NCBI GenBank assembly: GCA_910584255.1
Contig: CAJTXV010000001.1
Span: 17,130-81,129, forward strand
Length of the DNA: 64,000 nucleotides
Source: an uncultured Bacilli bacterium
GTDB lineage: Bacteria; Bacillota_I; Bacilli_A; RF39; UBA660
Direction: 5' to 3'
A model generated the notes under the pieces. The model was not told where the DNA came from. It worked only from the letters and a program-made list of their open reading frames with translations, and made no database searches. Positions 1-64,000 of the stretch are shown piece by piece. Positions within the stretch are counted from its first letter, which is position 1, and each line of letters starts with the position of its first letter. Made by a program: the position numbers and the translations under genes.

Positions 1-223
1 CCGTAACTGTCACACTAGCATATGATCCTTCCTTTATTTGGTCATTGGCTACTAAGTCGGTAAAGTCTTTGGCTTCTCCTAAATCTTTAGATGAAATTAT
101 ATATGCACAAGAAAATAAAATGATAGAAATTGCTAGAAGAATGAGTCCTGCCATTAAGCAACGTAAATTGAGTTTCAAACCTTGACTTAATTTTGAGTTT
201 TTCTTCAGTTCCTTTATATTCAT
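1..223 (-). CDS. Partial CDS (N-terminus only; gene continues beyond window start): putative lipoprotein with signal peptide
   Basis: Manual translation of the minus strand from ATG at 221-223 gives MNIKELKKNSKLSQGLKLNLRCLMAGLILLAISIILFSCAYIISS..., open to position 1. AGGAGG RBS 8 nt upstream (231-240). Lipobox-like ILFSC after a hydrophobic stretch. Confidence 0.5.
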   Translation of the reverse strand, partial: MNIKELKKNSKLSQGLKLNLRCLMAGLILLAISIILFSCAYIISSKDLGEAKDFTDLVANDQIKEGSYASVTVT

Positions 224-303
224 ATAAAATAGCCTCCTATATTATTATACTCAGTATAACACATTCTAGGTAAAAGTAAAATGAAAAAATAGACATTTCC
301 CTC

Positions 304-1176
304 TTAAAGAGAATCAAACTCAATTATCTTTTGGTAAATTTCAAAAACGTCATGCGCTACTTTTTCATTTTCATAATATAGGTTTAGTAATTGACCTACA
401 TATTGTTTTTTAGATTTCTTAGTAAGTTCTGACTCTAGTTTTTCTAGCTTTTTAACTGTCATTTTTATACTAGTAGCATCATCCATTTCTGTACTAGATG
501 CAATCTGCATAATTCCCATTTTCTTTTCCCTTCCAGTCAATCGGTGAGTTATATAATCCAGTTTCCGAAAGAAAATAGGTCTTTTATAATTTTCATAAAT
601 CATTATGGCATAAACTACAGGGTATATTGATTTATTTTTTACCTTAATATTCTTTTGATACATATTTTTAAATCTTGTATATTGCACCAGAATATATTCT
701 TGTTTTCTATCTGCAAAAGTAGATACTTGTTCCTTATATTGAATACGAATATGCTTCTTGGCAGTCATATATAGAAAGATAATAATTAATAACCAGATCC
801 CTACTCTCATCTCTTCTGCCGTTGGAAAAACAGAAGAGACTTCAGAAATGAAATATACATTGGCAATATAACTACCAACGATAGAAATTCCATAAATCTG
901 AAAATAAAAAGATGGGTTCATTAAATCTTCCCGTTTTAAGATATTTTTAATATAGTAAAGTCGTATCACTAGTTCAAAAATAACAATTAAAAATAGATTT
1001 TGTTTTATTTCATAAGCAGATTCACTTGTGAATAATCCTGCTAAAACTATTTCATATACGATTGGTATAACCGCATGAATGATATTATTCTCTTTTTCTG
1101 CTTTATCAAAGTAATTCAAAATAAAGAATAATAAAATGGCAAAAATAAGGTATATAAAAATTGTAACTAAACTCAT
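304..1176 (-). CDS. Polytopic integral membrane protein, function unknown
   Basis: 290-aa ORF with multiple hydrophobic helices (IFIYLIFAILLFFIL, VIPIVYEIVLAGLF, LFLIVIFELVI, GIWLLIIIFLY). No recognisable catalytic motif. Confidence 0.5.
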   Translation of the reverse strand: MSLVTIFIYLIFAILLFFILNYFDKAEKENNIIHAVIPIVYEIVLAGLFTSESAYEIKQNLFLIVIFELVIRLYYIKNILKREDLMNPSFYFQIYGISIVGSYIANVYFISEVSSVFPTAEEMRVGIWLLIIIFLYMTAKKHIRIQYKEQVSTFADRKQEYILVQYTRFKNMYQKNIKVKNKSIYPVVYAIMIYENYKRPIFFRKLDYITHRLTGREKKMGIMQIASSTEMDDATSIKMTVKKLEKLESELTKKSKKQYVGQLLNLYYENEKVAHDVFEIYQKIIEFDSL

Positions 1177-1249
1177 AGAAATCCCCCTAAATTATTGATT
1201 ATTGTACTACACGAAATAGAAAAATACAAGGAATTTTCTAGGATTTAGA

Positions 1250-2044
1250 TTATTTAAATAATAAAAGATATATTTTTAAGAATATTTTTTGGCTTAAAGG
1301 TGCCCGATAAATGAATCTAGAGGAAGATGATTCTACTGCACGAACCATTTTTTTTACCATACTATGATATTTTTTCTTAGAAATTAAATGAAATGCCCTT
1401 CTTTCAAAATCCAAAAAAGAGGAACAACTAAAATAGGGATTGTCCTCTACAGTTGAAAGCATAAATTCATTAAACCCTGTTTTATAAATTCCTGGCTCTA
1501 TCATTTTAATAGAATATGGCAGAGAAAATATTTTTTGCTCATAGTAAAGTGTTGTGGCAAAAGAAATGAGAGATGCTTTCGTAGCTGAATAACTATCCAT
1601 AAAAGGTACAGGCATTAATCCTGCCATGGAAGCAGTAATAATTACTTTGACAAATTTCTTTTTTTGAAAGGAGGTTTCTAGATATTCTTTAATCAAAGCA
1701 AGATTTGAAAAGACATTTACATCAAAGTTTTTCTCTATTTCAGATATTGCTAAATCAAATATGCTTCCTCCAAGTCCCATCGCACCATTACAAAATAAAC
1801 AATCTATTTCTAGGTTTAGAATTTTCTTTCGATCGTTAGAACTTGTAATATCTAGGGGAAAACATTCATACTTTTTGAATGCCATTTTCTTTAATTTTTC
1901 TTTCACTGTAGAAACTTCCGTTTTATGATGGGTTGTAAAATACACAAAATGATTTCTTTCTAACAATTTGCATCCAAGTTCAAATCCAAGTCCGCTGGTA
2001 GAACCTATAATTAAAACATTCACATACATCACCATTTTTAGCAT
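1250..2044 (-). CDS. Short-chain dehydrogenase/reductase (SDR) family oxidoreductase
   Basis: N-terminal Rossmann motif IIGSTSGLGFELG (TGxxxGxG-like) and catalytic YSATK (YxxxK). Length is typical of classical SDRs. Confidence 0.75.
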   Translation of the reverse strand: MLKMVMYVNVLIIGSTSGLGFELGCKLLERNHFVYFTTHHKTEVSTVKEKLKKMAFKKYECFPLDITSSNDRKKILNLEIDCLFCNGAMGLGGSIFDLAISEIEKNFDVNVFSNLALIKEYLETSFQKKKFVKVIITASMAGLMPVPFMDSYSATKASLISFATTLYYEQKIFSLPYSIKMIEPGIYKTGFNEFMLSTVEDNPYFSCSSFLDFERRAFHLISKKKYHSMVKKMVRAVESSSSRFIYRAPLSQKIFLKIYLLLFK

Positions 2045-2094
2045 GTACTAAAAGAGAATAATTAAACAAAAAATAAAGATATAAATTCATATCT

Positions 2095-3534
2095 TTATTT
2101 AGATAATAATTTACGTAAAAAACCTTTTTTTCTTAAAAGGGAATTTACCTTTGCTTCTGGTGAAATGAGTTTAATGACTGTTCCAAGTATGGTATATAAT
2201 GTTCCATAACCAGTTACATAATTTCTTTTACTATAAGAAGAATCTATAATAATTACTGGAACCGTATTAGAAAAATCTACTAATTCTTCCTTTTGAGTAG
2301 CAGATAAAATCTCTTTTTTAACTCCAAATAAAGATGAAATAACCAGAGAATATTTATCTTGGCAGTAGTCTTTAACAAAGGCTAGATTTTGATCAACCTG
2401 TGTCATTACCTGTTTCATAGATACTTCATCATTATATTGATCCATTCTATGATTAATTACAATCAATTGATATTTATCATTATCTAAAACACTTTTCATC
2501 TGTTCTTGATTGAATAAAAGTCCAGAATCTGTCAGTGCATATTCCACAGTTCCATCACCAGTTGGGGAAAGCCCATTAATCATATAATTGACAACTGATA
2601 AGTTTTCTTGATCGACTAAAACAAGTGCTTTGGCATCAATTTGCTTTAAGGCATTAGACATTGAATACTCGGATGTTACATTTCCATAAATGTTTTGAAC
2701 CCCTGCTGTATTATGAAGCGGAAATAATGAGTAATAAGTAAGTGTCCCTGGAGTTACTTGACTGTTAAAGAAGGCTGGTGGATTATTCATTAAATTCATA
2801 AACTTAGAGCAATCTACTTCATCGTAGTTATAAAATAAGATAATGTCATTCGTTTCTAAACTGAATTGATCATTTACGCAAAAAGCCTTGGCGTTATTTG
2901 GCAATATTTTGAAGGTTTGAAGGGATCCAATTTTTTGATCCGTATCCTTCCACCTTTCCCCATTTCCACGAAATAGCATTCTACCTAAATCATTAAACTC
3001 ATTCAGTCTTTCCTCTCCTAGCAATAAATTTTTTCCAAAAACAACACCTATTTTCATGTTTGGTAGCGACTCATAATTTAATTTATAAAGTGTCTTGGCA
3101 ATCGACTTATATCCATCCATCGTAGGATTTGTCATAATTGGATGAACAAAAATAGTTTTGTTAGTATTTAAAGAAGTAACAAAAGATTTTAAATGATCAC
3201 TAATTCGAGCACTGTCTAGAAAACAAAAAATATGTAGTTTTACACTATTAGGATTTTGTAATGCCATTGATAAGTTCTGAAAAGTAGGACTTTGATTCCA
3301 TATGTTCTCATCTACTACTTTATCAACAAATGGAAATGATAAGGCATCTGCATTTCCAGTACTTAGTATTTGATAACCAGTTGTATAATTAAATGCTTTG
3401 GTATCAACAGTTGTAAAAAATTCAGAAATAGAACACTGATCCATTACAGGCATTACATCTTTAGTATACATATCACAAGAGTCTTTATGCTCAATTCCTA
3501 ATCCATTAATTAAAAATAAAACCGTTTTTTTCAC
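2095..3534 (-). CDS. Hypothetical protein, possibly alkaline-phosphatase-superfamily/metalloenzyme-like
   Basis: 479-aa ORF. The N-terminus MKKTVLFLINGLGIE resembles the start of the phosphopentomutase/iPGM-type metalloenzyme fold, but the GNSEVGH-type motifs are absent, so the assignment is weak. Confidence 0.3.
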   Translation of the reverse strand: MKKTVLFLINGLGIEHKDSCDMYTKDVMPVMDQCSISEFFTTVDTKAFNYTTGYQILSTGNADALSFPFVDKVVDENIWNQSPTFQNLSMALQNPNSVKLHIFCFLDSARISDHLKSFVTSLNTNKTIFVHPIMTNPTMDGYKSIAKTLYKLNYESLPNMKIGVVFGKNLLLGEERLNEFNDLGRMLFRGNGERWKDTDQKIGSLQTFKILPNNAKAFCVNDQFSLETNDIILFYNYDEVDCSKFMNLMNNPPAFFNSQVTPGTLTYYSLFPLHNTAGVQNIYGNVTSEYSMSNALKQIDAKALVLVDQENLSVVNYMINGLSPTGDGTVEYALTDSGLLFNQEQMKSVLDNDKYQLIVINHRMDQYNDEVSMKQVMTQVDQNLAFVKDYCQDKYSLVISSLFGVKKEILSATQKEELVDFSNTVPVIIIDSSYSKRNYVTGYGTLYTILGTVIKLISPEAKVNSLLRKKGFLRKLLSK

Positions 3535-3616
3535 GCTAGAATCATCCCTCTCTACTATCTATAGTAATTTTACCTTTTTCATATGAAAAAGTCAAAGAAA
3601 ATTCAAGATTCGGCAA

Positions 3617-4312
3617 TTACTTTACCTTTTTTGAAACTATGAGTAAATATGAATCCTTTGGAGAATAATAACACGTTTGCAATACTAAAATATCATCATT
3701 ATGCACATCTATGGTTGTATTATAAATAGAATGTTTTTGAAACCATTCTAAATGTCTTTGATATTCTTCTTGACTCATTTTCAGTTTCATATGTTGGAAA
3801 TCATTTGTAACAATTACTACAGAAAAGATTTGATAATGGTAGGAAGTATCTCTTCCCTGTAAAACAAAACCAGGATGCTCTCTTAAAAAAGAGGGATCTG
3901 TATATTCTTCTAAAATATGAAATGATGTATTTATAGTTTTTGAATTATGACCATAGATTAAAAGTTTTCGATCATCTAAATGATTTCGATAATCTAAAAA
4001 AGGTGTTCCCATTTTATCTTCTTCTCCAGTTAGTGAATGATTTAAGTAAAAAGAATTATCTGTTCCTTGTACAATTGGAATTTCAATATTCGTATTTGCA
4101 ATTGTTAATGTTAAAGGAGCAGATATATTATTTTTCAAATTAAAAGTAGAAGTATCGGAAACAAGAGAAATTGATTCTAAAAAAATATCTTTTTCTACTA
4201 CGTCTTTATGGTACATCTGTAGAAAGTTCTCATTATATGAGAATAAGAAAAACAGTAAATTATAACTAAAAAATAAGAAAAATATAATTTTATAAAAAGA
4301 ATAGTGGTGCAA
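3617..4312 (-). CDS. Sortase, class B (SrtB family)
   Basis: Shares FLDYRN, IYGHN and the C-terminal active-site LVLQTCYY (TLxTC variant) with S. aureus SrtB (IVGWI..FMDFRN..ILYGHH..TLSTC). N-terminal membrane anchor. Confidence 0.7.
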   Translation of the reverse strand: MHHYSFYKIIFFLFFSYNLLFFLFSYNENFLQMYHKDVVEKDIFLESISLVSDTSTFNLKNNISAPLTLTIANTNIEIPIVQGTDNSFYLNHSLTGEEDKMGTPFLDYRNHLDDRKLLIYGHNSKTINTSFHILEEYTDPSFLREHPGFVLQGRDTSYHYQIFSVVIVTNDFQHMKLKMSQEEYQRHLEWFQKHSIYNTTIDVHNDDILVLQTCYYSPKDSYLLIVSKKVK

Positions 4313-4381
4313 GAGAAAATCCCCCTTCTATATACTCCTACTTATAATATACAAAAAAAAATTAAAAAACGTCTAAATTTT

Positions 4382-5188
4382 TTAATTTCTATTCTCATAC
4401 ATAGTTAATTTTGCATGTAAGACCATTTTTTCAGCACTGTTATAACAAGTAGATAATGTTAATATCTTATCTGTAGGTCCCACCACCGTAGGAAATTGAT
4501 ACACACTACGTTTTGTAATTAAATCAATAAAATTCATATATTGTTCATCACTAATAAAATTCGTATATAGGTAATCATCTGTTGTTTTAATATGATATAT
4601 ACTAAAGACTTCAAATACGTAATTATAAAATGGAGTAGATATCTTTAAGATATGATTTTCAGAATTGTCAAACCATTCACGATTTAATGTGTTTTTTAAA
4701 GTTCCAAACATTGTTCCATCTACACGACCGTGTGCATAAATAATGGTATTAGTATCTAAATCCGTAGTTGAGTTACGATAGTCAAGAAATACCCAACCTG
4801 CACTATTATAAGTACGGTCTAAAGACTTTTTTAAATAATACTTATTATCCGTATGTTGAACAAAAGGATAATTGATATTTGTCCCTTTTACTTGAATCCA
4901 ACCAACCACTTCACTGTTTCTTTTTAATAATGGTTCAAAATCAACTCCCATTAGTTTTTCTTCTGTATGAATGGCATCTTCCACTATGACATCTGCTGCA
5001 ACTTTGGGTGGTTTTTCATCAATTACTACTAAATTCTGTACTTCATGAATTTGCTTAGTCGTTTCTTGATTATCTTTCATCCATGTCAGAATATGGAAAG
5101 ATGAATAGCAAATTCCCCCCAAAAAGGTAACTGCTAATGATATTAATACAAAATCTAAAAATAGAATTTTTTTCATAATCGCCTCCAA
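4382..5188 (-). CDS. Sortase, class B (SrtB family)
   Basis: VVGWIQVKGTNINYPFVQ, FLDYRN, IIYAHG and LTLSTCYNS match the SrtB signature (IVGWIKLSGTSLNYPVLQ...FMDFRN...TLSTC). N-terminal TM segment. Confidence 0.8.
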   Translation of the reverse strand: MEAIMKKILFLDFVLISLAVTFLGGICYSSFHILTWMKDNQETTKQIHEVQNLVVIDEKPPKVAADVIVEDAIHTEEKLMGVDFEPLLKRNSEVVGWIQVKGTNINYPFVQHTDNKYYLKKSLDRTYNSAGWVFLDYRNSTTDLDTNTIIYAHGRVDGTMFGTLKNTLNREWFDNSENHILKISTPFYNYVFEVFSIYHIKTTDDYLYTNFISDEQYMNFIDLITKRSVYQFPTVVGPTDKILTLSTCYNSAEKMVLHAKLTMYENRN

Positions 5189-5213
5189 AAAAGAAAAAGA
5201 TTTAAGAAGTATC

Positions 5214-6104
5214 TTAAATCAGTTCTTCAATCGTATGTGTATTTGCAGAATCTTCTACAGGAATGTTTCTTTTAATCACTTGTCGAACAATATATACTGT
5301 AATCGACAAAATCATAGCTCCTAAGACTAATCCTACACAAAGTGCTAATTTAGGTGCATCCATAGTACTAGCTACTTCGATTTTTTCTTCTTCCTGTTTT
5401 TCTTCAGAAACTCTAATTCCACGAACTAATAATCGATGCGTATTCACAGCATATGGAGTACAGGTAACTAAGGTCACATAATCTTTTCCCTCTTGAATTT
5501 TTAAAGGTTCCGTATTCGAAGGATCAATTACTAAGACCTGATCCACCTGATAAACGAGTACTTGTTCCATCACATATATATAGAACTTATCACCCTTTTT
5601 TATTTGATCTAAATCCGTAAACAGTCTAGCAGAAGGAAGACCTCTATGAGCAGCTAAAATGGAATGCGTTGTATTTCCACCCACTGGAAAGGAACTTCCT
5701 TCTAAATGACCTACACCCTTTTGTAGAACTTTAGCACTTGTACCATGATAGATTGGAATTTTTACATCAATCTTTGGTATTGCAATATATCCCATCGTCC
5801 CTGATTGATCGACATCTAAAATTTCTAAATAATCACTAGAGTTCGCTACTTCACTCGAAGTAAAGACATCTGTTATATTTGCATTTGTTAATTTTTTATT
5901 ATAATTCTCTGCTTCCCTAATCAGTTTTTTAGAATCTTGCTTTGTATCATTTTTTACTTGATTCTGATAATTTACAATTACTTGATCAAATTCTTTTTCT
6001 TTTATTACATTACTAATCACAGGATATAACATAATTGACAGTCCAGAAATAAATAGAATTGTGAATAAAAACAATGGAAGATATTTTTTAATAATATTTT
6101 TCAT
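5214..6104 (-). CDS. Sortase, class C (pilus-polymerising)
   Basis: TLVTCTPY active-site motif, catalytic His region AAHRGL, N-terminal TM plus a C-terminal hydrophobic anchor (LALCVGLVLGAMILSITVYIV) typical of class C sortases. Confidence 0.85.
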   Translation of the reverse strand: MKNIIKKYLPLFLFTILFISGLSIMLYPVISNVIKEKEFDQVIVNYQNQVKNDTKQDSKKLIREAENYNKKLTNANITDVFTSSEVANSSDYLEILDVDQSGTMGYIAIPKIDVKIPIYHGTSAKVLQKGVGHLEGSSFPVGGNTTHSILAAHRGLPSARLFTDLDQIKKGDKFYIYVMEQVLVYQVDQVLVIDPSNTEPLKIQEGKDYVTLVTCTPYAVNTHRLLVRGIRVSEEKQEEEKIEVASTMDAPKLALCVGLVLGAMILSITVYIVRQVIKRNIPVEDSANTHTIEELI

Positions 6105-6112
6105 CTATATAA

Positions 6113-7645
6113 TTATACTTCTAATTTATTTTTCCTTCTATAAACAAATACAAACCAGATTGCTCCAATCATAAGAACTGCACCTGAAACTGTAAATATA
6201 ATCGTACCCATACCACCAGTAATAGGTAATACTCCTACTTTTGCATTAGAAACCCTTGCAGTAATTACACCATCTGTAGCATCTGCATCTGTAATTGTTA
6301 CTTGAATTGCATCATTAATTAAAGAATAACCTGCAGGAGATTTTGTTTCTTTTAACCAATAACTTCCTTCTTTTAATCCTTTTACAGTTACTGAACCGTC
6401 GCTTCCAGTTGTAACTGTTCCTTGTAAATCTGTTAAGTTTTCATCTCTATAGACTTCAAATGTAGCACCTGATAATAGATTTGTTTCGTTATTTCTTTCG
6501 TGCTTAATGATTGATAATGCATATGTTTTAACAATAACTACACCCGGACCATCCAAAGTGATTGGAGTGGTTGAAGTACCTGTTCCATATGGATCATTGG
6601 AATACTCTAATTGAGCACTGTTGTTATTATTTCCACCAATTACAGCATTATTATTTAATCTTCCTTTATAAGTAACTTTTAACGTTGTACTTTTTACATA
6701 AGTAAGATCAAATTCAATTGTAATTTTTTGACCTTCTACTGTAATGGTAGCCACTTGTTCACCTGTAGCATTTGTTACGGCTCCAGTTGTAGCATTTACT
6801 GTTAAGGCTGTATCACCATCACTTATACCTAACGCATCCATCCCAGAGAATGTAAGACCATCTGACATAGTATCAGTTAATACGTATTTTTTGTTTGTTG
6901 CATTGGTTGGGTATTGTGGAACCGTCAAATTAATTTCAAATGGGATATCTTCTCCAATTTCAGCAGAAATATTAGTTTTTCCATTACCTTTTTTTATGAT
7001 TCCTGCTTCACTTACCTTAGCAACAATACTTGCATCTTGTAATGACCAAGTTCCATCTACTACTGAAATTGCAATGTTTCCAACCATTACTGCATAAACT
7101 TTTGACGTAGAAGTTGGCAAAATTAGATAAGAACCTGCATCCGCAGTTACTGTAGAAGTAGTTCCAGAGGTAGCCATTTGCGTACCCTCTACTGAATGTT
7201 GTTTAATATATCCGGCATATACACTTGCTAGTGTATCTAAAGTAGATTCTGTTATTGTACTACCATTTTCAATATTTCCACTCGTTAGTAACATATAATC
7301 TTGAACAGATAAACTACTATATGTAGCTGACTGTGCTAAGAAAGCCTTAAAATCAGCTGTAAAATCATAACTAATCACATTGGAAGTTTCATTATAATAT
7401 GCATCTAAGATTTTATAAGCCTTTAAAGTATCTCCAGTATCTACATTACTAATTATAATAGTTCCCTGATTTGTCACATAATGACTATTTGCATCTGTAG
7501 CTAAACTCTTTGTATTATCAACAGTAATTGTAATAGCCGCAGCAGAAACTGTTGTTACAAATCCAAGAAAAGCAAACATTACTGTTAATAATAATTTTTT
7601 AATACTAATTTTCATTTTCACTACTGTCGTCCTTTCCATTTTCAT
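6113..7645 (-). CDS. Major (backbone) pilin subunit, LPXTG-anchored
   Basis: Signal peptide. C-terminal LPITGG sorting motif followed by a hydrophobic span and RRKNK tail. E-box-like YWLKETKSPAGY within a CnaB-type domain (GATFEVY...GSVTVKGLKEGSYWLKE). Gene lies directly upstream of the class C sortase gene. Confidence 0.8.
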   Translation of the reverse strand: MKMERTTVVKMKISIKKLLLTVMFAFLGFVTTVSAAAITITVDNTKSLATDANSHYVTNQGTIIISNVDTGDTLKAYKILDAYYNETSNVISYDFTADFKAFLAQSATYSSLSVQDYMLLTSGNIENGSTITESTLDTLASVYAGYIKQHSVEGTQMATSGTTSTVTADAGSYLILPTSTSKVYAVMVGNIAISVVDGTWSLQDASIVAKVSEAGIIKKGNGKTNISAEIGEDIPFEINLTVPQYPTNATNKKYVLTDTMSDGLTFSGMDALGISDGDTALTVNATTGAVTNATGEQVATITVEGQKITIEFDLTYVKSTTLKVTYKGRLNNNAVIGGNNNNSAQLEYSNDPYGTGTSTTPITLDGPGVVIVKTYALSIIKHERNNETNLLSGATFEVYRDENLTDLQGTVTTGSDGSVTVKGLKEGSYWLKETKSPAGYSLINDAIQVTITDADATDGVITARVSNAKVGVLPITGGMGTIIFTVSGAVLMIGAIWFVFVYRRKNKLEV

Positions 7646-8402
7646 TACTTATTTTCTCTTTTTTCTTTTTCTTTACTATATAATAAACAACAATTCCAAT
7701 TCCAATTACACAAACAGCAAATATACTTACATATACTACAATATCATCGTAGGTACTTGGCGAAAAAACTGTATTATGATTTCCATTTGTTGGTGTTGGA
7801 GTAGGCGTTGGTGTTGGTGTTGGTGTTGGTGTTGGTGTCGGTGAAATTGAAGGCGATGGGCTTGGTGTTGGCACAGCCACTGCTTCCGTTTTTACATCGA
7901 CAGGTATATCATAAATGTAATTCCCATCTTCAATTTGTGGTATAGATACAAGGAATGGTATTGCTTGATATTTTTCTCCGTTATCAATTACATCCTCTGT
8001 TAAAACTAAATATATACCTGGTGTCAGATTATTAAACAAAACATGCCCTGTTTTATTCGTATTTTTTTGATAATCATACGCTATTTGATTTTCTACAATA
8101 ACCTCTGATAATTCTTTTGCCAAGGCTCCAGTAGCAGAAGCGGAAAGATCATTTAAATTTTCCGTTCTGTTAGTAAATGAACCTATATAACTATAATTTC
8201 CAATCGTGTCTACATCTGCAATCTTATAAATGGAAACTACTGCATTTTCAATTGATTTTTCATCATATTGATAATTTAAATTCATACTGCTTGCATGTGT
8301 TAAGTCAATAGCAGCAAATACGTTACAAGTATATACAAATAGTAACAAAATTCCAAGAAAGAAACTATTTCTTATTTTTTTTAGCATTTTGTCCACCTCC
8401 AT
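7605..8402 (-). CDS. Pilus-associated surface protein with PT-repeat linker and C-terminal membrane anchor (no LPXTG)
   Basis: Signal peptide, CnaB-like segment (GHVLFNNLTPGIYLVLTED), a (PT)n linker, one C-terminal TM helix and a K/E-rich tail. Sits between the tip-adhesin and backbone-pilin genes with ATGA-type overlap. Confidence 0.5.
   Translation of the reverse strand: MEVDKMLKKIRNSFFLGILLLFVYTCNVFAAIDLTHASSMNLNYQYDEKSIENAVVSIYKIADVDTIGNYSYIGSFTNRTENLNDLSASATGALAKELSEVIVENQIAYDYQKNTNKTGHVLFNNLTPGIYLVLTEDVIDNGEKYQAIPFLVSIPQIEDGNYIYDIPVDVKTEAVAVPTPSPSPSISPTPTPTPTPTPTPTPTPTNGNHNTVFSPSTYDDIVVYVSIFAVCVIGIGIVVYYIVKKKKKEKISNENGKDDSSENEN
7803..7845 (-). repeat. Hexanucleotide microsatellite (ggtgtt)n encoding the PT-repeat linker
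   Basis: Direct read: gttggtgttggtgttggtgttggtgttggtgtcggtg, about 7 tandem 6-nt units inside the 265-aa ORF. Confidence 0.8.
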
Positions 8403-10491
8403 TTTTCTTTTTCATAAAATATGTACATCCGACTGCGGCTAAAACCATTACTATAAGTCCACCAATGATAAATGGAAGAGTTCCAGATCCACCAGTTTCT
8501 GGTAGGATATTAATCTTTTGGCTATATACTACTACACTATATTTTCCATCCGTTCCATCTACTGCATAATCTTTAATGCTAACTACACCAGAGGAATCGA
8601 CTGACATTTCAAGTGGTTTTTCCAATATGATATATCCTACGGGAACCTTTGTTTCTTTCAAATAGTATTTTTGCTCTGGTATTAAGTTTTCAAATGTTAA
8701 TCCAGATTCTATCTCCTGAGTACATGCAGCATCGCTATAAAGAGTAAATTCTGATCCTTCTAACATAACATTTTCTGCATCTTTTCTGATAATATTTAGT
8801 GAAACATTAGAAACTTTTATAGTTGCACTTGCTTTATATTCTCTCGTTGTATCTAATAAGTAATTATTGCTAGCTAGTGCACCAGTTAATTCTACCGTTT
8901 TAACAACATCTGAAGCATGTGCATCACTTGCTGTATATTCTGCTTTCACAACTACACTGCCACCTGCTGGAATTGAATCAATTCTAACATAGCTATCATT
9001 TAATAATGTGTATTCTGTACCGTTAACAAATCTTACGTCCGTATCTTCATGAAGCATTACGTCAGTGATTGGGAATGTAGCCGGATTTGTTACTGTGATA
9101 TCAAATTGAACTTTATCCCCTGCTTTATAATATCCTGTATCGCTTGGATTAGAAATTTCTTTGCTAATTGTCGGTACAAAGGTTCCTGCACTTTGCATCC
9201 ATTCACCATAGATTACAACATCTTCTGCAGGCATTTCAAATGATGAGGTCTTATACCAACCTAAGAATTGGAATCCAGCAGCCACAGGATTTGAAGCAAT
9301 GGAAACTGTTTCTCCTGGTGCATAAGATTGCTCTGCTGGTAGTAAACTAGTAGCATTGTCTGGAAGTACAGTTCCTTTGAACTCATACGTTACTTTATAT
9401 TTTAGTTGTTCAAACTCTCCTACAAATAAAACTGGCTGAGCTACCATTTGGAAGATTCCATCTTCATCCACAGTTACATCTGTCGTTTGCCAACCTAAGA
9501 AACGGTATCCTGAGACAATGTCTCCTGCCTTTAGACTATCTACTTTTACTTCTTCACCAGCACTATATTGTTTTTCTTTTGGAAGTGTATATCCTTCTGG
9601 TTGAAGTGATCCATTTAATGAATAAGTAACAGCATAGGTTGTATCTTTGGTAAATCTACCTTTTAAGGTCACTTCCTTTGCTGGCATTCTGAAACTTGAA
9701 TTATTGATTGTAACTTCATCAGAAGTCCATCCTGTAAAAGTATATCCTGGAACTGAAATATTATTTATAACACCTACCGTATTACCCTCAGCATAAGACA
9801 TTTCCTCTGGTAATGCTGGTGCATTTTCTGGTACATCACCTTCATAAGCATAACTAACTTTATATAATGTCTCTGATTCACGTCCCATAAATACATGGAC
9901 TGTATTAGAACTTGTCGTCGCTGCATTGGATTTTCCAAAGGCAGTATTATAAAAATCCATTCTTGTATTGCTACCTAAGAAAGGTGTCTTTGTAATAATT
10001 CCAACTGTAATCTTACATCCTGCTTGTAAATTCTTAATCTTAAAAGAAACGGTTCTAGTGGCTTCATTATATGTTAATCCAGCAACACCATCTACTACAT
10101 ATCCTCCACAAGCCGTAGTATTGTCACTTCTTTGAACCGCACCAATACTACCATTCTCACTTTGTACAAATCCTACAAAAGTGAGCCCATCTGGGATTTT
10201 ATCCTCGATGTAAATATAATCACTTCGAACATCTGCAACGGCATCATCGCTAGACATTATCAAATTCTTATCTTTCCCATCATACATAACATCTAGATAA
10301 TATGTTAATTCACTATTTTCATTGACACGAACATGATTATCTAAAAGTGAATATGTGGATTTAGATAAAAATATAGTTGCTGCAAGTAAAGTTGCTGAAA
10401 CTACTACAAGTCCTAAGAAAGCACCAAAAAATAGTCTATTCTTTTTTTGTAATTTCTTTTTACTCTGTTTTTCCTTTTGTTTTTGCATCAA
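8365..10491 (-). CDS. Pilus tip adhesin / LPXTG-anchored surface adhesin with three Listeria-Bacteroides (Flg_new-type) repeats
   Basis: Signal peptide. C-terminal LPETGGSG followed by a hydrophobic span and KKKNGG tail. Three repeats of the YxVTYxxNG...GYTFxGW type (e.g. VPGYTFTGWTSD, GYRFLGWQTTD, AAGFQFLGWY). C-terminal CnaB-like domain. First gene of the sortase cluster; the likely start is the ATG at 10486-10488. Confidence 0.75.
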   Translation of the reverse strand: MMQKQKEKQSKKKLQKKNRLFFGAFLGLVVVSATLLAATIFLSKSTYSLLDNHVRVNENSELTYYLDVMYDGKDKNLIMSSDDAVADVRSDYIYIEDKIPDGLTFVGFVQSENGSIGAVQRSDNTTACGGYVVDGVAGLTYNEATRTVSFKIKNLQAGCKITVGIITKTPFLGSNTRMDFYNTAFGKSNAATTSSNTVHVFMGRESETLYKVSYAYEGDVPENAPALPEEMSYAEGNTVGVINNISVPGYTFTGWTSDEVTINNSSFRMPAKEVTLKGRFTKDTTYAVTYSLNGSLQPEGYTLPKEKQYSAGEEVKVDSLKAGDIVSGYRFLGWQTTDVTVDEDGIFQMVAQPVLFVGEFEQLKYKVTYEFKGTVLPDNATSLLPAEQSYAPGETVSIASNPVAAGFQFLGWYKTSSFEMPAEDVVIYGEWMQSAGTFVPTISKEISNPSDTGYYKAGDKVQFDITVTNPATFPITDVMLHEDTDVRFVNGTEYTLLNDSYVRIDSIPAGGSVVVKAEYTASDAHASDVVKTVELTGALASNNYLLDTTREYKASATIKVSNVSLNIIRKDAENVMLEGSEFTLYSDAACTQEIESGLTFENLIPEQKYYLKETKVPVGYIILEKPLEMSVDSSGVVSIKDYAVDGTDGKYSVVVYSQKINILPETGGSGTLPFIIGGLIVMVLAAVGCTYFMKKKNGGGQNAKKNKK

Positions 10492-10529
10492 ATACCTACT
10501 CTCCTTACTATCACTTATATTAAGTATAA

Positions 10530-10585
10530 CAGATTTAAAAAAAAATCAAACCCCTAAACCTAATTTTTTAATTTTTTTTTTGGTA
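10530..10585 (-). promoter_or_regulatory. Putative promoter of the pilus operon with homopolymeric tracts (A9 on plus strand = T9 in spacer; T6-A-T11 just upstream)
   Basis: Minus-strand reading gives TTGATT-(T7 AAATCTGT)-TATACT then AAGGAGAG RBS and ATG. The -35/-10 spacer is about 15 nt and includes the T9 run, so a change in tract length alters the spacing. Confidence 0.35.
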
Positions 10586-10602
10586 TTTTAAATATTTTAA
10601 GA

Positions 10603-10632
10603 TAAAAAAGATACTATTTATTCATAGTATCT
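10603..10632 (-). terminator. Rho-independent terminator downstream of gltX
   Basis: Perfect 8-bp stem GATACTAT/ATAGTATC with a 6-nt loop, followed on the minus strand by a TTTTTTAT run (plus-strand agataaaaaa). Confidence 0.5.
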
Positions 10633-10641
10633 CCATAATTA

Positions 10642-12303
10642 CTAATCATAATTCATAAATTTTTTAAACCGTTGCGTAATCCGTTTTTTTCCAAGAAGTT
10701 TTAAAATTTCGTATAAATCTGGAGTCATAGAACTCGTTGTAGCAGCTACTCGTATCACTGTAGAAACATCAGCAACACTTCCCTTATATGAATCTGGATT
10801 CGTTTTATAGGTTTTCATATCACTACAATATCCCAGTTTCTCTGATAGTTCTTTTATCTTATTAAACCAAACTTCTTTATCATCTTTTTCATCATAGTAT
10901 TTTTCAAGGTATGTTTTTAAGATATGAGTAATTTCTTCTCTATCATCAATTTTTCCAAATTGATACTCTAATTTTCCAGTGAAGTATTCATCAAACATAT
11001 ACCAGACACAATCTTTAATCGTTGAAAATGATGCATAATCTTTTCTTGGTTTCTTTTGTTCTCTTTCAATATTAAAAATAGAAATTGCATATTGTTTATA
11101 ATTTTCTAAAATAGATGCAAACTCTGAATCAAACTCTTTTGCCCAGACTAATAGTTTGTCATAAACTTCACTTGCTTTTAATCTACTGATATAACTTTTA
11201 GAAATATTCATTAATTTTTCTAGATCAAATAGACTTCCAGAAACACTCATTTTCTTAAAATCAAATTTAAAGTCATCGATTCCCAGTGTTTGATTTTGAT
11301 CCCACCAGGCTTCAAAGTTGGTATTGGCAATTGTCATTAGATATAAGTTTACGGCTTCTACTGGAATTCCTTTTTGATGATAGTAACTAACCGCAGCTTC
11401 TGGATCTTTTCTTTTAGAAAGCTTTCGGCGAGTTCCATTTTCATCTACTTTCATAACGGTTCCTAAATGTGCATATTTAGGTGGTTCAAATCCAAATACT
11501 TGAAATAGTTGTAGATGAACAGGGGTAGAAGAAATCCATTCATCTCCACGAATTACATGCGTTGTTCTCATCAAGTGGTCATCTACTAAATGGGCAAAGT
11601 GATAAAGAGGTAATCCATCACCCTTAATAATTACAATGTCTAAATCACTTTCGGGAAATTCAATTTTTCCACGCACCAAGTCATTTATAACAATTTTCTT
11701 ATTAAAATCTCCTGGTGACTTCAAGCGAATAATATAGGGCTCTCCCTTTTTAATTCGTTCAGCTCTTTCTTCATTTGATAAAAAACGACATTCTGCATAA
11801 CTACCATAGTACCCGATTCTTTCCTTATTTAATTCCTGCATTTGTCTAGTTTCCTCGATTTTCTCTGGTGTACAAAAACATGGATAAGCCATTCCTTGTT
11901 CTATTAAATGCTTTGCAAAAGCTTCATAAATTTCTTTTCTTTGACTTTGAATATATGGACCATATTCTCCGATTTGTTCTGTTTCTGATACAACACCTTC
12001 ATCGATTGTGATATCAAAGTTTTTCAAATCATCGATAATTCCTTGAATTCCATTTTCAACGGTTCTAGCTCCATCGGTATCCTCAATTCGTAAAAAGAAA
12101 ACCCCATTGGTATCCTTTGGTACCTTTTTTGCGATAAAAGCAGAACGCAAACTTCCCATATGCACAAATCCTGTAGGACTAGGCGCAAAACGAGATACGA
12201 CAGCTCCCTCAGGTAAATTTCTCTCTGGATATATTTTTTCATAGTCTTCAATTGTTTTTGTAATGTTTGGAAAGATTAAATCTGCTAATTCTTTATTTGT
12301 CAC
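10642..12303 (-). CDS. gltX: Glutamate--tRNA ligase (glutamyl-tRNA synthetase)
   Basis: Class I aaRS N-terminus RFAPSPTGFVHMGSLRSA (HIGH-type motif) and KLSKRK (KMSKS motif). 553 aa, longer than usual because of a C-terminal extension. Adjacent to tRNA-Gln. Confidence 0.75.
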   Translation of the reverse strand: MTNKELADLIFPNITKTIEDYEKIYPERNLPEGAVVSRFAPSPTGFVHMGSLRSAFIAKKVPKDTNGVFFLRIEDTDGARTVENGIQGIIDDLKNFDITIDEGVVSETEQIGEYGPYIQSQRKEIYEAFAKHLIEQGMAYPCFCTPEKIEETRQMQELNKERIGYYGSYAECRFLSNEERAERIKKGEPYIIRLKSPGDFNKKIVINDLVRGKIEFPESDLDIVIIKGDGLPLYHFAHLVDDHLMRTTHVIRGDEWISSTPVHLQLFQVFGFEPPKYAHLGTVMKVDENGTRRKLSKRKDPEAAVSYYHQKGIPVEAVNLYLMTIANTNFEAWWDQNQTLGIDDFKFDFKKMSVSGSLFDLEKLMNISKSYISRLKASEVYDKLLVWAKEFDSEFASILENYKQYAISIFNIEREQKKPRKDYASFSTIKDCVWYMFDEYFTGKLEYQFGKIDDREEITHILKTYLEKYYDEKDDKEVWFNKIKELSEKLGYCSDMKTYKTNPDSYKGSVADVSTVIRVAATTSSMTPDLYEILKLLGKKRITQRFKKFMNYD

Positions 12304-12421
12304 TTAAATCACATCCTCTTAAATATACACTTATCATAACAAATATAAACCCTTTTATCAAGATAGCAAAAGATTTATTTGTAAAGAAAAAAAGCCTTTA
12401 TTCCAAAGCTTTATTATTATT

Positions 12422-12496
12422 TGGCTGCCCCAGCTAGATTCGAACTAGCGCATGGCAGATTCAGAGTCTGCAGCCTTACCGCTTGGCTATGGGGCA
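12422..12496 (-). tRNA. tRNA-Gln (anticodon CUG)
   Basis: Reverse complement folds as a cloverleaf UGCCCCA-...-anticodon stem GCAGA/UCUGC with loop CUCUGAA (U33, CUG, A37)-...-UGGGGCA-G-CCA. The U1-A72 pair is typical of bacterial tRNA-Gln. CCA is encoded. Confidence 0.85.
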
Positions 12497-12583
12497 ATAA
12501 CAAAATAATAATATCATAAATTTTCGATTTTTTCAATACTTAAGAAAATCGTGTTCAGAAGTAAAAAAACAAAAAAGAAGACT

Positions 12584-15500
12584 TTATTCATTCAGTCCTC
12601 TTTTTCCTAAGATATAGTTTTTAATTCGAATCACATCGGGTGCCGTCACTAATCCATCTTGATTGATATCAACGATTTTTGTGACTAAGAAGTCGACTTG
12701 TTTCTTTCCTAAGACATAGTTCTTTGCTTGAATGTTATCAGCTGCTGTTACTAAGCCATCTCCATTTAAGTCCCCTCGAACGGTGATTACTAGTTCATCG
12801 TAAACAAATCCATCAATTTCTAGTTTGATTACCATGTAACTTCCTATGAATTTATCTTCTTCCGTAATCTCTACTCCATCACTTCCATAGATATGAAGTG
12901 TTTCTCTATCATTTAAGAAGTTTCCAATAAAATCTGTCTTCTTTGTTTTCGGATCCATTCCTATTACATAGTCTTTCGTTTCATTTCTGTCAATCGTATA
13001 AATATCACTTCGAATCGTATATTCTAGACTATCCCTTGTAATATTGATTTTATATTCTTGAGTTGTATATCCATCTTTCGCAATCACTTCTACGATATAA
13101 GTACTAATCGACCTATCTACTAAATTCACGTCTCCCATAAGATTGACTGTTGCGTTACTGTCTTTTGGTACCGCCGTAATTTCACTTTCTAGTAGTTTTC
13201 TCTTTGATTTTGAGACTTGGATATTATATTCAAAAGTATCTGGTTCAAAAGTAAATGGATATCCTAAAATTTCTAATCTCTCTAGTCTTACTTCACTTTC
13301 TGATTCTTTCTTAACATGAATTACATAGGTCTTTATACTTCCATCTTCAGCTGTTACTACGATATTTCTTGTGCTTTCTCCATCTGTTACTCCTAGTGTT
13401 TCATGTCCCACTACGGTCGCCTTACTACTTTCTGTTTTTACTTTAAATCCTAAACTATTTACATCTCTGCCTAACTCTAATGTATATTCTAAAGTTTCTT
13501 TATCGAAACTTGGATTTAAAGTTCCACCACTTGGAATTAAACTACTTAAATAATTATTACTTGATATTGGATTTTCAACTGTGATGGTGTATGTTTTTAC
13601 TACTCCTAATTCACTTGTTACTGTTACATTGATTGTATTGGTTCCTGCTTTTAATAGGATTATTCCATCTCCTACTACTGTCGCATTCTTATCATCTGAA
13701 TCTGCTTCTACTTTTGCATATTCTTCACTGGTTGTTAGATTTACTTGATATGTTAATGTTTCTTTATTAAATCCTATATCGTAGAGCCTTTCATCTAATC
13801 CAAAATAAAGTTTTAATTCTTTTAAATTATTGTTCTCTGATTGTTTTCTATTTACATTTACATAATAAGTTCTAGTAACTCCTATCATACTTCTAACTTT
13901 GATTGGAATTCTATTGATTCCTTTCTTTAAAGCATATGGATTTCCATTTCCTATTTTAGATGTAATTGTTGCGCTACTATCTTCTGCTGTTGCCTGGACT
14001 ATAATCTCTTCTATCTCGCCTTCTACTTCTACATTATACTCTAATGTAGTTGGATTAAATTTTGGATCTAATGTTCCATGATCTACACTTAAACTACTTA
14101 AGAAGTTATTTGATGACATTTGACGATTTACATATAGGATGTATTCTTCTTCTAGGGAATTATCACTTGATGTTACTTTGATATGTACTTCATTCATTCC
14201 AATCTCAAAGTTTTCATTTCCTGTGACTACAACTGTTGCATTGCTTTCTTCTTTTTCATAACTTAGTTCTAGTTCAGTTACCTCATAATCTACATCAACA
14301 TAATATTCAAATATTTCTTTGTTGAAGGTTTGATCTAAATCGTATCCTTTTATTTTTAAGTCTGTTAAGTAAGCACTTTTTACTTCAGATCGATTGACTG
14401 TAATTGTATAAATGTTGGTAAGTCCTGATTCACTAGTTACTGTAATATTGATAGTATTTTCTCCTATATTTAAATCATAATTTTTTAGTCCCAATACTGT
14501 AGCATTACTATCTTCTAGTGTTCCTGTAAATTCTATATTGTCATCTTCTGCCCCTACTTCAATTGTATAAGAATTTATCTCTTTATCAAAGGTTTGATTC
14601 CAAACACCAACATTACTATAAAGACTCGCTAAATAATTGTTATCACTTGCCTCTTTGGTGATTAGAATCTTATAATTTTTGTCTGTTCCTGCTTCAGAAG
14701 TTACCACGATGTCAAAATAGTTTTCTCCTGCATGGATTGGTTTTAATCCAGTACCAACTATTGTTGCATTACTATCTTCTGTTTTTGCCTTAATTATTAC
14801 ACTATTGATATTATTTGGAACCTCTACTGTATAGAACGTAATTCCTTTATGAAAGGTTGGAACTAACGTATAGCCTTCAACATCTAAAGAAGATAAATTA
14901 TTGTTCTTACTTCCTTCTTTCGTAATAGTTAAGGTATAAGTCTTTTTCGTTGTTCCATCTGGCGCTGTTACTTCAATTGTTACTGTATTTTCTCCTGTTT
15001 GAAAGTCTTGATTTCCACTTACTACATAGGTTGCTTCAGCCTCTGTTGGTTGTATCGTTGTAAAATCTAAGTAATCTTTACTTGTCTTTAAAGTATAGCC
15101 TAAAGTATTACTATTAAATGTTGGACTTAGCATATGACTCTTGACAACTAGACTAGAAAGTGTTGCATCACTTGATTTCTTCCTTGTTACTACGATTTGA
15201 TAGTCTCTTTGTACTCCATCGGTTCCAACCACAAAAACACTAATTCCATTCTTTCCTACATTTAAATGATACTTTCCTGTTCCTAATACTTGAACTTCAT
15301 CACTTAAGCTTTCTGCTGTTACTGTGATATCTGTAATATTATTTTCTACTTCTAATGTATAGTTCAATGTATCTGGATTAAAGATTGGACTAATTTCTCC
15401 TCGGTTGGTTTCTAAAGTTAATAACCCAAGATTTTCTGTTGTTGATTCTTGTCTTGTAATCGAAAGGGTATAGGTTTTTTTATTTCCTTTTGGAGCTGTC

Positions 15501-18500
15501 ACTATTACTTGTATTTCTCTTGGAACTCCTACTTCTAATCCTGTCGTATCTCCAACAATATCCACAGTTGCATCTTTATCTTCTGGGACCCCCTCAATAT
15601 GTACTTCCGTTTTATTGTTTGGTATCTTTACATCATAGAATATCGTTGTTTCTTGGAAATGTGGTGAAAGTCCCCCTTCTTCTACATAAAGAAAACTTAA
15701 ATCATCATTCGTTGACTGATCCCTGATGACTCTCACTACATAGTCCTTATAATTTCCTGCTTCACCTGTAACTCTCATGGTTATATCATTATTTCCTATA
15801 GTTAATGGATAATACCCATTTCCAGTTACTCTCGTACTACTACTAGTTGGTATTCCTTCTAGAATTATATCTGATATTTCATACTGTACATTAATTAAGT
15901 AATCATATCCAGTAACACTTGGATTTTCTGACTTCGTTACAGTACTTCCCCTGTTATTCTTAATCTCTTTGAATGTGATATCTTCATCTGTTTTCGCTTT
16001 ATTTACTGTAATTATATAGTCATTTGTTAATCCAGATTCACTTGTTACTGTAATCGTGATTTTGTTCTCTCCTTCTACTAATGAATAGATTCCGTTTCCT
16101 GAAACAGTTGCCATAGCATCTTCTTTGATTCCTTCCATATTTATTGTACTTACTTGTGCTCCTACTTCCATAGAATACTCATTTTTCGCCTTATCAAATT
16201 CAGGGGTTAGATTTCCTTCGCTTACCTTTAAACTCCTTAAGTAATTATTATCTGAGACTTCTTTTCTTACCTTAATAGTATATACTTTATATTCTTTGTT
16301 CTCTGCAACCACTGTAACCGTAATTTCTCCTACACTTTGATTTAAATTATTATTTCCTCGTATTATATATGTCGCATTCGTATCTTCTAATTCTACTTTT
16401 ACTTTTACACTCGTTACTTCTCTTGGTATCTCAATATTATATTCTAATGTGTCTTTGTCGAAGGTTGGATCTAACGGATATTCCTCTACTTCTAATTTCA
16501 ATATGTTAGTATTTGAAGATTTCTCTCGGTTAATTACTATCTCATATACATTGGTATCTCCATCTGGGGCAGTCACTGTTACATTTATGATATTTACACC
16601 TGATTTTAGTTTATGGACTCCATCATTCGTAACACTCGCTGAGGTATCCTCTAAGGTCACTCGAACATCTACTTCACTTACTTCATTTCCTACATTGATT
16701 TGATAAGTGTTTATAAATGAATTAAAGGTTGGGTCTAAGGTAAGCACACTTCCATTATGAAGTACTTCTAAATTACTTAAAAGTGTACTTACATTTACTT
16801 CATGATGGGCATGAATAATATACGTTCTGATATCACCATTTTGCGCAGTAACCGTAATAATACAATCATTCATTCCTGCTTTTAAGTTTGTATTTCCTTT
16901 GATACTTACTTTTGCCTTTGGATCCTTTGGTACTGCATTTACCGTATATTCACTTACCGTTTTTGGTATCGTTACATAATATTCATACGTATATGGTTTA
17001 AAATCTAACGCTACAACTGGGTCAGTGATTTCTAATACCTTTAATAGATTATTTCCTGTTGAATCTCTATCAATATTATAAGTATAAACAATATTTTGAC
17101 TATCATCTTCACTGATGACTTCAATTTCAAAACTATTGATTCCTGGTTCTAACGCTACACTACTTAAATCACTTACTACTTCTTTACTTCCATCACTTTT
17201 TAACTTTCGATATATTACTTCTTGATATTCTGATCTTTGCGTTACTTCAAATCCTATACTTAATGTTTTAAATGGTAATTTTATATTATATTCTGTTGTG
17301 GTTTCATTAAATTGATACTGACAGTATGATGCATTACTATCACACAAATATGCATAAGAATTCTCTATCTTAATATCGATTGGATGCGGGTTACTTGATC
17401 CTTTACGATTAATAATTAGTTTATAAACTCTAACACTATCATCTGTTGCGGTTACTTCGATTTCATGAATCGTTTGTCCTGGTGGAAGTTTAATTGTTTC
17501 ATCTCCACCTACTACTTTAGCGTCTTTATCCTTGGCAATTGCCTTAATCTTTAAAGAAGTATGGGTTTCATCTAAGTTTAAGATATATTCTTCTACCGTT
17601 GGGTCATAATCGATTTCAACATCCCCATCATCTAAAGTAATACTCTCCAAGAAATTATTATTACTTAAAACCGACAATAATTTTATTCTGGCATATCCAT
17701 CTCCAGAATGTCCGACACCATTCTCATAGTATCCTCCTTCTGGATCTGGCATTGGCGTAAGATTTCCTATAGTTGTCGTCCAATTGTATCCACGACCATC
17801 AATCATCCTAGTTTCAGTAAATACTTTCCCAGAATAATGATTTGCCTGTCCAGAAGCAACTCCATTTTCAGTGATGGCATTACATCCCGCATGTCCTGAG
17901 ATGAAGGATGATCCACCACCAGCACCTTGACCGGCACCACCACCACCAGTGGAACCTCCAGCGCCACCACCATAGTAGCCACCGCCACCACCACCGGCAC
18001 CAATGCCATCGGAAAATGAGTCGTTATTACCACCGATACCAAAAGTTCCAGGATTTACAGTACCATAAGCACCACTAAAAATGTTAGTTCCAGCAGATCC
18101 ACCAACAGTTTGGGTTCCACCTTTTCCATTTTGATTATAATACCTATGCCCAGAGTAATACCCTCCTGCATAACCATTCAATCCACCAGCGTAACTTCCT
18201 TCACCAGCAGTATTATAATTGCTAACGGAAACACCACCACCTGCTCCTGCAACCATGATTCTGGATTTTAGAGAATTTAAATCATTCCAATCTCCCTTCA
18301 CTAAACGAACGTCTGTGGCTCCTCCTCCAGAAGCACCAAAAACACCATAACCATAAGCCTTTCTAGTATTTCCACCATATCCACCACCATTAAAGGTAGA
18401 TTCTCTACTTTGTTCCTTTCCTTGTTCACCAATATAGAAATAAAGTTTTTCACCTAAATTTAATTTAATTTTTCCTTTAGTATATCCGCCTTTCCCTAAA

Positions 18501-20950
18501 TGACTAGATTCCTTATCAGAAGTTCCTCCAGAAGCACCCCATAATTCAATTTCATAAAATCCTGAATATGGAACAATGTACTCAATAGGGCCTTTTGTTA
18601 ATCCTATGCCTTGCCCAACATCTCCGATATCAGATTTTTTCACAACATGAATTGTATAAACGGTATCATCTACTCCATCTAAATGGGAAGTAATTGTTAT
18701 TATACTCTCCTCTGCATCAATGTATTTATTTCCAGTAATTGTGACTACAGTTCCTTCAAAGTATGTTTCTGTTTCAAAATCAAGACTGAATATACTATCT
18801 AAAATCTCTATATTATACTCTAACTTTTCTGAAGTAAATCCAAATGGGATAGAAGTCTTAACTGATTTTAATAATGATGTTCTTTTTCTTGTAAAGTTAA
18901 AAGTATATAATTGATTTTCACTATTATCTTCACTCTTTGATAATAGCGTTAAAGTCTTTCCATTTTCATTAAATTCAAATTGTCCTTCTCCTGAAACTGT
19001 TTGTCCAGTAATATGTTTGATTGCTTCTAAATGAATATAGTTTACATTGGTAGGAAGTTCAATATTATATTCATAAGTATTTGGGCTGAATCCTTCATAA
19101 GGAATTCCATTGATTTTAACACCATCTAAGAATTTATAATTACTAATTTCACGACTTACATGAATAACATAAGTAACAACTTTTCCATCATAGTTTAGCA
19201 CGGTAATTGTATAAATATTTTCACCTTCTGGGACCGTAAAGGTTCCTGTTCCTGTGACATAAGACCATTCCTCTTCTGAAACAGCATCAATCGTAATTGT
19301 TTCATCTCTATGAGAGAGTTTTAAATTATATTCAAAAATATCAGAATCAAATGTTGGTGTATAAGAATTATTTGTTCCACTTACTGTTAAAGAACTAAGT
19401 CCAGTTGCTTCATGATCATAACGATAGGTAATTCTAGCATACCCATCCCCATCATGTCCTGCACCTTCATCATAAGTTCCACCTTCTGGTTTTGGCATTG
19501 AGGTTAAACTCCCTAATGCAGTCGTCCAATTGTATCCTTTTCCATCAATCATTACAGTATCAGTAAATATTTTTCCACTATAATGATAAGAATCTTCTAT
19601 TTGTGAATAAGTTGTAACTTTTGGTGTTCCATCTTCATTAATGGCAATCGCACCAGCATGCCCTGAGATGAAGGATGATCCACCTCCAGCACCTTGACCG
19701 AAACCACCGCCACCAGTGGCACCTCCAGCGCCGCCACCGTAGTAGCCACCGCCACCGCCTCCAGCTCCGCCTCCAGAAGAATGTGATTCATTGTTACCAC
19801 CTATTCCGAAAGTTCCAGGATTTACAGTACCATAAGCGCCACTATAAATGTTAGTTCCAGCAGATCCACCAGCAGTTTGGGTTCCTCCTTTTCCATTTTG
19901 ATTTGCATAACCATGTCCAGAGTAATATCCACCATCATAACCATTCAAACCTCCAGCATAGCTTCCACCACCAGCACTATTATAAAGACTATAACCAATT
20001 CCACCACCAGCACCAGCAACCATGATTCTAGACTTCAGGGATTCTAGATTATCCCAGTCGCCACCAACTAAACGGACATCTGTAGCTCCTCCTCCAGAAG
20101 CACCAGCAGGGTAACCACCTGCTCCACCACCATTGAATTTGCTTTCTCTATCTGCTGGTTTTCCTTGTTCTCCAACATAAAAATAAAGTCTTTCCCCCGC
20201 TGTTAAATAAATTTTTCCTTTTGTATAGCTTCCCTTTCCGTGATGAGTGTATTGGGGGGCATCCTCATAGACTCCTCCTGAAGCTCCCCATAATTCTATA
20301 TCATAATATCCTGTTTCAGGTATTATATATTCATTTGCTTGTGCTTCCGTAAAATCTCTAACTAATGTTTTTCTATTAATCGTAAAAGTGTAAATTCTTT
20401 CATACCCAGTCACTGAACTAGTTACTTTAATCCTAATTTCATTTTTTCCAGGATGTAAATTTAAAATATCAAGAACTTCATAGATAGTATCAGCAGAATT
20501 AGTTACTATAGGTGTTACTTTATCTATTTCATATTTTACTTCTAAATCATAGGTATCTACTTTTGGGTCAAACGAAAAGTCAACTTCAGCAAAAGATACA
20601 TCATCTAAACAAGGAAGATTTCTTTTGATATTTAGCGTATATAAAGATAAATTTCCATAGTGATCAATTACAGAAATATAATGTGCTGTATTCACATCTA
20701 ATTCTTGATTTCCTGTACCAAAAATATAGTAATTATCTAAAGAGGTTGTATAAGTAATTTCAGAATTTACATGTTCTGTATCTAAATATAAATCATACTC
20801 ATATTTATTTTCTTCTAAGGAATTCATCATCCCATTTTTTATAGTGATTGAATCTAAGGCATGAGAAAGAGCTTCTACCTTATTTGTAGAAAAGAAACAG
20901 ATAGCAATTAAAAATATGGATATTAAAGTAATTTTTCCTAATCTCTTCAT
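12584..20950 (-). CDS. Giant secreted surface protein (2788 aa): signal peptide, two tandem glycine-rich domains (ALK/LTK-type Gly_rich-like), about 17 cadherin-like beta-sandwich repeats, C-terminal type I dockerin
   Basis: Single uninterrupted ORF. Signal peptide MKRLGKITLISIFLIAICFF...VEA. Two modules of about 300 aa with YDIELWGASGG, GGGATDVRLV, RIMVAGAGGG and long poly-Gly runs (GGGGGGYYGGGAGG). Repeated ~85-aa units LSSLxVxxGxLxPxFxxxxxxYxxxV...ATV...GxNxIxIxVTAxDGxxKxYTIxIxR. The C-terminus DLNGDGLVTAADNIQAKNYVLG...DINQDGLVTAPDVIRIKNYILG matches the duplicated dockerin calcium-binding segment. Confidence 0.85.
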   Translation of the reverse strand: MKRLGKITLISIFLIAICFFSTNKVEALSHALDSITIKNGMMNSLEENKYEYDLYLDTEHVNSEITYTTSLDNYYIFGTGNQELDVNTAHYISVIDHYGNLSLYTLNIKRNLPCLDDVSFAEVDFSFDPKVDTYDLEVKYEIDKVTPIVTNSADTIYEVLDILNLHPGKNEIRIKVTSSVTGYERIYTFTINRKTLVRDFTEAQANEYIIPETGYYDIELWGASGGVYEDAPQYTHHGKGSYTKGKIYLTAGERLYFYVGEQGKPADRESKFNGGGAGGYPAGASGGGATDVRLVGGDWDNLESLKSRIMVAGAGGGIGYSLYNSAGGGSYAGGLNGYDGGYYSGHGYANQNGKGGTQTAGGSAGTNIYSGAYGTVNPGTFGIGGNNESHSSGGGAGGGGGGYYGGGAGGATGGGGFGQGAGGGSSFISGHAGAIAINEDGTPKVTTYSQIEDSYHYSGKIFTDTVMIDGKGYNWTTALGSLTSMPKPEGGTYDEGAGHDGDGYARITYRYDHEATGLSSLTVSGTNNSYTPTFDSDIFEYNLKLSHRDETITIDAVSEEEWSYVTGTGTFTVPEGENIYTITVLNYDGKVVTYVIHVSREISNYKFLDGVKINGIPYEGFSPNTYEYNIELPTNVNYIHLEAIKHITGQTVSGEGQFEFNENGKTLTLLSKSEDNSENQLYTFNFTRKRTSLLKSVKTSIPFGFTSEKLEYNIEILDSIFSLDFETETYFEGTVVTITGNKYIDAEESIITITSHLDGVDDTVYTIHVVKKSDIGDVGQGIGLTKGPIEYIVPYSGFYEIELWGASGGTSDKESSHLGKGGYTKGKIKLNLGEKLYFYIGEQGKEQSRESTFNGGGYGGNTRKAYGYGVFGASGGGATDVRLVKGDWNDLNSLKSRIMVAGAGGGVSVSNYNTAGEGSYAGGLNGYAGGYYSGHRYYNQNGKGGTQTVGGSAGTNIFSGAYGTVNPGTFGIGGNNDSFSDGIGAGGGGGGYYGGGAGGSTGGGGAGQGAGGGSSFISGHAGCNAITENGVASGQANHYSGKVFTETRMIDGRGYNWTTTIGNLTPMPDPEGGYYENGVGHSGDGYARIKLLSVLSNNNFLESITLDDGDVEIDYDPTVEEYILNLDETHTSLKIKAIAKDKDAKVVGGDETIKLPPGQTIHEIEVTATDDSVRVYKLIINRKGSSNPHPIDIKIENSYAYLCDSNASYCQYQFNETTTEYNIKLPFKTLSIGFEVTQRSEYQEVIYRKLKSDGSKEVVSDLSSVALEPGINSFEIEVISEDDSQNIVYTYNIDRDSTGNNLLKVLEITDPVVALDFKPYTYEYYVTIPKTVSEYTVNAVPKDPKAKVSIKGNTNLKAGMNDCIITVTAQNGDIRTYIIHAHHEVNVSTLLSNLEVLHNGSVLTLDPTFNSFINTYQINVGNEVSEVDVRVTLEDTSASVTNDGVHKLKSGVNIINVTVTAPDGDTNVYEIVINREKSSNTNILKLEVEEYPLDPTFDKDTLEYNIEIPREVTSVKVKVELEDTNATYIIRGNNNLNQSVGEITVTVVAENKEYKVYTIKVRKEVSDNNYLRSLKVSEGNLTPEFDKAKNEYSMEVGAQVSTINMEGIKEDAMATVSGNGIYSLVEGENKITITVTSESGLTNDYIITVNKAKTDEDITFKEIKNNRGSTVTKSENPSVTGYDYLINVQYEISDIILEGIPTSSSTRVTGNGYYPLTIGNNDITMRVTGEAGNYKDYVVRVIRDQSTNDDLSFLYVEEGGLSPHFQETTIFYDVKIPNNKTEVHIEGVPEDKDATVDIVGDTTGLEVGVPREIQVIVTAPKGNKKTYTLSITRQESTTENLGLLTLETNRGEISPIFNPDTLNYTLEVENNITDITVTAESLSDEVQVLGTGKYHLNVGKNGISVFVVGTDGVQRDYQIVVTRKKSSDATLSSLVVKSHMLSPTFNSNTLGYTLKTSKDYLDFTTIQPTEAEATYVVSGNQDFQTGENTVTIEVTAPDGTTKKTYTLTITKEGSKNNNLSSLDVEGYTLVPTFHKGITFYTVEVPNNINSVIIKAKTEDSNATIVGTGLKPIHAGENYFDIVVTSEAGTDKNYKILITKEASDNNYLASLYSNVGVWNQTFDKEINSYTIEVGAEDDNIEFTGTLEDSNATVLGLKNYDLNIGENTINITVTSESGLTNIYTITVNRSEVKSAYLTDLKIKGYDLDQTFNKEIFEYYVDVDYEVTELELSYEKEESNATVVVTGNENFEIGMNEVHIKVTSSDNSLEEEYILYVNRQMSSNNFLSSLSVDHGTLDPKFNPTTLEYNVEVEGEIEEIIVQATAEDSSATITSKIGNGNPYALKKGINRIPIKVRSMIGVTRTYYVNVNRKQSENNNLKELKLYFGLDERLYDIGFNKETLTYQVNLTTSEEYAKVEADSDDKNATVVGDGIILLKAGTNTINVTVTSELGVVKTYTITVENPISSNNYLSSLIPSGGTLNPSFDKETLEYTLELGRDVNSLGFKVKTESSKATVVGHETLGVTDGESTRNIVVTAEDGSIKTYVIHVKKESESEVRLERLEILGYPFTFEPDTFEYNIQVSKSKRKLLESEITAVPKDSNATVNLMGDVNLVDRSISTYIVEVIAKDGYTTQEYKINITRDSLEYTIRSDIYTIDRNETKDYVIGMDPKTKKTDFIGNFLNDRETLHIYGSDGVEITEEDKFIGSYMVIKLEIDGFVYDELVITVRGDLNGDGLVTAADNIQAKNYVLGKKQVDFLVTKIVDINQDGLVTAPDVIRIKNYILGKRGLNE
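17651..18583 (-). repeat. Internal gene duplication, copy 2 of the glycine-rich domain module within the giant surface-protein gene
   Basis: Protein segment about 790-1100 is nearly identical to segment about 200-520 (e.g. SLKSRIMVAGAGGG, GGSAGTNI(Y/F)SGAYGTVNPGTFGIGGNN). The spurious plus/minus ORFs at 17803-18042 and 19597-19800 translate to nearly the same peptide. Confidence 0.7.
19391..20353 (-). repeat. Internal gene duplication, copy 1 of the glycine-rich domain module
   Basis: See copy 2. Long near-identical nucleotide stretches (e.g. ccaccaccggcaccaatgcc / ccgccgcctccagctccgcc regions encoding GGGAGGG runs). Confidence 0.7.
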
Positions 20951-21007
20951 ACAACCACTTCCAAATATTTCAATCCTTTACAGAGGATGACTACCCTAAT
21001 TATATAT

Positions 21008-21037
21008 ATTATACCTTTTTCTTCATACATTTGACAA
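21008..21037 (-). promoter_or_regulatory. Putative sigma-70 promoter for the giant surface-protein gene
   Basis: Minus-strand TTGTCA-N18-TATAAT, about 55 nt upstream of the ATG at 20950. Confidence 0.35.
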
Positions 21038-21152
21038 GAGTAAAGCATCAAAATGTCAACCTTTACATTTACAAACTATTTACAGAAAAAAGATAGAATT
21101 TATTTTCTATCTTTAATTTTTATGTCTTCTTTTTATATTTTCTCAATCTTTA

Positions 21153-22202
21153 TTATTGACATGTATATCCTTGTGCTGTTAAAGCTTCTCGAATTTCTTT
21201 TACAGAACTATCATATTTGTACTCTGTCTCTATAGTTTCTTCTGTACCATCACTGTTGATTAATTTTTGTGTTTTAAATTCTTTTAAATCAAAATTGTTA
21301 CTTTCTTCAATTTCTAATTCGGCAATAGAACAACTGAACTCATACCCTGTTAAACTTGCAGCCGCAATGGTCTTACTTTCACAAGCTGTCTTTTTTACTG
21401 TATAAGTATCATCGATTGCTAGATACTGGATATTGGTAGAAATCTTCACACTTTTTAACTTGTCTTTCGCATGAGTAAAATTCCTAGTCATGATTGTAGT
21501 TGTATTGGCAACAGTAACAGGTGCAGAAACACATGTTACTGTTTCATATTGTTGTTCTTCTTGTTCTTTCTTTTCTTGTTCCTTTCTTGCTTCTTCCTCT
21601 TCTTTCTTCTGTTTTTCTTCTTCTTCTCTTAATTTACGATCAAATTCTTCAATTTTTTTCTTTCCTTCTTGCTCCTTAAAGTAATCATTAATGTTTGGCA
21701 AAAAGAATACAAACGCAAATAGAAAAATAAAGAAGATAATCAATGGAATTTTACTTTTTGTTTTTCTTTTTTCTTCCATTGGTGAATATCCTGTTGTTTC
21801 CTTTTTAGGCTCTTCTTCTACCTTCTTTGTACCAAAGGAAACTTTACTTGTTTCTTTTAATATCGGATTGACCCCTGCGACATTCGAAACATTAGAGGAT
21901 GACTGCGTAGTAGTTGCACTTGTTTGTAGTGCGACTGGCTCTCCCATTGGCGTTGTAGGTGTAGGAGATGTACTAGAAGTAGCCGTTTCCGGTGTTACTT
22001 TTTCCTTAACCTCATTTACTGGTTGTAATACTTCTACCTTTTCCTCTACTTTTGGAACTACTGTAGATTGTTCTATATTTTCAGAAACTATTGGGGTTGT
22101 TTCCTTTATTCTATTTTCTACTGCAGTTTCCTTAGTTTGTGTTTGATTTTCATTTTCATTTGGATTTTCATTCATATTTGTCATCCCCTTATTATTAATC
22201 AT
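21153..22202 (-). CDS. Single-pass membrane protein with N-terminal N/E/T/P-rich low-complexity region, charged coiled-coil stretch and Cys-containing C-terminal ~140-aa domain
   Basis: One TM helix (IPLIIFFIFLFAFVFFLP), an EEEKQKKEEEEARKEQEKKEQEE stretch and four Cys in the C-terminal domain. The true start is probably the third Met (MNENPNEN), which has an AAGGGG RBS. Confidence 0.5.
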   Translation of the reverse strand: MINNKGMTNMNENPNENENQTQTKETAVENRIKETTPIVSENIEQSTVVPKVEEKVEVLQPVNEVKEKVTPETATSSTSPTPTTPMGEPVALQTSATTTQSSSNVSNVAGVNPILKETSKVSFGTKKVEEEPKKETTGYSPMEEKRKTKSKIPLIIFFIFLFAFVFFLPNINDYFKEQEGKKKIEEFDRKLREEEEKQKKEEEEARKEQEKKEQEEQQYETVTCVSAPVTVANTTTIMTRNFTHAKDKLKSVKISTNIQYLAIDDTYTVKKTACESKTIAAASLTGYEFSCSIAELEIEESNNFDLKEFKTQKLINSDGTEETIETEYKYDSSVKEIREALTAQGYTCQ

Positions 22203-22380
22203 TATAACAAAAGAAAAGCACTTTTAAAAGTACTTTCTCAATTTTTAGTTATACTTTTGGGATTGGATGTAAAATCTTTTGATTGGTGAAGTTCTCTTTT
22301 TTTTGTTTTCTTTTTCCATATATTTAACCTTATTAATTCGTTAAAAATGTAACTCATTTCTTTAAATATTCGTTTGATTA

Positions 22381-24195
22381 TTAAGCATTTTTTCTAGCAT
22401 CAAATTTCTTTCTTTGATCCGTATTTAAAATTCTCTTACGAATACGAATAGATTGTGGTGTTACTTCTACCAATTCATCACTATTGATATAATCAAGTGC
22501 ATATTCTAATGTAATTGGGCGAGGTCTTTTTAAAACCACTGTTTTATCAGCACTCGCAGCACGCATATTAGTTAATTGCTTTCCTTTAACTACATTAACT
22601 GCTAAATCATTTTCACGATTACATTCTCCAATAATCATTCCTTCATATACATCGGTTGCAGGTTCAACAAACATAACTCCACGATCTTCTAATTGACCTA
22701 AAGCATAGGCTGTACTTTTCCCAGTGTCATTAGATACTAATACACCCAGTTTTCTTTCCCCTACTGTGATATTTTCATAAGGACGGTATTCTTTAAATGT
22801 ATGGTTGATAATTCCATATCCTTTGGTCATCGTCATAAAGTCAGTCATAAAACCAATTAAACCACGAGAAGGCACTGTATAATTTAGGCGCACTTGATTT
22901 TCAAAGTTAGTCATGCTCTCCATAATCGCACCACGAGTACCCAATTGTTCAATAACTGATCCTACTGATTCTTCAGGAACTTCGATTTGTAAGTCTTCGT
23001 AGGGTTCCATTTTAATTCCATTTTCTTCTTTAATGATAACTTTTGGTTTAGAAACTTCAAGTTCAAATCCTTCACGGCGCATATTTTCAATTAAAATCGA
23101 TAAATGAAGTTCTCCACGACCTGAAACTAGCCAACTTTCTCCATCACTTGGTTCTACTCTTAAACTAACATCCCTTTGAAGTTCTTTATTTAAACGGTCT
23201 TCAATCTGGCGTGCTGTTAAGAATTTTCCTTCTTTTCCAACAAATGGAGATGAATTTGTACCAAATGTCATTTGAAGTGTTGGTTCGTCAATATGTAGAA
23301 TTGGCAATGGATAATTTTCTCCCTGTGCACAAACCGTCTCTCCAACGGAAATATCACTAAGTCCTGCAATCGCTATAATATCTCCCGCTTCTGCTTCTTC
23401 AATTTCAATTCTTTTATATCCTAGGTAACCAAATAATTTTTGAATACGGAAAGATTTTGTTGTTCCATCTAAACGGATACAATTTACTGTTTGTCCTACT
23501 TTAATTTTACCATTTTGTACACGACCAATTCCAATTCTTCCAACAAATTCATTATAGTCCAAAAGTGCAGGTTGGAATTGTAGATGTTCTTCACTGGAAC
23601 CGCTTGGTGCAGGGATTTCATCAATAATTAAATCTAATAATTCACTAAATCCTGGTGTTTGCGTTTCTGGATTTGAATCTAGACTTGAAGTACCATTTAA
23701 AGCTGAAGCATATACGACTTTAAAATCTAATTGATCATCATCTGCTCCAAGTTCGATAAATAAATCTAGCACTTCATCTACTACTTGATTTACTCTAGCA
23801 CTTGGCTTATCTACTTTATTAATGACAACGACTGGCTTTATTCCTACTGCTAATGCCTTCTTTAATACGAAACGAGTTTGTGGCATAGTTCCCTCATAAG
23901 CATCCACTACTAAAAGGACACCATCTACCATGTTCATGATTCGTTCTACTTCTCCACCAAAATCCGCATGTCCTGGCGTATCCATAATATTAATCCTATA
24001 ATCTTTGTAATCAATTGCTGTTGTCTTCGCTAAAATTGTAATTCCACGTTCCTTTTCTAATTGATTAGAATCCATGGATAAGTCACTTACATTTTCATTT
24101 TCTCTAAATGTACCACTTGTCTTTAAAATCTCATCTACTAGTGTCGTTTTCCCATGATCGACATGGGCAATAATTGCAATATTTCTTTTTTTCAT
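22381..24195 (-). CDS. typA: Translational GTPase TypA/BipA
   Basis: [21 protein letters not shown] (G1), [14 protein letters not shown] (G3), NKVDK (G4). 604 aa. Confidence 0.9.
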
Positions 24196-24296
24196 ATAAA
24201 ATTCACTTCCCTAAACGTATCTTGACGATTATATCATACTTTTTTTGAAAAGAAAATAGTTTTTTTGAATCCAAATAAAATAAAAAGAGAAATTTT

Positions 24297-24602
24297 TTAT
24301 GGTTTTCTCTTTTTATGTTTTTCTAGATAAGCTTCATATCCGCCAATTAAATCTATTACTTGATATCCTATTTCTTGTAAGTGACTACAAATTTTTCTAC
24401 TTTTTTCTCCATGACTACAATATATATAATAAGTTTCCTCTTTTTTCAAATAATTTTCGGGCATCATTACTAAATAGGTATATGGAATATTTATTGCATT
24501 TGGAAGGTGTCCTAGTAGATATTGATATTTATCTCGAATATCAATTACATGATCATTAAATGTAAATGAATCGATATCCTGAATATCTAAAGAATCATAC
24601 AT
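24297..24602 (-). CDS. Rhodanese-like single-domain sulfurtransferase
   Basis: 101 aa with the active-site loop CSHGEKS and the characteristic DIRDKYQYLLGHLPNAINIP fold. Confidence 0.7.
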   Translation of the reverse strand: MYDSLDIQDIDSFTFNDHVIDIRDKYQYLLGHLPNAINIPYTYLVMMPENYLKKEETYYIYCSHGEKSRKICSHLQEIGYQVIDLIGGYEAYLEKHKKRKP

Positions 24603-24667
24603 GATATCACCTAATATATTCTATGAAAAAGAAAAAAAAGTGATAACTAGTATTCACTTTTTTACTT

Positions 24668-27496
24668 TTAATCATCAAAGAAATCATCAAAGAACTGATC
24701 ATCTGTCACATCAATTTCTTTTGCTGGAATTTGTTCTTGATGAATAATTGCTTCAGTCGAATCTTTTGGATTCTCTTTTACAGGTTCCATTGACTGAGAA
24801 TTTACTTTTTCTTCTACATTTTCGATAGGAGAAGTAGTACTTTGTTCCCCAATTTTTTCTGGTTTGAAAGAAGAAGTAGATAATAAATCACTCATTGACA
24901 TCGCACGAGGTTTTGTGTCCATTTCCTTTTTTTGCTCTGGAAGAGACATAACTACATTTGATTCAGTTTCTTCTTTCTTCTTTGGTTTTGGTAATGGGAA
25001 ATCCATCTTCAAGTCAGAAGATGAGAAACTTGTCTTTGGTTTTTCATTTTCTATTTTCTCTTCCACTGATTCAGACTTCTTCTCCATCTTTGGTACTTTA
25101 AAATCCATTTTTAAATCAGAGGATGAGAATCCTGCTTTCGGTTTTGTTTCTTCTTCCTGTTTTGTTTCTAATTCAGGACTGTCCTTTGGTAATGGGGAGT
25201 CAGTTTTCAAATCCAATTGGGTCTGTACAACTGTGCCAGATTCCTCATTGCTTGGTGTCTCCGTTGTTTCCTCTATTGCTTTCTCTGGTTTTAGAAGCAT
25301 TTCTGTCTTTGTAGGTTCTACCGTTTTTTCCTTTATATCACTCGTAGAAGGGGTGATTTCTGGTTTATTTTCTTCTTTCTTTTCTTTTTCTTGTATAACT
25401 GCTTCTTGAACAGTATCTTTTTCCTTTGGCGCATCTTTTTGAGTCGTTGCTGCCTGTTCTTTCTTTTTCTTCTCTTCTGCTTCAATTTGAGCAATTTTAG
25501 CATCGATTTTCTTTACTAAATCATCTACATTAAAACCAGATTTCGCAAGTCTTGAACTACTGGAAATCCCGCTGTTACTTTGTGGCATATTAGGAAGTCC
25601 TGGAGGTGTCCCCATTCCAGATAATGGAGGCATTCCACCAAGTCCAATTGGCATATTCGATGGACGATTCATATCTGACATACCTGGTATATTTCCCATT
25701 CCAGGTATTCCTCCCATTGGAGGCAAATTCATTCCACCTGGAGTTCCTACAGCACCCTGTGGATTATTCATCATTTCCATTAATTTTTCTTTTTTCTTCT
25801 CTTTTACAAATTCGCGAATATCAAAGGTATTCACTTCTTGTTTTTCACGTGTTGGATATGTTGCTTTTGGATATTCTTTATCCCAGTGCATTTTAAAGTC
25901 TGGTGTAAATTTTGTTTTAAACGGTGCTTGACGAATACGCATGATAATTACTTCGAATTGTTTCATTCGCTGTAATTCACTAATTGTAACTAGTGGTGTA
26001 GAAGCTGTTTTATCGTCTTTCTTACTCTTGACTTCCCCACACATTTTAGAAATTTCTTCCAAGGCTTTTAATTCTGTTGTAATCAAATAAATAATGTTAC
26101 CACAGTTACCTTTAATTGTTTCCGCATTTTCTTTTCCATAGACTTGATCTAATTGCGCAAAGTTCTGAATAATCATCGTAAAACGAACTTGTCGAGAACG
26201 AGCAGCCGTAATCATTGTTGTAATATCTTTTAGTGGTGGCATGTTTGCAAATTCATCTAGTAAGAAGTTTGTACGAATTGGCAATTTCCCACCATGTTCT
26301 TGGGCAACACTAATTAGTGTCTCATAACACTGTTTTAATAGAATTGTTACTAAAGAGTGATAAGTTTTCTTTTCGTCTTGAATGACAATAAATAGTGCCG
26401 TCGGTTTTTCGCCGATGGTTTTTAAATCAAAATCACTATGAGATAACATTTCTGATAAGTTTTCACGAGATGCAAAGAGTTTAATTTTCTGTTTAAATAC
26501 AGAAATAATAGATCCTTTTGTCTCATTTGGAGCCATAATAGTTCCTGATGCATTTGTATAGGCAGCAGAAGAAGGGTCTTTGGTTTCAAAATAAGATTTA
26601 ATGTAAGTTCCTCCACCAAACTTTTCTTCTCCAACTGTAGTCATTAGACTAATCGTATTTAAGTTTACTTTATCTTCTGTTGTATCTTCAAACATTCCAA
26701 GAGCAAGTCCTGAAAAATAATCAGCGGACGTTTTTTCCCAGAAAGGGTCAGCATTCCCACTCTTTTCTTCATATAGAATATTGGCAGCAAGGTCATCTAG
26801 TAACTCGATTGCTTTATCCTGATTTCCTGATTTATAAATACGATATGGTAGAGAAAGAGGGTTCCATGCATTTCCTTGTTGTGGATCACGAAAGTTTAAT
26901 ATCAATACGTTATATCCCTTTTCACGTAGCATATTGGAAGTATTTTCATAAATCTCACCTTTCGGATCGGTGATAATCATGGACTCACGCTTTTTGGCTA
27001 GTACATTTACCGTTGGGAAAATTACCGTCTGGGTTTTACCAGAACCAGTCGCACCAATGACTAAACTATGATATTCTCCATTATCTACCCATACTTCATT
27101 ATCTTTTAGGATTAACGGAACTCCAGCAGCTTTCGTTAAATCTTCTCCTGGACGAATCATTGCCATTTTGTATCCTTGTTTCATTTCTTTTTCTTTACAC
27201 CAACGACTATATCCTTTATCTGACTTTTCTGTTGAGAACCCAATTCCTGATTCTCTTTCAAAAAAGTAAGAACTAACTGACATAAAAATTCCTGCTAAAA
27301 AGAGGAAAAATAAAACTAAAGTTGCAGCAATTCTACTAGGTGCAAAAGCAGGAAAAGGATTTAAACCATAAAAATGTCCCTCTAATGCGAGTGTTGGGAA
27401 GTTTAACACCCCAAGACATACGACGTATAGTAAAAAAAATGCAAAAATTACAAAAATTAATACATCAGTAGCATCCGCTTTAAATTTTAATTTCAT
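24668..27496 (-). CDS. Type IV secretion coupling protein (VirD4/TraG/TraD family) with long low-complexity C-terminal extension
   Basis: Two N-terminal TM helices, Walker A in the context HSLVIGATGSGKTQTVIFP...IITDPKGEIYE (TraG/VirD4 signature), Walker B LLDEFANM. C-terminal about 400 aa of M/G/P-rich repeats (GMNLPPMGGIPGMGNIPGM), a duplicated FSSSDLKMDF motif and an acidic DDQFFDDFFDD tail. Confidence 0.8.
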   Translation of the reverse strand: MKLKFKADATDVLIFVIFAFFLLYVVCLGVLNFPTLALEGHFYGLNPFPAFAPSRIAATLVLFFLFLAGIFMSVSSYFFERESGIGFSTEKSDKGYSRWCKEKEMKQGYKMAMIRPGEDLTKAAGVPLILKDNEVWVDNGEYHSLVIGATGSGKTQTVIFPTVNVLAKKRESMIITDPKGEIYENTSNMLREKGYNVLILNFRDPQQGNAWNPLSLPYRIYKSGNQDKAIELLDDLAANILYEEKSGNADPFWEKTSADYFSGLALGMFEDTTEDKVNLNTISLMTTVGEEKFGGGTYIKSYFETKDPSSAAYTNASGTIMAPNETKGSIISVFKQKIKLFASRENLSEMLSHSDFDLKTIGEKPTALFIVIQDEKKTYHSLVTILLKQCYETLISVAQEHGGKLPIRTNFLLDEFANMPPLKDITTMITAARSRQVRFTMIIQNFAQLDQVYGKENAETIKGNCGNIIYLITTELKALEEISKMCGEVKSKKDDKTASTPLVTISELQRMKQFEVIIMRIRQAPFKTKFTPDFKMHWDKEYPKATYPTREKQEVNTFDIREFVKEKKKEKLMEMMNNPQGAVGTPGGMNLPPMGGIPGMGNIPGMSDMNRPSNMPIGLGGMPPLSGMGTPPGLPNMPQSNSGISSSSRLAKSGFNVDDLVKKIDAKIAQIEAEEKKKKEQAATTQKDAPKEKDTVQEAVIQEKEKKEENKPEITPSTSDIKEKTVEPTKTEMLLKPEKAIEETTETPSNEESGTVVQTQLDLKTDSPLPKDSPELETKQEEETKPKAGFSSSDLKMDFKVPKMEKKSESVEEKIENEKPKTSFSSSDLKMDFPLPKPKKKEETESNVVMSLPEQKKEMDTKPRAMSMSDLLSTSSFKPEKIGEQSTTSPIENVEEKVNSQSMEPVKENPKDSTEAIIHQEQIPAKEIDVTDDQFFDDFFDD

Positions 27497-27511
27497 AACT
27501 AACCCTTCTTC

Positions 27512-28288
27512 CTACTGAATTGAATTTACTTTTCTTGATTTTATATAAACACTCATTACGATGATTCCAACAATACCTACTATAACTAAGATAGCACTAC
27601 CAAGTAAAATTAACAAGCGAAAATCAAATTTTTTGTGTGTTTTATTTAATAAATTTATTTGAATACTTTTATTATTATAGTTATTTTTATTGATTTTCCA
27701 TATGTATTCTCCATCCACTACTTCATCTGCATTATGATTTTCTACTTCATGGTTCGTTTTTAATCTAATTTTAATTTCTTCTAAAATATCATAGGTATCA
27801 AAGCAAAGATTTTTATTAGAAGTTGAAAGAATTACACCATCTTTATTTTCATTTTCTACGATGGAGAAATTTTTATAACAAGTTTGAATTCCAGGCATTT
27901 TTTTTAATGAATTTCGACTTTCATAAGAAATGGTCTTTTTAGTAGAAATTCCAAGTTTCCCAATATCACTTACTTTTTCTAATCCTTCAATTTTTGCATC
28001 TGGATCTATGGTTTTTAAATCTACTAATTCTCTAAATGTTAAACTCGAAGTATCAGGTTCTCCATCTAAAATTCCACAAGTACCATCGCTACATAGATTG
28101 GGATCCATATTAAAATCTATCTCTTCATGCGTGTTTTCTACGACTGGCTGATTCCATTTCAGTTCATCAGTTTCTAGTAATTCTCCGTTTACTTTAATTT
28201 GATCATCTTGAATTTCAATGTTATATTCTACATTACAACCAGTCAGTAGAAAGATGATTGCCATTAAGAATAGTATCTTTTTTTTCAT
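27512..28288 (-). CDS. Lipoprotein with C-terminal TM anchor (T4SS-associated; possible VirB8/TcpC-like role)
   Basis: Signal peptide with lipobox LLTGC and a C-terminal hydrophobic helix LLILLGSAILVIVGIVGIIVM. Located between the T4SS hydrolase and coupling-protein genes. Confidence 0.45.
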   Translation of the reverse strand: MKKKILFLMAIIFLLTGCNVEYNIEIQDDQIKVNGELLETDELKWNQPVVENTHEEIDFNMDPNLCSDGTCGILDGEPDTSSLTFRELVDLKTIDPDAKIEGLEKVSDIGKLGISTKKTISYESRNSLKKMPGIQTCYKNFSIVENENKDGVILSTSNKNLCFDTYDILEEIKIRLKTNHEVENHNADEVVDGEYIWKINKNNYNNKSIQINLLNKTHKKFDFRLLILLGSAILVIVGIVGIIVMSVYIKSRKVNSIQ

Positions 28289-28296
28289 ATATCCTC

Positions 28297-30858
28297 CTAG
28301 TATCCTGTAAATGAGAAGTGCATGTAGTCTTTTGAACTACTCCAGTTACCTCCCCAACCCCATCCATAGTTACTAAATGCTTTTACAACGGGTCCATTTG
28401 GTTCTATAGAGTATGGACTTTCTCCAGGTTTCCAGAAGGAACCGGCAATGACATGTCCATTTCGAATCATATAATTTTCATTGGCATTGATATCACAGGC
28501 AACTCCATAACTATGGTGAGAGGTTGTCTGTCTATTTCCTGCCATACCACGCCAGGAATAACAATAAGCATCTTTTACTGGGAACCCTGCATTTGCGATG
28601 GCTGTAAAAATATTTACAACATCACTTGCAATAGCCTGATGGACAGTAAGTCTTCCTGTTCTAGCATTTCCGTTAATATCTACGAGCGGTACACTAACTG
28701 TCGTTAAATACTTTTGCATTTCAGCAGAAGACGTTGGAAGTCCATCTGGGAATAAAAAGGCAAGTTTTTCATTCACATTTCCATTCTTTACTTCTTCTCC
28801 ACTACCACCACTAGAAATGCTTATGTTTCCTGTATAGAAGTAATTTAAAATTTCATGATAGTTAGAACCGTCTGCTGCCATATCTGCTGCTGCAATTTGA
28901 CTCATTCCTCTACCATGTCCACCAGCGGCACGACCTAAGTAACGATTAGAAATTGTGACAGTATGAGTTTCACCCGAAGGCAATTTTTTATATGGGCAAC
29001 TTGTTTTTCCTGGACAATTCCAAGAATCATATTGAGCTAAAATAACTTTTCCATCTACGGTAATTACTTCTCCTCTGGTTGAGTTTGCTGCTTCCCAAGA
29101 CTCAGTTGAATAACTTGGATTAAAGTTTTGGGCATTCGAACTATTATCAATTGCCTGTTCACATTGGTTAGTACTTGCAATTACATAACTTCTAGCCGCA
29201 ACTGCTAGAGCTTTTTTAGATTCCATTCCGAAATCTGCATACATTTCTGCTTCTACAACACCTGCAATATATTCTTCTAAATCATAGGTTCCTGCATCTT
29301 TTCCTACTACGGTTACTCCATCTGGGCAAAAATTACTTGTCGTTTGATAGGAATAAAGTTCTGAACAATCTCTACTTGGACCCATAATAGTATAAAGGTC
29401 ATAGATATTATCAATTAATTGATTTGCGGCTTCAAACCGCTCGCTTCCCTCTTCTGCATATCCTACTTGCTTGGTTAAATATTCACTATAGTAATCTTCC
29501 ACAAAAGAATCTAATAAATTCCAGTAGTAAACTCCATCTTCCATATTTTCCCAATCACCAATACTTAATTCCGCAAAGTCTGTATTACTGCTTGGAGTCG
29601 ATGGATCACAGACCCTTTTTTCTTTTTTTTCATCCCCATCTTCATCTTTGAATGTAGCTGCTGGTATATAATAGTAATAAGCATAATTTTTTTCTTTATT
29701 TGCGGCTTTTGTAAAGAAATTAAACAAAGTAGACTCTTTATCATTTCTTGCAACGAGTCTTAAATCTTCACTGTTTCTAAGGGGAATATCTGTAAACCAT
29801 TGATCCCAAAGACTGATATCCATACACTCTTTGGCAACATTTTCATCCGTTACAATGATTTCCCTTGCTTCTTCTCCATCTGCACAAATATCTTTATAAC
29901 TAGACTCGTAACAATGCGGTTTTCCTTCTTTATATAATCCATATTTTTTTCTTTTAATCTGCATATTAACTAATATGTCTACATATTTTTCCATTTTTCG
30001 GTAGTCTGCAGCTGTTAATACATCTTGTGATTCTTCACTACAAGACTCTAAATCTTCACAAGGTTCTTCCCCTTCATCTAAACCACTATTAAAGGCTTTA
30101 TCCACAATTAAAGTAGCATGTATTAAATTTACATCGACACAAACATGATATTTTTGATAAGCATTGTCCTGTGCATGTTTTAATGTTTCATAGTACTCTT
30201 TTTCTGCTTTTTCAGTTTCCTTATTTCCAATCTCGTTTCCTTCATAGTCCCCGTTAAAGAATCTTAAAATGCTCATTGCAGGAATTAGAATAATACTAAC
30301 TGCTGCCAGTATAATGAATATAAAACATCCACAACTTAGAATAGGCATAGGAAGAGAAGCAAATAACATTTTGGGAAGTCCACTGTTTTTATCTTTATCT
30401 CCAGTTGCGTCTCCACTTGCTGGTGAACTATTCTTGTTTTTAGAAAATTGATTATTAGATTCCTTTGCTGCTTGTTGTTGTGCTAGATTCCCCGTTTTGT
30501 TTGTAGCATCCTCTAATCCTTCTTTTTTTAATCCTTCTTTAGCAAGAGTTTCTTTGGGAAGAGAACCTGCTTGATTGGATACATCTCCAGATGCCATATC
30601 GATTCCTTTATCGGCCATATCTAGAGCTTTACTTTTATCTAGTGCTTTTGTTAAGTTTTTTGCACCAGGCGCTTTATTTACCATTTTTCCTGCTGCATTT
30701 TCAATTGCTTGTCCTGCTTTTGTTTTACTAGCGATATCATAGGCTTTCGTTCCAAGAGGTCCTCCAAAATAGGTAGCTGCGGCTTTCCCCGCTACATGGG
30801 CAGTTTTTTGACCCGCTTGTTCTTCTTCCTGTTTTTCTTTTAGTTCTTCTTCGTCCAT
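28297..30858 (-). CDS. T4SS-associated cell-wall hydrolase: membrane-anchored, SpoIID/LytB-like domain plus LAS/M15 (VanY-like) peptidase domain
   Basis: One TM helix (LFASLPMPILSCGCFIFIILAAV). SpoIID-type signatures EEYIAGVVEAEMYADF...ALAVAARSY and GHGRGMSQIAAADMAADGSNYHEILNYFYTG. C-terminal M15 motifs SHHSYGVACDIN and DYMHFSF. Confidence 0.75.
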   Translation of the reverse strand: MDEEELKEKQEEEQAGQKTAHVAGKAAATYFGGPLGTKAYDIASKTKAGQAIENAAGKMVNKAPGAKNLTKALDKSKALDMADKGIDMASGDVSNQAGSLPKETLAKEGLKKEGLEDATNKTGNLAQQQAAKESNNQFSKNKNSSPASGDATGDKDKNSGLPKMLFASLPMPILSCGCFIFIILAAVSIILIPAMSILRFFNGDYEGNEIGNKETEKAEKEYYETLKHAQDNAYQKYHVCVDVNLIHATLIVDKAFNSGLDEGEEPCEDLESCSEESQDVLTAADYRKMEKYVDILVNMQIKRKKYGLYKEGKPHCYESSYKDICADGEEAREIIVTDENVAKECMDISLWDQWFTDIPLRNSEDLRLVARNDKESTLFNFFTKAANKEKNYAYYYYIPAATFKDEDGDEKKEKRVCDPSTPSSNTDFAELSIGDWENMEDGVYYWNLLDSFVEDYYSEYLTKQVGYAEEGSERFEAANQLIDNIYDLYTIMGPSRDCSELYSYQTTSNFCPDGVTVVGKDAGTYDLEEYIAGVVEAEMYADFGMESKKALAVAARSYVIASTNQCEQAIDNSSNAQNFNPSYSTESWEAANSTRGEVITVDGKVILAQYDSWNCPGKTSCPYKKLPSGETHTVTISNRYLGRAAGGHGRGMSQIAAADMAADGSNYHEILNYFYTGNISISSGGSGEEVKNGNVNEKLAFLFPDGLPTSSAEMQKYLTTVSVPLVDINGNARTGRLTVHQAIASDVVNIFTAIANAGFPVKDAYCYSWRGMAGNRQTTSHHSYGVACDINANENYMIRNGHVIAGSFWKPGESPYSIEPNGPVVKAFSNYGWGWGGNWSSSKDYMHFSFTGY

Positions 30859-30893
30859 AATATCACCTGCCTTTACTACGGTTTATTTACTTC

Positions 30894-32681
30894 TTATAGA
30901 CCTCCACCACTACCGAAAGATTCTAATTCTTCTGGTGTTAGGGTTACATTAATCTGCATACGTCTATTTCCACAGACAAATAATGCTTCTCCTTGAGAGT
31001 AACGTTTGATACTTTCCTTTTCATTATCATTTAAATCTATTAAACGTCCTAAATCTTCTACAGCTTGCTTTTTCAGTCCCATTACAAGGTAATATGAAGC
31101 ATTATCAAAGATTGCTTTTCCTTGCGTGATTACCTGAGGAGCAGCAAAATCGCTTGGTTGTTGTGTAATAATAATTGAACCAGTATTATATTTACGTGCA
31201 CGTCTTTGTACTTGTGCTAAGAAATCTGCTCCCAAAGAGTTTTGATCTGATAATAGTACATGGGCTTCATCTACCATTAAAATCGTATTAATATCTTTAT
31301 TTAAACAAAGACCCCATGCGTATTTTAAAACGTTAAAGAATAAAGCATTACGAATATTATCTGCAGAATTCATTAGTTCTTTGATATTAAATACAATGAA
31401 ATCCGTATCAGATGAAACTGTGGTATGCCCATCGAAATAGTATTTTAATTCTTGTGTTAGTGGACGAATTTTCAATTCTAGTTTTTCCATAATCATTCTT
31501 TCTTGTGTTCTATCTGTCATAGAAAGAAGTCTTCCTTTAATAGTTGCATACACATCTGAAAATGTTGGATAATCATTTGGTTGATAGTTATAGAAATTAC
31601 TATTAAAATCAATTCCGAAACGACGATACGTATCTTGAACCACTTCACTAAACATCGTTAAAACATCTTCTTCGATGGATGGATCATAGTATTTCATGAA
31701 ACCTTTTAGGAATTGTAGTGTACGAGTTAATACAGTATAACCAAGGCCTTCTTTGATTTCATCTTCATCCGCATCAATTACTACTTGGAGTGGATTTACC
31801 ATACCGTATTCTCCACCTTTACCAAGATCGATACTTTCTCCACCATATGCCCTAGTCATCTCAGAAAGTTCATCTTCAGGGTCAATTGCAACGATTTGAT
31901 ATCCATTACGAATATGAGAACGAAGCATTAATTTGGCTGCAGTTGATTTACCAGAACCTGAAGTACCTAAGATAATTAGGTTAGCATTATTTCTGTTATT
32001 TTCTTTTCTCATCTGATAAGCAAATTGATTAAATAGAATGACTCCACCTGAGAAATCTACTCCAAGTAAAGTAGATAACCCTGGATCTTTAATGCTATCA
32101 AAAATAAATGGATACATAGCTGCCAAAGTTGGTGTTGGAATTGGTGTTCCAATTCTTTGTTCTACATCTTGAGATGGGAAAATTGGAATAATTGATTTTA
32201 ATATTTTTTCTTGTTCAAATCGTAAAGATAAACCTCTCATTTCCATTGCATCTAAGTAATTCTTAATATTTACTTTCTTCATTTCTAGTTCTTCTTTCGA
32301 ATCTGCTAGAATCATGATGTGCATTTGAAAGTCAAAAATTTTAGATTGAGAGGATGCAAGCATGGTAACAAAGGATTCTAACGATTCAAAATCAAGTCGA
32401 ATTCTTTCTTTAATGGTTTGATCTTTTTCTTCTTGGTATCTTGTCTTTAAATCTGCAATTTGTTTATTTAACATCTTAGACATCATAGAAAATGGTACTG
32501 GAATATGTTTCGCAACAATTTTAACTCCAGACATGCTAGTTAATGATGCTAAAAATCCTGGATAAATTGTTTTTGGATAAGAAACAACGGTTACGATTGT
32601 TGCATACTTATCACTTACTGTAAAATCACTTAGCCCAAAGTGTAATCCCTTTGGTGCTACTTCTGAACGAAATCCCATCAT
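30894..32681 (-). CDS. VirB4-family T4SS ATPase (ATPase/DUF87 portion)
   Basis: Walker A LGTSGSGKSTAAKLM, Walker B ILMVDEAHVL and the VirB4-like C-terminal region. The start overlaps the stop of the upstream ORF by ATGA. Confidence 0.75.
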   Translation of the reverse strand: MMGFRSEVAPKGLHFGLSDFTVSDKYATIVTVVSYPKTIYPGFLASLTSMSGVKIVAKHIPVPFSMMSKMLNKQIADLKTRYQEEKDQTIKERIRLDFESLESFVTMLASSQSKIFDFQMHIMILADSKEELEMKKVNIKNYLDAMEMRGLSLRFEQEKILKSIIPIFPSQDVEQRIGTPIPTPTLAAMYPFIFDSIKDPGLSTLLGVDFSGGVILFNQFAYQMRKENNRNNANLIILGTSGSGKSTAAKLMLRSHIRNGYQIVAIDPEDELSEMTRAYGGESIDLGKGGEYGMVNPLQVVIDADEDEIKEGLGYTVLTRTLQFLKGFMKYYDPSIEEDVLTMFSEVVQDTYRRFGIDFNSNFYNYQPNDYPTFSDVYATIKGRLLSMTDRTQERMIMEKLELKIRPLTQELKYYFDGHTTVSSDTDFIVFNIKELMNSADNIRNALFFNVLKYAWGLCLNKDINTILMVDEAHVLLSDQNSLGADFLAQVQRRARKYNTGSIIITQQPSDFAAPQVITQGKAIFDNASYYLVMGLKKQAVEDLGRLIDLNDNEKESIKRYSQGEALFVCGNRRMQINVTLTPEELESFGSGGGL

Positions 32682-33217
32682 ACTGACACCACCCCAAAAT
32701 TAAAACTTCTTCCACCATTTAAGAAACTATCTAAAATAATTCTTAAATCTTCATTACTGGTTTGTCTTGCAATTAATCCTGCTTGTGCCAAGCCACTGAT
32801 TAACATACGAATCTTCTTTTGAAGCATTTCCAGATTCTTTTCTTTAAATAGAATATAATACTCTGTATCTACTACATTATTGTTCATAAAGCTATTTCCT
32901 TTTTGAATATCTTGACTGATAATTTTACGAATCGCAGGATTTGTCTGATTTTGATATTGAAGTTGGAGTGTTGATAGATACATAGAGATATCTACTGGTC
33001 GGTCTGCAACTACGAGCCAGAACTCAAAATCAATTAAGTTGTAGAAATTTTTTAAAGCAATCATAATATTACTTTGGGAAATTTCATCCAAGATAAAGAT
33101 ATTTCTTGGAGTAATTTTAACTCCACTTACTTTTGTCTGATCTGGAAGAATAATCATTCCATTTGAAATGGATTGAATATTAATCCAATTTTCTGTCCAT
33201 TGTCCATTGTTGTTCAT
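32678..33217 (-). CDS. Probable N-terminal domain of VirB4 encoded as a separate, translationally coupled ORF
   Basis: 179-aa ORF directly between the VirB3-like gene and the VirB4 ATPase. Its TGA stop overlaps the ATG of the ATPase ORF (gtcagtATGAtggga). Together they total about 770 aa, the usual VirB4 size. Confidence 0.4.
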   Translation of the reverse strand: MNNNGQWTENWINIQSISNGMIILPDQTKVSGVKITPRNIFILDEISQSNIMIALKNFYNLIDFEFWLVVADRPVDISMYLSTLQLQYQNQTNPAIRKIISQDIQKGNSFMNNNVVDTEYYILFKEKNLEMLQKKIRMLISGLAQAGLIARQTSNEDLRIILDSFLNGGRSFNFGVVSV

Positions 33218-33506
33218 CGCGTATACACCAACCTTTCCATAGATATCTTCTTCTACTTGTAAAATATTTATAAATCTCGATTAATAACTGTAATACGTTG
33301 TGGTAATAAGCAACGGGAGCTACCAGTAATGCTGATAGAATGGCAGGGGAAACAGCAACTACGGCAGCCCAAGTTTCTTGCATAGGCATTAATGCTACTA
33401 AAATAATGGTAATTACCACCCCGACTCCGAAGATACCTAAATCAACGGGTCGAAATAATCCAAAGATATATTGACCTCTTTTTGCATTGGCAGGGATTAA
33501 ATACAT
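33180..33506 (-). CDS. VirB3-like small membrane protein of T4SS
   Basis: 108 aa with two hydrophobic helices (IFGVGVVITIILVALMP; AAVVAVSPAILSALLVAPVAYY). Lies immediately upstream of VirB4, the conserved B3-B4 order. Confidence 0.4.
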   Translation of the reverse strand: MYLIPANAKRGQYIFGLFRPVDLGIFGVGVVITIILVALMPMQETWAAVVAVSPAILSALLVAPVAYYHNVLQLLIEIYKYFTSRRRYLWKGWCIRDEQQWTMDRKLD

Positions 33507-33524
33507 AATAGTTCACACTCCTTT

Positions 33525-35504
33525 TTATTTATTTTTCTTAGAAGCAGCAACCGCTGCAATATAATCGGCATCGGATTTTGTTTGAAGACTTGCAGCTTTA
33601 ATTAACTTCATCTGATCATCCATTTTCTTAAATCCATCTATAATTGCTTCATCTACACCTTCAATACCATTTAAATCAGCCTTATCGATTTTATCCTTAA
33701 TGGAATTCAATTCTGCAAGTAAATTAGCATTGCCGTCAGTATATGATGTATTTCCTTTTTGCATTTGATCTCTAAATACAGCTTGTTCTCTCTTTTCTAA
33801 TTCTGACACCAAGTAGTTTCCCTCCGAAACAGAAATACCCGTCATACCACCAAAATCAAAGGTACTTTGCCCTGCTGCTTTGGCTTGATCTAAGACACCT
33901 TGTAAATCTTTTGATTTACCAGTGATTGATGAATAATCTACATTTTGTCCTTTAGAAGAGTCATAGTGCTCTAATTTCTCACCAAATCCAAGCGATTGAA
34001 TATAAGAATCTGCTCCTAAAGAAACAGCATTATATTTTCCTTTTGTAGCCTCTTTCTTTTCTTCCGCACTGTAACTATCATGAGCTTTCGTTAATTCGTC
34101 CCAATCGTCTACATTCTGCTTTTTCGCTGCTCCTATTCCTTGGCCAGCAAAGGTACTAAAGAACCATTCTCGTGCTTGATGACCAGCAGTTACTCCAGAA
34201 ACTCGATCTGCGGCAAGTTCTGCATTTTTTGCTCGAATGGATCCAAGTACTTTCGTATAATCACTCTTCTCTCCTGCTGATTTATATCCAGCACGCCCAC
34301 CACTAATAGCACTAGAAATTCCTGACCCAAAGTTTTGAAGTAAATTTCCTTCACCTTTCGCAGCGGTAGCAAATCCAGCAACTCCTGAACCAACCATTCC
34401 AGCTGTTACAGCAGTTGTAGTTAATAATCCTGCAAGTCCTGAACCAAACTCACTATCTTTTAATCCAAGCGCTTTTTTAACAAACTTTGGTGCTTGGAAA
34501 GCAAATAGAAGCAGTCCAATAATGACAAATACCATTCCAAAAATTTTAGTGTCCCCTGCTAATCCAAGGAACGTTTTTCCGACATCGCTAATATCAACGA
34601 TTAACAAATCAACCAGTTCAATTGCAAAGAATAAAGCTCCAAAATGGATTAATAAATCTAGATAAGTAGTAATAAACATTTTCATATAAACGGAAGTTCT
34701 TCCACCATCTTTTGTAGATTTTGGATCCATATAACTGATAATTGGAACAGGTGCAATCATTTTTAGAAGAACCAACTTAAAAGCACGAATCGCAACTTGA
34801 ATTCCAATAATAAATAGAAGAGCTAAAATCGGTAATATACAAATCAATGCCCCTATAAAATTGAATTCGTATTTATATACGCTTTTATTATCACTACAGG
34901 CCTCTCCTGCCATGGTGACTGCTGTATCTAAAATATTTTTAGAGTCTTCTCCCTCATCGGAATCACCGCAATCCTCATTTTTATGAAAGAAACCTGCAAA
35001 AATTGTATTTGCAATGTTTTCTCCTACACTCACCGCACTTCCTGAATTCAATTTATCATCAGAGTCTAATACAGTATCAGAATCTAAAATCACTTTACCA
35101 ATTGTACTTAATAATGGGGCTTGAATTTTCGAAAGAAATGGAAAAACCGTTTGTGGTACAACGATTAGTAATACTAGCATTGTAATAAAGCGAGTTACAA
35201 GTTTTCCAGCCCCCACTTCTTTGTCTGTAATTTTATCGGGATTCGCAAAATAAGTAATTAAAGAGATTGTAACTTTAAATAACATAAATACACCAATAAT
35301 TACATAGAAACGGTTTTGAATTCCCTCATAAAGTGGAGTAAACGTACTTGAATTATCAAGTCCTGCAACTGCATATACAATTTCTAAAAAAAAGCCAACT
35401 AACTTATAAAGTGCAGCAAACATTAAGGCGAGTGCCTGACGAATATAAGTAAAAAATAAGCTTCGGTCCAATTCGCCAATTAACATTAAATTATTTAAAC
35501 TCAT
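33525..35504 (-). CDS. VirB6-like polytopic T4SS channel protein (TcpH/ConG/Tn916 Orf15-like)
   Basis: 659 aa with at least 6 TM helices in the N-terminal two-thirds and a long hydrophilic Gly/Ala/Ser-rich C-terminal region. Positioned in the T4SS operon. Confidence 0.5.
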   Translation of the reverse strand: MSLNNLMLIGELDRSLFFTYIRQALALMFAALYKLVGFFLEIVYAVAGLDNSSTFTPLYEGIQNRFYVIIGVFMLFKVTISLITYFANPDKITDKEVGAGKLVTRFITMLVLLIVVPQTVFPFLSKIQAPLLSTIGKVILDSDTVLDSDDKLNSGSAVSVGENIANTIFAGFFHKNEDCGDSDEGEDSKNILDTAVTMAGEACSDNKSVYKYEFNFIGALICILPILALLFIIGIQVAIRAFKLVLLKMIAPVPIISYMDPKSTKDGGRTSVYMKMFITTYLDLLIHFGALFFAIELVDLLIVDISDVGKTFLGLAGDTKIFGMVFVIIGLLLFAFQAPKFVKKALGLKDSEFGSGLAGLLTTTAVTAGMVGSGVAGFATAAKGEGNLLQNFGSGISSAISGGRAGYKSAGEKSDYTKVLGSIRAKNAELAADRVSGVTAGHQAREWFFSTFAGQGIGAAKKQNVDDWDELTKAHDSYSAEEKKEATKGKYNAVSLGADSYIQSLGFGEKLEHYDSSKGQNVDYSSITGKSKDLQGVLDQAKAAGQSTFDFGGMTGISVSEGNYLVSELEKREQAVFRDQMQKGNTSYTDGNANLLAELNSIKDKIDKADLNGIEGVDEAIIDGFKKMDDQMKLIKAASLQTKSDADYIAAVAASKKNK

Positions 35505-35510
35505 GCACTA

Positions 35511-36329
35511 CTACCTCCAATTCTGTATGACCATACCAATAAGTCCACATAATGAGGCATCTTTTCCTGTCGCATCACTATAGGCTTGTAGAATATATTT
35601 TAAAATTGATGGAACTAAGAATATGGCAATTACCACAATACAACGTTTTGTAAATTTAATTCCAGCTTTTGATAATGCATCTTTATCATTAGAAAGGATA
35701 GGACCTGAAAAATCCATTACACCAAAAATGATTAATGCAATTGGCATAATAATTTTTAAATAACCATATATTTCTTGAATGTATGGGACTAAATCTGAAA
35801 TTACCCCACAATTACCTAAAGATTTATTTTTCTTTTCTGTTGGAGTTTTTGTTGCTGGTTTACTTTCTGTTTTACTTATTTTTTTACCTGTATAGGAATT
35901 ACAGCGAAATGTTTCTGCACCATTCTTTAAGCCATTTCCTTTACAGCAAATTTTACTACTTTGTGTGGTAGTACTCGCATCAGTTGGGGATGTATAACTT
36001 TTTTGAAATGTCCAATTGCCATCACTTAAATTACAAGGAATATCCGTAAGTTCTTTACTACCATCACTTGTACTTTCTGCAACTGAAGTATAATAATCAC
36101 AATAATACTTTCCGCTTTTTTCACAACAAACTCTTTTTACTATCTCAAGATCATAATCTTTATTTTCACCTGCTTGTACACTTTCTGTATGATCAAATTT
36201 CCAAATATTTGAATTCACTCCACTAGAACTACAACTTCCACTCGATGTAACGGCATACACATAATTTATACTGAAAAAGAACGTCATAATTCCAAATACT
36301 AATAACATTCCTAATTTCTTTCTATTCAT
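35511..36329 (-). CDS. Secreted Cys-rich protein with C-terminal two-TM hairpin, first gene of T4SS operon (possible pilin-like/VirB2-analogous component)
   Basis: Signal peptide, about 10 Cys in the ectodomain and C-terminal helices IIMPIALIIFGVMDF / CIVVIAIFLVPSILKYIL. Confidence 0.35.
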   Translation of the reverse strand: MNRKKLGMLLVFGIMTFFFSINYVYAVTSSGSCSSSGVNSNIWKFDHTESVQAGENKDYDLEIVKRVCCEKSGKYYCDYYTSVAESTSDGSKELTDIPCNLSDGNWTFQKSYTSPTDASTTTQSSKICCKGNGLKNGAETFRCNSYTGKKISKTESKPATKTPTEKKNKSLGNCGVISDLVPYIQEIYGYLKIIMPIALIIFGVMDFSGPILSNDKDALSKAGIKFTKRCIVVIAIFLVPSILKYILQAYSDATGKDASLCGLIGMVIQNWR

Positions 36330-36372
36330 AAAGGCACCCCTTACTTACAATTAATTATAATTTATCAGAATA

Positions 36373-36401
36373 ATTATATCAGAACAAAAAACATTTGTAA
36401 A
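36373..36401 (-). promoter_or_regulatory. Putative sigma-70 promoter of the T4SS operon
   Basis: Minus-strand TTTACA-N17-TATAAT ending about 40 nt upstream of the ATG at 36329. Confidence 0.45.
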
Positions 36402-36505
36402 CCAATTCACAAGGATTCTTCCACGAAAAAAAGCCGAAAATAATTCTCTATACTCTCGACTCTTTTGCCACATTTTCTCTATTAAATTTGACAATTATGT
36501 GTGAA

Positions 36506-39121
36506 TTAGACACCGATTGACTTATCCATTCTCTTTAAATAAAGTTTCCGAATCCAATCGACGGGGATTACTGTCGTTGCTAATATCATCATGATAACTA
36601 GCTCCTTTAGTGTCAATCCGAAGGTTCGAAACAGGGAACCCCCAAAATAAATTAGACAAAGTTGGACAACGGTAATAAATCCGATAATTATAACAAATGC
36701 ACGATTCCACCAAATATTAGAAATTAAGTTCAGTCGTTCTGTCCTTGCATTAAAACAGTTAAAAATACCCATAAAGATAAAAAGTCCAAAGAATGCAGTC
36801 ATTAAGTATTTTTGATTTGGATCTACTCGAAAGAGGCTATGAATCCAAGGACTTTTTAAAAAGAAAACACATAAAATAGCAGAATAAGTACCAGTAAAAA
36901 GAATTTCATGCATCATGTATTTGTTCATAATTTTTTCATTTCTTTCTTTTGGTTTTTCTTTCATATATTCTAAAAGTGGTGGTTCATAAGCAAAGGCAAT
37001 TCCAGCGAGCGTATCCATAATCATATTAATCCATAACATTTGAATGACGGTTACAGGTGTATCAATTCCAATAAATGGACCAATAATTGATAAACTAATC
37101 GCACATAAATTTACTGTTAACTGGAAAATAATAAACTTTCGAATACTTTTAAAAATCGTTCTTCCAAATAAAATTGCCTTAGAAATTGATAGGAAGTTAT
37201 CATCTAAAATAACAATCTCACTTGCCTCTTTGGAAACCTCGGTTCCACTTCCCATAGCAAAACCAACATCGGCTTTTTTTAAGGCAGGTGCATCATTCAC
37301 ACCATCTCCTGTCATACCAACTACTAATCCCATCTGTTCACTGATACGGACTAACCTACTTTTATCTTGTGGTAGACTCCTAGCGACAATTTTAAGATTT
37401 GGTATTATATTTTTTACTTCATCATCACTTAATTTATTCAGTTCTTCACTGGTTAAAATTATATCATTTTCGCTATCAATTAATCCTACTTCCTCTCCAA
37501 TTGCGAGGGCTGTATCTTTGTTATCACCTGTAATCATCACAGTTTGAATTCCAGCATTTTTGACAAGTTTTACTCCTTCAATTGCTTCTTCTCTTACTTC
37601 ATCTTTTAATAAAATAAACCCAACGAGCGTTAAATTCTCCATCTCTTCTACATGGTACCGATCATTTACTGTAATGCAAAGAATTCGAAAACCAATTTTA
37701 GTATAAGCATGTACTTCTTTCTTTATCTTATCTAACTCTAATTTTAGTTTTTTTCCTGTTTTTTCATCATAATAAAATGTACATTTAGGTAAAAGTATTT
37801 CTGGTGCTCCTTTAAAAAGATTATATTTTTTATCCGTTTCAATTAAACAACTAGAATATTTCTGCTTGCTATTAAAAGGAATCCTTTTTAATACCTTTAC
37901 CTTGGGTACTTCCGATTTTATAAATTTAAGTAAAGAACGATCTGTCAAATTCCCACCAATAATATTACCATCACTACCATAGTTACTTTCATTGTTATAG
38001 TATAAAGACACTTTTAATAAATCATGGTACTTTTTACAACTAGCAAGTTCTAATTCATTGTCATAACGATTTCCCGTTCCTATTAGTATACCTGCAACCT
38101 CTAGTTTTCCCTTAGTAAGTGTTCCTGTTTTATCTGTATATAAAATATTGATATTTCCTGCTGTTTCAATCCCTACCAGTTTTCGTACTAACACATTATT
38201 TTTTAGCATTCGCTTCATATTGGAAGATAATACCAGAGTTATCATCATCGGAAGTCCTTCTGGGACTGCTACTACAATGATAGTTACCGCCAAAGTCAGG
38301 GCATATAAAATATGTCCACTGAGAAGTCGAAAATTTTGAATCGTTTCTAATATTTTGGTTCCTGAAAAGTTATTATCGATTACAATGACAGAAAAAAGAT
38401 AGGAAAATACTACTAGAAATGCACCAATATACCCAATTTTACTAATAAATTTAGCAAGTTCTCTTAATCTTCCTTTTAATGGGCTTTCAGGATTTTCTTC
38501 TTGTAACTCTAAGGCTATTTTTCCATAGTAGGTATCATTCCCTACCTTTTCTACTTTCATCCAAGCTGTTTTAGAATAAACAACTGTTCCTCGATACACT
38601 TTATTTTTATCTGTTACATTTCCTGATACGCTTTCTTTGTAGGCTTCTCTACTTTCTCCATTTAAACTAGATTCGTCTACTGTTAATTCTCCTTCGATAA
38701 TCACTCCATCTGCAGGAATTCTATCTCCTGTTTCAAGCCGAACTATATCTCCTACTACTAGTTCATCCATTGGAATTTCTTTTAAGGAACCATTTCTTTT
38801 TACTTTGGCACCAATTCTAGCTGCCTCTTCCTGTAACCTTTCAAATGCTTTTTCACTTCCATACTCTGAAATGGTCGAAATTAAACTCGATAAAAATATG
38901 GCGATGACAATTCCTAAAGTTTCAAACCAATCAAAATCCTTAAATAGAAAAATAGTTTTAATTACTAGCGCGATTAGTAAAATCTTGATGATAGGATCTC
39001 CTAGTGTTTCTATAAATTGATGAAGAAATGTTTTTCTTTTTTTCTTAGAAATCGTATTAGATCCGTATTTTTTTCTTGCTTCTTCTACTTCTTTTTCTGT
39101 TAGTCCAGTCATTCCTATCAT
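36506..39121 (-). CDS. P-type Ca2+-transporting ATPase (P2-type)
   Basis: Phosphorylation motif DKTGTLT, hinge GMTGDGVNDAPALKKADVGFAMG, TGDN motif MITGDNKDTA, ten predicted TM helices, 871 aa. Confidence 0.85.
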   Translation of the reverse strand: MIGMTGLTEKEVEEARKKYGSNTISKKKRKTFLHQFIETLGDPIIKILLIALVIKTIFLFKDFDWFETLGIVIAIFLSSLISTISEYGSEKAFERLQEEAARIGAKVKRNGSLKEIPMDELVVGDIVRLETGDRIPADGVIIEGELTVDESSLNGESREAYKESVSGNVTDKNKVYRGTVVYSKTAWMKVEKVGNDTYYGKIALELQEENPESPLKGRLRELAKFISKIGYIGAFLVVFSYLFSVIVIDNNFSGTKILETIQNFRLLSGHILYALTLAVTIIVVAVPEGLPMMITLVLSSNMKRMLKNNVLVRKLVGIETAGNINILYTDKTGTLTKGKLEVAGILIGTGNRYDNELELASCKKYHDLLKVSLYYNNESNYGSDGNIIGGNLTDRSLLKFIKSEVPKVKVLKRIPFNSKQKYSSCLIETDKKYNLFKGAPEILLPKCTFYYDEKTGKKLKLELDKIKKEVHAYTKIGFRILCITVNDRYHVEEMENLTLVGFILLKDEVREEAIEGVKLVKNAGIQTVMITGDNKDTALAIGEEVGLIDSENDIILTSEELNKLSDDEVKNIIPNLKIVARSLPQDKSRLVRISEQMGLVVGMTGDGVNDAPALKKADVGFAMGSGTEVSKEASEIVILDDNFLSISKAILFGRTIFKSIRKFIIFQLTVNLCAISLSIIGPFIGIDTPVTVIQMLWINMIMDTLAGIAFAYEPPLLEYMKEKPKERNEKIMNKYMMHEILFTGTYSAILCVFFLKSPWIHSLFRVDPNQKYLMTAFFGLFIFMGIFNCFNARTERLNLISNIWWNRAFVIIIGFITVVQLCLIYFGGSLFRTFGLTLKELVIMMILATTVIPVDWIRKLYLKRMDKSIGV

Positions 39122-39223
39122 AAAACATCCTCCTATTAAAAGATATGATGGACGAGTTATATTAGAAGTTCTATTTTTGTCAAAAAAGGAGATATCACAT
39201 ATATTAAAGAAGAAGGGAGAATT

Positions 39224-39532
39224 ATGATGAAAGATTTCTTTTTCGGATTAGATCCCTATACTTTTACAGGAAGTGCCATTGTAATCGGTTTTTATCTAAA
39301 TAATGTGCTTACATCAGAAGAACAAGCAAGTATTGGAAATTGGTTACAATTAATTGGTTTAACGATACAAACTTATGCCTCTCAGGTAACCAATTTGGAA
39401 GCAGAAAGGAAAAAGACAAAACAGGATTCAAAATGCAATAACACTACTGACTTAGATACATTAAGTAAAGCAATTGATAAAATTCAAGAAGAATTGAATC
39501 GATTAAAAGACTGTCAAAAAAATTCATTATAA
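39224..39532 (+). CDS. Small hypothetical protein (one hydrophobic helix, C-terminal coiled-coil)
   Basis: AAGGGAG RBS before ATG. 102 aa. One of very few plus-strand genes. Confidence 0.45.
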   Translation: MMKDFFFGLDPYTFTGSAIVIGFYLNNVLTSEEQASIGNWLQLIGLTIQTYASQVTNLEAERKKTKQDSKCNNTTDLDTLSKAIDKIQEELNRLKDCQKNSL

Positions 39533-39552
39533 AAAATTATTAACTTAAGAGA

Positions 39553-39578
39553 AGAAAGATGATTTATTTCATCTTTCT
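39553..39578. terminator. Bidirectional stem-loop terminator
   Basis: Perfect 10-bp stem AGAAAGATGA/TCATCTTTCT with a 6-nt loop, followed by TTTATAC on the plus strand. Lies between convergent genes. Confidence 0.5.
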
Positions 39579-39579
39579 T

Positions 39580-40479
39580 TTATACACAAGGATGTGGACA
39601 ATCTGTACAATTATGAAGTTCACGTTTTCTTAATACTTTCATCTTCCCTTCTTGATTTAGTATCACAGGTTTTTCTTCCCCACTCATTCCCTTTAAATTT
39701 TCCTCATCCAATCCCATATAGAAAAGATGATTAGAAATAATATCCCATCCCTTTTTTGTCATCATATGAACTGGGATTTTAATTCCTACTTGGAAAAAAG
39801 AAGCTGGTTCTATTACTTCCTTTACATATTTAGATGCACAAGACCAAACTACATCTGCATTTTCTTTCATAATTAAAGCAGTTTCTTTACTGATTCCTGT
39901 TGAACAAAGTCCAAATTTATAAATTGTAATCTCATCATTTTCTAAGTCTTTCACTTGTTTTAATAGTTTGTTATGATTTGCCGCAAAAGTAACTGCTATT
40001 TTTTTGTAACCTCTTCGAATTACTTCTTTTATTCCTTCTAATTGATCAATTTCTGCAGTATAGGGAAAAACTGGTATGATTTCTTCTTTTTCTGCTTCAT
40101 CCATAATTTCCTTTGAGGGACTTGTATAAAATAATCCTGTCATTCTTTTTACAGCACTATCTAAAATATTACTTCTAAAGGCCGAGGAGATGGTTTCTGA
40201 TGCTCCAAATAGAACGTTTGCTTCACAAGAATTTAAGGGTCTATTTGTTTTAAAATAGCCTCCTTGAATCACTATTTTATCAATTAAATTACATATCATT
40301 TTTGTTTGTATTTCTTTATCCTCCGTATTGATGGCACGTATTAGTTTTTCACTTTCTTCTCCTCCCACTTCTCTTAGAAGTTTTACCATTAGTGGACAGT
40401 ATTTGATAGGCACAGGGGTTGCTTTGATAGCTTTTAGTTTTCCATCCACTTTTTTTAACAAAATATAGCTACCGAACAT
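39580..40479 (-). CDS. Hypothetical protein with C-terminal Cys/His cluster (HNCTDCPHPC), possible metal-binding
   Basis: 299-aa ORF. No confident family assignment from sequence alone. Confidence 0.45.
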   Translation of the reverse strand: MFGSYILLKKVDGKLKAIKATPVPIKYCPLMVKLLREVGGEESEKLIRAINTEDKEIQTKMICNLIDKIVIQGGYFKTNRPLNSCEANVLFGASETISSAFRSNILDSAVKRMTGLFYTSPSKEIMDEAEKEEIIPVFPYTAEIDQLEGIKEVIRRGYKKIAVTFAANHNKLLKQVKDLENDEITIYKFGLCSTGISKETALIMKENADVVWSCASKYVKEVIEPASFFQVGIKIPVHMMTKKGWDIISNHLFYMGLDEENLKGMSGEEKPVILNQEGKMKVLRKRELHNCTDCPHPCV

Positions 40480-40500
40480 TCTTGTTATATGAAAACCAAG

Positions 40501-40985
40501 CTAATTATAGTATTCCCTGATATAAAGTAAAACTTCCGAAGCTGCTTTTAAAAAGGTTTCACTCAACTTTTTATCCAACAAAACTACTTGCAAGTAACCC
40601 TTTTTTTCAATACGAATATCATAGTCACTATGGATTCTTTTAATTAATTCATATCTTTCTAATATTTCTGTGATCCCTTTTAATAATTCATTTTTATCCA
40701 TTAGGATTTCCCCAATATCTTCTCCAAAATACTTAGTGGTATCTAAATCATTTAAATTAAAATCCAGTAGAACTCCTTCAAAATTGTAAATTTGATAAAA
40801 GGTATGATAATTGCTTTCTGAAGCACTCGCTTTAAACTCCGTAAAGTAATATTCTTCCTCATTTACATTTTTTCTCTTGGATCATCGATTATCTGAACTT
40901 CTAAATCATCCGCATACCCATCTGTTATAAAACTTCCAATGAAGCTTGATTCTTTACTGTTTAAAATTTTTCTTTCTTTTAACAT
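40501..40985 (-). pseudogene. Frameshifted ~160-aa hypothetical gene (frameshift at an A6 run)
   Basis: ATG at 40983-40985 with AAGAGGTGA RBS. The frame MLKERKILNSKESSFIGSFITDGYADDLEVQIIDDPREK terminates after agagaaaaaatgtaa and continues in the +1 frame as NEEEYYFTEFKASASES...LLYIREYYN (the 66-aa ORF at 40501-40701). Confidence 0.4.
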
Positions 40986-41077
40986 AATAAATCACCTCTT
41001 TCACTTGTATTATATCGAAGGTAATGATATAAATAATATATATTTTATTTATATCAAATATAAAAGGAGTTTATATT

Positions 41078-41973
41078 TGAATACAAATTATGAAACTTAC
41101 CGAATTTTTTACTATGTCGCAACCTGTGGTAGTATCTCAAAGGCCGCAGAACAGTTACTGATTTCACAACCTGCTGTTTCTTTTCAAATTAAATCCTTAG
41201 AAGAGCAATTGGGGATTACTCTATTTGTTAGGACTAAGAAAGGATTTATTTTAACAGAAGAGGGAGAAATATTTTTTTCACATATAAAAAGAGGAATTGA
41301 ATGTTTCACTAATGGAGAACATGCTCTAACTAATTTTCAAGATTTAGATTATGGAAGTATTCGAATTGGTGCGAGTACTACGGTCAGTAAATATGTGTTG
41401 ATGCCCTATTTAGAAAAATTTCATGAAAAATATCCAAATATTGATATCCAAATTATTAATACATTAACAGAAACTCTGCTAACTGATTTAAGAAATGGAA
41501 ATCTAGATTTACTGTTATTAAACCTTCCAATGGAAGAAGCAAAGGATTTAAAAATTCAAAAAGTTATGGATGTCCACGATATTTTTGTAGGAAATAAGAA
41601 GTATTATGAGCTAACCAAAGGAAAAATTAAACTAGAGGAATTAAAAAATTATCCTTTACTATTTCAAAAGTCCCCATCTAATACAAGAAATTTCTTAAAT
41701 CAATATTTAAAAAAGAACCATGTATCTTTGGTTCCTAAAATGGAAATTGTTAGTTATAACCTTATTATGGATTTTATAAGAATTGGCTTTGGTATTGGGT
41801 ATGCAACCGAAGAATTTATTCAAGAAGGATTAAACAAGAAAGAACTATACAAAACTCAAGTAATCCCAGAAGTTCCCAAAAGGTTTATCGGAATTGTTAC
41901 AAGGTCTAAAGACATACCAAATTATAGTGCAAAAAAATTAATGGATATGATGGCAAAGAAAGGAATTATGTAG
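41078..41973 (+). CDS. LysR-family transcriptional regulator
   Basis: N-terminal wHTH YETYRIFYYVATCGSISKAAEQLLISQPAVSFQIKSLEEQLGITLFVR and a C-terminal substrate-binding domain. The likely start is TTG at 41078, preceded by AAAGGAG. The annotated ORF start at 40939 adds an implausible N-terminal extension. Confidence 0.8.
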
Positions 41974-42330
41974 AAATAAATATTATTTGTAATCAATTTA
42001 GAAATATTTAGTTTGTTTAAATGTTGTTTCCAGATACCTTTTTTATGTAATACTATTATACTACTATTAAATGTTCTAACCAATATAACTTAATCAAAAC
42101 TTAAACAAATCTTAATCAAACTTTTAAAGTGCAAATTTTGAACTTTAAAAGAATCTTTTTATATAAAAATAATACCAACTGTATCAGTCGGTACTAGAAC
42201 AATTTTTTGTAGTCGTACCTAGCTCTTCAAAACTAGGTATTTCTTTTTTTACTTATACAAGTTTCCTTGATATATTCATCATATTACAAATATAATCTTC
42301 AAGTTTTTAACTTAATTTTTTATAGGTGCT

Positions 42331-43443
42331 TTATCCTTTATAATCAAAGTTTAGAGGTTTTAATTCATCAAGCACAAACATTCCATCTTTCCGGATTAGA
42401 ACGTCGTCAAAATATACCTCTCCTCCACCATACTCTGGTCTTTGAATTAATACCATATCCCAGTGAATTCCAGAATCATTTCCATTGTAACAATCTTTAT
42501 AAGCTTGCCCTGGCGTGAAATGTAAGCTTCCTAAGATCTTTTCATCATATAGAATATCTCCCATTGGTTCTAAAATTTTTGGATTAAATCCCAAAGAGAA
42601 TTCTCCAACATAACGAGCACCATCATCTGTATCAAAAATTTCATTTAATTTGTTATCATCTTCATCACAAGTAGCCTTAATAATTTTACCATCTTTAAAT
42701 TCTAAAGAAACATGGTGGAAAATATATCCATTATAAGGACTTGGTGTATTATAAGTAATTTTACCGTTCACACTATCCTTAACGGGAGCAGAATAAAGTT
42801 CCCCATCTGGAATATTCATTTCTCCAACACAAGGAATGCTTCCCATCCCCTTGATACTAAAGGTAATATCTGTATCTTTTCCTGTTAATCTTACCTTATC
42901 TGTTCGATCCATAAATTCTTTTAATGGACGAATCAATTCATTCATTTTCTGATAATCTACAGTCATTACGTCAAGAGCAAACTCCTTAAATTCTCTAGAA
43001 GTCATTCCTGCCTTATGACTATCTAAATCCGATGGGTAATTTAAAAGTACCCACTTTCTTTGATTCACTCTAATATCCGAACTCTTTTGCAGGGCTTTTT
43101 TTAATTTCCGATTCATCTCTGGATTGATATTCTTATCCTCATAGTCGTTTGTTGCGTAGCGAATGTTAATAAAACAATCATACAGCTCTACTTCTTGTTC
43201 TTGAATTGTTTGTAAAAGTTCAATTCTTTTTTCTGTATTTCCTTCTGATAATTGACTTCCAAGATAAGGATCATTAATTTTTACTGATGGAACTCCTTCA
43301 TGCTGATAAATTTCTTCAATTAAATAAGAAATAAATTCTCTTGCTTCTAAAGATTGTGTCATGATTAACACTTTTTCATCCTTTTTTACTTTAATAGAAT
43401 AATCTACAATTTGATTTGCTAATTCTTTTAGTTTTTCACTCAT
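42331..43443 (-). CDS. Aminopeptidase, M29 family (PepS/AmpS-type)
   Basis: 370 aa. N-terminus LKELANQIVDYSIKVKKDEKVLIMT and overall length match M29 thermophilic-type aminopeptidases. Confidence 0.7.
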   Translation of the reverse strand: MSEKLKELANQIVDYSIKVKKDEKVLIMTQSLEAREFISYLIEEIYQHEGVPSVKINDPYLGSQLSEGNTEKRIELLQTIQEQEVELYDCFINIRYATNDYEDKNINPEMNRKLKKALQKSSDIRVNQRKWVLLNYPSDLDSHKAGMTSREFKEFALDVMTVDYQKMNELIRPLKEFMDRTDKVRLTGKDTDITFSIKGMGSIPCVGEMNIPDGELYSAPVKDSVNGKITYNTPSPYNGYIFHHVSLEFKDGKIIKATCDEDDNKLNEIFDTDDGARYVGEFSLGFNPKILEPMGDILYDEKILGSLHFTPGQAYKDCYNGNDSGIHWDMVLIQRPEYGGGEVYFDDVLIRKDGMFVLDELKPLNFDYKG

Positions 43444-43499
43444 TTCACACGATTCCTTTCTTCTCGCATAAACTATATCTAGGAAGGAGATTATAATCT

Positions 43500-43769
43500 A
43501 TGCAACCATATAATTATAATATGAATCAATTTTCTAGAAATATGTATGGACGACGTGGTTTTTCTAGAAATTATACTTCTAATCAAAATCAAGATCGCTT
43601 TGTTGGTGGATTTTTTGGGCCATTATTATTAGGAGGAATTGCTGGATACGCAATTGGAAATCAGCAACCTAATAATTCTTATGGACCTACTTTTTATCCA
43701 CAACCATACTATCAACCTTATTATTACCCTAATACTTATTATAATAATTTTTACTATTATCCATATTAA
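43500..43769 (+). CDS. Small Tyr/Pro/Asn/Gln-rich protein with glycine-zipper TM segment
   Basis: AGGAAGGAG RBS. GGFFGPLLLGGIAGYAIG helix flanked by low-complexity N/Q/Y/P-rich tails. Confidence 0.45.
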   Translation: MQPYNYNMNQFSRNMYGRRGFSRNYTSNQNQDRFVGGFFGPLLLGGIAGYAIGNQQPNNSYGPTFYPQPYYQPYYYPNTYYNNFYYYPY

Positions 43770-43790
43770 AAGGCAAGTTTTGCCTTTTTT
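43768..43790. terminator. Bidirectional rho-independent terminator
   Basis: AAAGGCAA-gtt-TTGCCTTT stem followed by a T-run on the plus strand. Lies between a convergent small gene and smc. Confidence 0.5.
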
Positions 43791-46740
43791 ATTTGCTTTC
43801 TAATTTGACACTTACTAGTTTACTAACACCAGATTCTTGCATTGTAATTCCATAGAGTGTTTTCGCATATTCCATTGTTTTTTTCTTATGGGTTATTAAC
43901 AAAAATTGTGTTTTATTTTTATAGTGGTCTAAGTATGTACCAAAATTATCAACATTGGCTTCATCAAGAGCAGCTTCTACTTCATCGAACAAACAGAATG
44001 GTACTGTTCTTACATTTAAAATCGCAAATAGTAAACTGATGGCAGTTAGTGTTTTCTCTCCTCCAGATAATAGAGAAATGGTTGTTAGTTTTTTTCCTGG
44101 AGGGGATGCAATAATTTCTACTCCGCTTTCTAGTAAGTTATCAGGGTCTGTTAATTTTAGTGTTGCCTTTCCACCATTGAATAATTGACAGAAGACTATT
44201 TCAAATTCCTTTTCTATTTGGTTAAAGGTCTTTTTAAATTCTTCCTTCATGACTTCATCCATCTCATCAATAATTTCTAATAGTGTCTCTTGTGCACTCA
44301 ATAAATCACTTCTTTGATGATCTAAGAATTGATACCTTTCATTGACACGTTCAAATTCTTTAATAGATTCAATATTCACCATTCCAATTTTCTTTAATGT
44401 TACCTTGTAGTTTGAAACCTCACTTCGTGCATCCTCTAAAGGTATTTCTAAACTATAATTTTCTCTTGCCTTTTCAAAAGTTAATGAATATTCTTCACTT
44501 AACGTATTTAAATTATAATCTAATTTTACATCCATTCGATTAATTTTGACTTCTAATTCATGAATTTCTGTTTGTTTTTTATTTAAGTTACTATTTACTA
44601 GTTTTGTATTAGCCTCTAACTCTTCAATTTCACTTTTTAGATCTTCTTTTTCTTTCTTTTTACGATTTACTAAGATTTGTGTTTCTTCTTTTTTCTTCTG
44701 AGCCTCATAGTAAGAAGCCATCACTCGATCTTCTTCTTTTGAAATAGAAGAATCCACTACTGCATCCAAACTATGTAATTCTGAATTCACTTGTTCTTGT
44801 TGTTCTTTTAAATGACTTAAATGTTCCTCTTTATGACTTTTTTCTTCTTGTTCTAAAAGAAGTGCAGATTGTTGTTCATGTAGCTTATTTTCCATTTTCT
44901 TGATGTCTTCTTCTTGTTCTAATCTTACTTGTTCTAATTCCCCAATTACTTCCATATTTTCTTGTTTATTTCTCTCAAGTCGTTCTAATTCATATTTATC
45001 TCGAATCATATTTCTAGAAGAAGATACGATACCACCAGTCATAAATCCCCCAACATGAACAACTTCTCCTTCTAGTGTAACAATTTTATAACGATTATGT
45101 ATCTTTCTACTGATTCGGTTTGCACTATCAATATCCATTGCGACTAGAACATTTCCTAATTGATTATAGATAATGTCTTTGTATTTTGAATCAAATTTTA
45201 CTAAGTTTGCCAGTACATCAATATAACCCATTTCTACTTTTAAAAGATTCTCTGTTTCTGTATCTATATATCTACTACGAATTACATTTAAAGGAAAGAA
45301 TGTACATCTACCTAATTTATTTTCTTTTAGGTAATTAATTGCATCTTTTGCGACTGTTTCATTATCAACTACTAAAAATTGTTTACTTGCACCTAATGCA
45401 ATATCTAAGGCTGTTACAAATTTTAAATCACAATCTACTAAATTTCCAATACAATCATGAACACCTGTTAATCTTGGGTTGTTTAGAACAGATTTCACAC
45501 TACTACTTAGGTTTCCACCAGACTCAATAAAGTTTTCTAACACTTGAATCTTATTTTCTAATTCATAATTGTCTCTCTTTTTAAAAGATATTTCCTTATC
45601 TGTTTCTTCTAACTTTCTCCTACACTTTAGTAATTGTTGTTCTAAATCATTTAGATTTACTATCATTTTGGCAATGGTTTCTTCAGAAAAAGAAAGTTTT
45701 TTTGTAAGAAGAGATATTTCATTTCCTAATCGTAAATTATTTTCTTTTAATGTTGCAATTGCTTCATGAACACGCTGATCATTTGCTTGATATTTGCTTC
45801 TTTCTTGAAGCATCTTCTTTTCTCCATTGATTTTTTCTTCTTCACGCGTTAGGAATAATAATTCTTTTTGAAGATCTGCTAGTTCTGTTTCAAGTTTTAA
45901 TTCCTGGACTTTTTTTTGATTGACTTCTGCATCATTACCACTTGTTCCAGATGCGAGTGTTAGGATTTCATTATTTAAAAGTTCTAGTTTCGCTTTCGAT
46001 TGTTGATATTCACTATTTAATATTTCAATTTCATAAGCGAGTAAAGCAACTTCTACTTGTTCTAGTTTTTCTTTTGTTTCAATATATTCTCTTGCCTTTT
46101 TGCTTTGTTCTTTTAATGGTTCTAGTTGAAACTCCAATTCATGGATAATATCTTCGACCCTTTCCAAATTGTTTTTCGTTCGATCTAGTTTTCTAATTGC
46201 CTCTTCTTTTCTTTTTTTGTATTTTAAAACATGTGCAGCCTCTTCAAAAATCACTCTTCTTTCATAAGGAGAATTACTTAATATTTTTTGAACTTCTCCT
46301 TGAGAAATAATATTAAAAGACTCTTTTCCGATTCCACTATCGATTAATAAGTCTGTAATATCTTTTAATCTACACTTCTCCCCATTTAAAAAATATTCAT
46401 TTTCTCCACTTCGATATACTCTTCTTTTGACAGATACTTCCGTATAAGGAACTTTTAAATACCCGTCCGAATTATCAAAGACAAGGGAAACAGATGCAAC
46501 ATTTAAGGCATTTCTGCTTTTACTTCCAGAAAAAATAACATCACTCATGGATCCATCCCCACGAAGACTTTTTACAGATTGTTCTCCAAGAACCCAACGA
46601 ACAGCATCGACTACATTACTTTTTCCACTACCATTGGGACCTACAATACAAGTAATATTATCATCTAATACAATATTTAATTTATCTGCAAAAGATTTAA
46701 AACCTGATGCTTGTATTTCTTTTAAGTACATTACTATCAC
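43789..46740 (-). CDS. smc: Chromosome segregation protein SMC
   Basis: N-terminal Walker A FKSFADK...IVGPNGSGKSNVVDA, central hinge with glycines, long coiled coils, C-terminal signature LSGGEKTLTAISLLFAI and Walker B LFDEVEAALD. Confidence 0.9.
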   Translation of the reverse strand: MIVMYLKEIQASGFKSFADKLNIVLDDNITCIVGPNGSGKSNVVDAVRWVLGEQSVKSLRGDGSMSDVIFSGSKSRNALNVASVSLVFDNSDGYLKVPYTEVSVKRRVYRSGENEYFLNGEKCRLKDITDLLIDSGIGKESFNIISQGEVQKILSNSPYERRVIFEEAAHVLKYKKRKEEAIRKLDRTKNNLERVEDIIHELEFQLEPLKEQSKKAREYIETKEKLEQVEVALLAYEIEILNSEYQQSKAKLELLNNEILTLASGTSGNDAEVNQKKVQELKLETELADLQKELLFLTREEEKINGEKKMLQERSKYQANDQRVHEAIATLKENNLRLGNEISLLTKKLSFSEETIAKMIVNLNDLEQQLLKCRRKLEETDKEISFKKRDNYELENKIQVLENFIESGGNLSSSVKSVLNNPRLTGVHDCIGNLVDCDLKFVTALDIALGASKQFLVVDNETVAKDAINYLKENKLGRCTFFPLNVIRSRYIDTETENLLKVEMGYIDVLANLVKFDSKYKDIIYNQLGNVLVAMDIDSANRISRKIHNRYKIVTLEGEVVHVGGFMTGGIVSSSRNMIRDKYELERLERNKQENMEVIGELEQVRLEQEEDIKKMENKLHEQQSALLLEQEEKSHKEEHLSHLKEQQEQVNSELHSLDAVVDSSISKEEDRVMASYYEAQKKKEETQILVNRKKKEKEDLKSEIEELEANTKLVNSNLNKKQTEIHELEVKINRMDVKLDYNLNTLSEEYSLTFEKARENYSLEIPLEDARSEVSNYKVTLKKIGMVNIESIKEFERVNERYQFLDHQRSDLLSAQETLLEIIDEMDEVMKEEFKKTFNQIEKEFEIVFCQLFNGGKATLKLTDPDNLLESGVEIIASPPGKKLTTISLLSGGEKTLTAISLLFAILNVRTVPFCLFDEVEAALDEANVDNFGTYLDHYKNKTQFLLITHKKKTMEYAKTLYGITMQESGVSKLVSVKLESK

Positions 46741-46849
46741 CTTACCACTATTTAAAATTATACTATAAAAATGGAATCATTGCCAAGAAAAATGCTTGTC
46801 TTTTCGAAGAAAAAAAACATATAAGGACAAATTCCTATATATTTATTTT

Positions 46850-48259
46850 TTAATTTTTAATATCTCTTTTTATATAAATAATATTCGTAATTCTATAGAA
46901 TAACAAAATCAGTATCAGAGAAATGAGGATCCCTGTAGATAAACTATAATTCACTTTTTGAAGTGACTCTATATATCTTTCTGAATTATTTAGAATGAAT
47001 CCAGAATCAAAATACCATAATGGTGTATAAACAATTTGCTTTATATTTCCAATCATCATTAAGAGCCAAACTCCTGGCGTTAATACATCTAATATAGAGG
47101 ATATTCCAACAGTTAATGATGTGTTTAGAGTTAGCACTGATAAAAACAAAATAATACTTATAAAACAAATCATTGGAATGCTTACTAAAAAAATATTTTT
47201 TATCAAGTATAAGTAATAATTTACTTCTATTACTTCATTTCCCACATATAAAATTTTTGGTGTCAATAAATCGGAAAATCCATATTTCATTCCTGCACAT
47301 AGACTTAGAATTAGTAATCCTAAAAACCAAATCAAATACATATCTATTACTAAGTAAATAAATTTACTAAGCAAGATTTTCCATCTTCTAACGGGGGATG
47401 TAATGATGTTTTTAATGGTACCACTATTATGTTCATTACTGATCACTCCACCACTTGTAATTGCAATAATTAAAGCGATGATTCCTGAAAAATGATAAAT
47501 ATGATTTACTTTTAATTTCGTATTTTGATACATGATACTTTCTACGATACCATCATGGTAGTTATAAAATTGATCATGTTTTATATTATGTTTGGTACTG
47601 TATAATAAAATTTCACTATTTTTTATTGCATTCTCTTTTAATTTTTGATGATAGGATAGGTAGGTTTCATAAGTAGGATATTCGTAATTTGCTTTAAATT
47701 CGTTTTTACTTAACAATTCCATATTTGCATTTTTTTCTAGTTTTTGATAATGTAAATATTTTTTTTCTACTAATTCTGTACTTTTTCCTATTTTCTTTTC
47801 CATGATTACGTCTATCATTGGTGTTTTTTCTATGACATGATTTTCTACTTCATACTCTAGATATTTGTAAAATTTATTTTCTTGTAATAAGTTTTCATAA
47901 TCTCTAATTTTGATTTTATTTTTTTGATATAGCTTTTCTAATTGAACATGTGTAGGTTCTTCACATAAAGTAGAGATTTCTTTTCTATATTCTAATTCAT
48001 CAGGTTCTAAATTCATACATTCATTTTTAATATATAAATTTCCCTCGTTTTCTTCTATCCTTTCTATTAAATAGTTTTGACGAACTAAGGGCATCAATTT
48101 CTCTTGTATCATATCAATTCTAAAATCATTGGATGTTTGAACTTTATTATTTATTAACATTTCCATATATTCAATATATTTTTTATAGTAATATACATTA
48201 TACTCTTCTTCAAATGTTTTCATTTTCTTTGGTTCTGTTTCATCTAAATAAGGACACAC
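46850..48259 (-). CDS. ABC-2-type transporter permease with N-terminal soluble extension
   Basis: The C-terminal half has six hydrophobic helices typical of ABC-2 permeases. Directly downstream of the decayed ABC ATPase gene. Confidence 0.5.
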   Translation of the reverse strand: MCPYLDETEPKKMKTFEEEYNVYYYKKYIEYMEMLINNKVQTSNDFRIDMIQEKLMPLVRQNYLIERIEENEGNLYIKNECMNLEPDELEYRKEISTLCEEPTHVQLEKLYQKNKIKIRDYENLLQENKFYKYLEYEVENHVIEKTPMIDVIMEKKIGKSTELVEKKYLHYQKLEKNANMELLSKNEFKANYEYPTYETYLSYHQKLKENAIKNSEILLYSTKHNIKHDQFYNYHDGIVESIMYQNTKLKVNHIYHFSGIIALIIAITSGGVISNEHNSGTIKNIITSPVRRWKILLSKFIYLVIDMYLIWFLGLLILSLCAGMKYGFSDLLTPKILYVGNEVIEVNYYLYLIKNIFLVSIPMICFISIILFLSVLTLNTSLTVGISSILDVLTPGVWLLMMIGNIKQIVYTPLWYFDSGFILNNSERYIESLQKVNYSLSTGILISLILILLFYRITNIIYIKRDIKN

Positions 48260-48330
48260 CTATTAAGAGTAAAGTAATAACTAGCCATCTTTTAATATTA
48301 TAATTTTTTATAAATTCAGCTCTTATTAAA

Positions 48331-49330
48331 TTAATTATTTTCAATTGATTCACCACTTTCAAAAACTTCTGTTTTATTAAAATACACTTCTTCTAAACTT
48401 TTATTTCTATATTTTACTTCTTCTATTCTAAAATTACTTACGATTTTCCCTTTATCTATAATAATGATCTGATCACAAATATTTTCTATTTCTGATAAAA
48501 TATGGCTACTAATTAAAATACTCATATTTTCTTCTATACTAATTGTTTTTAACATTTGTCGTAGTTCTTTGATTCCCTTAGGATTCAATTCATTGGTTGG
48601 CTCATCTAAAATTAGTAATTTAGGTTTCTTGATCAGCGCTGTAGCAATCGCAAGTCTCTGTTTCATTCCTAATGAATATTTTTTTACTTTATCATGAATT
48701 CTGTCGTTTAATTTTACAAATTAAATCATTTTATCTGTATATTCCTTATCCTTAATACCATTAATTAGTTCAATAATTCTTAAATTTTTTCTACCTGTTA
48801 AATTTTCATATTTCATTTGAATTTTCAACCATACATCCAATTTTCGATAATGCATTTTCTAACTCTATTTTTGTATCATATTCACATATTTTTACATTAC
48901 CAGAATCATATTTATAAAGGTTTACAATTGTTTTAATCAAGGTTGTCTTTCCTGCACCATTTGGTCCAATTAATCCGATAATGTCTCCTTCATATATTTC
49001 AAGACTAATATCATTTAATACTTTTTATCTTTAAAGGATTTAGATAAATGCTTTACCTCTAATACTTTATCGTGATGGTTTTCATCAATTTCTTTTTTCT
49101 TAAAATTTCTTTCTCCATTTAGTATTTCCTTCACACTAATTTCAAATATTTCTGGCAATAGTTTTAAAAAGTAAACATTGGGAAGACATCTACCATTTTC
49201 CCATTTACTTACTGCCTTATCAGTAATTTCTAATTTATCAGCTAATTCTTGTTGAGTTAAGTGACTTTCTTGTCTTAATTCTTTAATAAATTTTCCGACT
49301 TTTTCTTAATCCACTTCATTTACCTCGAAC
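48331..49330 (-). pseudogene. Disrupted gene for XRE-type HTH domain fused to ABC transporter ATP-binding protein (at least 2 frameshifts at A-runs plus one in-frame TAA)
   Basis: Minus-strand translation gives MKWIKKK | (frameshift in aagaaaaag) VGKFIKELRQESHLTQQELADKLEITDKAVSKWENG (XRE HTH) ...LEVKHLSKSFKDKK | (frameshift in gataaaaag) VLNDISLEIYEGDIIGLIGPNGAGKTT (Walker A) ...TDKMI-TAA-FVKLNDRIHDKVKKYSLGMKQRLAIA...LLILDEPT (signature/Walker B in the 111-aa ORF). Confidence 0.6.
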
Positions 49331-49451
49331 TCATTATACAATATTTTATTGTAATAAAGACTATACCATTCGTATAGTTCTTATTTGAGTCTATTTATAC
49401 AGTAATAAAAGCATCCAAAAAATAAGGTCTAGACTATTTTAGTCTAGGCCT

Positions 49452-50330
49452 TTACTTATCTTCATTTCTTCTTTCACTAATCACATTGGTAATCGTATCG
49501 ATATCATAGCCTTTTTGTCGAATATAGGAAATAATCGAAGGAAGTTCTTTCAATGTTACTTCTGTTAAGTTAAAGCTAATTAGACTTCCATTTTCTAAAT
49601 TCTTTTTAATCGATAGGAATGGATAACTTCCAGTAGAAATGGTTGGCTTAATTGTATGCATTGAATTCTTACTACAAAGGTCTAGGATATTACTATCCTT
49701 ATAATCAGTATAACAGTAATTGGTATTTTTCTTAGTAAGAGAAGTAATCATATTATTCGTCCACTGAAATTTATCAGAAGAGTATCTTCCTTGATATCCT
49801 AAATTTTCAATTTCATATCCAGACGATGCCAGATGTGATACGGTATCCATGTTTTGTTCAATGATTTCTCCATCCATAAAAAAGGTTGCTACTACTTCCT
49901 TTTCTCCTAAGATATTCACTAACTGATTGAGGTATGTAATATCATCTACTTTAAAGATTAAAGCTACTTGACTTTTCGAAGAATTTCCTTGAATCACATA
50001 CTTATCATATTGTTCTTCTAGTGGGGTTGTTGGAGTCACTTCATCGAAGACTAGCATACTGCTTCGATATTGGTTAATTTTTTTCATTTCATTAAAACTT
50101 TTCTCAATGTTCACTTTTTTTCCGTTTAATCCTGATATCATTTCATCTCCAAATATATAGGCGTTCACTGGATCCATTTCATATTTGGAGGCTTCTTTTT
50201 CGATTTGTTTCATGACTGGATCATTCTTTCTAATAATATCTACGGCTTTTTCTGTGTAAAAAAAACTAAAACATACTAGGACAAAAATTCCTAAGTAAGA
50301 CGCATATCTTTTATAGAATTTCATTAACAT
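49452..50330 (-). CDS. Membrane-anchored protein, possibly polysaccharide deacetylase (NodB-like) family
   Basis: N-terminal TM helix. VALIFKVDDITY...VVATFFMDGE resembles the NodB TFDDG/FF(V)IG arrangement. Weak. Confidence 0.3.
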   Translation of the reverse strand: MLMKFYKRYASYLGIFVLVCFSFFYTEKAVDIIRKNDPVMKQIEKEASKYEMDPVNAYIFGDEMISGLNGKKVNIEKSFNEMKKINQYRSSMLVFDEVTPTTPLEEQYDKYVIQGNSSKSQVALIFKVDDITYLNQLVNILGEKEVVATFFMDGEIIEQNMDTVSHLASSGYEIENLGYQGRYSSDKFQWTNNMITSLTKKNTNYCYTDYKDSNILDLCSKNSMHTIKPTISTGSYPFLSIKKNLENGSLISFNLTEVTLKELPSIISYIRQKGYDIDTITNVISERRNEDK

Positions 50331-50438
50331 AGAATCACCTATTTAAAAATATGAATTCATTTTGCTAAGTAGAACTGGACCCAGGCGTTCTTTTAGTTTT
50401 TACAAGAAATTTTCTCAAAAAACAATTCATTGTTTCTA

Positions 50439-53400
50439 TTATTCAATTGTAAATGGATCTTGCTCTGTTCCCCTTCCTCCTGTTTTTTTCATATTTGTAT
50501 TTAGAAATACACTAGGACGTATGGCATAGGTATTGTATGCACTACTATAATATAAATATCCATTCCCATTGATATTAAATGCATAATATGCATGATTCGA
50601 TCTTGGAGTTAGAGTCCATTCAGTAGTCGCTAAATAGAGCCAATCATTTTCTTTACAATTGTTTTCATTATAGTTATGTATATTCTGTGATAAGCATATG
50701 CTTCTTACATTTTTCCCTACGGCATAACCATAATCACTTGGATACATTAATCCTACATATCCTTTCCATGTTGCTGGTCTTCCACTATATACATTAATTC
50801 CTCTTTCCTTTGTATAGAAATTTAAAACTGTATCCTCATAGGTATTGTGTCCACCTATATTCCATTTGATATTACTAATCATTCCTTTTGCATCCATAGT
50901 TAACCCTATACTACTAAAATTACAAGAGGTAACTGCACCATTTTTGCCACTAGAGCATGTTCCACTTGATTGGTTCCAATAATGTCCATGATTTAAAATT
51001 TCCATTAAGGTTGCATCACTCCAATCATTACTTCCATTCGCTGAAGTTGAGGAACCTACTCCACTCAACTTGTTATCCCATGAGTATTCACCAATCGATT
51101 CATCTCTAATTAACTTGACACGACTTTTCTTGTCTCCAGATGCATCTTCTATATTATTCATGACTCCAATGATTCTCCATAATTCATTATTGAATCTTAC
51201 GTAATTATTTGGATTTAATCCTATATACCTTAAATTATTATCTATCGTATCATCATATATTAGATTATTCGTATCTATTTCTGACAGGTGAATAAGGTAT
51301 TCTGTTAGAAGTAATTCTTTAAATGAAACACTACAAGTACTTTCGCTTAATTTCTTATTATTAGAAATCGTAATTTCTTGAGATGACGTTTCAGTAATTC
51401 CTACTTTCACATTTGTAGTATATCCATTTGTACAGCTGATACTTGATAAATAATATCCAGGATTTGGTGTTACAGTAAATGTGTTACTACCTCCATATGG
51501 AACCGATAAATTAGAAACACTTGTCGTTCCACCTGTATTTTTATTGATTGTTACCGTATACTGTTTGGGTGTCCAATTCGCTGTATAACTTTTATTTCCT
51601 ATACTTCCTTTTGGTATCGTCACCGTCATTTTCGGTGTAGTTTCCCCTTCCGTAGTCCATCCTAAAAAGTCGTACCCTGTTTTGGTTGGATTCTTTAGTG
51701 TCACTAAACTTTCCATTGTATAAGTGGTTGGATACTCCCCTTCGATTATCCCTCCATCTAAGTTATATTCAATTTTATAGATGGCTAAACTAAATGTGGC
51801 ATTACAAATACTACCAACATTTTCATGATTATTACTAATTGTAATCGTTTGTTCTTCACTAGAAGAAGAATGGATGAGTGCATTATTTTTATAGCCATTC
51901 GTACAGCTAAAATCTTCTAAATAATATCCTAACTTAGGATTTACAAGTACTGTATTTGTCTTCCCAAAAGAGATTGTTAAAGTTGTTGGTTGGATTTTGC
52001 CATACGTATTGTGATTTATGATTACTGTGTATTCTTTTTTTACTGGTGGTTCTTTTAGGAGATTTCCGCCTTCAAAAATTCCATCTGTATTGGTATCCTC
52101 TCCTATATTCAAAATTTCTGGAGTAATCACTTCTAAGTTTGGTGAGTACTTAAACATATCTCTCATGTCTAAGACATTGGTTAAATTATCATCTTTAAAA
52201 TTTACTTCTTTTAGTTTCATGCAGTTTTCAAACATTCCTTGCATGGTTTGAACTTTTGATATATCTAGTCCGTTTAAATCTACTTTTGTTAAATTGATAC
52301 AGTCATGAAACATATAACTCATATCAGTAACATTACTGGTATCAAAGTGACTTAAGTCAATACTTGTTAAACTTCTACACCTTCCAAACATGTGACTCAT
52401 ATTCGTAACTTTGGAAGTATCAAAGTATTCGATTCCTTCGATAGTTTCTAAATTTTTAAATTGATCGAATAAATAACTACTATCAGGATTCGCTATTACT
52501 TTTCCGTCTCCTTGAATATAAGCAGTATACCCTCCATTCTCGCTTACGATATAGACTAGAACACCATTATTTTTTTCCTTGGATATATCAAATACTTCTA
52601 CTGCATTTGACAATTCTTTAAAAGTATCCTGAAATATAATTTTTTTAATTGTGTCTTTATATTCCCATAATTCTTCTGTATCTACATGGTTAACTTTTCG
52701 AATCGTAGAATCTCGATATGTATAAATGGTTCCATCCATGTTTTTCTTTATGGATAATTTTGACCACACAGCACGAAGTGTAACGTCCGACTCTGGCATT
52801 TGAAAACTACCATCATTTGGTAAATCCAATTCTTCTGTTACATTCTTCCATCCTTCAAATTGATACCCTTTACATGTAGGTATATCGCTTGGTACTTCCA
52901 CCGTTTCATACACTAGGTATGTACTTTTTTCTGGGACATTTTTAACTGTACATTCACTAGGTTCATTTTTATCATACATAATATCAAAATATCTTCCCAA
53001 AACAGGGGTTAAAGTGCTTGTAACTTTTTCATCTATATCTTTTATTTGATATCTAATTTCTTCTCTTTCACTGATTAAGTATATTTCTTCTGTCGATTCT
53101 ATTTTTCTAGTAATTACATATTCTAATTGACTACTTCCACCACTCGGAAGTCCATCTAAATTCCAATTTAGCCTATTTCTTTCTCTTTCTACATTTCCAT
53201 TTGTTACCTTCATGTTTTGAATACTTTCTGCATCAAAAAAATTGGTATTTAAAAAGTCTGTAATTTGAAATTTTTGATACCCCTTTGTACAGTCTAGGGC
53301 TTGTTGTAGATGGCTCTCAATATTTTCACTATTTGATAAAAAGACTTGATCACCAATTTGGGAGATTTTTTCTATATCTCCCTCCATTTCATAGGGAATC

Positions 53401-54062
53401 ACTGATACTGCTATATTTGGGTATTGATTTTTCAAGTAATCAAATTGTCCAATTTCATTTGGTATTTCCTTACTAGGATATCCTCCCATGATTAAAATAA
53501 TATTTGTATCTATTAGATGGTTTTGATCTTCTTTCAATATTTGTTCTACATTTAAAAAAGCTTGATAGAGATTTCTTCCTTCTGTTTCTACTGTTAAATT
53601 TTCGATTTTTTCTTTTAATTTTTCTTGATTACTTGTAAAATTTGAAATAATTTTAGAAGAATTATTATACGTAATGATTGCCATTTGTTTATTAGAATCA
53701 ACCATATTTATAATATTTTGGAGTTCTCTTTTAATTCCTAAAACTTTTTCATTTTTCATTGTATTGGAGGTATCTAATACAATAATTATATTTTTATCAG
53801 ACGCTTCTTCTAAGGAAATTGTTTTTAAATCTAAAGTGACTCTTACTTTATCACTAGATATCCATTTTGCACTTTTCGTAACTCTAAAACTTCCTGGGGT
53901 TTGATTTTGATAATTTAATTCCATAGAATCTACGGTAATACTGGATACCAATTCTGGGACTGAATAGGAAGATACAATAAAAATACATAGAAAAAAAAGA
54001 ACCATAAAACAAAAAAGAATGATTGTAAATTTCCTAGTTCCCCTTATTCTATTCTTATTCAT
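50439..54062 (-). CDS. Large N-terminally anchored surface protein: vWA domain, Listeria-Bacteroides (Flg_new) repeats, DUF285/BspA-like leucine-rich repeats, novel W/Y-rich C-terminal domain
   Basis: N-terminal TM. vWA MIDAS IIVLDTSNTM. DUF285-type repeats FDTSKVTNMSHMFGRCRSLTSIDLSHFDTSNVTDMSYMFHDCINLTKVDLNGLD. GW repeats (CKGYQFEGW, TGYDFLGWTTEGE). C-terminal about 350 aa containing WTLTP...AYNTYAIRPSVFL. Confidence 0.8.
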   Translation of the reverse strand: MNKNRIRGTRKFTIILFCFMVLFFLCIFIVSSYSVPELVSSITVDSMELNYQNQTPGSFRVTKSAKWISSDKVRVTLDLKTISLEEASDKNIIIVLDTSNTMKNEKVLGIKRELQNIINMVDSNKQMAIITYNNSSKIISNFTSNQEKLKEKIENLTVETEGRNLYQAFLNVEQILKEDQNHLIDTNIILIMGGYPSKEIPNEIGQFDYLKNQYPNIAVSVIPYEMEGDIEKISQIGDQVFLSNSENIESHLQQALDCTKGYQKFQITDFLNTNFFDAESIQNMKVTNGNVERERNRLNWNLDGLPSGGSSQLEYVITRKIESTEEIYLISEREEIRYQIKDIDEKVTSTLTPVLGRYFDIMYDKNEPSECTVKNVPEKSTYLVYETVEVPSDIPTCKGYQFEGWKNVTEELDLPNDGSFQMPESDVTLRAVWSKLSIKKNMDGTIYTYRDSTIRKVNHVDTEELWEYKDTIKKIIFQDTFKELSNAVEVFDISKEKNNGVLVYIVSENGGYTAYIQGDGKVIANPDSSYLFDQFKNLETIEGIEYFDTSKVTNMSHMFGRCRSLTSIDLSHFDTSNVTDMSYMFHDCINLTKVDLNGLDISKVQTMQGMFENCMKLKEVNFKDDNLTNVLDMRDMFKYSPNLEVITPEILNIGEDTNTDGIFEGGNLLKEPPVKKEYTVIINHNTYGKIQPTTLTISFGKTNTVLVNPKLGYYLEDFSCTNGYKNNALIHSSSSEEQTITISNNHENVGSICNATFSLAIYKIEYNLDGGIIEGEYPTTYTMESLVTLKNPTKTGYDFLGWTTEGETTPKMTVTIPKGSIGNKSYTANWTPKQYTVTINKNTGGTTSVSNLSVPYGGSNTFTVTPNPGYYLSSISCTNGYTTNVKVGITETSSQEITISNNKKLSESTCSVSFKELLLTEYLIHLSEIDTNNLIYDDTIDNNLRYIGLNPNNYVRFNNELWRIIGVMNNIEDASGDKKSRVKLIRDESIGEYSWDNKLSGVGSSTSANGSNDWSDATLMEILNHGHYWNQSSGTCSSGKNGAVTSCNFSSIGLTMDAKGMISNIKWNIGGHNTYEDTVLNFYTKERGINVYSGRPATWKGYVGLMYPSDYGYAVGKNVRSICLSQNIHNYNENNCKENDWLYLATTEWTLTPRSNHAYYAFNINGNGYLYYSSAYNTYAIRPSVFLNTNMKKTGGRGTEQDPFTIE

Positions 54063-54327
54063 AGTTAATCCTCCAATAATAAATACAGTAAATTAGTAAA
54101 GAAACTTTGATATTATCATATATTTATAATTGAAAGTATTTTGTCGAATTTTAAAAGAAAACGTGAAACTAGTTTTTTTCCTATCACTCTATGAATCAAA
54201 CGAAGACTATTCTTATATGAATACACATTGTTTTGTTTTAGTTTTACTTTTTTAATAAAATTATTGATTTTCTATTTGTTTATTTTCATTTATATATTGG
54301 TAATTCAGTGTATTCAATTACTAATTA

Positions 54328-55140
54328 CTAATTTTCCAAAATTTTTTCTATATCATCTCTAACAACTTTTACAGCATGTCCACCCATTTTAGCAATTTTT
54401 TTATTTTGTTCTAATCCAGAAGGTTTATGAATACTCGCAAGTTCACGAGTCGCAATTTCTCCTAAATCAGTAAGTGCAACTTCGATATTAGACATATTAT
54501 CTCGAAGTGACTCTTTTCTAAGTCCTTTATGCGCCTTATATTCACTTTCCTTCATACCAGACCATTCTTTATATATTTCATTCGTAAGTATTCCATATTC
54601 GAAAGCATTAGAAATAGTACCTTCTTTCCATAAATTTGTTAGTTTATTTCTATCTAGTATTCCTTTTAATTTTGCCTCAATCCATTAGTCAGAATATCCC
54701 TTTTTACGATAATAGTCAATTGCTCTTTTAATAGCAATTTCAGGATCAAATACTTCATCAATTCTTTTAATAGCAATTTCAGGATCAAATACTTCATCAA
54801 TTCTTTCACTACCTAAAGAAGCTAACCACATTTTAAACGATTCTGCTTTAGGTGAGGGAATTGATTCAATAAGTCTTAATATTCCTTTTGTGTCTAAAGT
54901 ATCAGTAAAATAACTTTTTCCATCCTTTTTTGATTTCATTTTCAATTGTACACATTTTGTGGACAACTCACTTTGCTCTTCTTCAGTCATTCTTTTTTTC
55001 ATCATATTCCAATAATTTCTTGATTATTGCTATCAGTTAGAACAGATACTACATCTATTACACTAAAATAATAATCTTCTTTTTCTCTATCCCAAACACT
55101 TCTAATTTCGCTCCCTTCAAATAATCCCACAATTGTTTTT
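54328..55140 (-). pseudogene. Decayed dinD/Bro-N-family gene (DNA-damage-inducible protein D-like): frameshift at an A7 run, 39-bp tandem duplication, in-frame TAA
   Basis: Upstream frame GLFEGSEIRSVWDREKEDYYFSVIDVVSVLTDSNNQEIIGI (Bro-N N-terminal half) shifts at atgatgaaaaaaagaatg into the 106-aa ORF (...GILRLIESIPSPKAESFKMWLA). A TAA stop is then followed in the same frame by WIEAKLKGILDRNKLTNLWKEG... and the 75-aa ORF (...LTDLGEIATRELASIHKPSGLEQNKKIAKMGGHAVKVVRDDIEK), a DinD-like C-terminal region. Confidence 0.55.
54726..54803 (-). repeat. Perfect tandem duplication of a 39-bp unit inside the dinD-like gene
   Basis: ttttaatagcaatttcaggatcaaatacttcatcaattc occurs twice back to back. Encodes the duplicated IDEVFDPEIAIKR. 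Confidence 0.85.
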
Positions 55141-55308
55141 AGTTTTTATTGTCTCACCTTTTATCACTCCCTCTTTCATCTAATATTTGATTATATAATT
55201 AGAGAGTTATCCAAAATTTTATTTTATTTGAACAACTCTCTACTACCTATTTCTTTATTTAATTTTCCAATATAAATTTTATCTATCTGCAACTTATAAT
55301 AAGCAATT

Positions 55309-57501
55309 TTATTCCTTTTCTTTTGTTTCTTTCTTAGATTTTTTTTCGTCTTTTTCTTGTTTCTTAGGTGCTGGCATTACTTGTTTTCTAGAGAAGTTTA
55401 GTCTTCCTCTTTTGTCTAGTCCAAGACATTTTACCACAATTTCATCCCCCAAAGATACGACGTCTCTAACTTCCTTCACACGTTCATGTGCAAGTTCTGA
55501 TACGTGAACTAACCCTTCACATCCTGGCCATACTTGAACAAAACAGCCAAAGTCTTCTATTTTTACAACTTTTGCAGGATAGATTTCTCCTTCTTCTACT
55601 TCACGAACCACTTCTAAAATCATATCTCTCGTCTTATTGATCACTTCTTGATCAGAATGATAAATTACAACTTTTCCATCGTCACCTAAATCTACTTTTA
55701 CAGCATTCATATCAGTAACTGAAGTTACATTCGATGCATCACAGATAATTTTAGTAATCATTTCGCCACCACGACCAATGACATCTTTTACTTTTTCTGG
55801 TTTAATCATAAATATTTCTGTCTTTGGTGCATATTTGCTGACTTCTTTTCTTGGTTCTTTAATTTGTTTTTCTATCGTATCTAAGATTTCGAAGCGTGCT
55901 TTTTTAGCTTGCTCTAATGCTTCTTTTAAGATATCTTTTGTGATTCCTTTAATCTTAATATCCATTTGTAAAGCAGTAATTCCATCTTTGGTTCCTGCAA
56001 CCTTAAAGTCCATATCTCCTAAATGGTCTTCCATTTCTTGGATGTCTGTTAGAATTGTATAGTCATCATCCTTTGTGATTAATCCCATCGCAATTCCTGC
56101 AACTGGAGCTTTGATTGGAACCCCTGCTGCCATTAGACTCATACATCCAGCACAAATGGTCGCTTGGCTACTAGAACCATTACTTTCTAAGATTTCAGAT
56201 ACAATTCGAACTGTATATGGGAATTCTTCTTCCGTTGGCATTACTTGAAGAAGTGCTCTTTCACCTAAAGCACCATGTCCAATTTCACGGCGTCCAGGAG
56301 CTCCATATCTTCCCGTTTCTCCGACTGAGAAGGCTGGGAAATTATAATGTAACATGAATCTTTTTTCAGTTTCCATATCAAGTCCATCTAAGATTTGATG
56401 TTCTCCTAAGGCACCTAAAGTCGTAATTGCCAAGGCTTGAGTTTCCCCTCTTGTAAATAAGGCAGAACCATGTGTTCTTGGAAGTAAATCAATATCTGTT
56501 GATAGTGGTCGAATTTCATCCATTTTTCTTCCATCTGCACGTATTTTTTCTTTTACTACGATTTGACGGAAAATTTCGTATTCAATTTCTTCTAATACTA
56601 GTTTTACCTTTGTTGTTAGTTCTACTAATTCTTTTTCTTTTAAGCTATCCTCATTTTCCTTCGTATATTTTTCAACAATTTCTTCTTTGACTTGATCAAT
56701 CGCAGCATATTTTTCTAACTTATTTTTAATTCTTAGTGCTTGATTTAATTTTTCTTCGGCAATATTTCTTACTTCCTTACGCAATTCATCAGAGATTTCT
56801 AGAACATCATAATCCATTTTCTCTTCGCCAATTTCAGAAATAATCTTCTCTTGGAAAGCAACTAACTCTTTAATTGCTTCATGACCAAACATTAAAGCAT
56901 CTAGCATCAATTCTTCACTGACTTGTTTTGCTCCTGCTTCTACCATATTAATTGCATGTTTGGTACCTGCGACTGTTAAATCTAATTCAGATATTTCTAA
57001 TTCTTCTGGTGTTGGGTTAATGATGAATTCTCCATTTACACGTCCCACTTTTACACCCGCAATTGGACCATCAAATGGAATTTTACTAATACAAGTTGCA
57101 AGGCTTGAGCCAAACATTGCTGTTAATTCGGGTGAATAATCAGGATCAACTGATAGTACTGTATTCACCACTTGAACTTCATTTTTAAAATTTTCAGGAA
57201 ACATCGGTCTCATTGGACGATCAATCATACGAGCAGCCAAAGTTCCTTTTTCAGTAGGACGTCCTTCACGTTTTATAAATCCACCTGGGATTTTTCCAAC
57301 AGCATATAATTTTTCGTTATATAAAACCATTAATGGAAAAAAGTCAGATAGGACATTGGCAGTTTTACTCACAACAACTGTGGATAAAATTACTGTATCA
57401 CCATAACGAACCAAAACTGCTCCATCTGCTTTTTTCGCTACTTCTCCATGTTCAACAACTAATTTTTTCCCCCTAAAATTAAGTTTGTATATTTTTTTCA
57501 T
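55309..57501 (-). CDS. pnp: Polynucleotide phosphorylase (polyribonucleotide nucleotidyltransferase)
   Basis: Two RNase PH-like domains, KH and S1 domains ([20 protein letters not shown]), lysine/glutamate-rich C-terminal tail, 730 aa. Confidence 0.95.
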
Positions 57502-57510
57502 TACTTCCTC

Positions 57511-58089
57511 CTATATTTTTTTCACTAAATATTTTAGTGTATCTTCATATTCTTCTTTTACATCCTCTACTGGCCGTTTGTTAAAATCTAATTCCATTGG
57601 AAATGGTAACATTTCTTTTGGAATCAATCCCATCCACTCAGGCATGATTACAGGAATCTCATTTGCTAAAATCCCACAATCAATCTCATTAATTCTTTCC
57701 ATATAAAGCCTTTCATAATAACCAAAGCCAAAGCCAGGAAACTCTAATCCGAAATGATCATAAATTGCTCTATCAATATTCTTTTCCAAAAGACCTACCT
57801 TTGCAATTAACTTTTTAAATGATTCTGTGGCACTTTTAATATAGGTATGTTTAGCATCGTGAAGTAGTAAATAAAGTCCCATTCTTTCATCATATTTTTC
57901 TCTTGCAACTTTTGAACAGTTTAAAGAGTGTTGTGCAAGACTATAAGATGGGAGATTGCTTCCTAGATAACAAGGAGTTTGAGCAAGTAGAAGAGAAATA
58001 TCTTCTAATCGGATATCCTCCTTTTTAATGTTGAAAAGATCAATGCTATTTCCACTTAGTGTAGTAATCATCGTATTTAGATTACTCAT
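57511..58089 (-). CDS. Putative HD-domain metal-dependent phosphohydrolase
   Basis: LLHDAKH motif and a conserved His upstream. 192 aa. Inserted between rpsO and pnp. Confidence 0.4.
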   Translation of the reverse strand: MSNLNTMITTLSGNSIDLFNIKKEDIRLEDISLLLAQTPCYLGSNLPSYSLAQHSLNCSKVAREKYDERMGLYLLLHDAKHTYIKSATESFKKLIAKVGLLEKNIDRAIYDHFGLEFPGFGFGYYERLYMERINEIDCGILANEIPVIMPEWMGLIPKEMLPFPMELDFNKRPVEDVKEEYEDTLKYLVKKI

Positions 58090-58793
58090 ATCATATACTT
58101 CCTATATTCACTTAGTATTTTACTCTTAGGTGCCTCTTTCCCTTTCATTGGAACGATAGATGTAAACGGTTCTATCTTCTCCGTTTGAGTTTTAGAGGAT
58201 GGTACTAATCTTAACTGATCATCTTCCATTACTACAAGTTCCCCTACTTCTGGATAATGATTTCGTTTTATAGTAATAGAATGTTCCATATCTTGAAGGA
58301 ATTCATCTTCATTAATTAATAAGGCTCCTTGTTTAATTAAAACACCTGTAAAAGTCGTATAACAATCTCCGCTCATTAATCCTTGATTTTTGGAATTTAT
58401 AATTTTTTGATCCACAATACTATCTACTCGATAGATATCACCAATAAACAGTGTATCTAAAGATATTCTTTTTTCTCGATCATCTCTATATAATTCTACG
58501 GCTTTTTTTCTTGATATCTCATTTCTATCATCAATATATAAGTTCATATTTCTTGCGATTTTTATCACGCTTTTAGGAATGGCATCTCGATACGAAACTA
58601 ATAAATCCAAATTAATTTCACTTTTGTATACTTCTTTATCACTATCAGTTAAATCTTCAAATTTCATTAAGCTTTTTTGATAGAATAAGGCTTCTTCCCC
58701 ACTATTCTTATATCTTCCTACATATAAATCTCTTATATTTATTTTTAATTCTAAATGTTTATTCATTTTAATTCCCCCAAACTTGTTTTCCAA
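58086..58793 (-). CDS. Hypothetical protein
   Basis: 235-aa ORF overlapping the downstream gene by 4 nt. No recognisable motifs. Confidence 0.4.
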   Translation of the reverse strand: MENKFGGIKMNKHLELKINIRDLYVGRYKNSGEEALFYQKSLMKFEDLTDSDKEVYKSEINLDLLVSYRDAIPKSVIKIARNMNLYIDDRNEISRKKAVELYRDDREKRISLDTLFIGDIYRVDSIVDQKIINSKNQGLMSGDCYTTFTGVLIKQGALLINEDEFLQDMEHSITIKRNHYPEVGELVVMEDDQLRLVPSSKTQTEKIEPFTSIVPMKGKEAPKSKILSEYRKYMI

Positions 58794-58833
58794 TAAAAAA
58801 TAAGAGCACTAAAAAATTAGTGCCCATATTTTA

Positions 58834-59103
58834 TTATTTTCTTAATCCTAAACTTTTTACAACTTCTCTATATCTTTGGACATCTTTTTTAGCTAAGTAA
58901 TTTAACATACTTCTTCTTTGTCCAACTTTTTTAAGAAGTCCACGACGAGAATGATGATCATGTTTGTGTACTTTTAAATGCTCTGTTAACTCTTTAATTT
59001 CTTCTGTTAAAATTGCAATTTGTACCTCTGCAGATCCTGTATCTTTCTCTCCTCTAGCATACTTTTTAACAATCTCTTCTTTTTTCTCTTTTGTTAAAGC
59101 CAT
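58834..59103 (-). CDS. rpsO: 30S ribosomal protein S15
   Basis: 89 aa. Highly conserved S15 sequence ([48 protein letters not shown]). Classic position upstream of pnp. Confidence 0.95.
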
Positions 59104-59279
59104 TTTAATTCCTCCTATTTAAATATTTGCCTTTACCAAGAATTGGTCGGAATTTTTTCCAAGTCCTAGAAAAGGTACGCTTATAATATACTAAAAATTC
59201 AAGAAAAAATCAAGCACTTCTTCACTTTATTTTGCACGGTACCTATACATAGTTCTTGTTTCTACCTGCACATTATCAT

Positions 59280-60427
59280 TTCCAGAGATATTACTATCCT
59301 GTCAATCTCTCCAAGAGCCCCACTTATAAAAATAATAAGTATTATTTTCTCCTGTTTTTTCCTTATAGGTGATTCTGTATGTAAAAGGTTCCATCGCAAC
59401 GATTAAAACTTGATGATTTCCTGTACCATCATAAAGATTCTTAGACACATATGTATTTATAATAAACGTATCTAAGAGTCTATCACTTACTTGCTACATC
59501 ACCGCTTTATTAGAACCACTTGGACAAGCACCTGTAGCCTGTGGTACTGAATAATATGCATTATTCATTTTACAATAAGCATAATGAATATCCCTTTTAA
59601 TTACCTCTTCTGATATAATTTGATAGTTTTTATTACTTTTAAATGAGCTATATTGATTCCAATCGACTGTTGCTATCTTATTTTTAGAATAAACTGCTTC
59701 TGACTTAGAATCATATTGTGTCCAACCAGATAAAGAGGAATTGGTAGATGTTGTTGTTTCTTTATTTCTAGAACGATACTGCGTTTTAGTTTTAATTTCA
59801 TATTTAATATTATTTACATTGCTAGGAAGGGAGACATTCCAACTCGACCAATCGGCTTTTGAAGTTGATTTAGGAGTTGGAGTTGGTTTTACGGTTGCTG
59901 TTGCTTTTGGTGTTGAAGTATTCTTTGGGGCGGTAGTTTCTCTTGAAGTTTCTTCTTCTTTTCCAGTGACCACTGTAATTGTGACAGTACTTCCTTTAGA
60001 AACATTTTTTCCTTTTTCTACTGTATCACTTGACTTTTCAATTAGTTGCTACTTTAATTGCCTCCAATTTCTTAGTTGCATCTTCTAGAGTATCCCCAAC
60101 AACTGGAACCATTTCTGCTTTCTCCATAGAAATATATACTCTAATTGTAACCTCACTATTCTTTTTTACTTTCTTATCAACTGGTTCCTGTTCAAATACA
60201 ATTCCTACTTCCTCTTCTGTTTCTTGCTCTTCTATTTTTACTTTTAAAGACAATTTTTCTAATTCTTTTATAGCCTCTTTCTGATTTTTATCTATCACTG
60301 ATGGAACTGTAACCAGGACTTCCTCTTGTTCTTCTTTTTCTTCATCTAGATTTTCTTCCATCACTTTGGCACCACAACTTGGACAAAATTCTTGATTTTC
60401 TTTAATTTCTTTCCACATTCGATACAA
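59280..60427 (-). pseudogene. Disrupted gene for zinc-ribbon + PASTA-like-domain surface protein with Thr/Pro-rich linker (at least 2 frameshift/stop lesions)
   Basis: The 129-aa ORF (CPSCGAK zinc ribbon; PASTA-like VPSVIDKNQKEAIKELEKLSLKV...) ends ...KLEAIKVATN-TGA. The +1 frame continues LIEKSSDTVEKGKNVSKGSTVTITVVTGKEEE into the 159-aa ORF, and together these read as one continuous PASTA-like fold. After the 159-aa stop a further frame stays open for 59 codons (…NLYDGTGNHQVLIVAMEPFTYRITYKEKTGENNTYYFYKWG). Confidence 0.5.
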
Positions 60428-60624
60428 AAGACTGGGGTATTTTCTTCTACTTCTTCTATTTCCTCGCTAGCTATTTTTGTTCCACACTTCCTTTAGCCCT
60501 AACATCACTGTTAATGTGTTGTACTTCTCTAATACTTCGCAGATACTTACGTGTATAGTAGACTTTCACCACCTAGTCATATGCCATGCCTGGCGCACAA
60601 AAAAGAAAAACCTTTAGGTCTTTC

Positions 60625-63600
60625 TTAATCCTTTTCAACATCTAACTGAACTTCTAAACCATTCAAATTATAAACTTCTCCTTGATTTTTCTTTTCTTCA
60701 ATGGATAATGCCAAAGTTTCATCTTGAATTAGATTTGTATAATTTGAAATTGCTTCTTTAAATTCTTTTGGTCCTTCGTAGTAGATATGAATTCTATCTG
60801 TAATATCAAAGTCTTTATTCTTTCTTAGATTTTGTACTTTGCTGATTAATTCACGTACAATTCCTTCATGTAACAAATCTTCTGTTAAGGTTGTATTTAG
60901 TACAATAAAATTACTTCCTTCATGAGATGCATTGAATCCTTCTTTAGAAGATACTCGAATTTCTACCATTTCTCTAGTGATTTCAAATTCTTCATTCCCT
61001 ACTTCCATTTTAATCGTATCTTCATGGTCAAGGGCTGTAATTTTATCCATATCTAAACTTGCTAATTTTTGACTGAACTCTTTAATATTTGCACCAAATA
61101 ATTTTCCACATATCTTAAAGTTTGGTTTTACTTCATAGTTCATATAATCAGATAAATCTTCTTTGAATATTATATCTTTTACATTTAATTCTTCTTTGAT
61201 TAAATCAATCATATCAGAAATTGTGTTTTCAATTTTTCCATCTAAGATGATTTCTCCAATTGGTTGACGGACTTTAATCTTTGCTTCTTCTCTTGCATTT
61301 CTTCCTAAGGAAATTAAATCTCTTACTAAATCCATTCGATATTCGATATCCTCTCTGATATAGGCTTCATTCCAAGTAGGATAATCGGATAAATGAACAC
61401 TTTCTTCTCCTGTTAGATTGGTATAAATCTCATCTGCAAGAAAAGGTGCAATTGGCGCTACTAGTTTTGTGATACCCACCAATACTTCATAGCTTGTTTG
61501 ATAGACTGCTTTTTTCGAAGTATCTAATTCTCCTTTCCAGAAACGTCTACGATTTCTTCTAATGTACCAATTAGATAGTTCTTCATTTACAAATTGATTG
61601 ATCAAACGAACTGCTTTATTTAAGTCATATTCGTCCATGGCAGAAGTTGTATATTTTACTAGTCTATTGTATTTTGATAACAGCCACCAATCAATTTCTT
61701 CTAAGTCATTATAATTTACTTTACAGTCCTTGACATCAACTTTATCTGTATTGGCATAAAGTTCAAAGAAAGTATAGGTATTTCTTAGCGTATTAAAAAA
61801 TTTAGATTGTACTTCTTTGATTCCATCTTCATCAAACTTTAATGGTGTCCATACTGGAGAAGTTGACAACATATACCATCTAGTTGCATCTGCTCCATAG
61901 GTTTCAATAATAGAAAATGGTTCTACTGCATTTCCTTTCGATTTGTGCATCTTTTGACCGAACTTATCTAAAAGTAAGTCATTGACAAGTACATTCTTAT
62001 AAGGACTGCATCCTTTAATAAAAGTAGAAATTACAATTAATGAATAGAACCACCCACGTGTTTGGTCAATTCCTTCTGAAATAAAGTCTGCTGGAAATTG
62101 TTTTTCAAAGAGTTCTTTATTTTCAAATGGATAATGATACTGTGCAAAAGGCATCGCACCACTATCAAACCAACAATCCATTACGTCTTTGACACGTGAC
62201 ATTTCTTTTCCACATTCTGGACACTTAATATGAATATCGTCTACATAAGGTCTATGTAATTCGATGGTCTCATCTATTTCTTCGATTGATTTTTCTACTA
62301 GTTCACTTCTTGAACCAATCATCTCGTCATGTCCACAACTACATCTCCATAGTGGAATTGGAGTACCCCAGTAACGGTTTCTAGAAATCGCCCAATCATT
62401 CATATTTTCAAGCCAATTTCCAAATCTTTTTTCACCCACATATTCTGGATACCAATGAACCGCATTATTCGCTTCAATAATCTTATCTTTAAAAGCTGTT
62501 GTTTTAATATAAAGACTTGGTTTTGAATAGTAAACGAGTGGTGTTTTGCATCGCCAACAATGTGGATAGTTGTGTTCCATCTTTTGTTTTTTGAAAAGTT
62601 TATCTTCACCCGCTAGATACTTAATAATTTCAACTTCTAACTCAGAGTCTACTACAAGTCTACCTTTCCAAGGACCTTCTGTATAACAACCATTCTCATC
62701 GACTGGATTTAATATTGGTAAATCATATTGTAGTCCTACCTCATAGTCATCTTGTCCAAATGCTGGAGCGATATGAACGATTCCCGTTCCATCTCCCATC
62801 GTAACATAGTCTGCACATGTTACAAAGAAGGCCTTTTTGTTTACTTTTAAAAATGGTAAGAATTGCTCATACTCACGATATTCTAAATCTTTTCCAAGAT
62901 ATTCTTCTACAACTTCAACGTCATCCCCTAGTACTTTATGGGCTAGTTTTTTTGCAACAATGAAATTGTATCCTTTAGACAAACACTTTACATATTTTTC
63001 TTTAGGGTTGACACAAGCTGCTATGTTGGACATTAAAGTCCATGGCGTAGTGGTCCAAATTAGTAAATAAGTGTTCTCTTCCTCTTTCATTTTAAAAGGA
63101 ACTGTTACCGTATTGACACTAATTTCTTTATATCCTTGGGCAACCTCATGAGAAGCAAGTCCTGTTCCACATCTTGGACAGTATGGAAGAATTTTTAATC
63201 CATCGTAAATTAATCCTTCCTCAAAGAATTTCTTTAAAATCCACCATTCTGTTTCAATATAGTTATTATCGTAGGTAATATATGGATGTTCTAAGTCAAT
63301 AAATTGACCCATCTTGTTTGTAAAATCCCGAAATGCTTTTTCGTTTTTCCAAACCGATTCACGACATTTCTCATTAAATTCTTTAATTCCATACTTTTCG
63401 ATATCTGTTTTTCCCTCGAATCCAAGTTCTTTTTCTACTTGAACTTCAACTGGTAATCCATGAGTGTCCCATCCTACTTTACGTAAAACTTTATACCCTT
63501 TCATTGTCTTATATTTACAGATAGAGTCTTTTAAAAGCTTCGCAAGCATATGGTGAATTCCTGGCATTCCATTCCCTATTGTCTGATAAAGATACATTAT

Positions 63601-63672
63601 TTTGAGCGACAGTGGATTCGCTCTTGTTAATTCCATTTTTCTTCGTTTCCTTTCTAGTTTTTGGTAAGTCAT
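60625..63672 (-). CDS. ileS: Isoleucine--tRNA ligase (isoleucyl-tRNA synthetase), long form
   Basis: KMHKSKGN (KMSKS), WDTHGLPVE, a CP1 editing domain and a zinc-binding C-terminus. 1015 aa. The N-terminal region before the HIGH-like segment (NGMPGIHHMLAKLLKD) is unusually short and overlaps another ORF. Confidence 0.85.
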   Translation of the reverse strand: MTYQKLERKRRKMELTRANPLSLKIMYLYQTIGNGMPGIHHMLAKLLKDSICKYKTMKGYKVLRKVGWDTHGLPVEVQVEKELGFEGKTDIEKYGIKEFNEKCRESVWKNEKAFRDFTNKMGQFIDLEHPYITYDNNYIETEWWILKKFFEEGLIYDGLKILPYCPRCGTGLASHEVAQGYKEISVNTVTVPFKMKEEENTYLLIWTTTPWTLMSNIAACVNPKEKYVKCLSKGYNFIVAKKLAHKVLGDDVEVVEEYLGKDLEYREYEQFLPFLKVNKKAFFVTCADYVTMGDGTGIVHIAPAFGQDDYEVGLQYDLPILNPVDENGCYTEGPWKGRLVVDSELEVEIIKYLAGEDKLFKKQKMEHNYPHCWRCKTPLVYYSKPSLYIKTTAFKDKIIEANNAVHWYPEYVGEKRFGNWLENMNDWAISRNRYWGTPIPLWRCSCGHDEMIGSRSELVEKSIEEIDETIELHRPYVDDIHIKCPECGKEMSRVKDVMDCWFDSGAMPFAQYHYPFENKELFEKQFPADFISEGIDQTRGWFYSLIVISTFIKGCSPYKNVLVNDLLLDKFGQKMHKSKGNAVEPFSIIETYGADATRWYMLSTSPVWTPLKFDEDGIKEVQSKFFNTLRNTYTFFELYANTDKVDVKDCKVNYNDLEEIDWWLLSKYNRLVKYTTSAMDEYDLNKAVRLINQFVNEELSNWYIRRNRRRFWKGELDTSKKAVYQTSYEVLVGITKLVAPIAPFLADEIYTNLTGEESVHLSDYPTWNEAYIREDIEYRMDLVRDLISLGRNAREEAKIKVRQPIGEIILDGKIENTISDMIDLIKEELNVKDIIFKEDLSDYMNYEVKPNFKICGKLFGANIKEFSQKLASLDMDKITALDHEDTIKMEVGNEEFEITREMVEIRVSSKEGFNASHEGSNFIVLNTTLTEDLLHEGIVRELISKVQNLRKNKDFDITDRIHIYYEGPKEFKEAISNYTNLIQDETLALSIEEKKNQGEVYNLNGLEVQLDVEKD

Positions 63673-64000
63673 CTATTATTTCTGTACCACTATTTAAAAT
63701 AAATTTTATATAGTATGGATTCTTCGTACCATCATCTTCAATCTTACCTATAATTATCTTTTCGACTAATGTCTCAAACACTTCCCTACTGAATTCTTCT
63801 AAAATAGTAGGTGAAGCAAAAATTTGCTTAAATCTATCAATTCGTGACTTAATATTTTTATTATCGCCAATAACTTTTTCATATTCCCCAATTTTTAAAC
63901 TCAACAACTCTATCTTATTATTTAACTCTTGATATTTTTTTAAATATATATCTTGATCAACTAAACCTTCCAGTTTCATATCTACCAAATTAGACTGCTT
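63515..64000 (-). CDS. Partial CDS (C-terminus; gene continues beyond window end): large serine recombinase-like protein
   Basis: Coiled-coil segment (DQDIYLKKYQELNNKIELLSLKIGEYEK) followed by REVFETLVEKIIIGKIEDDGTKNPYYIKFIL, the characteristic C-terminal pattern of large serine recombinases. The frame stays open to the window edge. Its 3' end overlaps the ileS 5' end. Confidence 0.5.
   Translation of the reverse strand, partial: KQSNLVDMKLEGLVDQDIYLKKYQELNNKIELLSLKIGEYEKVIGDNKNIKSRIDRFKQIFASPTILEEFSREVFETLVEKIIIGKIEDDGTKNPYYIKFILNSGTEIIDDLPKTRKETKKNGINKSESTVAQNNVSLSDNREWNARNSPYACEAFKRLYL

What the first reader, a model, noticed from the sequence alone, without database searches (positions are those of the whole stretch)
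28297..30858. T4SS hydrolase with unusual SpoIID-like + M15 peptidase two-domain architecture
Gram-positive conjugation systems usually carry a VirB1 analogue combining a lysozyme-like lytic transglycosylase with CHAP or NlpC/P60. This 853-aa membrane-anchored protein instead pairs a clear SpoIID/LytB domain (EEYIAGVVEAEMYADF...AVAARSY; GHGRGMSQIAAADMAADGSNYHEILNYFYTG) with a LAS/M15 VanY-like peptidase domain (SHHSYGVACDIN ... DYMHFSF). It is a glycan-strand cleaver plus peptide-stem cleaver built from different folds.
Basis: partly seen in the sequence, partly recalled or inferred. Interest (0 to 1): 0.55.

Follow-up and report, generated by a model that had tools for sequence, protein, structure and literature searches.

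The report
Mosaic cell-wall hydrolase of a chromosomal T4SS
The gene encodes a membrane-anchored cell-wall-cutting enzyme (a SpoIID-type glycan cutter plus a zinc M15 peptide cutter) belonging to a DNA/protein-export machine that, unusually, is a fixed and very strongly conserved part of the chromosome in a group of uncultured gut bacteria rather than part of a mobile element.

Summary
ORF 28297-30858 (-) encodes an 853-aa protein with a SpoIID/LytB domain and a Peptidase_M15_4 domain, both above curated cut-offs. The catalytic Glu (E538) and the Zn triad (H782/D789/H847) are intact and invariant, and both domains are under purifying selection. It lies between VirB4 and VirD4 in a compact T4SS operon, so "T4SS hydrolase" holds.

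"Unusual" needs qualification. The protein is a mosaic:
- A family-specific tail-TM-ectodomain scaffold, found in only 60 clusters among 1.84 billion representatives.
- A SpoIID module, the usual glycan cutter in this T4SS family (20 of 26 species).
- A swappable peptidase cassette: M15_4, VanY, NlpC/P60 or CHAP-like.

The M15 cassette is 60% identical to hydrolases that follow VirB4 in MobL-type ICEs, although the ATPases of those ICEs are only 26-27% identical.

The larger surprise is the context. The T4SS has no relaxase or integrase within 64 kb. It sits beside rhodanese in nearly every locus that extends past VirD4, and beside TypA in most, across 26 species. Its ATPases are as constrained as TypA (ω about 0.01-0.04). 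This resembles the Patescibacteria chromosomal T4SS more than a conjugative element.

Verdict: a new variant of a known kind, of moderate to high interest.

The parts
28297..30858 (-). Whole hydrolase gene (853 aa plus stop codon), the VirB1-equivalent of the T4SS operon
   Evidence: ORF; domains; a Shine-Dalgarno-like AGGTGA 5 nt upstream of the ATG.
30364..30858 (-). Cytoplasmic N-terminal tail (aa 1-165). It carries the conserved motif AGQKTAHVAGKAAATYFGG (aa 15-33); the remainder is low-complexity.
   Evidence: Alignment A1 has invariant or near-invariant K25, A27, G33 and G36. A similar 'SKTAKVAG' motif occurs in the sister-lineage protein P0075. ω is 0.11-0.30. The cytoplasmic location is inferred from the single TM segment that follows.
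30244..30363 (-). Single transmembrane anchor region (aa ~166-205)
   Evidence: Hydropathy scan finds one segment at aa 164-203.
29329..30243 (-). Family-specific extracellular scaffold domain (aa 206-510). It is Cys-rich, ends at 'MGPSxxC', and its fold is unassigned.
28804..29328 (-). SpoIID/LytB-type lytic transglycosylase module (aa 511-685). The catalytic Glu E538 codon is at 29245-29247; the GHGRGMSQ motif is at aa 647-654.
   Evidence: profiles. (alignment to SpoIID structures 5i1t, 5txu, 4rwr). (Foldseek: 5i1t E 1.1e-6, 4rwr, SleC). E538 is invariant in A3. ω is 0.05-0.15. Codon checked.
28300..28773 (-). M15_4 (LAS zinc peptidase) cassette (aa 696-853). Zn ligand codons: H782 at 28513-28515, D789 at 28492-28494, H847 at 28318-28320.
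   Evidence: PF13539, 62.8 bits. (alignment to the L-Ala-D-Glu peptidases Ply500 2vo9 and LysB4 6akv). Ligands invariant in A3. 60% identical to the ICE hydrolase P0056 over aa 696-853. ω is 0.055-0.094. Codons checked.
35511..36329 (-). First gene of the block: signal peptide, Cys-rich ectodomain and two C-terminal TM helices; possibly VirB2/T4SS-pilin-like
   Evidence: topology. (29% identity over 52 aa to a 113-aa protein of L009 that hits PF18895 T4SS_pilin just below its cut-off). The assignment is tentative.
33525..35504 (-). VirB6/TrbL-like polytopic membrane protein (659 aa)
   Evidence: PF19597 TrbL_4 at 28 bits against a cut-off of 27. Weak match to NF045890 pLS20_p028. Multiple TM segments. 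Fast-evolving, ω 0.13-0.39.
33180..33506 (-). VirB3/TcpE-like small membrane protein with about two predicted TM helices (108 aa)
   Evidence: Topology. Weak TcpE PF12648 match, E 0.02. Conserved position in all loci.
32678..33217 (-). Separate N-terminal piece of a split VirB4 (179 aa)
   Evidence: Matches positions 100-276 of NF045975 VirB4_plasma. Overlaps the VirB4 ATPase ORF by 4 nt. The equivalent gene in L027/L031 is labelled PF26593 TraC-like. The ORF is present at the same position in the loci that cover it.
30894..32681 (-). VirB4 ATPase body (595 aa)
   Evidence: PF19044 and PF12846. NF045975 (Mycoplasma-ICE-type VirB4) E 6e-104. 82-99% identical across species. ω is 0.007-0.036.
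27512..28288 (-). Lipoprotein with a C-terminal TM helix (258 aa), function unknown; present at this position in most loci
   Evidence: Lipobox 'LLTGC' and a C-terminal hydrophobic segment. Detected in 21 of 26 loci at 25-84% identity.
24668..27496 (-). VirD4 coupling protein (942 aa): core at aa 1-560 plus a ~380-aa low-complexity C-terminal tail ending in an acidic DDQFFDDFFDD
   Evidence: PF02534, E 1.2e-59. NF045973 at 309 bits against a cut-off of 250. Core ω 0.012-0.037, tail ω 0.21-0.37.
36373..36401 (-). Best sigma-70-like promoter match (TTTACA-17-TATAAT with an extended TG), 44 nt upstream of the first gene of the block
   Evidence: The number of hits in the region is not above shuffles, so this is suggestive only.

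Best explanation
The 853-aa protein is the dedicated peptidoglycan-opening subunit (functional VirB1 equivalent) of a minimal Gram-positive T4SS. The operon encodes a VirB2-like protein, VirB6, VirB3, a split VirB4, the hydrolase, a lipoprotein and VirD4.

Topology (inferred). A conserved N-terminal tail stays in the cytoplasm and probably docks to the channel or its ATPases. One TM helix anchors the protein. A 300-aa family-specific ectodomain acts as a spacer or scaffold. Two enzymes then work on the wall.

Chemistry (inferred from homology). The LAS/M15 zinc peptidase cuts stem peptides. Its nearest solved relatives are L-Ala-D-Glu endopeptidases. This uncross-links and largely strips the glycan strands. 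The SpoIID-type lytic transglycosylase then cleaves the bared strands into anhydro-muropeptides. In sporulation, SpoIID acts only on strands already denuded by SpoIIP. The fusion would therefore recreate the SpoIIP-then-SpoIID order in one polypeptide and confine lysis to the site of the secretion channel.

The protein is an evolutionary mosaic. The scaffold and the SpoIID module are inherited with the T4SS. The peptidase cassette is exchangeable, and here it appears to have been exchanged with hydrolases of MobL-type ICEs (direction unknown).

The T4SS it serves appears to be a chromosomal, vertically inherited system, not a mobile element.
For: Shown directly:
- ORF and domains above curated cut-offs.
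- E538 aligns with the Glu of the 'GEM' motif of SpoIID 5i1t. E101 of that enzyme is required for activity (PMC6221140).
- The SpoIID fold is recovered.
- H782/D789/H847 align with the Zn ligands of Ply500.
- All four residues are invariant in 15 orthologues.
- Both modules are under purifying selection, ω 0.05-0.15.
- A single TM segment.
- The gene sits 35 nt after VirB4 and 8 nt before the next gene, in a tightly packed block.
- The same position is kept in 26 species-level genomes.

Cassette logic:
- Every SpoIID-bearing homologue classified by Pfam also carries a peptide-bond or amidase-type module: M15_4, VanY, NlpC/P60 or CHAP.
- This fits SpoIID's dependence on prior stem-peptide removal.

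Mosaicism:
- The M15 module is 60% identical to ICE hydrolase P0056, while VirB4 and VirD4 of that ICE are 26-27% identical.
- The sister-lineage hydrolase P0075 shares the SpoIID module (46%) in the same operon position.

Chromosomal context:
- No relaxase, integrase or replication gene in 64 kb.
- dS of the T4SS genes is similar to dS of the flanking housekeeping genes.
Against: - No biochemistry exists. The order of action and the bond cleaved by the M15 domain are inferred from distant homologues (2vo9 E 0.004; 6akv E 0.006).
- An L-Ala-D-Glu cut leaves L-Ala on MurNAc, not a fully denuded strand. It is unknown whether this SpoIID module accepts such strands.
- The AF2 model of the M15 zinc site has low confidence (pLDDT below 50 at aa 771-783). 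Foldseek did not retrieve any LAS structure.
- In PrgK of pCF10, two of the three hydrolase-like domains are regulatory rather than catalytic. Intact motifs therefore do not prove activity.
- The ~165-aa SpoIID module is shorter than sporulation SpoIID. It fails the SpoIID equivalog model (75 bits against a cut-off of 234.75).
- The role of the 300-aa scaffold is unknown.
Confidence: 0.7

Rival explanations
1. The enzymatic modules are aimed mainly at the cell wall of a partner, recipient or prey cell rather than the producer's own wall. They would act like a phage tail lysin at the tip of the T4SS. The rapid cassette swapping would then reflect adaptation to different target walls.
For: - Species whose TypA differs by only about 12% carry different enzyme cassettes, and surface parts diverge 60-70%. 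Such closely related producers seem unlikely to differ much in their own wall chemistry (my inference).
- The 300-aa ectodomain could serve as an extended stalk.
- The nearest solved relatives of the M15 module are phage endolysins.
Against: - The protein is anchored in the producer's membrane by an N-terminal TM helix.
- All characterised Gram-positive VirB1 homologues act on the donor wall.
- No region reaches ω > 1 at whole-region level.
- The two roles are not mutually exclusive.
Confidence: 0.15
2. Only one of the two modules is catalytic. The other has become a peptidoglycan-binding or regulatory domain, as reported for the LytM and CHAP domains of PrgK.
For: - The PrgK precedent.
- The SpoIID module is truncated relative to sporulation SpoIID and scores far below the equivalog cut-off.
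- The model of the M15 zinc-site loop has low confidence.
Against: - The catalytic Glu and all three Zn ligands are invariant in 15 orthologues.
- Both modules have ω of 0.15 or less.
- The peptidase slot is always filled by a family with an intact catalytic fold type.
Confidence: 0.1
3. The block is part of a classical integrative conjugative element whose relaxase, oriT and integrase lie outside the window. On this view the hydrolase is an ordinary conjugation VirB1 analogue.
For: - VirD4, VirB4 and VirB6 belong to conjugation-type families (NF045973, NF045975, PF19597).
- Coupling proteins usually imply a DNA or relaxase substrate.
- Relaxases can be encoded far from the T4SS genes (PMC12102498).
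Against: - No relaxase, integrase or replication gene in 64 kb.
- The flanks are housekeeping genes (TypA, SMC, tRNA synthetases).
- The same junction with rhodanese, and in most loci with TypA, is kept across 26 species and extends to a sister lineage.
- The ATPases have housekeeping-level constraint, and their dS equals that of flanking genes.
- There is no compositional break.
Confidence: 0.1
4. The gene is a sporulation or housekeeping cell-wall hydrolase (a SpoIID/LytB paralogue) that merely happens to lie inside the T4SS block.
For: - The SpoIID/LytB domain is best known from sporulation.
- A sister-lineage locus has the sporulation gene yunB nearby.
Against: - The gene is embedded between VirB4 and VirD4 in every locus.
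- Its N-terminal scaffold occurs only in proteins of this architecture.
- Relatives replace SpoIID with the glucosaminidase+CHAP pairing typical of T4SS hydrolases.
- The SpoIID equivalog test fails.
Confidence: 0.03

Closest known systems
PrgK (pCF10) and TraG (pIP501): Gram-positive VirB1-like T4SS hydrolases, DELTA and ALPHA classes
   Same: - Encoded inside the T4SS operon.
- N-terminal cytoplasmic segment, a single TM anchor and several extracellular cell-wall-hydrolase domains.
- Combine a glycan-cleaving and a peptide-cleaving module.
- With three extracellular domains and a long cytoplasmic tail, the topology is closest to the DELTA class.
   Different: - None of the domain families is shared. 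Here they are SpoIID (not SLT/muramidase) and M15_4 (not CHAP/LytM), plus a 300-aa scaffold with no relatives outside this family.
- The system it serves is chromosomal and lacks a nearby relaxase.
SpoIID-SpoIIP (DMP) engulfment machinery of endospore formers
   Same: - The same SpoIID/LytB catalytic domain, with the catalytic Glu and the GHG.GMSQ motif.
- The same logic of pairing a stem-peptide remover with a lytic transglycosylase that needs stripped strands (PMC6221140).
   Different: - Here the two activities are fused in one polypeptide.
- The peptide cutter is a LAS zinc peptidase rather than a SpoIIP amidase/endopeptidase.
- The protein fails the SpoIID equivalog model and sits in a T4SS operon, not a sporulation regulon.
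Ply500 / LysB4 / T5-type L-alanyl-D-glutamate endopeptidases (LAS, M15)
   Same: The SxHxxGxAxD ... DYxHF motifs and the Zn ligands align residue for residue.
   Different: - Those are soluble phage endolysins with wall-binding domains. Here the module is the C-terminal cassette of a membrane-anchored T4SS protein.
- Sequence similarity is low (E about 0.004), so bond specificity is not established.
M15_4 hydrolases (~413 aa) encoded directly after VirB4 in MobL-relaxase ICEs of gut Firmicutes (loci L030, L031); uncharacterised
   Same: - The C-terminal ~160 aa are 60% identical to aa 696-853 of the window protein, including a ~75-aa pre-domain.
- The same operon position, after VirB4.
   Different: - No SpoIID domain and no scaffold domain.
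- Their T4SS ATPases are only 26-27% identical.
- Their elements carry a relaxase, integrase or recombinase and ArdC.
Mycoplasma ICE (ICEA/Mbov_0397-type) minimal T4SS
   Same: The VirB4 halves match the VirB4_plasma model best. The component set is minimal: VirD4, VirB4, VirB6-like and VirB3-like proteins.
   Different: Mycoplasma ICEs are mobile, lack any VirB1-like hydrolase because there is no wall, and have an unsplit VirB4. The score here is below the equivalog cut-off (348 against 590 bits).
Patescibacteria (CPR) chromosomal T4SS
   Same: A monoderm, MPF_FATA-related, chromosomally encoded T4SS without an associated relaxase, with possible VirB2-like pilin genes and peptidase/lysozyme genes beside virB4.
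   Different: - The hosts are Bacilli MAGs, not Patescibacteria.
- Essentiality, an epibiotic lifestyle and membership of the Patescibacteria VirB4 clade are all untested.
- The hydrolase architecture described here is not reported there.

Membership tests
SpoIID/LytB domain family (PF08486, TIGR02669) | Profile score above the curated cut-off | tested here: met
   PF08486 51.3 bits against 23. TIGR02669 86.3 bits against 83.3.
SpoIID/LytB domain family (PF08486, TIGR02669) | Catalytic glutamate (E101 in C. difficile SpoIID) and the C-terminal GHG.GMSQ motif | tested here: met
   E538 aligns with the Glu of the 'GEM' motif of 5i1t, and GHGRGMSQ aligns with GHGVGMSQ. E538 is invariant in A3. 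The role of E101 is from PMC6221140. The mapping to residue number 101 relies on the motif, not on verified chain numbering.
SpoIID/LytB domain family (PF08486, TIGR02669) | SpoIID fold | tested here: met
   Foldseek of the AF2 model: 5i1t E 1.1e-6, 4rwr E 3.6e-6, SleC 9h68 E 1e-3, all at probability 1.0. TM scores are low (0.3-0.4) because the query model has two domains.
SpoIID/LytB domain family (PF08486, TIGR02669) | Lytic transglycosylase activity restricted to peptide-free glycan strands | not testable with these tools
   Requires a muropeptide LC-MS assay.
Sporulation protein SpoIID proper (TIGR02870 equivalog) | Full-length equivalog score at or above the cut-off | tested here: not met
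   75.1 bits against a cut-off of 234.75. The protein is a SpoIID-domain protein, not an orthologue of SpoIID.
Peptidase M15 / LAS zinc peptidases (PF13539 Peptidase_M15_4) | Profile score above the curated cut-off | tested here: met
   62.8 bits against 25, covering profile positions 3-69 of 70.
Peptidase M15 / LAS zinc peptidases (PF13539 Peptidase_M15_4) | His-x6-Asp ... His zinc triad | tested here: met
   H782, D789 and H847 align with chain positions 92/99/145 of 2vo9. These correspond to H80/D87/H133 if the chain carries a 12-residue offset; the ligand numbering is from my own recollection of the Ply500 structure paper. The residues are invariant in A3. Codons verified.
Peptidase M15 / LAS zinc peptidases (PF13539 Peptidase_M15_4) | LAS fold | tested here: inconclusive
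   The AF2 model has pLDDT below 50 at aa 771-783, and no LAS structure appeared among the Foldseek hits.
Peptidase M15 / LAS zinc peptidases (PF13539 Peptidase_M15_4) | Bond specificity (L-Ala-D-Glu, D-Ala-D-Ala or cross-bridge) | not testable with these tools
   The nearest solved relatives are L-Ala-D-Glu peptidases, but at E of about 0.004 only.
Gram-positive T4SS VirB1-like peptidoglycan hydrolases | Encoded within a T4SS gene cluster next to VirB4 | tested here: met
   35 nt downstream of VirB4. The same position in 26 species and a sister lineage.
Gram-positive T4SS VirB1-like peptidoglycan hydrolases | Membrane anchor with extracellular enzymatic domain(s) | tested here: met
   A single hydrophobic segment at aa 164-203, upstream of all enzymatic domains. 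The orientation is predicted, not shown.
Gram-positive T4SS VirB1-like peptidoglycan hydrolases | Uses the canonical domain families (SLT/GH23 or muramidase/glucosaminidase plus CHAP, NlpC/P60 or LytM) | tested here: not met
   No such Pfam hits in this protein. Scaffold homologues in other species do carry Glucosaminidase, CHAP or NlpC/P60.
Gram-positive T4SS VirB1-like peptidoglycan hydrolases | Required for T4SS assembly or substrate transfer | not testable with these tools
   Needs genetics in an uncultured organism or a heterologous system.
Conjugative element (ICE or plasmid) T4SS | Relaxase/oriT and integration or replication module linked to the T4SS | tested here: not met
   None among the ORFs of at least 90-100 aa scanned across the 64-kb window. 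The rest of the genome could not be examined.
Conjugative element (ICE or plasmid) T4SS | Variable insertion site or patchy distribution, with evolutionary history decoupled from the host | tested here: not met
   A fixed junction with rhodanese, and in most loci TypA, across the 26 species. dS and ω of the ATPases equal those of flanking housekeeping genes. Mean identity: VirB4 0.88, VirD4 0.87, TypA 0.88.
Patescibacteria-type chromosomal, non-conjugative T4SS | Chromosomal T4SS lacking an associated relaxase | tested here: met
   within the 64-kb window and the 20-kb loci only.
Patescibacteria-type chromosomal, non-conjugative T4SS | VirB2-like pilin genes in the locus | tested here: inconclusive
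   PF18895 T4SS_pilin matches in distant loci fall just below the cut-off (23.5 against 26.6 bits). The C-terminus of window orf272 is 29% identical over 52 aa to that protein.
Patescibacteria-type chromosomal, non-conjugative T4SS | VirB4 belongs to the Patescibacteria clade; host is a Patescibacterium | tested here: not met
   The host MAGs are labelled Bacilli, Bacillales or 'Tenericutes'. The best VirB4 model is the Mycoplasma-ICE type. No phylogeny with Patescibacteria sequences was made.

The most novel reading that the evidence does not exclude
This lineage of uncultured gut Bacilli has domesticated a minimal MPF_FATA-type T4SS into a core chromosomal organelle. It has no visible relaxase and keeps a fixed position. 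Its ATPases are under housekeeping-level constraint, while its surface parts and hydrolase cassettes diversify rapidly. It would serve a non-conjugative, contact-dependent function such as relaxase-independent chromosomal exchange, effector delivery, or nutrient or DNA acquisition from neighbouring cells. It would be a second, independent monoderm case alongside the Patescibacteria T4SS, which the 2025 review calls unique. The swappable SpoIID/peptidase hydrolase would be its wall-breaching tool, tuned to different partner walls.
Probability: 0.35. Interest if true: 0.8.

Novelty: new variant of a known kind. Interest (0 to 1): 0.58.

Why it matters
- **Hydrolase repertoire.** Current classifications of Gram-positive VirB1 analogues (ALPHA, BETA and DELTA classes with SLT, MUR, CHAP and LytM domains) do not include SpoIID or M15 enzymes. 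Profile sets built on them could therefore overlook such hydrolases. The data here show SpoIID as the usual glycan cutter of a whole T4SS family, and M15_4 as a recurrent T4SS hydrolase in ICEs.

- **A natural experiment.** The family fuses a stem-peptide cutter to a lytic transglycosylase that is known to need stripped strands. Five or more interchangeable peptidase solutions sit on one scaffold. This makes the "who prepares the substrate for whom" question directly testable with recombinant domains.

- **The system it serves.** This T4SS is as conserved as a translation GTPase and is chromosomally fixed in uncultured gut Bacilli. If it is not conjugative, it bears on the long-standing question of whether Gram-positive T4SSs have functions beyond DNA transfer. 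It could also hint at the lifestyle of these organisms.

Tried and rejected
1. tblastn of the hydrolase against PLSDB plasmids gave one partial hit: an M15 region in an SLH protein of Monoglobus. There is no plasmid-borne equivalent.
2. Literature searches for SpoIID with T4SS, conjugation or VirB1 gave nothing relevant. RF39 plus T4SS gave nothing relevant.
3. Fold assignment of the 300-aa scaffold failed.
   - A PDB profile search found nothing, and BFVD found nothing.
   - The afdb50 library was unavailable.
   - Pfam at E ≤ 10 gave only noise.
   - I do not claim a cryptic lysozyme domain.
4. Foldseek of the two-domain C-terminal model did not retrieve LAS peptidases. The M15 assignment rests on sequence.
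5. A Spearman correlation of VirB4/VirD4 identity against TypA identity, intended as a co-phylogeny test, was weak (0.41 and 0.13). The identity range is narrow at 0.84-0.99. I rely instead on synteny and on dS/ω.
6. I tried to place the lineage in a named order through UBA7057 and 'Scybalousia' in papers. This gave only a Bacteroidales homonym. NCBI gives 'Bacilli incertae sedis; Ca. Alloscybalousia'.
7. The promoter and terminator scan was not above chance overall.
8. The search with the C-terminal module did not re-list the full-length orthologues P0001-P0012. The absence of SpoIID+M15_4 fusions elsewhere in that list is therefore weak negative evidence only.
9. I rejected a decayed-remnant reading. 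All genes are intact in all loci and strongly constrained.

Full report
**1. The observation**

All quoted peptides are present.

Pfam finds SpoIID (PF08486, aa 525-600, 51.3 bits, cut-off 23) and Peptidase_M15_4 (PF13539, aa 775-849, 62.8 bits, cut-off 25). NCBIfam finds the SpoIID_LytB domain model above its cut-off (86.3 against 83.3 bits). The sporulation SpoIID equivalog is far below its cut-off (75 against 234.75 bits). The protein therefore carries a SpoIID-type domain but is not an orthologue of SpoIID.

A sequence search of the PDB returns the three SpoIID structures (5i1t, 5txu, 4rwr; E about 1e-10 to 1e-7) and the L-Ala-D-Glu peptidase Ply500.

**2. Catalytic residues**

- *SpoIID module.* 'DLEEYIAGVVEAEM' aligns with 'DMENYLCGVLAGEM' of C. 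difficile SpoIID, and 'GHGRGMSQ' aligns with 'GHGVGMSQ'. The Glu of this motif is the catalytic residue. E101 of the C. difficile enzyme is required for activity in vitro and for sporulation (PMC6221140). Here it is E538.
- *M15 module.* 'SHHSYGVACD' aligns with 'SNHNYGVAVD', and 'WGGNWSSSKDYMHF' aligns with 'WGGDWKSFKDYPHF' of Ply500. This puts H782, D789 and H847 on that enzyme's zinc ligands. LysB4, another L-Ala-D-Glu endopeptidase, also matches.
- *Conservation.* All four residues are invariant in 15 orthologues. Their codons were checked.
- *Fold.* An AlphaFold model of aa 500-853 (pLDDT 74.9) retrieves SpoIID structures and the SleC lytic transglycosylase by Foldseek. It retrieves no LAS structure, because the zinc-site loop is poorly modelled.
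- *Selection.* Both modules are under purifying selection against four close relatives: SpoIID ω 0.05-0.15 and M15 ω 0.055-0.094.

**3. Anatomy of the protein**

It is not a two-domain protein. The layout is:

| Region | Residues | Evidence |
|---|---|---|
| N-terminal tail with the conserved motif AGQKTAHVAGKAAATYFGG | 1-165 | |
| Single hydrophobic anchor | ~164-203 | |
| Cys-rich ectodomain ending 'MGPSxxC' | 206-510 | |
| SpoIID module | 511-685 | |
| Short Gly/Ser linker | ~686-695 | |
| M15 cassette | 696-853 | |

An exhaustive phmmer search of 1.84 billion representatives finds this ectodomain in only 60 clusters. Nearly all are proteins of 830-1100 aa with the domain at the same position. 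It is a scaffold specific to this protein family.

**4. Modularity**

Homologues keep the scaffold but change the enzymes. Module combinations across the 26 species-level genomes:

| Module combination | Species | Loci |
|---|---|---|
| SpoIID + M15_4 | 7 | L001-L007 |
| SpoIID + VanY | 1 | L012 |
| SpoIID + NlpC/P60 | 4 | L008, L009, L010, L019 |
| SpoIID + CHAP/NlpC-like | 8 | L013-L018, L020, L025 |
| Glucosaminidase + a C-terminal region with no Pfam match (CHAP in some metagenomic homologues) | 6 | L011, L021-L024, L026 |

L001-L005 and L010 were assigned by similarity to Pfam-classified neighbours rather than scanned directly.

SpoIID is thus the usual glycan cutter of the family, and every Pfam-classified SpoIID member also carries a peptide-bond cutter.

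That pairing makes mechanistic sense. SpoIID enzymes cleave only strands from which SpoIIP has removed the stem peptides (PMC6221140).

*The M15 cassette.* Its closest relatives are ~413-aa proteins that carry only M15_4. Two of them (P0056, P0047) are encoded directly after VirB4 in genuine conjugative elements. L030 carries a MobL relaxase, a NikA-like protein, an integrase, VirD4, TrbL_4, ArdC and a serine recombinase. L031 shows the same VirD4-TrbL_4-VirB4-hydrolase-ArdC order. The cassette (aa 696-853) is 60% identical to P0056, whereas the VirB4 and VirD4 of that element are 26-27% identical to the window's. This is the signature of cassette exchange between unrelated T4SSs.

*The SpoIID module.* It is shared (46% identity) with a 585-aa SpoIID+CHAP hydrolase that lacks the large scaffold. 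That protein occupies the same operon position in a sister lineage whose VirB4 is 73% identical.

**5. The system it belongs to**

On the minus strand the block reads, in order:
- orf272: signal peptide, Cys-rich region and two C-terminal TM helices; weakly T4SS-pilin-like
- VirB6/TrbL_4
- a VirB3/TcpE-like protein with about two predicted TM helices
- a split VirB4: a 179-aa N-terminal piece and a 595-aa ATPase, overlapping by 4 nt
- the hydrolase
- a lipoprotein
- VirD4

Gene spacings run from -38 to +35 nt. The VirB4 halves best match the Mycoplasma-ICE VirB4 model. VirD4 passes the CD1115-family cut-off. The nearest plasmid VirB4 is 27.6% identical.

Nothing in the 64-kb window is a relaxase, integrase, recombinase or replication gene. 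The neighbours are rhodanese, TypA/BipA, a P-type ATPase, SMC, GlnRS, IleRS, PNPase, sortases and LPXTG pilins. There is no compositional break.

Across the 26 species-level genomes the block keeps the same gene order. It is followed by rhodanese in nearly every locus that extends beyond VirD4, and by TypA in most. The sister lineage also has rhodanese after VirD4.

Conservation and selection:

| Gene | Identity to window | Mean pairwise identity | ω (four close relatives) | dS (L001 comparison) |
|---|---|---|---|---|
| TypA (yardstick) | 85-98% | 0.88 | 0.012-0.026 | 0.77 |
| VirB4 | 82-99% | 0.88 | 0.007-0.036 | 0.63 |
| VirD4 | 77-98% | 0.87 (aa 1-540) | 0.012-0.037 (core, aa 1-560) | 0.69 (core) |
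| P-type ATPase (flank) | 72-90% | not computed | 0.06-0.08 | 0.90 |
| Hydrolase | 30-85% | 0.41 (first 500 aa) | 0.08-0.18 (whole protein) | 1.16 |
| VirB6 | 29-78% | 0.34 | 0.13-0.39 | 0.98 |

The block therefore looks like a vertically inherited chromosomal operon under strong selection, not a mobile element or a decaying remnant.

The nearest published parallel is the Patescibacteria T4SS. It is chromosomal, mostly relaxase-less, related to monoderm conjugation systems, and essential for epibiotic growth. A 2025 review describes it as unique among monoderms (PMC12102498, PMC12857230). I could not examine whole genomes, so a distant relaxase is not excluded.

**6. Mechanism**

*Shown:*
- the domain identities
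- intact, invariant and constrained active sites
- one TM segment
- the operon position
- the cassette pattern

*Inferred:*
- The tail is cytoplasmic and docks to the channel.
- The ectodomain spaces the enzymes into the wall.
- The M15 peptidase cuts stem peptides. It probably cuts at L-Ala-D-Glu, by analogy with its nearest solved relatives.
- The SpoIID module then cleaves the stripped strands, opening a local gap for the T4SS.

The fusion would be a single-chain version of the SpoIIP-then-SpoIID sequence.

*Uncertain:*
- the bond specificity of the M15 domain
- whether SpoIID tolerates MurNAc-L-Ala stubs
- whether one module is regulatory, as in PrgK
- whether the target is the producer's wall or a partner's

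**7. Comparison and novelty**

Functionally the protein is a Gram-positive VirB1 analogue. Its topology is closest to the DELTA class (PrgK): a long cytoplasmic tail, a TM anchor and three extracellular domains. It shares none of the domain families of the described classes.

I found no report of SpoIID or M15 domains in T4SS hydrolases.

The architecture is one state of a modular family, and M15_4 hydrolases are common in one family of ICEs.

I rate it a new variant of a known kind. The more novel element is the domesticated T4SS around it, which I rate separately as the novel case.

Noticed in passing
window 24668-36329 (-); loci L001-L026: The whole T4SS block is chromosomally fixed next to rhodanese, and in most loci TypA, across 26 species. 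No relaxase or integrase occurs within 64 kb. The ATPases are as conserved as TypA (ω about 0.01-0.04), while VirB6, orf272, the lipoprotein and the hydrolase scaffold diverge 3-5 times faster.
   Followed up: yes
window 30894-33217 (-): VirB4 is split into a 179-aa N-terminal ORF and a 595-aa ATPase ORF that overlap by 4 nt (ATGA). Both pieces are detected in the loci that cover the region. The equivalent small ORF is labelled PF26593 TraC-like in L027 and L031.
   Followed up: partly
window 24297-24602 (-); L027 14973-15248: A ~100-aa rhodanese gene follows VirD4 (65-nt gap here) in nearly every locus that extends beyond VirD4, and in the sister lineage where other flanks differ. It may be a functional part of the operon rather than a neighbour.
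   Followed up: no
window 24668-25816 (-), VirD4 aa 561-942: VirD4 carries a ~380-aa low-complexity Pro/Gly/Met- and Lys/Glu-rich C-terminal tail that ends in the acidic motif DDQFFDDFFDD. It evolves much faster (ω 0.21-0.37) than the core and could be a substrate- or adaptor-docking tail.
   Followed up: partly
loci L006-L026, positions ~200-5300 (e.g. L009 230-5311): More distant species have extra conserved genes upstream of VirB6: a 261-aa polytopic protein, one or two 173-aa proteins with an N-terminal TM segment, a ~335-aa soluble protein, a 113-aa PF18895 T4SS_pilin-like protein and a ~450-aa version of orf272. The window's clade lacks all but a shortened orf272.
   Followed up: partly
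[not shown]
   Followed up: partly
window 12584-20950 (-): A giant 2788-aa protein with 17 matched stretches of the cadherin-like beta-sandwich domain, two ALK/LTK glycine-rich domains and a C-terminal type I dockerin. It sits just downstream of the orf349 gene that follows TypA.
   Followed up: no
window 3617-10491 (-): A sortase-dependent pilus locus: three sortase genes, an LPXTG backbone pilin (GramPos_pilinBB + SpaA) and a 708-aa SpaA/SHIRT/Flg_new adhesin. It confirms a walled Gram-positive host.
   Followed up: no
window 50439-54062 (-): A 1207-aa surface protein combining VWA, DUF285 ('Mycoplasma protein of unknown function') and Listeria-Bacteroides repeats.
   Followed up: no
window 48331-48666 (-) and 54685-55005 (-): Two short ORFs that match only part of their families. 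One is a 111-aa piece covering the last 25 positions of the ABC_tran profile; the other is a 106-aa Bro-N piece. They may be gene remnants.
   Followed up: no
locus L022 (CAYRDW010000065.1): A 5.3-kb contig binned as 'uncultured Muribaculaceae bacterium' carries this Bacilli-type T4SS (VirB4 90% identical to the window). It is probably a mis-binned contig.
   Followed up: no
loci L030 and L031: A family of gut ICEs has the gene order VirD4-TrbL_4-small genes-VirB4-M15_4 hydrolase-DUF5688-ArdC. L030 additionally shows a MobL relaxase, a NikA-like protein, an integrase and a serine recombinase. The first ~250 aa of its hydrolase have no Pfam domain, so its glycan-cleaving partner (if any) is unidentified.
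   Followed up: partly

What the first reader, a model, noticed from the sequence alone, without database searches (positions are those of the whole stretch)
63515..64000. Large serine recombinase C-terminus overlaps the 5' end of ileS; likely boundary of an integrated element inserted at the ileS start
The recombinase-like ORF enters from beyond the window and ends at 63515, inside the first ~50 codons of the ileS ORF. The ileS N-terminus (MTYQKLERKRRKMELTRANPLSLKIMYLYQTIGNG...) is shorter and more divergent than expected before the HIGH segment. No T-box leader (no AGGGUGGNACCGCG-like motif) lies upstream, where Firmicutes ileS usually has one. This pattern fits a serine-recombinase element (phage or ICE) integrated at the 5' end of ileS and supplying a new start, as seen with skin/sigK and SPβ/spsM in gene-targeting recombinases.
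Basis: partly seen in the sequence, partly recalled or inferred. Interest (0 to 1): 0.6.

Follow-up and report, generated by a model that had tools for sequence, protein, structure and literature searches.

The report
Mobile element inserted in ileS
The right edge of the window is the junction where a transmissible DNA element, placed by a large serine recombinase, has split the essential isoleucyl-tRNA synthetase gene after codon 47; this is a known kind of event at a target not previously reported.

Summary
[quoted passage not shown] That gene lies at the right end of an integrated element of at least 22 kb. The element carries a relaxase and looks like an ICE or IME, not a phage.

Near-identical strains without the element have a 1029-aa type-2 ileS with its own promoter and T-box leader. 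Their identity to the window starts exactly at 63573. The element sits at codons 47/48 (GCC-AAT-GGA), just before the GIHH signature motif. The other junction, found in another assembly, carries the promoter, T-box and ileS codons 1-47. The two junctions share a 3-bp core, AAT.

The reconstructed attP is an imperfect inverted repeat centred on AA and lies inside the recombinase ORF. This is why the recombinase reads 19 codons into ileS DNA out of frame.

Four diverged recombinase lineages occupy the same ileS position. One identical element end sits in ileS genes only 61% identical.

It is unproven whether the element-encoded in-frame start (MYLYQTIG|NGMPGIHH...) yields a working IleRS. That remains the interesting open point.

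The parts
63515..64000 (-). 3' part (161 codons plus the TAA stop at 63515-63517) of the element's 591-aa large serine recombinase gene. The last 19 codons (63518-63574) are read from ileS DNA in another frame.
   Evidence: ORF. (full gene L008 3814-5589; PF00239, PF07508, PF13408; motif AAYCRVST). (identity to the empty site starts at 63573).
63574..64000 (-). Right-end DNA of the integrated element (ICE/IME-like). The rest of the element lies beyond the window end.
   Evidence: No similarity to empty-site loci L007, L011, L012 above 63573. 100% identical to L008, L010, L022 and L027, which continue into sortase, SUFU-like, relaxase and SSB genes.
63543..63603 (-). attR: the P arm (63574-63603, containing ATGTATCTTT at 63588-63597), the core, and the B' arm (63543-63570, ileS codons for GMPGIHHML).
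   Evidence: attB, attL, attR and attP reconstructed from L011, L025 and L008. The attP arms match at 20 of 30 positions around AA (shuffles 8.9 +/- 2.4, maximum 18).
63571..63573 (-). Core AAT shared by attL, attR, attB and attP. The inferred crossover dinucleotide is AA (63572-63573).
   Evidence: Left-junction identity to the empty site ends at L011 1526 and right-junction identity begins at 1524. Symmetry is best with AA as centre (20/30 against 12/30 for AT).
60625..63573 (-). Host-derived part of ileS (codon 48 to the stop). It is a type-2 IleRS with the non-canonical GIHH signature, separated from its promoter, T-box and first 47 codons.
   Evidence: (TIGR00392, 935.7 bits for the intact allele; MupA/MupB-like). 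(closest solved structures are IleRS2 entries 8c8u-w). PMC10485003 for the GXHH motif.
63574..63672 (-). Element-encoded open frame in phase with ileS (33 codons, MTYQKLERKRRKMELTRANPLSLKIMYLYQTIG). In-frame ATGs at 63670-63672, 63634-63636 and 63595-63597. The last one is the only start shared by all four lineages.

Best explanation
Window 63515-64000 is the attR end of an integrative, mobilizable or conjugative element. A large serine recombinase (LSR) inserted it into the chromosomal type-2 ileS gene.

Shown:
- The recombinase recombined an attP site, an imperfect inverted repeat centred on AA that lies inside the 3' end of its own ORF, with an attB made of ileS codons of roughly ...GPATA-NG-MPGIHH....
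- The host promoter, T-box leader and codons 1-47 now lie at attL, on the far side of the element. There they end in a 57-aa stub ORF.
- Codons 48-1029 lie at attR, directly after the recombinase gene.
- The recombinase ORF has no stop before the core. In the integrated state it runs 19 codons into ileS DNA in another frame. In the excised state it would read 50 codons into the element's left end, giving a predicted 622 aa.

Inferred (about 50%): the remaining ileS is still expressed. Transcription would come from the co-oriented element genes. Translation would start at an element-encoded in-frame start, the ATG/GTG in ATAATGTATCTT shared by all lineages. The product would be a hybrid IleRS, MYL(Y/I/F)xxxG-NGMPGxHH..., no longer under T-box control. 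This is the same logic as SXT in prfC and the dusA islands.
For: Empty versus occupied alleles at 99.98% identity, with the breakpoint at 63573.

Full recombinase with all three LSR domains. Its best PDB match is a conjugative-transposon recombinase, 3g13.

Reciprocal junction with T-box and ileS codons 1-47 in L025 and L026. The core is AAT. The attP arms match 20/30 against 8.9 +/- 2.4 in shuffles.

Element content: relaxase, NikA-like protein, SSB, sortase, an HTH_36 protein, all co-oriented with ileS.

Four recombinase lineages (53-83% identical) sit at the same ileS position. An identical 1859-nt element end lies in an ileS only 61% identical.

For the hybrid:
- The ileS frame is open for 33, 44, 25 and 16 codons before the core, against a stop frequency of 0.08-0.105 per codon in that frame.
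- An in-frame ATG/GTG sits at the same place in all four lineages.
- The downstream ileS ORFs are intact wherever the contig covers them (full length in L008, L018, L019; open to the contig end in L017 and L031).
- Precedents exist in PMC8409611.
Against: Against a working hybrid:
- The shared ATG lies inside the recombinase-binding motif ATGTATCTTT, which is mirrored in the other attP arm. Its conservation therefore needs no coding explanation.
- There is no conserved Shine-Dalgarno sequence before it, and no promoter-like site above chance.
- The hybrid lacks the native N-terminal 36 residues or so. It replaces FVFYDGPATA, the first Rossmann strand and the GP(P/A) loop, with unrelated residues.
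- In lineage L031 the frame is open for only 16 codons.

Other limits:
- A second ileS in the host or on the unseen part of the element could not be excluded.
- The element's full length and any type IV secretion genes were not seen. The left-end genes are not on the 145-kb contig.
Confidence: 0.85

Rival explanations
1. The insertion inactivates this ileS copy. The host lives on a second isoleucyl-tRNA synthetase, either a chromosomal ileS1/ileS2 paralogue or one carried on the unseen part of the element. The in-frame element ORF is then a by-product of the att site.
For: IleRS2 can be the sole or the second ileS in bacteria (PMC10485003). The conserved ATG is part of the attP arm motif. There is no conserved ribosome-binding site or promoter. 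The hybrid lacks the native first strand. At least 43 kb upstream of L027 on the contig were never seen.
Against: No aaRS gene occurs in the 22 kb of element seen, nor elsewhere in the 64-kb window. The empty-site gene has a housekeeping-style promoter, T-box and strong Shine-Dalgarno sequence. The ileS frame before the core is open for longer than expected in three of four lineages.
Confidence: 0.3
2. A skin- or SP-beta-like intervening element. The gene is silent while the element is integrated and is rebuilt only by programmed excision, as in active lysogeny or a developmental switch.
For: It uses the same recombinase family and is inserted within a gene. Precise excision at the AA core would restore ileS exactly.
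Against: ileS is a housekeeping gene needed in every growing cell, not a late-differentiation gene. The occupied state is the assembled consensus in several metagenomes. The element carries transfer functions (relaxase). No attP or excised form appears among the recombinase cluster members.
Confidence: 0.1
3. The element is a temperate phage (prophage) rather than a conjugative or mobilizable element.
For: Many LSRs are phage integrases. The closest annotated relatives (40-43% identity) are in records named as phages (Erysipelothrix phi1605, Streptococcus '_rum' elements).
Against: The element has a MobA/VirD2 relaxase with a NikA-like partner, sortase and surface protein genes. No capsid, tail or terminase gene occurs in the 22 kb seen, nor in relatives L018 and L019. 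IMG/VR gave no hit.
Confidence: 0.05
4. An assembly chimera, or a native gene order in which the recombinase is simply the upstream neighbour of ileS.
For: All data come from metagenome assemblies.
Against: The junction is identical in at least four independent assemblies. The reciprocal junction shares a 3-bp core. Empty sites occur in near-identical strains. The same element sits in two other ileS alleles.
Confidence: 0.01

Closest known systems
SXT/R391 ICEs in prfC, and dusA-specific integrative elements (IMEVchUSA3)
   Same: These are transmissible elements that insert in the 5' coding part of a conserved host gene. They leave the native promoter and first codons at one junction. At the other junction they supply a new in-frame 5' coding sequence, and experimentally a promoter (PMC8409611).
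   Different: Those use tyrosine recombinases, live in Gammaproteobacteria and target non-essential genes. Their new N-termini resemble the native one (61% identity for dusA). Here the enzyme is a serine recombinase, the target is an essential aaRS, and the replaced segment includes a core strand next to the active-site signature. Expression has not been tested.
skin (SpoIVCA/sigK), SP-beta (SprA/spsM) and the Listeria comK prophage (A118-type integrase)
   Same: A large serine recombinase encoded at the edge of an element that interrupts a protein-coding gene. Precise excision restores the gene. SprA (PDB 9dxh) is a detectable homologue.
   Different: In those cases the interrupted gene is dispensable during growth and is rebuilt by regulated excision. 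They are phage-derived. Here the element carries a relaxase and the gene is housekeeping.
LSR-bearing conjugative elements of Firmicutes (Tn5397 TndX, Tn4451 TnpX; streptococcal ICEs in rumA; SCCmec CcrAB/CcrC)
   Same: Same recombinase architecture. The best structural match is a conjugative-transposon recombinase (3g13). CcrC and CcrB are the top NCBIfam hits, far below their cut-offs. Identity to the '_rum' element recombinases is 40-43%. There is a weak DUF4368-like C-terminal region.
   Different: Different target: ileS was not found as an LSR target in the literature searches. This recombinase is strictly site-specific, unlike the multi-targeting DUF4368 TndX clade (10.1101/2021.11.05.467528). 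It is only distantly related, at 43% identity or less.
Phage Mx8 IntP and SSV-type integrases (attP inside the integrase ORF)
   Same: attP lies within the recombinase coding sequence, so integration gives the enzyme a new 3' end (PMC6070905, PMC7253208).
   Different: Those are tyrosine recombinases. Here only an apparently unstructured tail after the last domain is exchanged. No functional consequence has been shown.

Membership tests
Large serine recombinase (serine integrase) | N-terminal resolvase-type catalytic domain with the serine nucleophile | tested here: met
   PF00239 is on the full gene. The motif AAYCRVST is near residue 30. PDB matches to 3g13, gamma-delta resolvase, TP901-1 and SprA.
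Large serine recombinase (serine integrase) | Recombinase domain (PF07508) plus zinc-ribbon domain (PF13408) C-terminal to the catalytic domain | tested here: met
   Both domains are recorded for the 591-aa product and for all close homologues. Only the part after them lies in the window. Pfam on the window fragment gives just a weak DUF4368 hit, E 0.012.
Large serine recombinase (serine integrase) | Short attP/attB sites with a 2-bp crossover and no long direct repeats; attP is an imperfect inverted repeat | tested here: met
   The junctions share only a 3-bp core, AAT. The attP arms match 20/30 around AA, against 8.9 +/- 2.4 in shuffles.
Large serine recombinase (serine integrase) | Catalyses attP x attB recombination; excision needs a directionality factor | not testable with these tools
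   Supported only indirectly, by empty and occupied alleles and by the same element in three ileS alleles.
Integrative and conjugative element (ICE) | Site-specific integration module with defined attL and attR | tested here: met
   attR is in the window, L008 and L022. attL is in L025 and L026.
Integrative and conjugative element (ICE) | Relaxase / DNA-processing module | tested here: met
   PF03432 relaxase, E 1.8e-28, preceded by a NikA-like protein. Relatives L018 and L019 have the same order.
Integrative and conjugative element (ICE) | Own type IV secretion system and coupling protein (this separates an ICE from a mobilizable IME) | tested here: inconclusive
   None occurs in the roughly 22 kb seen. 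The left and middle parts of the element could not be fetched.
5'-end integrators that restore the target gene (SXT/prfC, dusA islands) | Insertion within the 5' coding region, with an element-encoded in-frame start and new N-terminus at attR | tested here: met
   Insertion is after codon 47. An in-frame ORF with ATG or GTG is present in all four lineages.
5'-end integrators that restore the target gene (SXT/prfC, dusA islands) | Element-borne promoter, and demonstrated expression and function of the hybrid gene | not testable with these tools
   The promoter scan is not above chance. There is no conserved Shine-Dalgarno sequence. This needs transcript, protein or complementation data.
Developmentally excised intervening elements (skin, SP-beta) | The interrupted gene is needed only after programmed excision in a terminal cell type | tested here: not met
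   The target is ileS (TIGR00392, 935.7 bits), with a T-box leader in the empty site. It is a housekeeping gene.
T-box leader (RF00230), on the displaced ileS 5' region | Match to the covariance model, including the T-box sequence and terminator/antiterminator | tested here: inconclusive
   81.3 bits over the full model, E 3e-18, but below Rfam's gathering score of 93. AUC triplets are present in the stem I region. It is absent from the window.
Type-2 IleRS with non-canonical GXHH signature | IleRS2-type sequence with G/A-X-H-H in place of H-X-G-H | tested here: met
   The sequence reads NGMPGIHHML. It is MupA/MupB-like and passes the ileS equivalog. The best PDB matches are P. megaterium IleRS2 entries. 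The motif is defined in PMC10485003.

The most novel reading that the evidence does not exclude
The P arm of attP may be triple-coded. It would serve at once as the recombinase tail, the recombinase-binding site, and a substitute first strand and start codon for IleRS. This would let a family of transmissible elements occupy the signature-motif codons of an essential aminoacyl-tRNA synthetase across distant hosts without killing them. In doing so it would rewire regulation. ileS would lose T-box control and become element-driven. The orphaned ileS promoter and T-box would read into the co-oriented element, so element gene expression would respond to tRNA-Ile charging.
Probability: 0.15. Interest if true: 0.75.

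Novelty: new member of a known kind. Interest (0 to 1): 0.45.

Why it matters
Serine-recombinase elements that insert in conserved genes are well known. An insertion 47 codons into an essential aaRS gene, right at its active-site signature, is unusual. It also cuts the gene off from its T-box riboswitch.

If the hybrid gene works, this would show:
- how much of the IleRS N-terminus is replaceable;
- a new way for a mobile element to take over the expression of a core translation gene;
- a natural case of T-box-controlled transcription entering a mobile element.

On the practical side, the locus gives a defined LSR with attP and attB that tolerates diverged targets. It is also a marker for strain-level variation in uncultured gut Bacilli.

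Tried and rejected
- Exact look-up of the 1015-aa ileS ORF found nothing, because gene callers chose other starts.
- A search with the 161-aa window fragment found only a degenerate 257-aa remnant, P0001, in an unrelated neighbourhood.
- Two scans of GTDB species representatives, one IMG/VR scan and one JGI metagenome scan gave nothing, or only a 39-residue fragment. The clade is therefore known here only from Logan, ENA and NCBI MAG contigs.
- Rfam at gathering threshold missed the T-box. It was found only with the E-value threshold.
- Walking further left along the 145-kb contig was blocked by look-up rules and caps. The element's full length, any T4SS genes and any cargo ileS remain unseen.
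- Promoter and terminator scans at attR and attL were no better than shuffles, apart from the native ileS promoter at attL.
- The 50-codon extension of the excised-form recombinase has no detectable homologue, so I do not claim that it is functional.
- I considered AlphaFold on the hybrid IleRS and dropped it. An alignment-driven model would place the substitute strand regardless, so it could not discriminate between the readings.
- Literature searches found no report of ileS as an LSR target.
Full report
**What is at the coordinates**

On the minus strand an ORF enters from beyond 64000 and ends at TAA 63515-63517. It overlaps the 5' end of a 1015-aa ileS ORF (60625-63672). The window fragment alone gives only a weak DUF4368 hit (E 0.012). 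The Pfam tRNA-synt_1 match on IleRS starts at residue 34, profile position 35, so the normal N-terminus is missing. No T-box is detectable in 63300-64000.

**Finding the source and the empty site**

An exact-protein look-up with the neighbouring rpsO (58834-59103) returned contigs of the same organism. L008/L022 (GCA_949026485.1) and L010 (GCA_949949055.1) are 100% identical to the last 7 kb of the window. [quoted passage not shown]

L007, L011, L012 and L021 are 99.7-99.98% identical downstream. They carry a 1029-aa ileS and no recombinase. Their identity to the window begins exactly at window 63573.

Upstream of the intact gene lie:
- a promoter-like site, TTGAAA-17-TATAGT with a TG extension;
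- a T-box leader (RF00230, 81.3 bits, E 3e-18, below the gathering score of 93);
- a strong Shine-Dalgarno sequence.

The intact protein reads ...DYFVFYDGPATA|NGMPGIHHMLAK.... The window's ORF reads MTYQKLERKRRKMELTRANPLSLKIMYLYQTIG|NGMPGIHHMLAK.... The insertion is therefore after codon 47, just before the signature motif. That motif is the non-canonical GXHH form of type-2 IleRS (PMC10485003).

**The other junction and the att sites**

A variant of the upstream neighbour protein led to L025 (GCA_948705595.1) and L026. In these loci the promoter, the T-box (L025 3570-3773) and ileS codons 1-47 continue into foreign DNA. They end as a 57-aa ORF (...GPATANPMALKRYII*).

Left-junction identity to the empty site ends at L011 1526. 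Right-junction identity begins at 1524. The shared core is therefore AAT.

The reconstructed attP is ...AAAATAATGTATCTTTATCAGACAATAGGG-AA-TCCTATGGCATTGAAAAGATACATAATATA.... It is an imperfect inverted repeat, with 20 of 30 positions matched around AA. Shuffled arms give 8.9 +/- 2.4, with a maximum of 18. Centring on AT gives only 12. This is the expected anatomy of a serine-integrase attP. attB shows only weak symmetry (7/30), which is also usual.

**Why the recombinase overlaps ileS**

attP lies inside the 3' end of the recombinase ORF, and the ORF has no stop before the core.
- In the integrated state it reads 19 further codons from ileS DNA in another frame (EWNARNSPYACEAFKRLYL*), giving 591 aa.
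- In the excised circle it would read 50 codons of the element's left end, giving a predicted 622 aa.
- The extension has no detectable homologue, so I do not claim it has a function.

Homologues confirm the pattern. P0006 ends ...GEWNARNSPYACKVT. The tails of P0005, P0007 and P0008 back-translate, shifted by one base, to NGM(P/H)G(V/L)HH (confirmed on DNA). More distant subclades end in a conserved ...GA(N/Y)C(N/D)xEKY.... They probably read into their own targets in the same way. Mx8 IntP is a tyrosine-recombinase precedent for attP inside int (PMC6070905).

**What the element is**

About 22 kb is visible (L027, L022, and the L025 left end), and all genes are co-oriented with ileS. The genes seen are:
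- an HTH_36 protein at the left end;
- surface and Ig-like proteins;
- SSB and NT5C;
- a 469-aa protein with a resolvase domain;
- a NikA-like protein and a MobA/VirD2 relaxase (E 1.8e-28);
- an HTH regulator and a SUFU-like protein;
- sortase, then the LSR.

Relatives L018 and L019 add ArdC-N and a methyltransferase, in the same order. No phage structural genes are seen, and IMG/VR gave no hit. No T4SS genes are in the visible part, so ICE versus IME is open. GC is about 25%, against 31.7% for the window.

The closest annotated recombinases are only 40-43% identical: Erysipelothrix phi1605 and the streptococcal '_rum' elements. The best PDB match is a conjugative-transposon recombinase, 3g13.

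**Evidence that the system is active and specific**

Four recombinase lineages (100%, 66%, 61% and 53% identity) sit at the same ileS position in different hosts. The 1859 nt at the end of the element are identical, with 0 mismatches, in L008 and L017. Yet the adjoining IleRS proteins are only 60.8% identical, and the B' arm differs at several positions. A third tail variant, P0139, implies a third ileS allele. Most members of the host IleRS clusters are full length, so occupancy is a minority state.

**The open question: how is insertion in an essential gene tolerated?**

For a functional hybrid:
- All four lineages have an in-frame ATG or GTG ten codons before the core. The products would be MYLYQTIG, MYLIAGTG, MYLFTGIG and (V)YLFPGKP, each followed by NGMPGxHH.
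- The ileS frame is open for 33, 44, 25 and 16 codons before the core. The stop frequency in that frame is 0.08-0.105 per codon, and the median open run is 5-8 codons.
- The downstream ileS ORFs are intact wherever the contig covers them.
- All element genes point into ileS.
- A lineage that keeps targeting this site could hardly persist if insertion were lethal.
- SXT/prfC and the dusA islands do exactly this (PMC8409611).

Against:
- The shared ATG lies within the mirrored ATGTATCTTT arm motif.
- There is no conserved Shine-Dalgarno sequence. However, only about 60% of host genes show one by a crude test.
- No promoter-like site stands above chance.
- The native first strand and GP(P/A) loop are replaced by unrelated residues.
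- A second IleRS, which is known in some bacteria (PMC10485003), could not be checked.

I put the hybrid at about 50%, a second IleRS at about 30%, and regulated excision or other explanations at the rest.

**Comparison and novelty**

This is a bona fide LSR-driven integrative element. The target, ileS at the GXHH motif, was not found in the literature searched. The clade is absent from GTDB representatives. It is a new member of a known kind. It has one unresolved, potentially interesting twist: an essential aaRS split from its T-box, with a possible element-supplied N-terminus.

Noticed in passing
P0009-P0020 (recombinase homologues, about 50% identity): A neighbouring subclade of these recombinases ends in a conserved ...(F/V)GA(N/Y)C(N/D)(T/N)(E/D)KY(S/C)... 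tail. This suggests their ORFs also run across attR into a different conserved host target. Having attP inside the ORF may be a family trait.
   Followed up: no
L001-L006, P0001 at L001 6696-7469: A 257-aa ORF holds only the C-terminal third of a related recombinase, fused to an unrelated N-terminus. It sits among NUDIX, acetyltransferase, radical-SAM and ABC transporter genes, with no ileS nearby. It is probably a decayed recombinase remnant.
   Followed up: partly
window about 54,760-54,800 (L008 about 14,337 versus L007): Occupied-site strains carry an insertion or duplication of about 38 bp, plus a 1-nt indel, relative to empty-site strain L007, in the Bro-N domain gene. That gene is called as 135 aa in L007 but as 105 aa (plus 42 aa in L010) in occupied strains.
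   Followed up: partly
L025 and L026 right ends (about 1.7 kb inside the element's left end): Both independent assemblies shown (L025, L026) break at the same point about 1.7 kb into the element. The left-end genes (P0144, P0145) are not on the 145-kb contig that holds attR. This suggests a repeat, strain heterogeneity, or a very large or composite element.
   Followed up: partly
L017 1858-3563: The second host's IleRS has NAKPGIHH and GLDTHGLP instead of NGMPGIHH and GWDTHGLP. It is only 61% identical to the window's enzyme, yet it carries the identical element end. This is either a distant host or a divergent paralogue.
   Followed up: partly
window 12584-20950 (-) and 12425-12496 (-): There is a very large ORF of 2788 aa, with a tRNA gene immediately downstream of it. 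This tRNA is the only Rfam gathering-level hit in the whole window.
   Followed up: no
L027 8561-9970: The element encodes a second serine-recombinase-like protein of 469 aa whose resolvase domain is at the C-terminal end (residues 328-435). This is an unusual arrangement.
   Followed up: no
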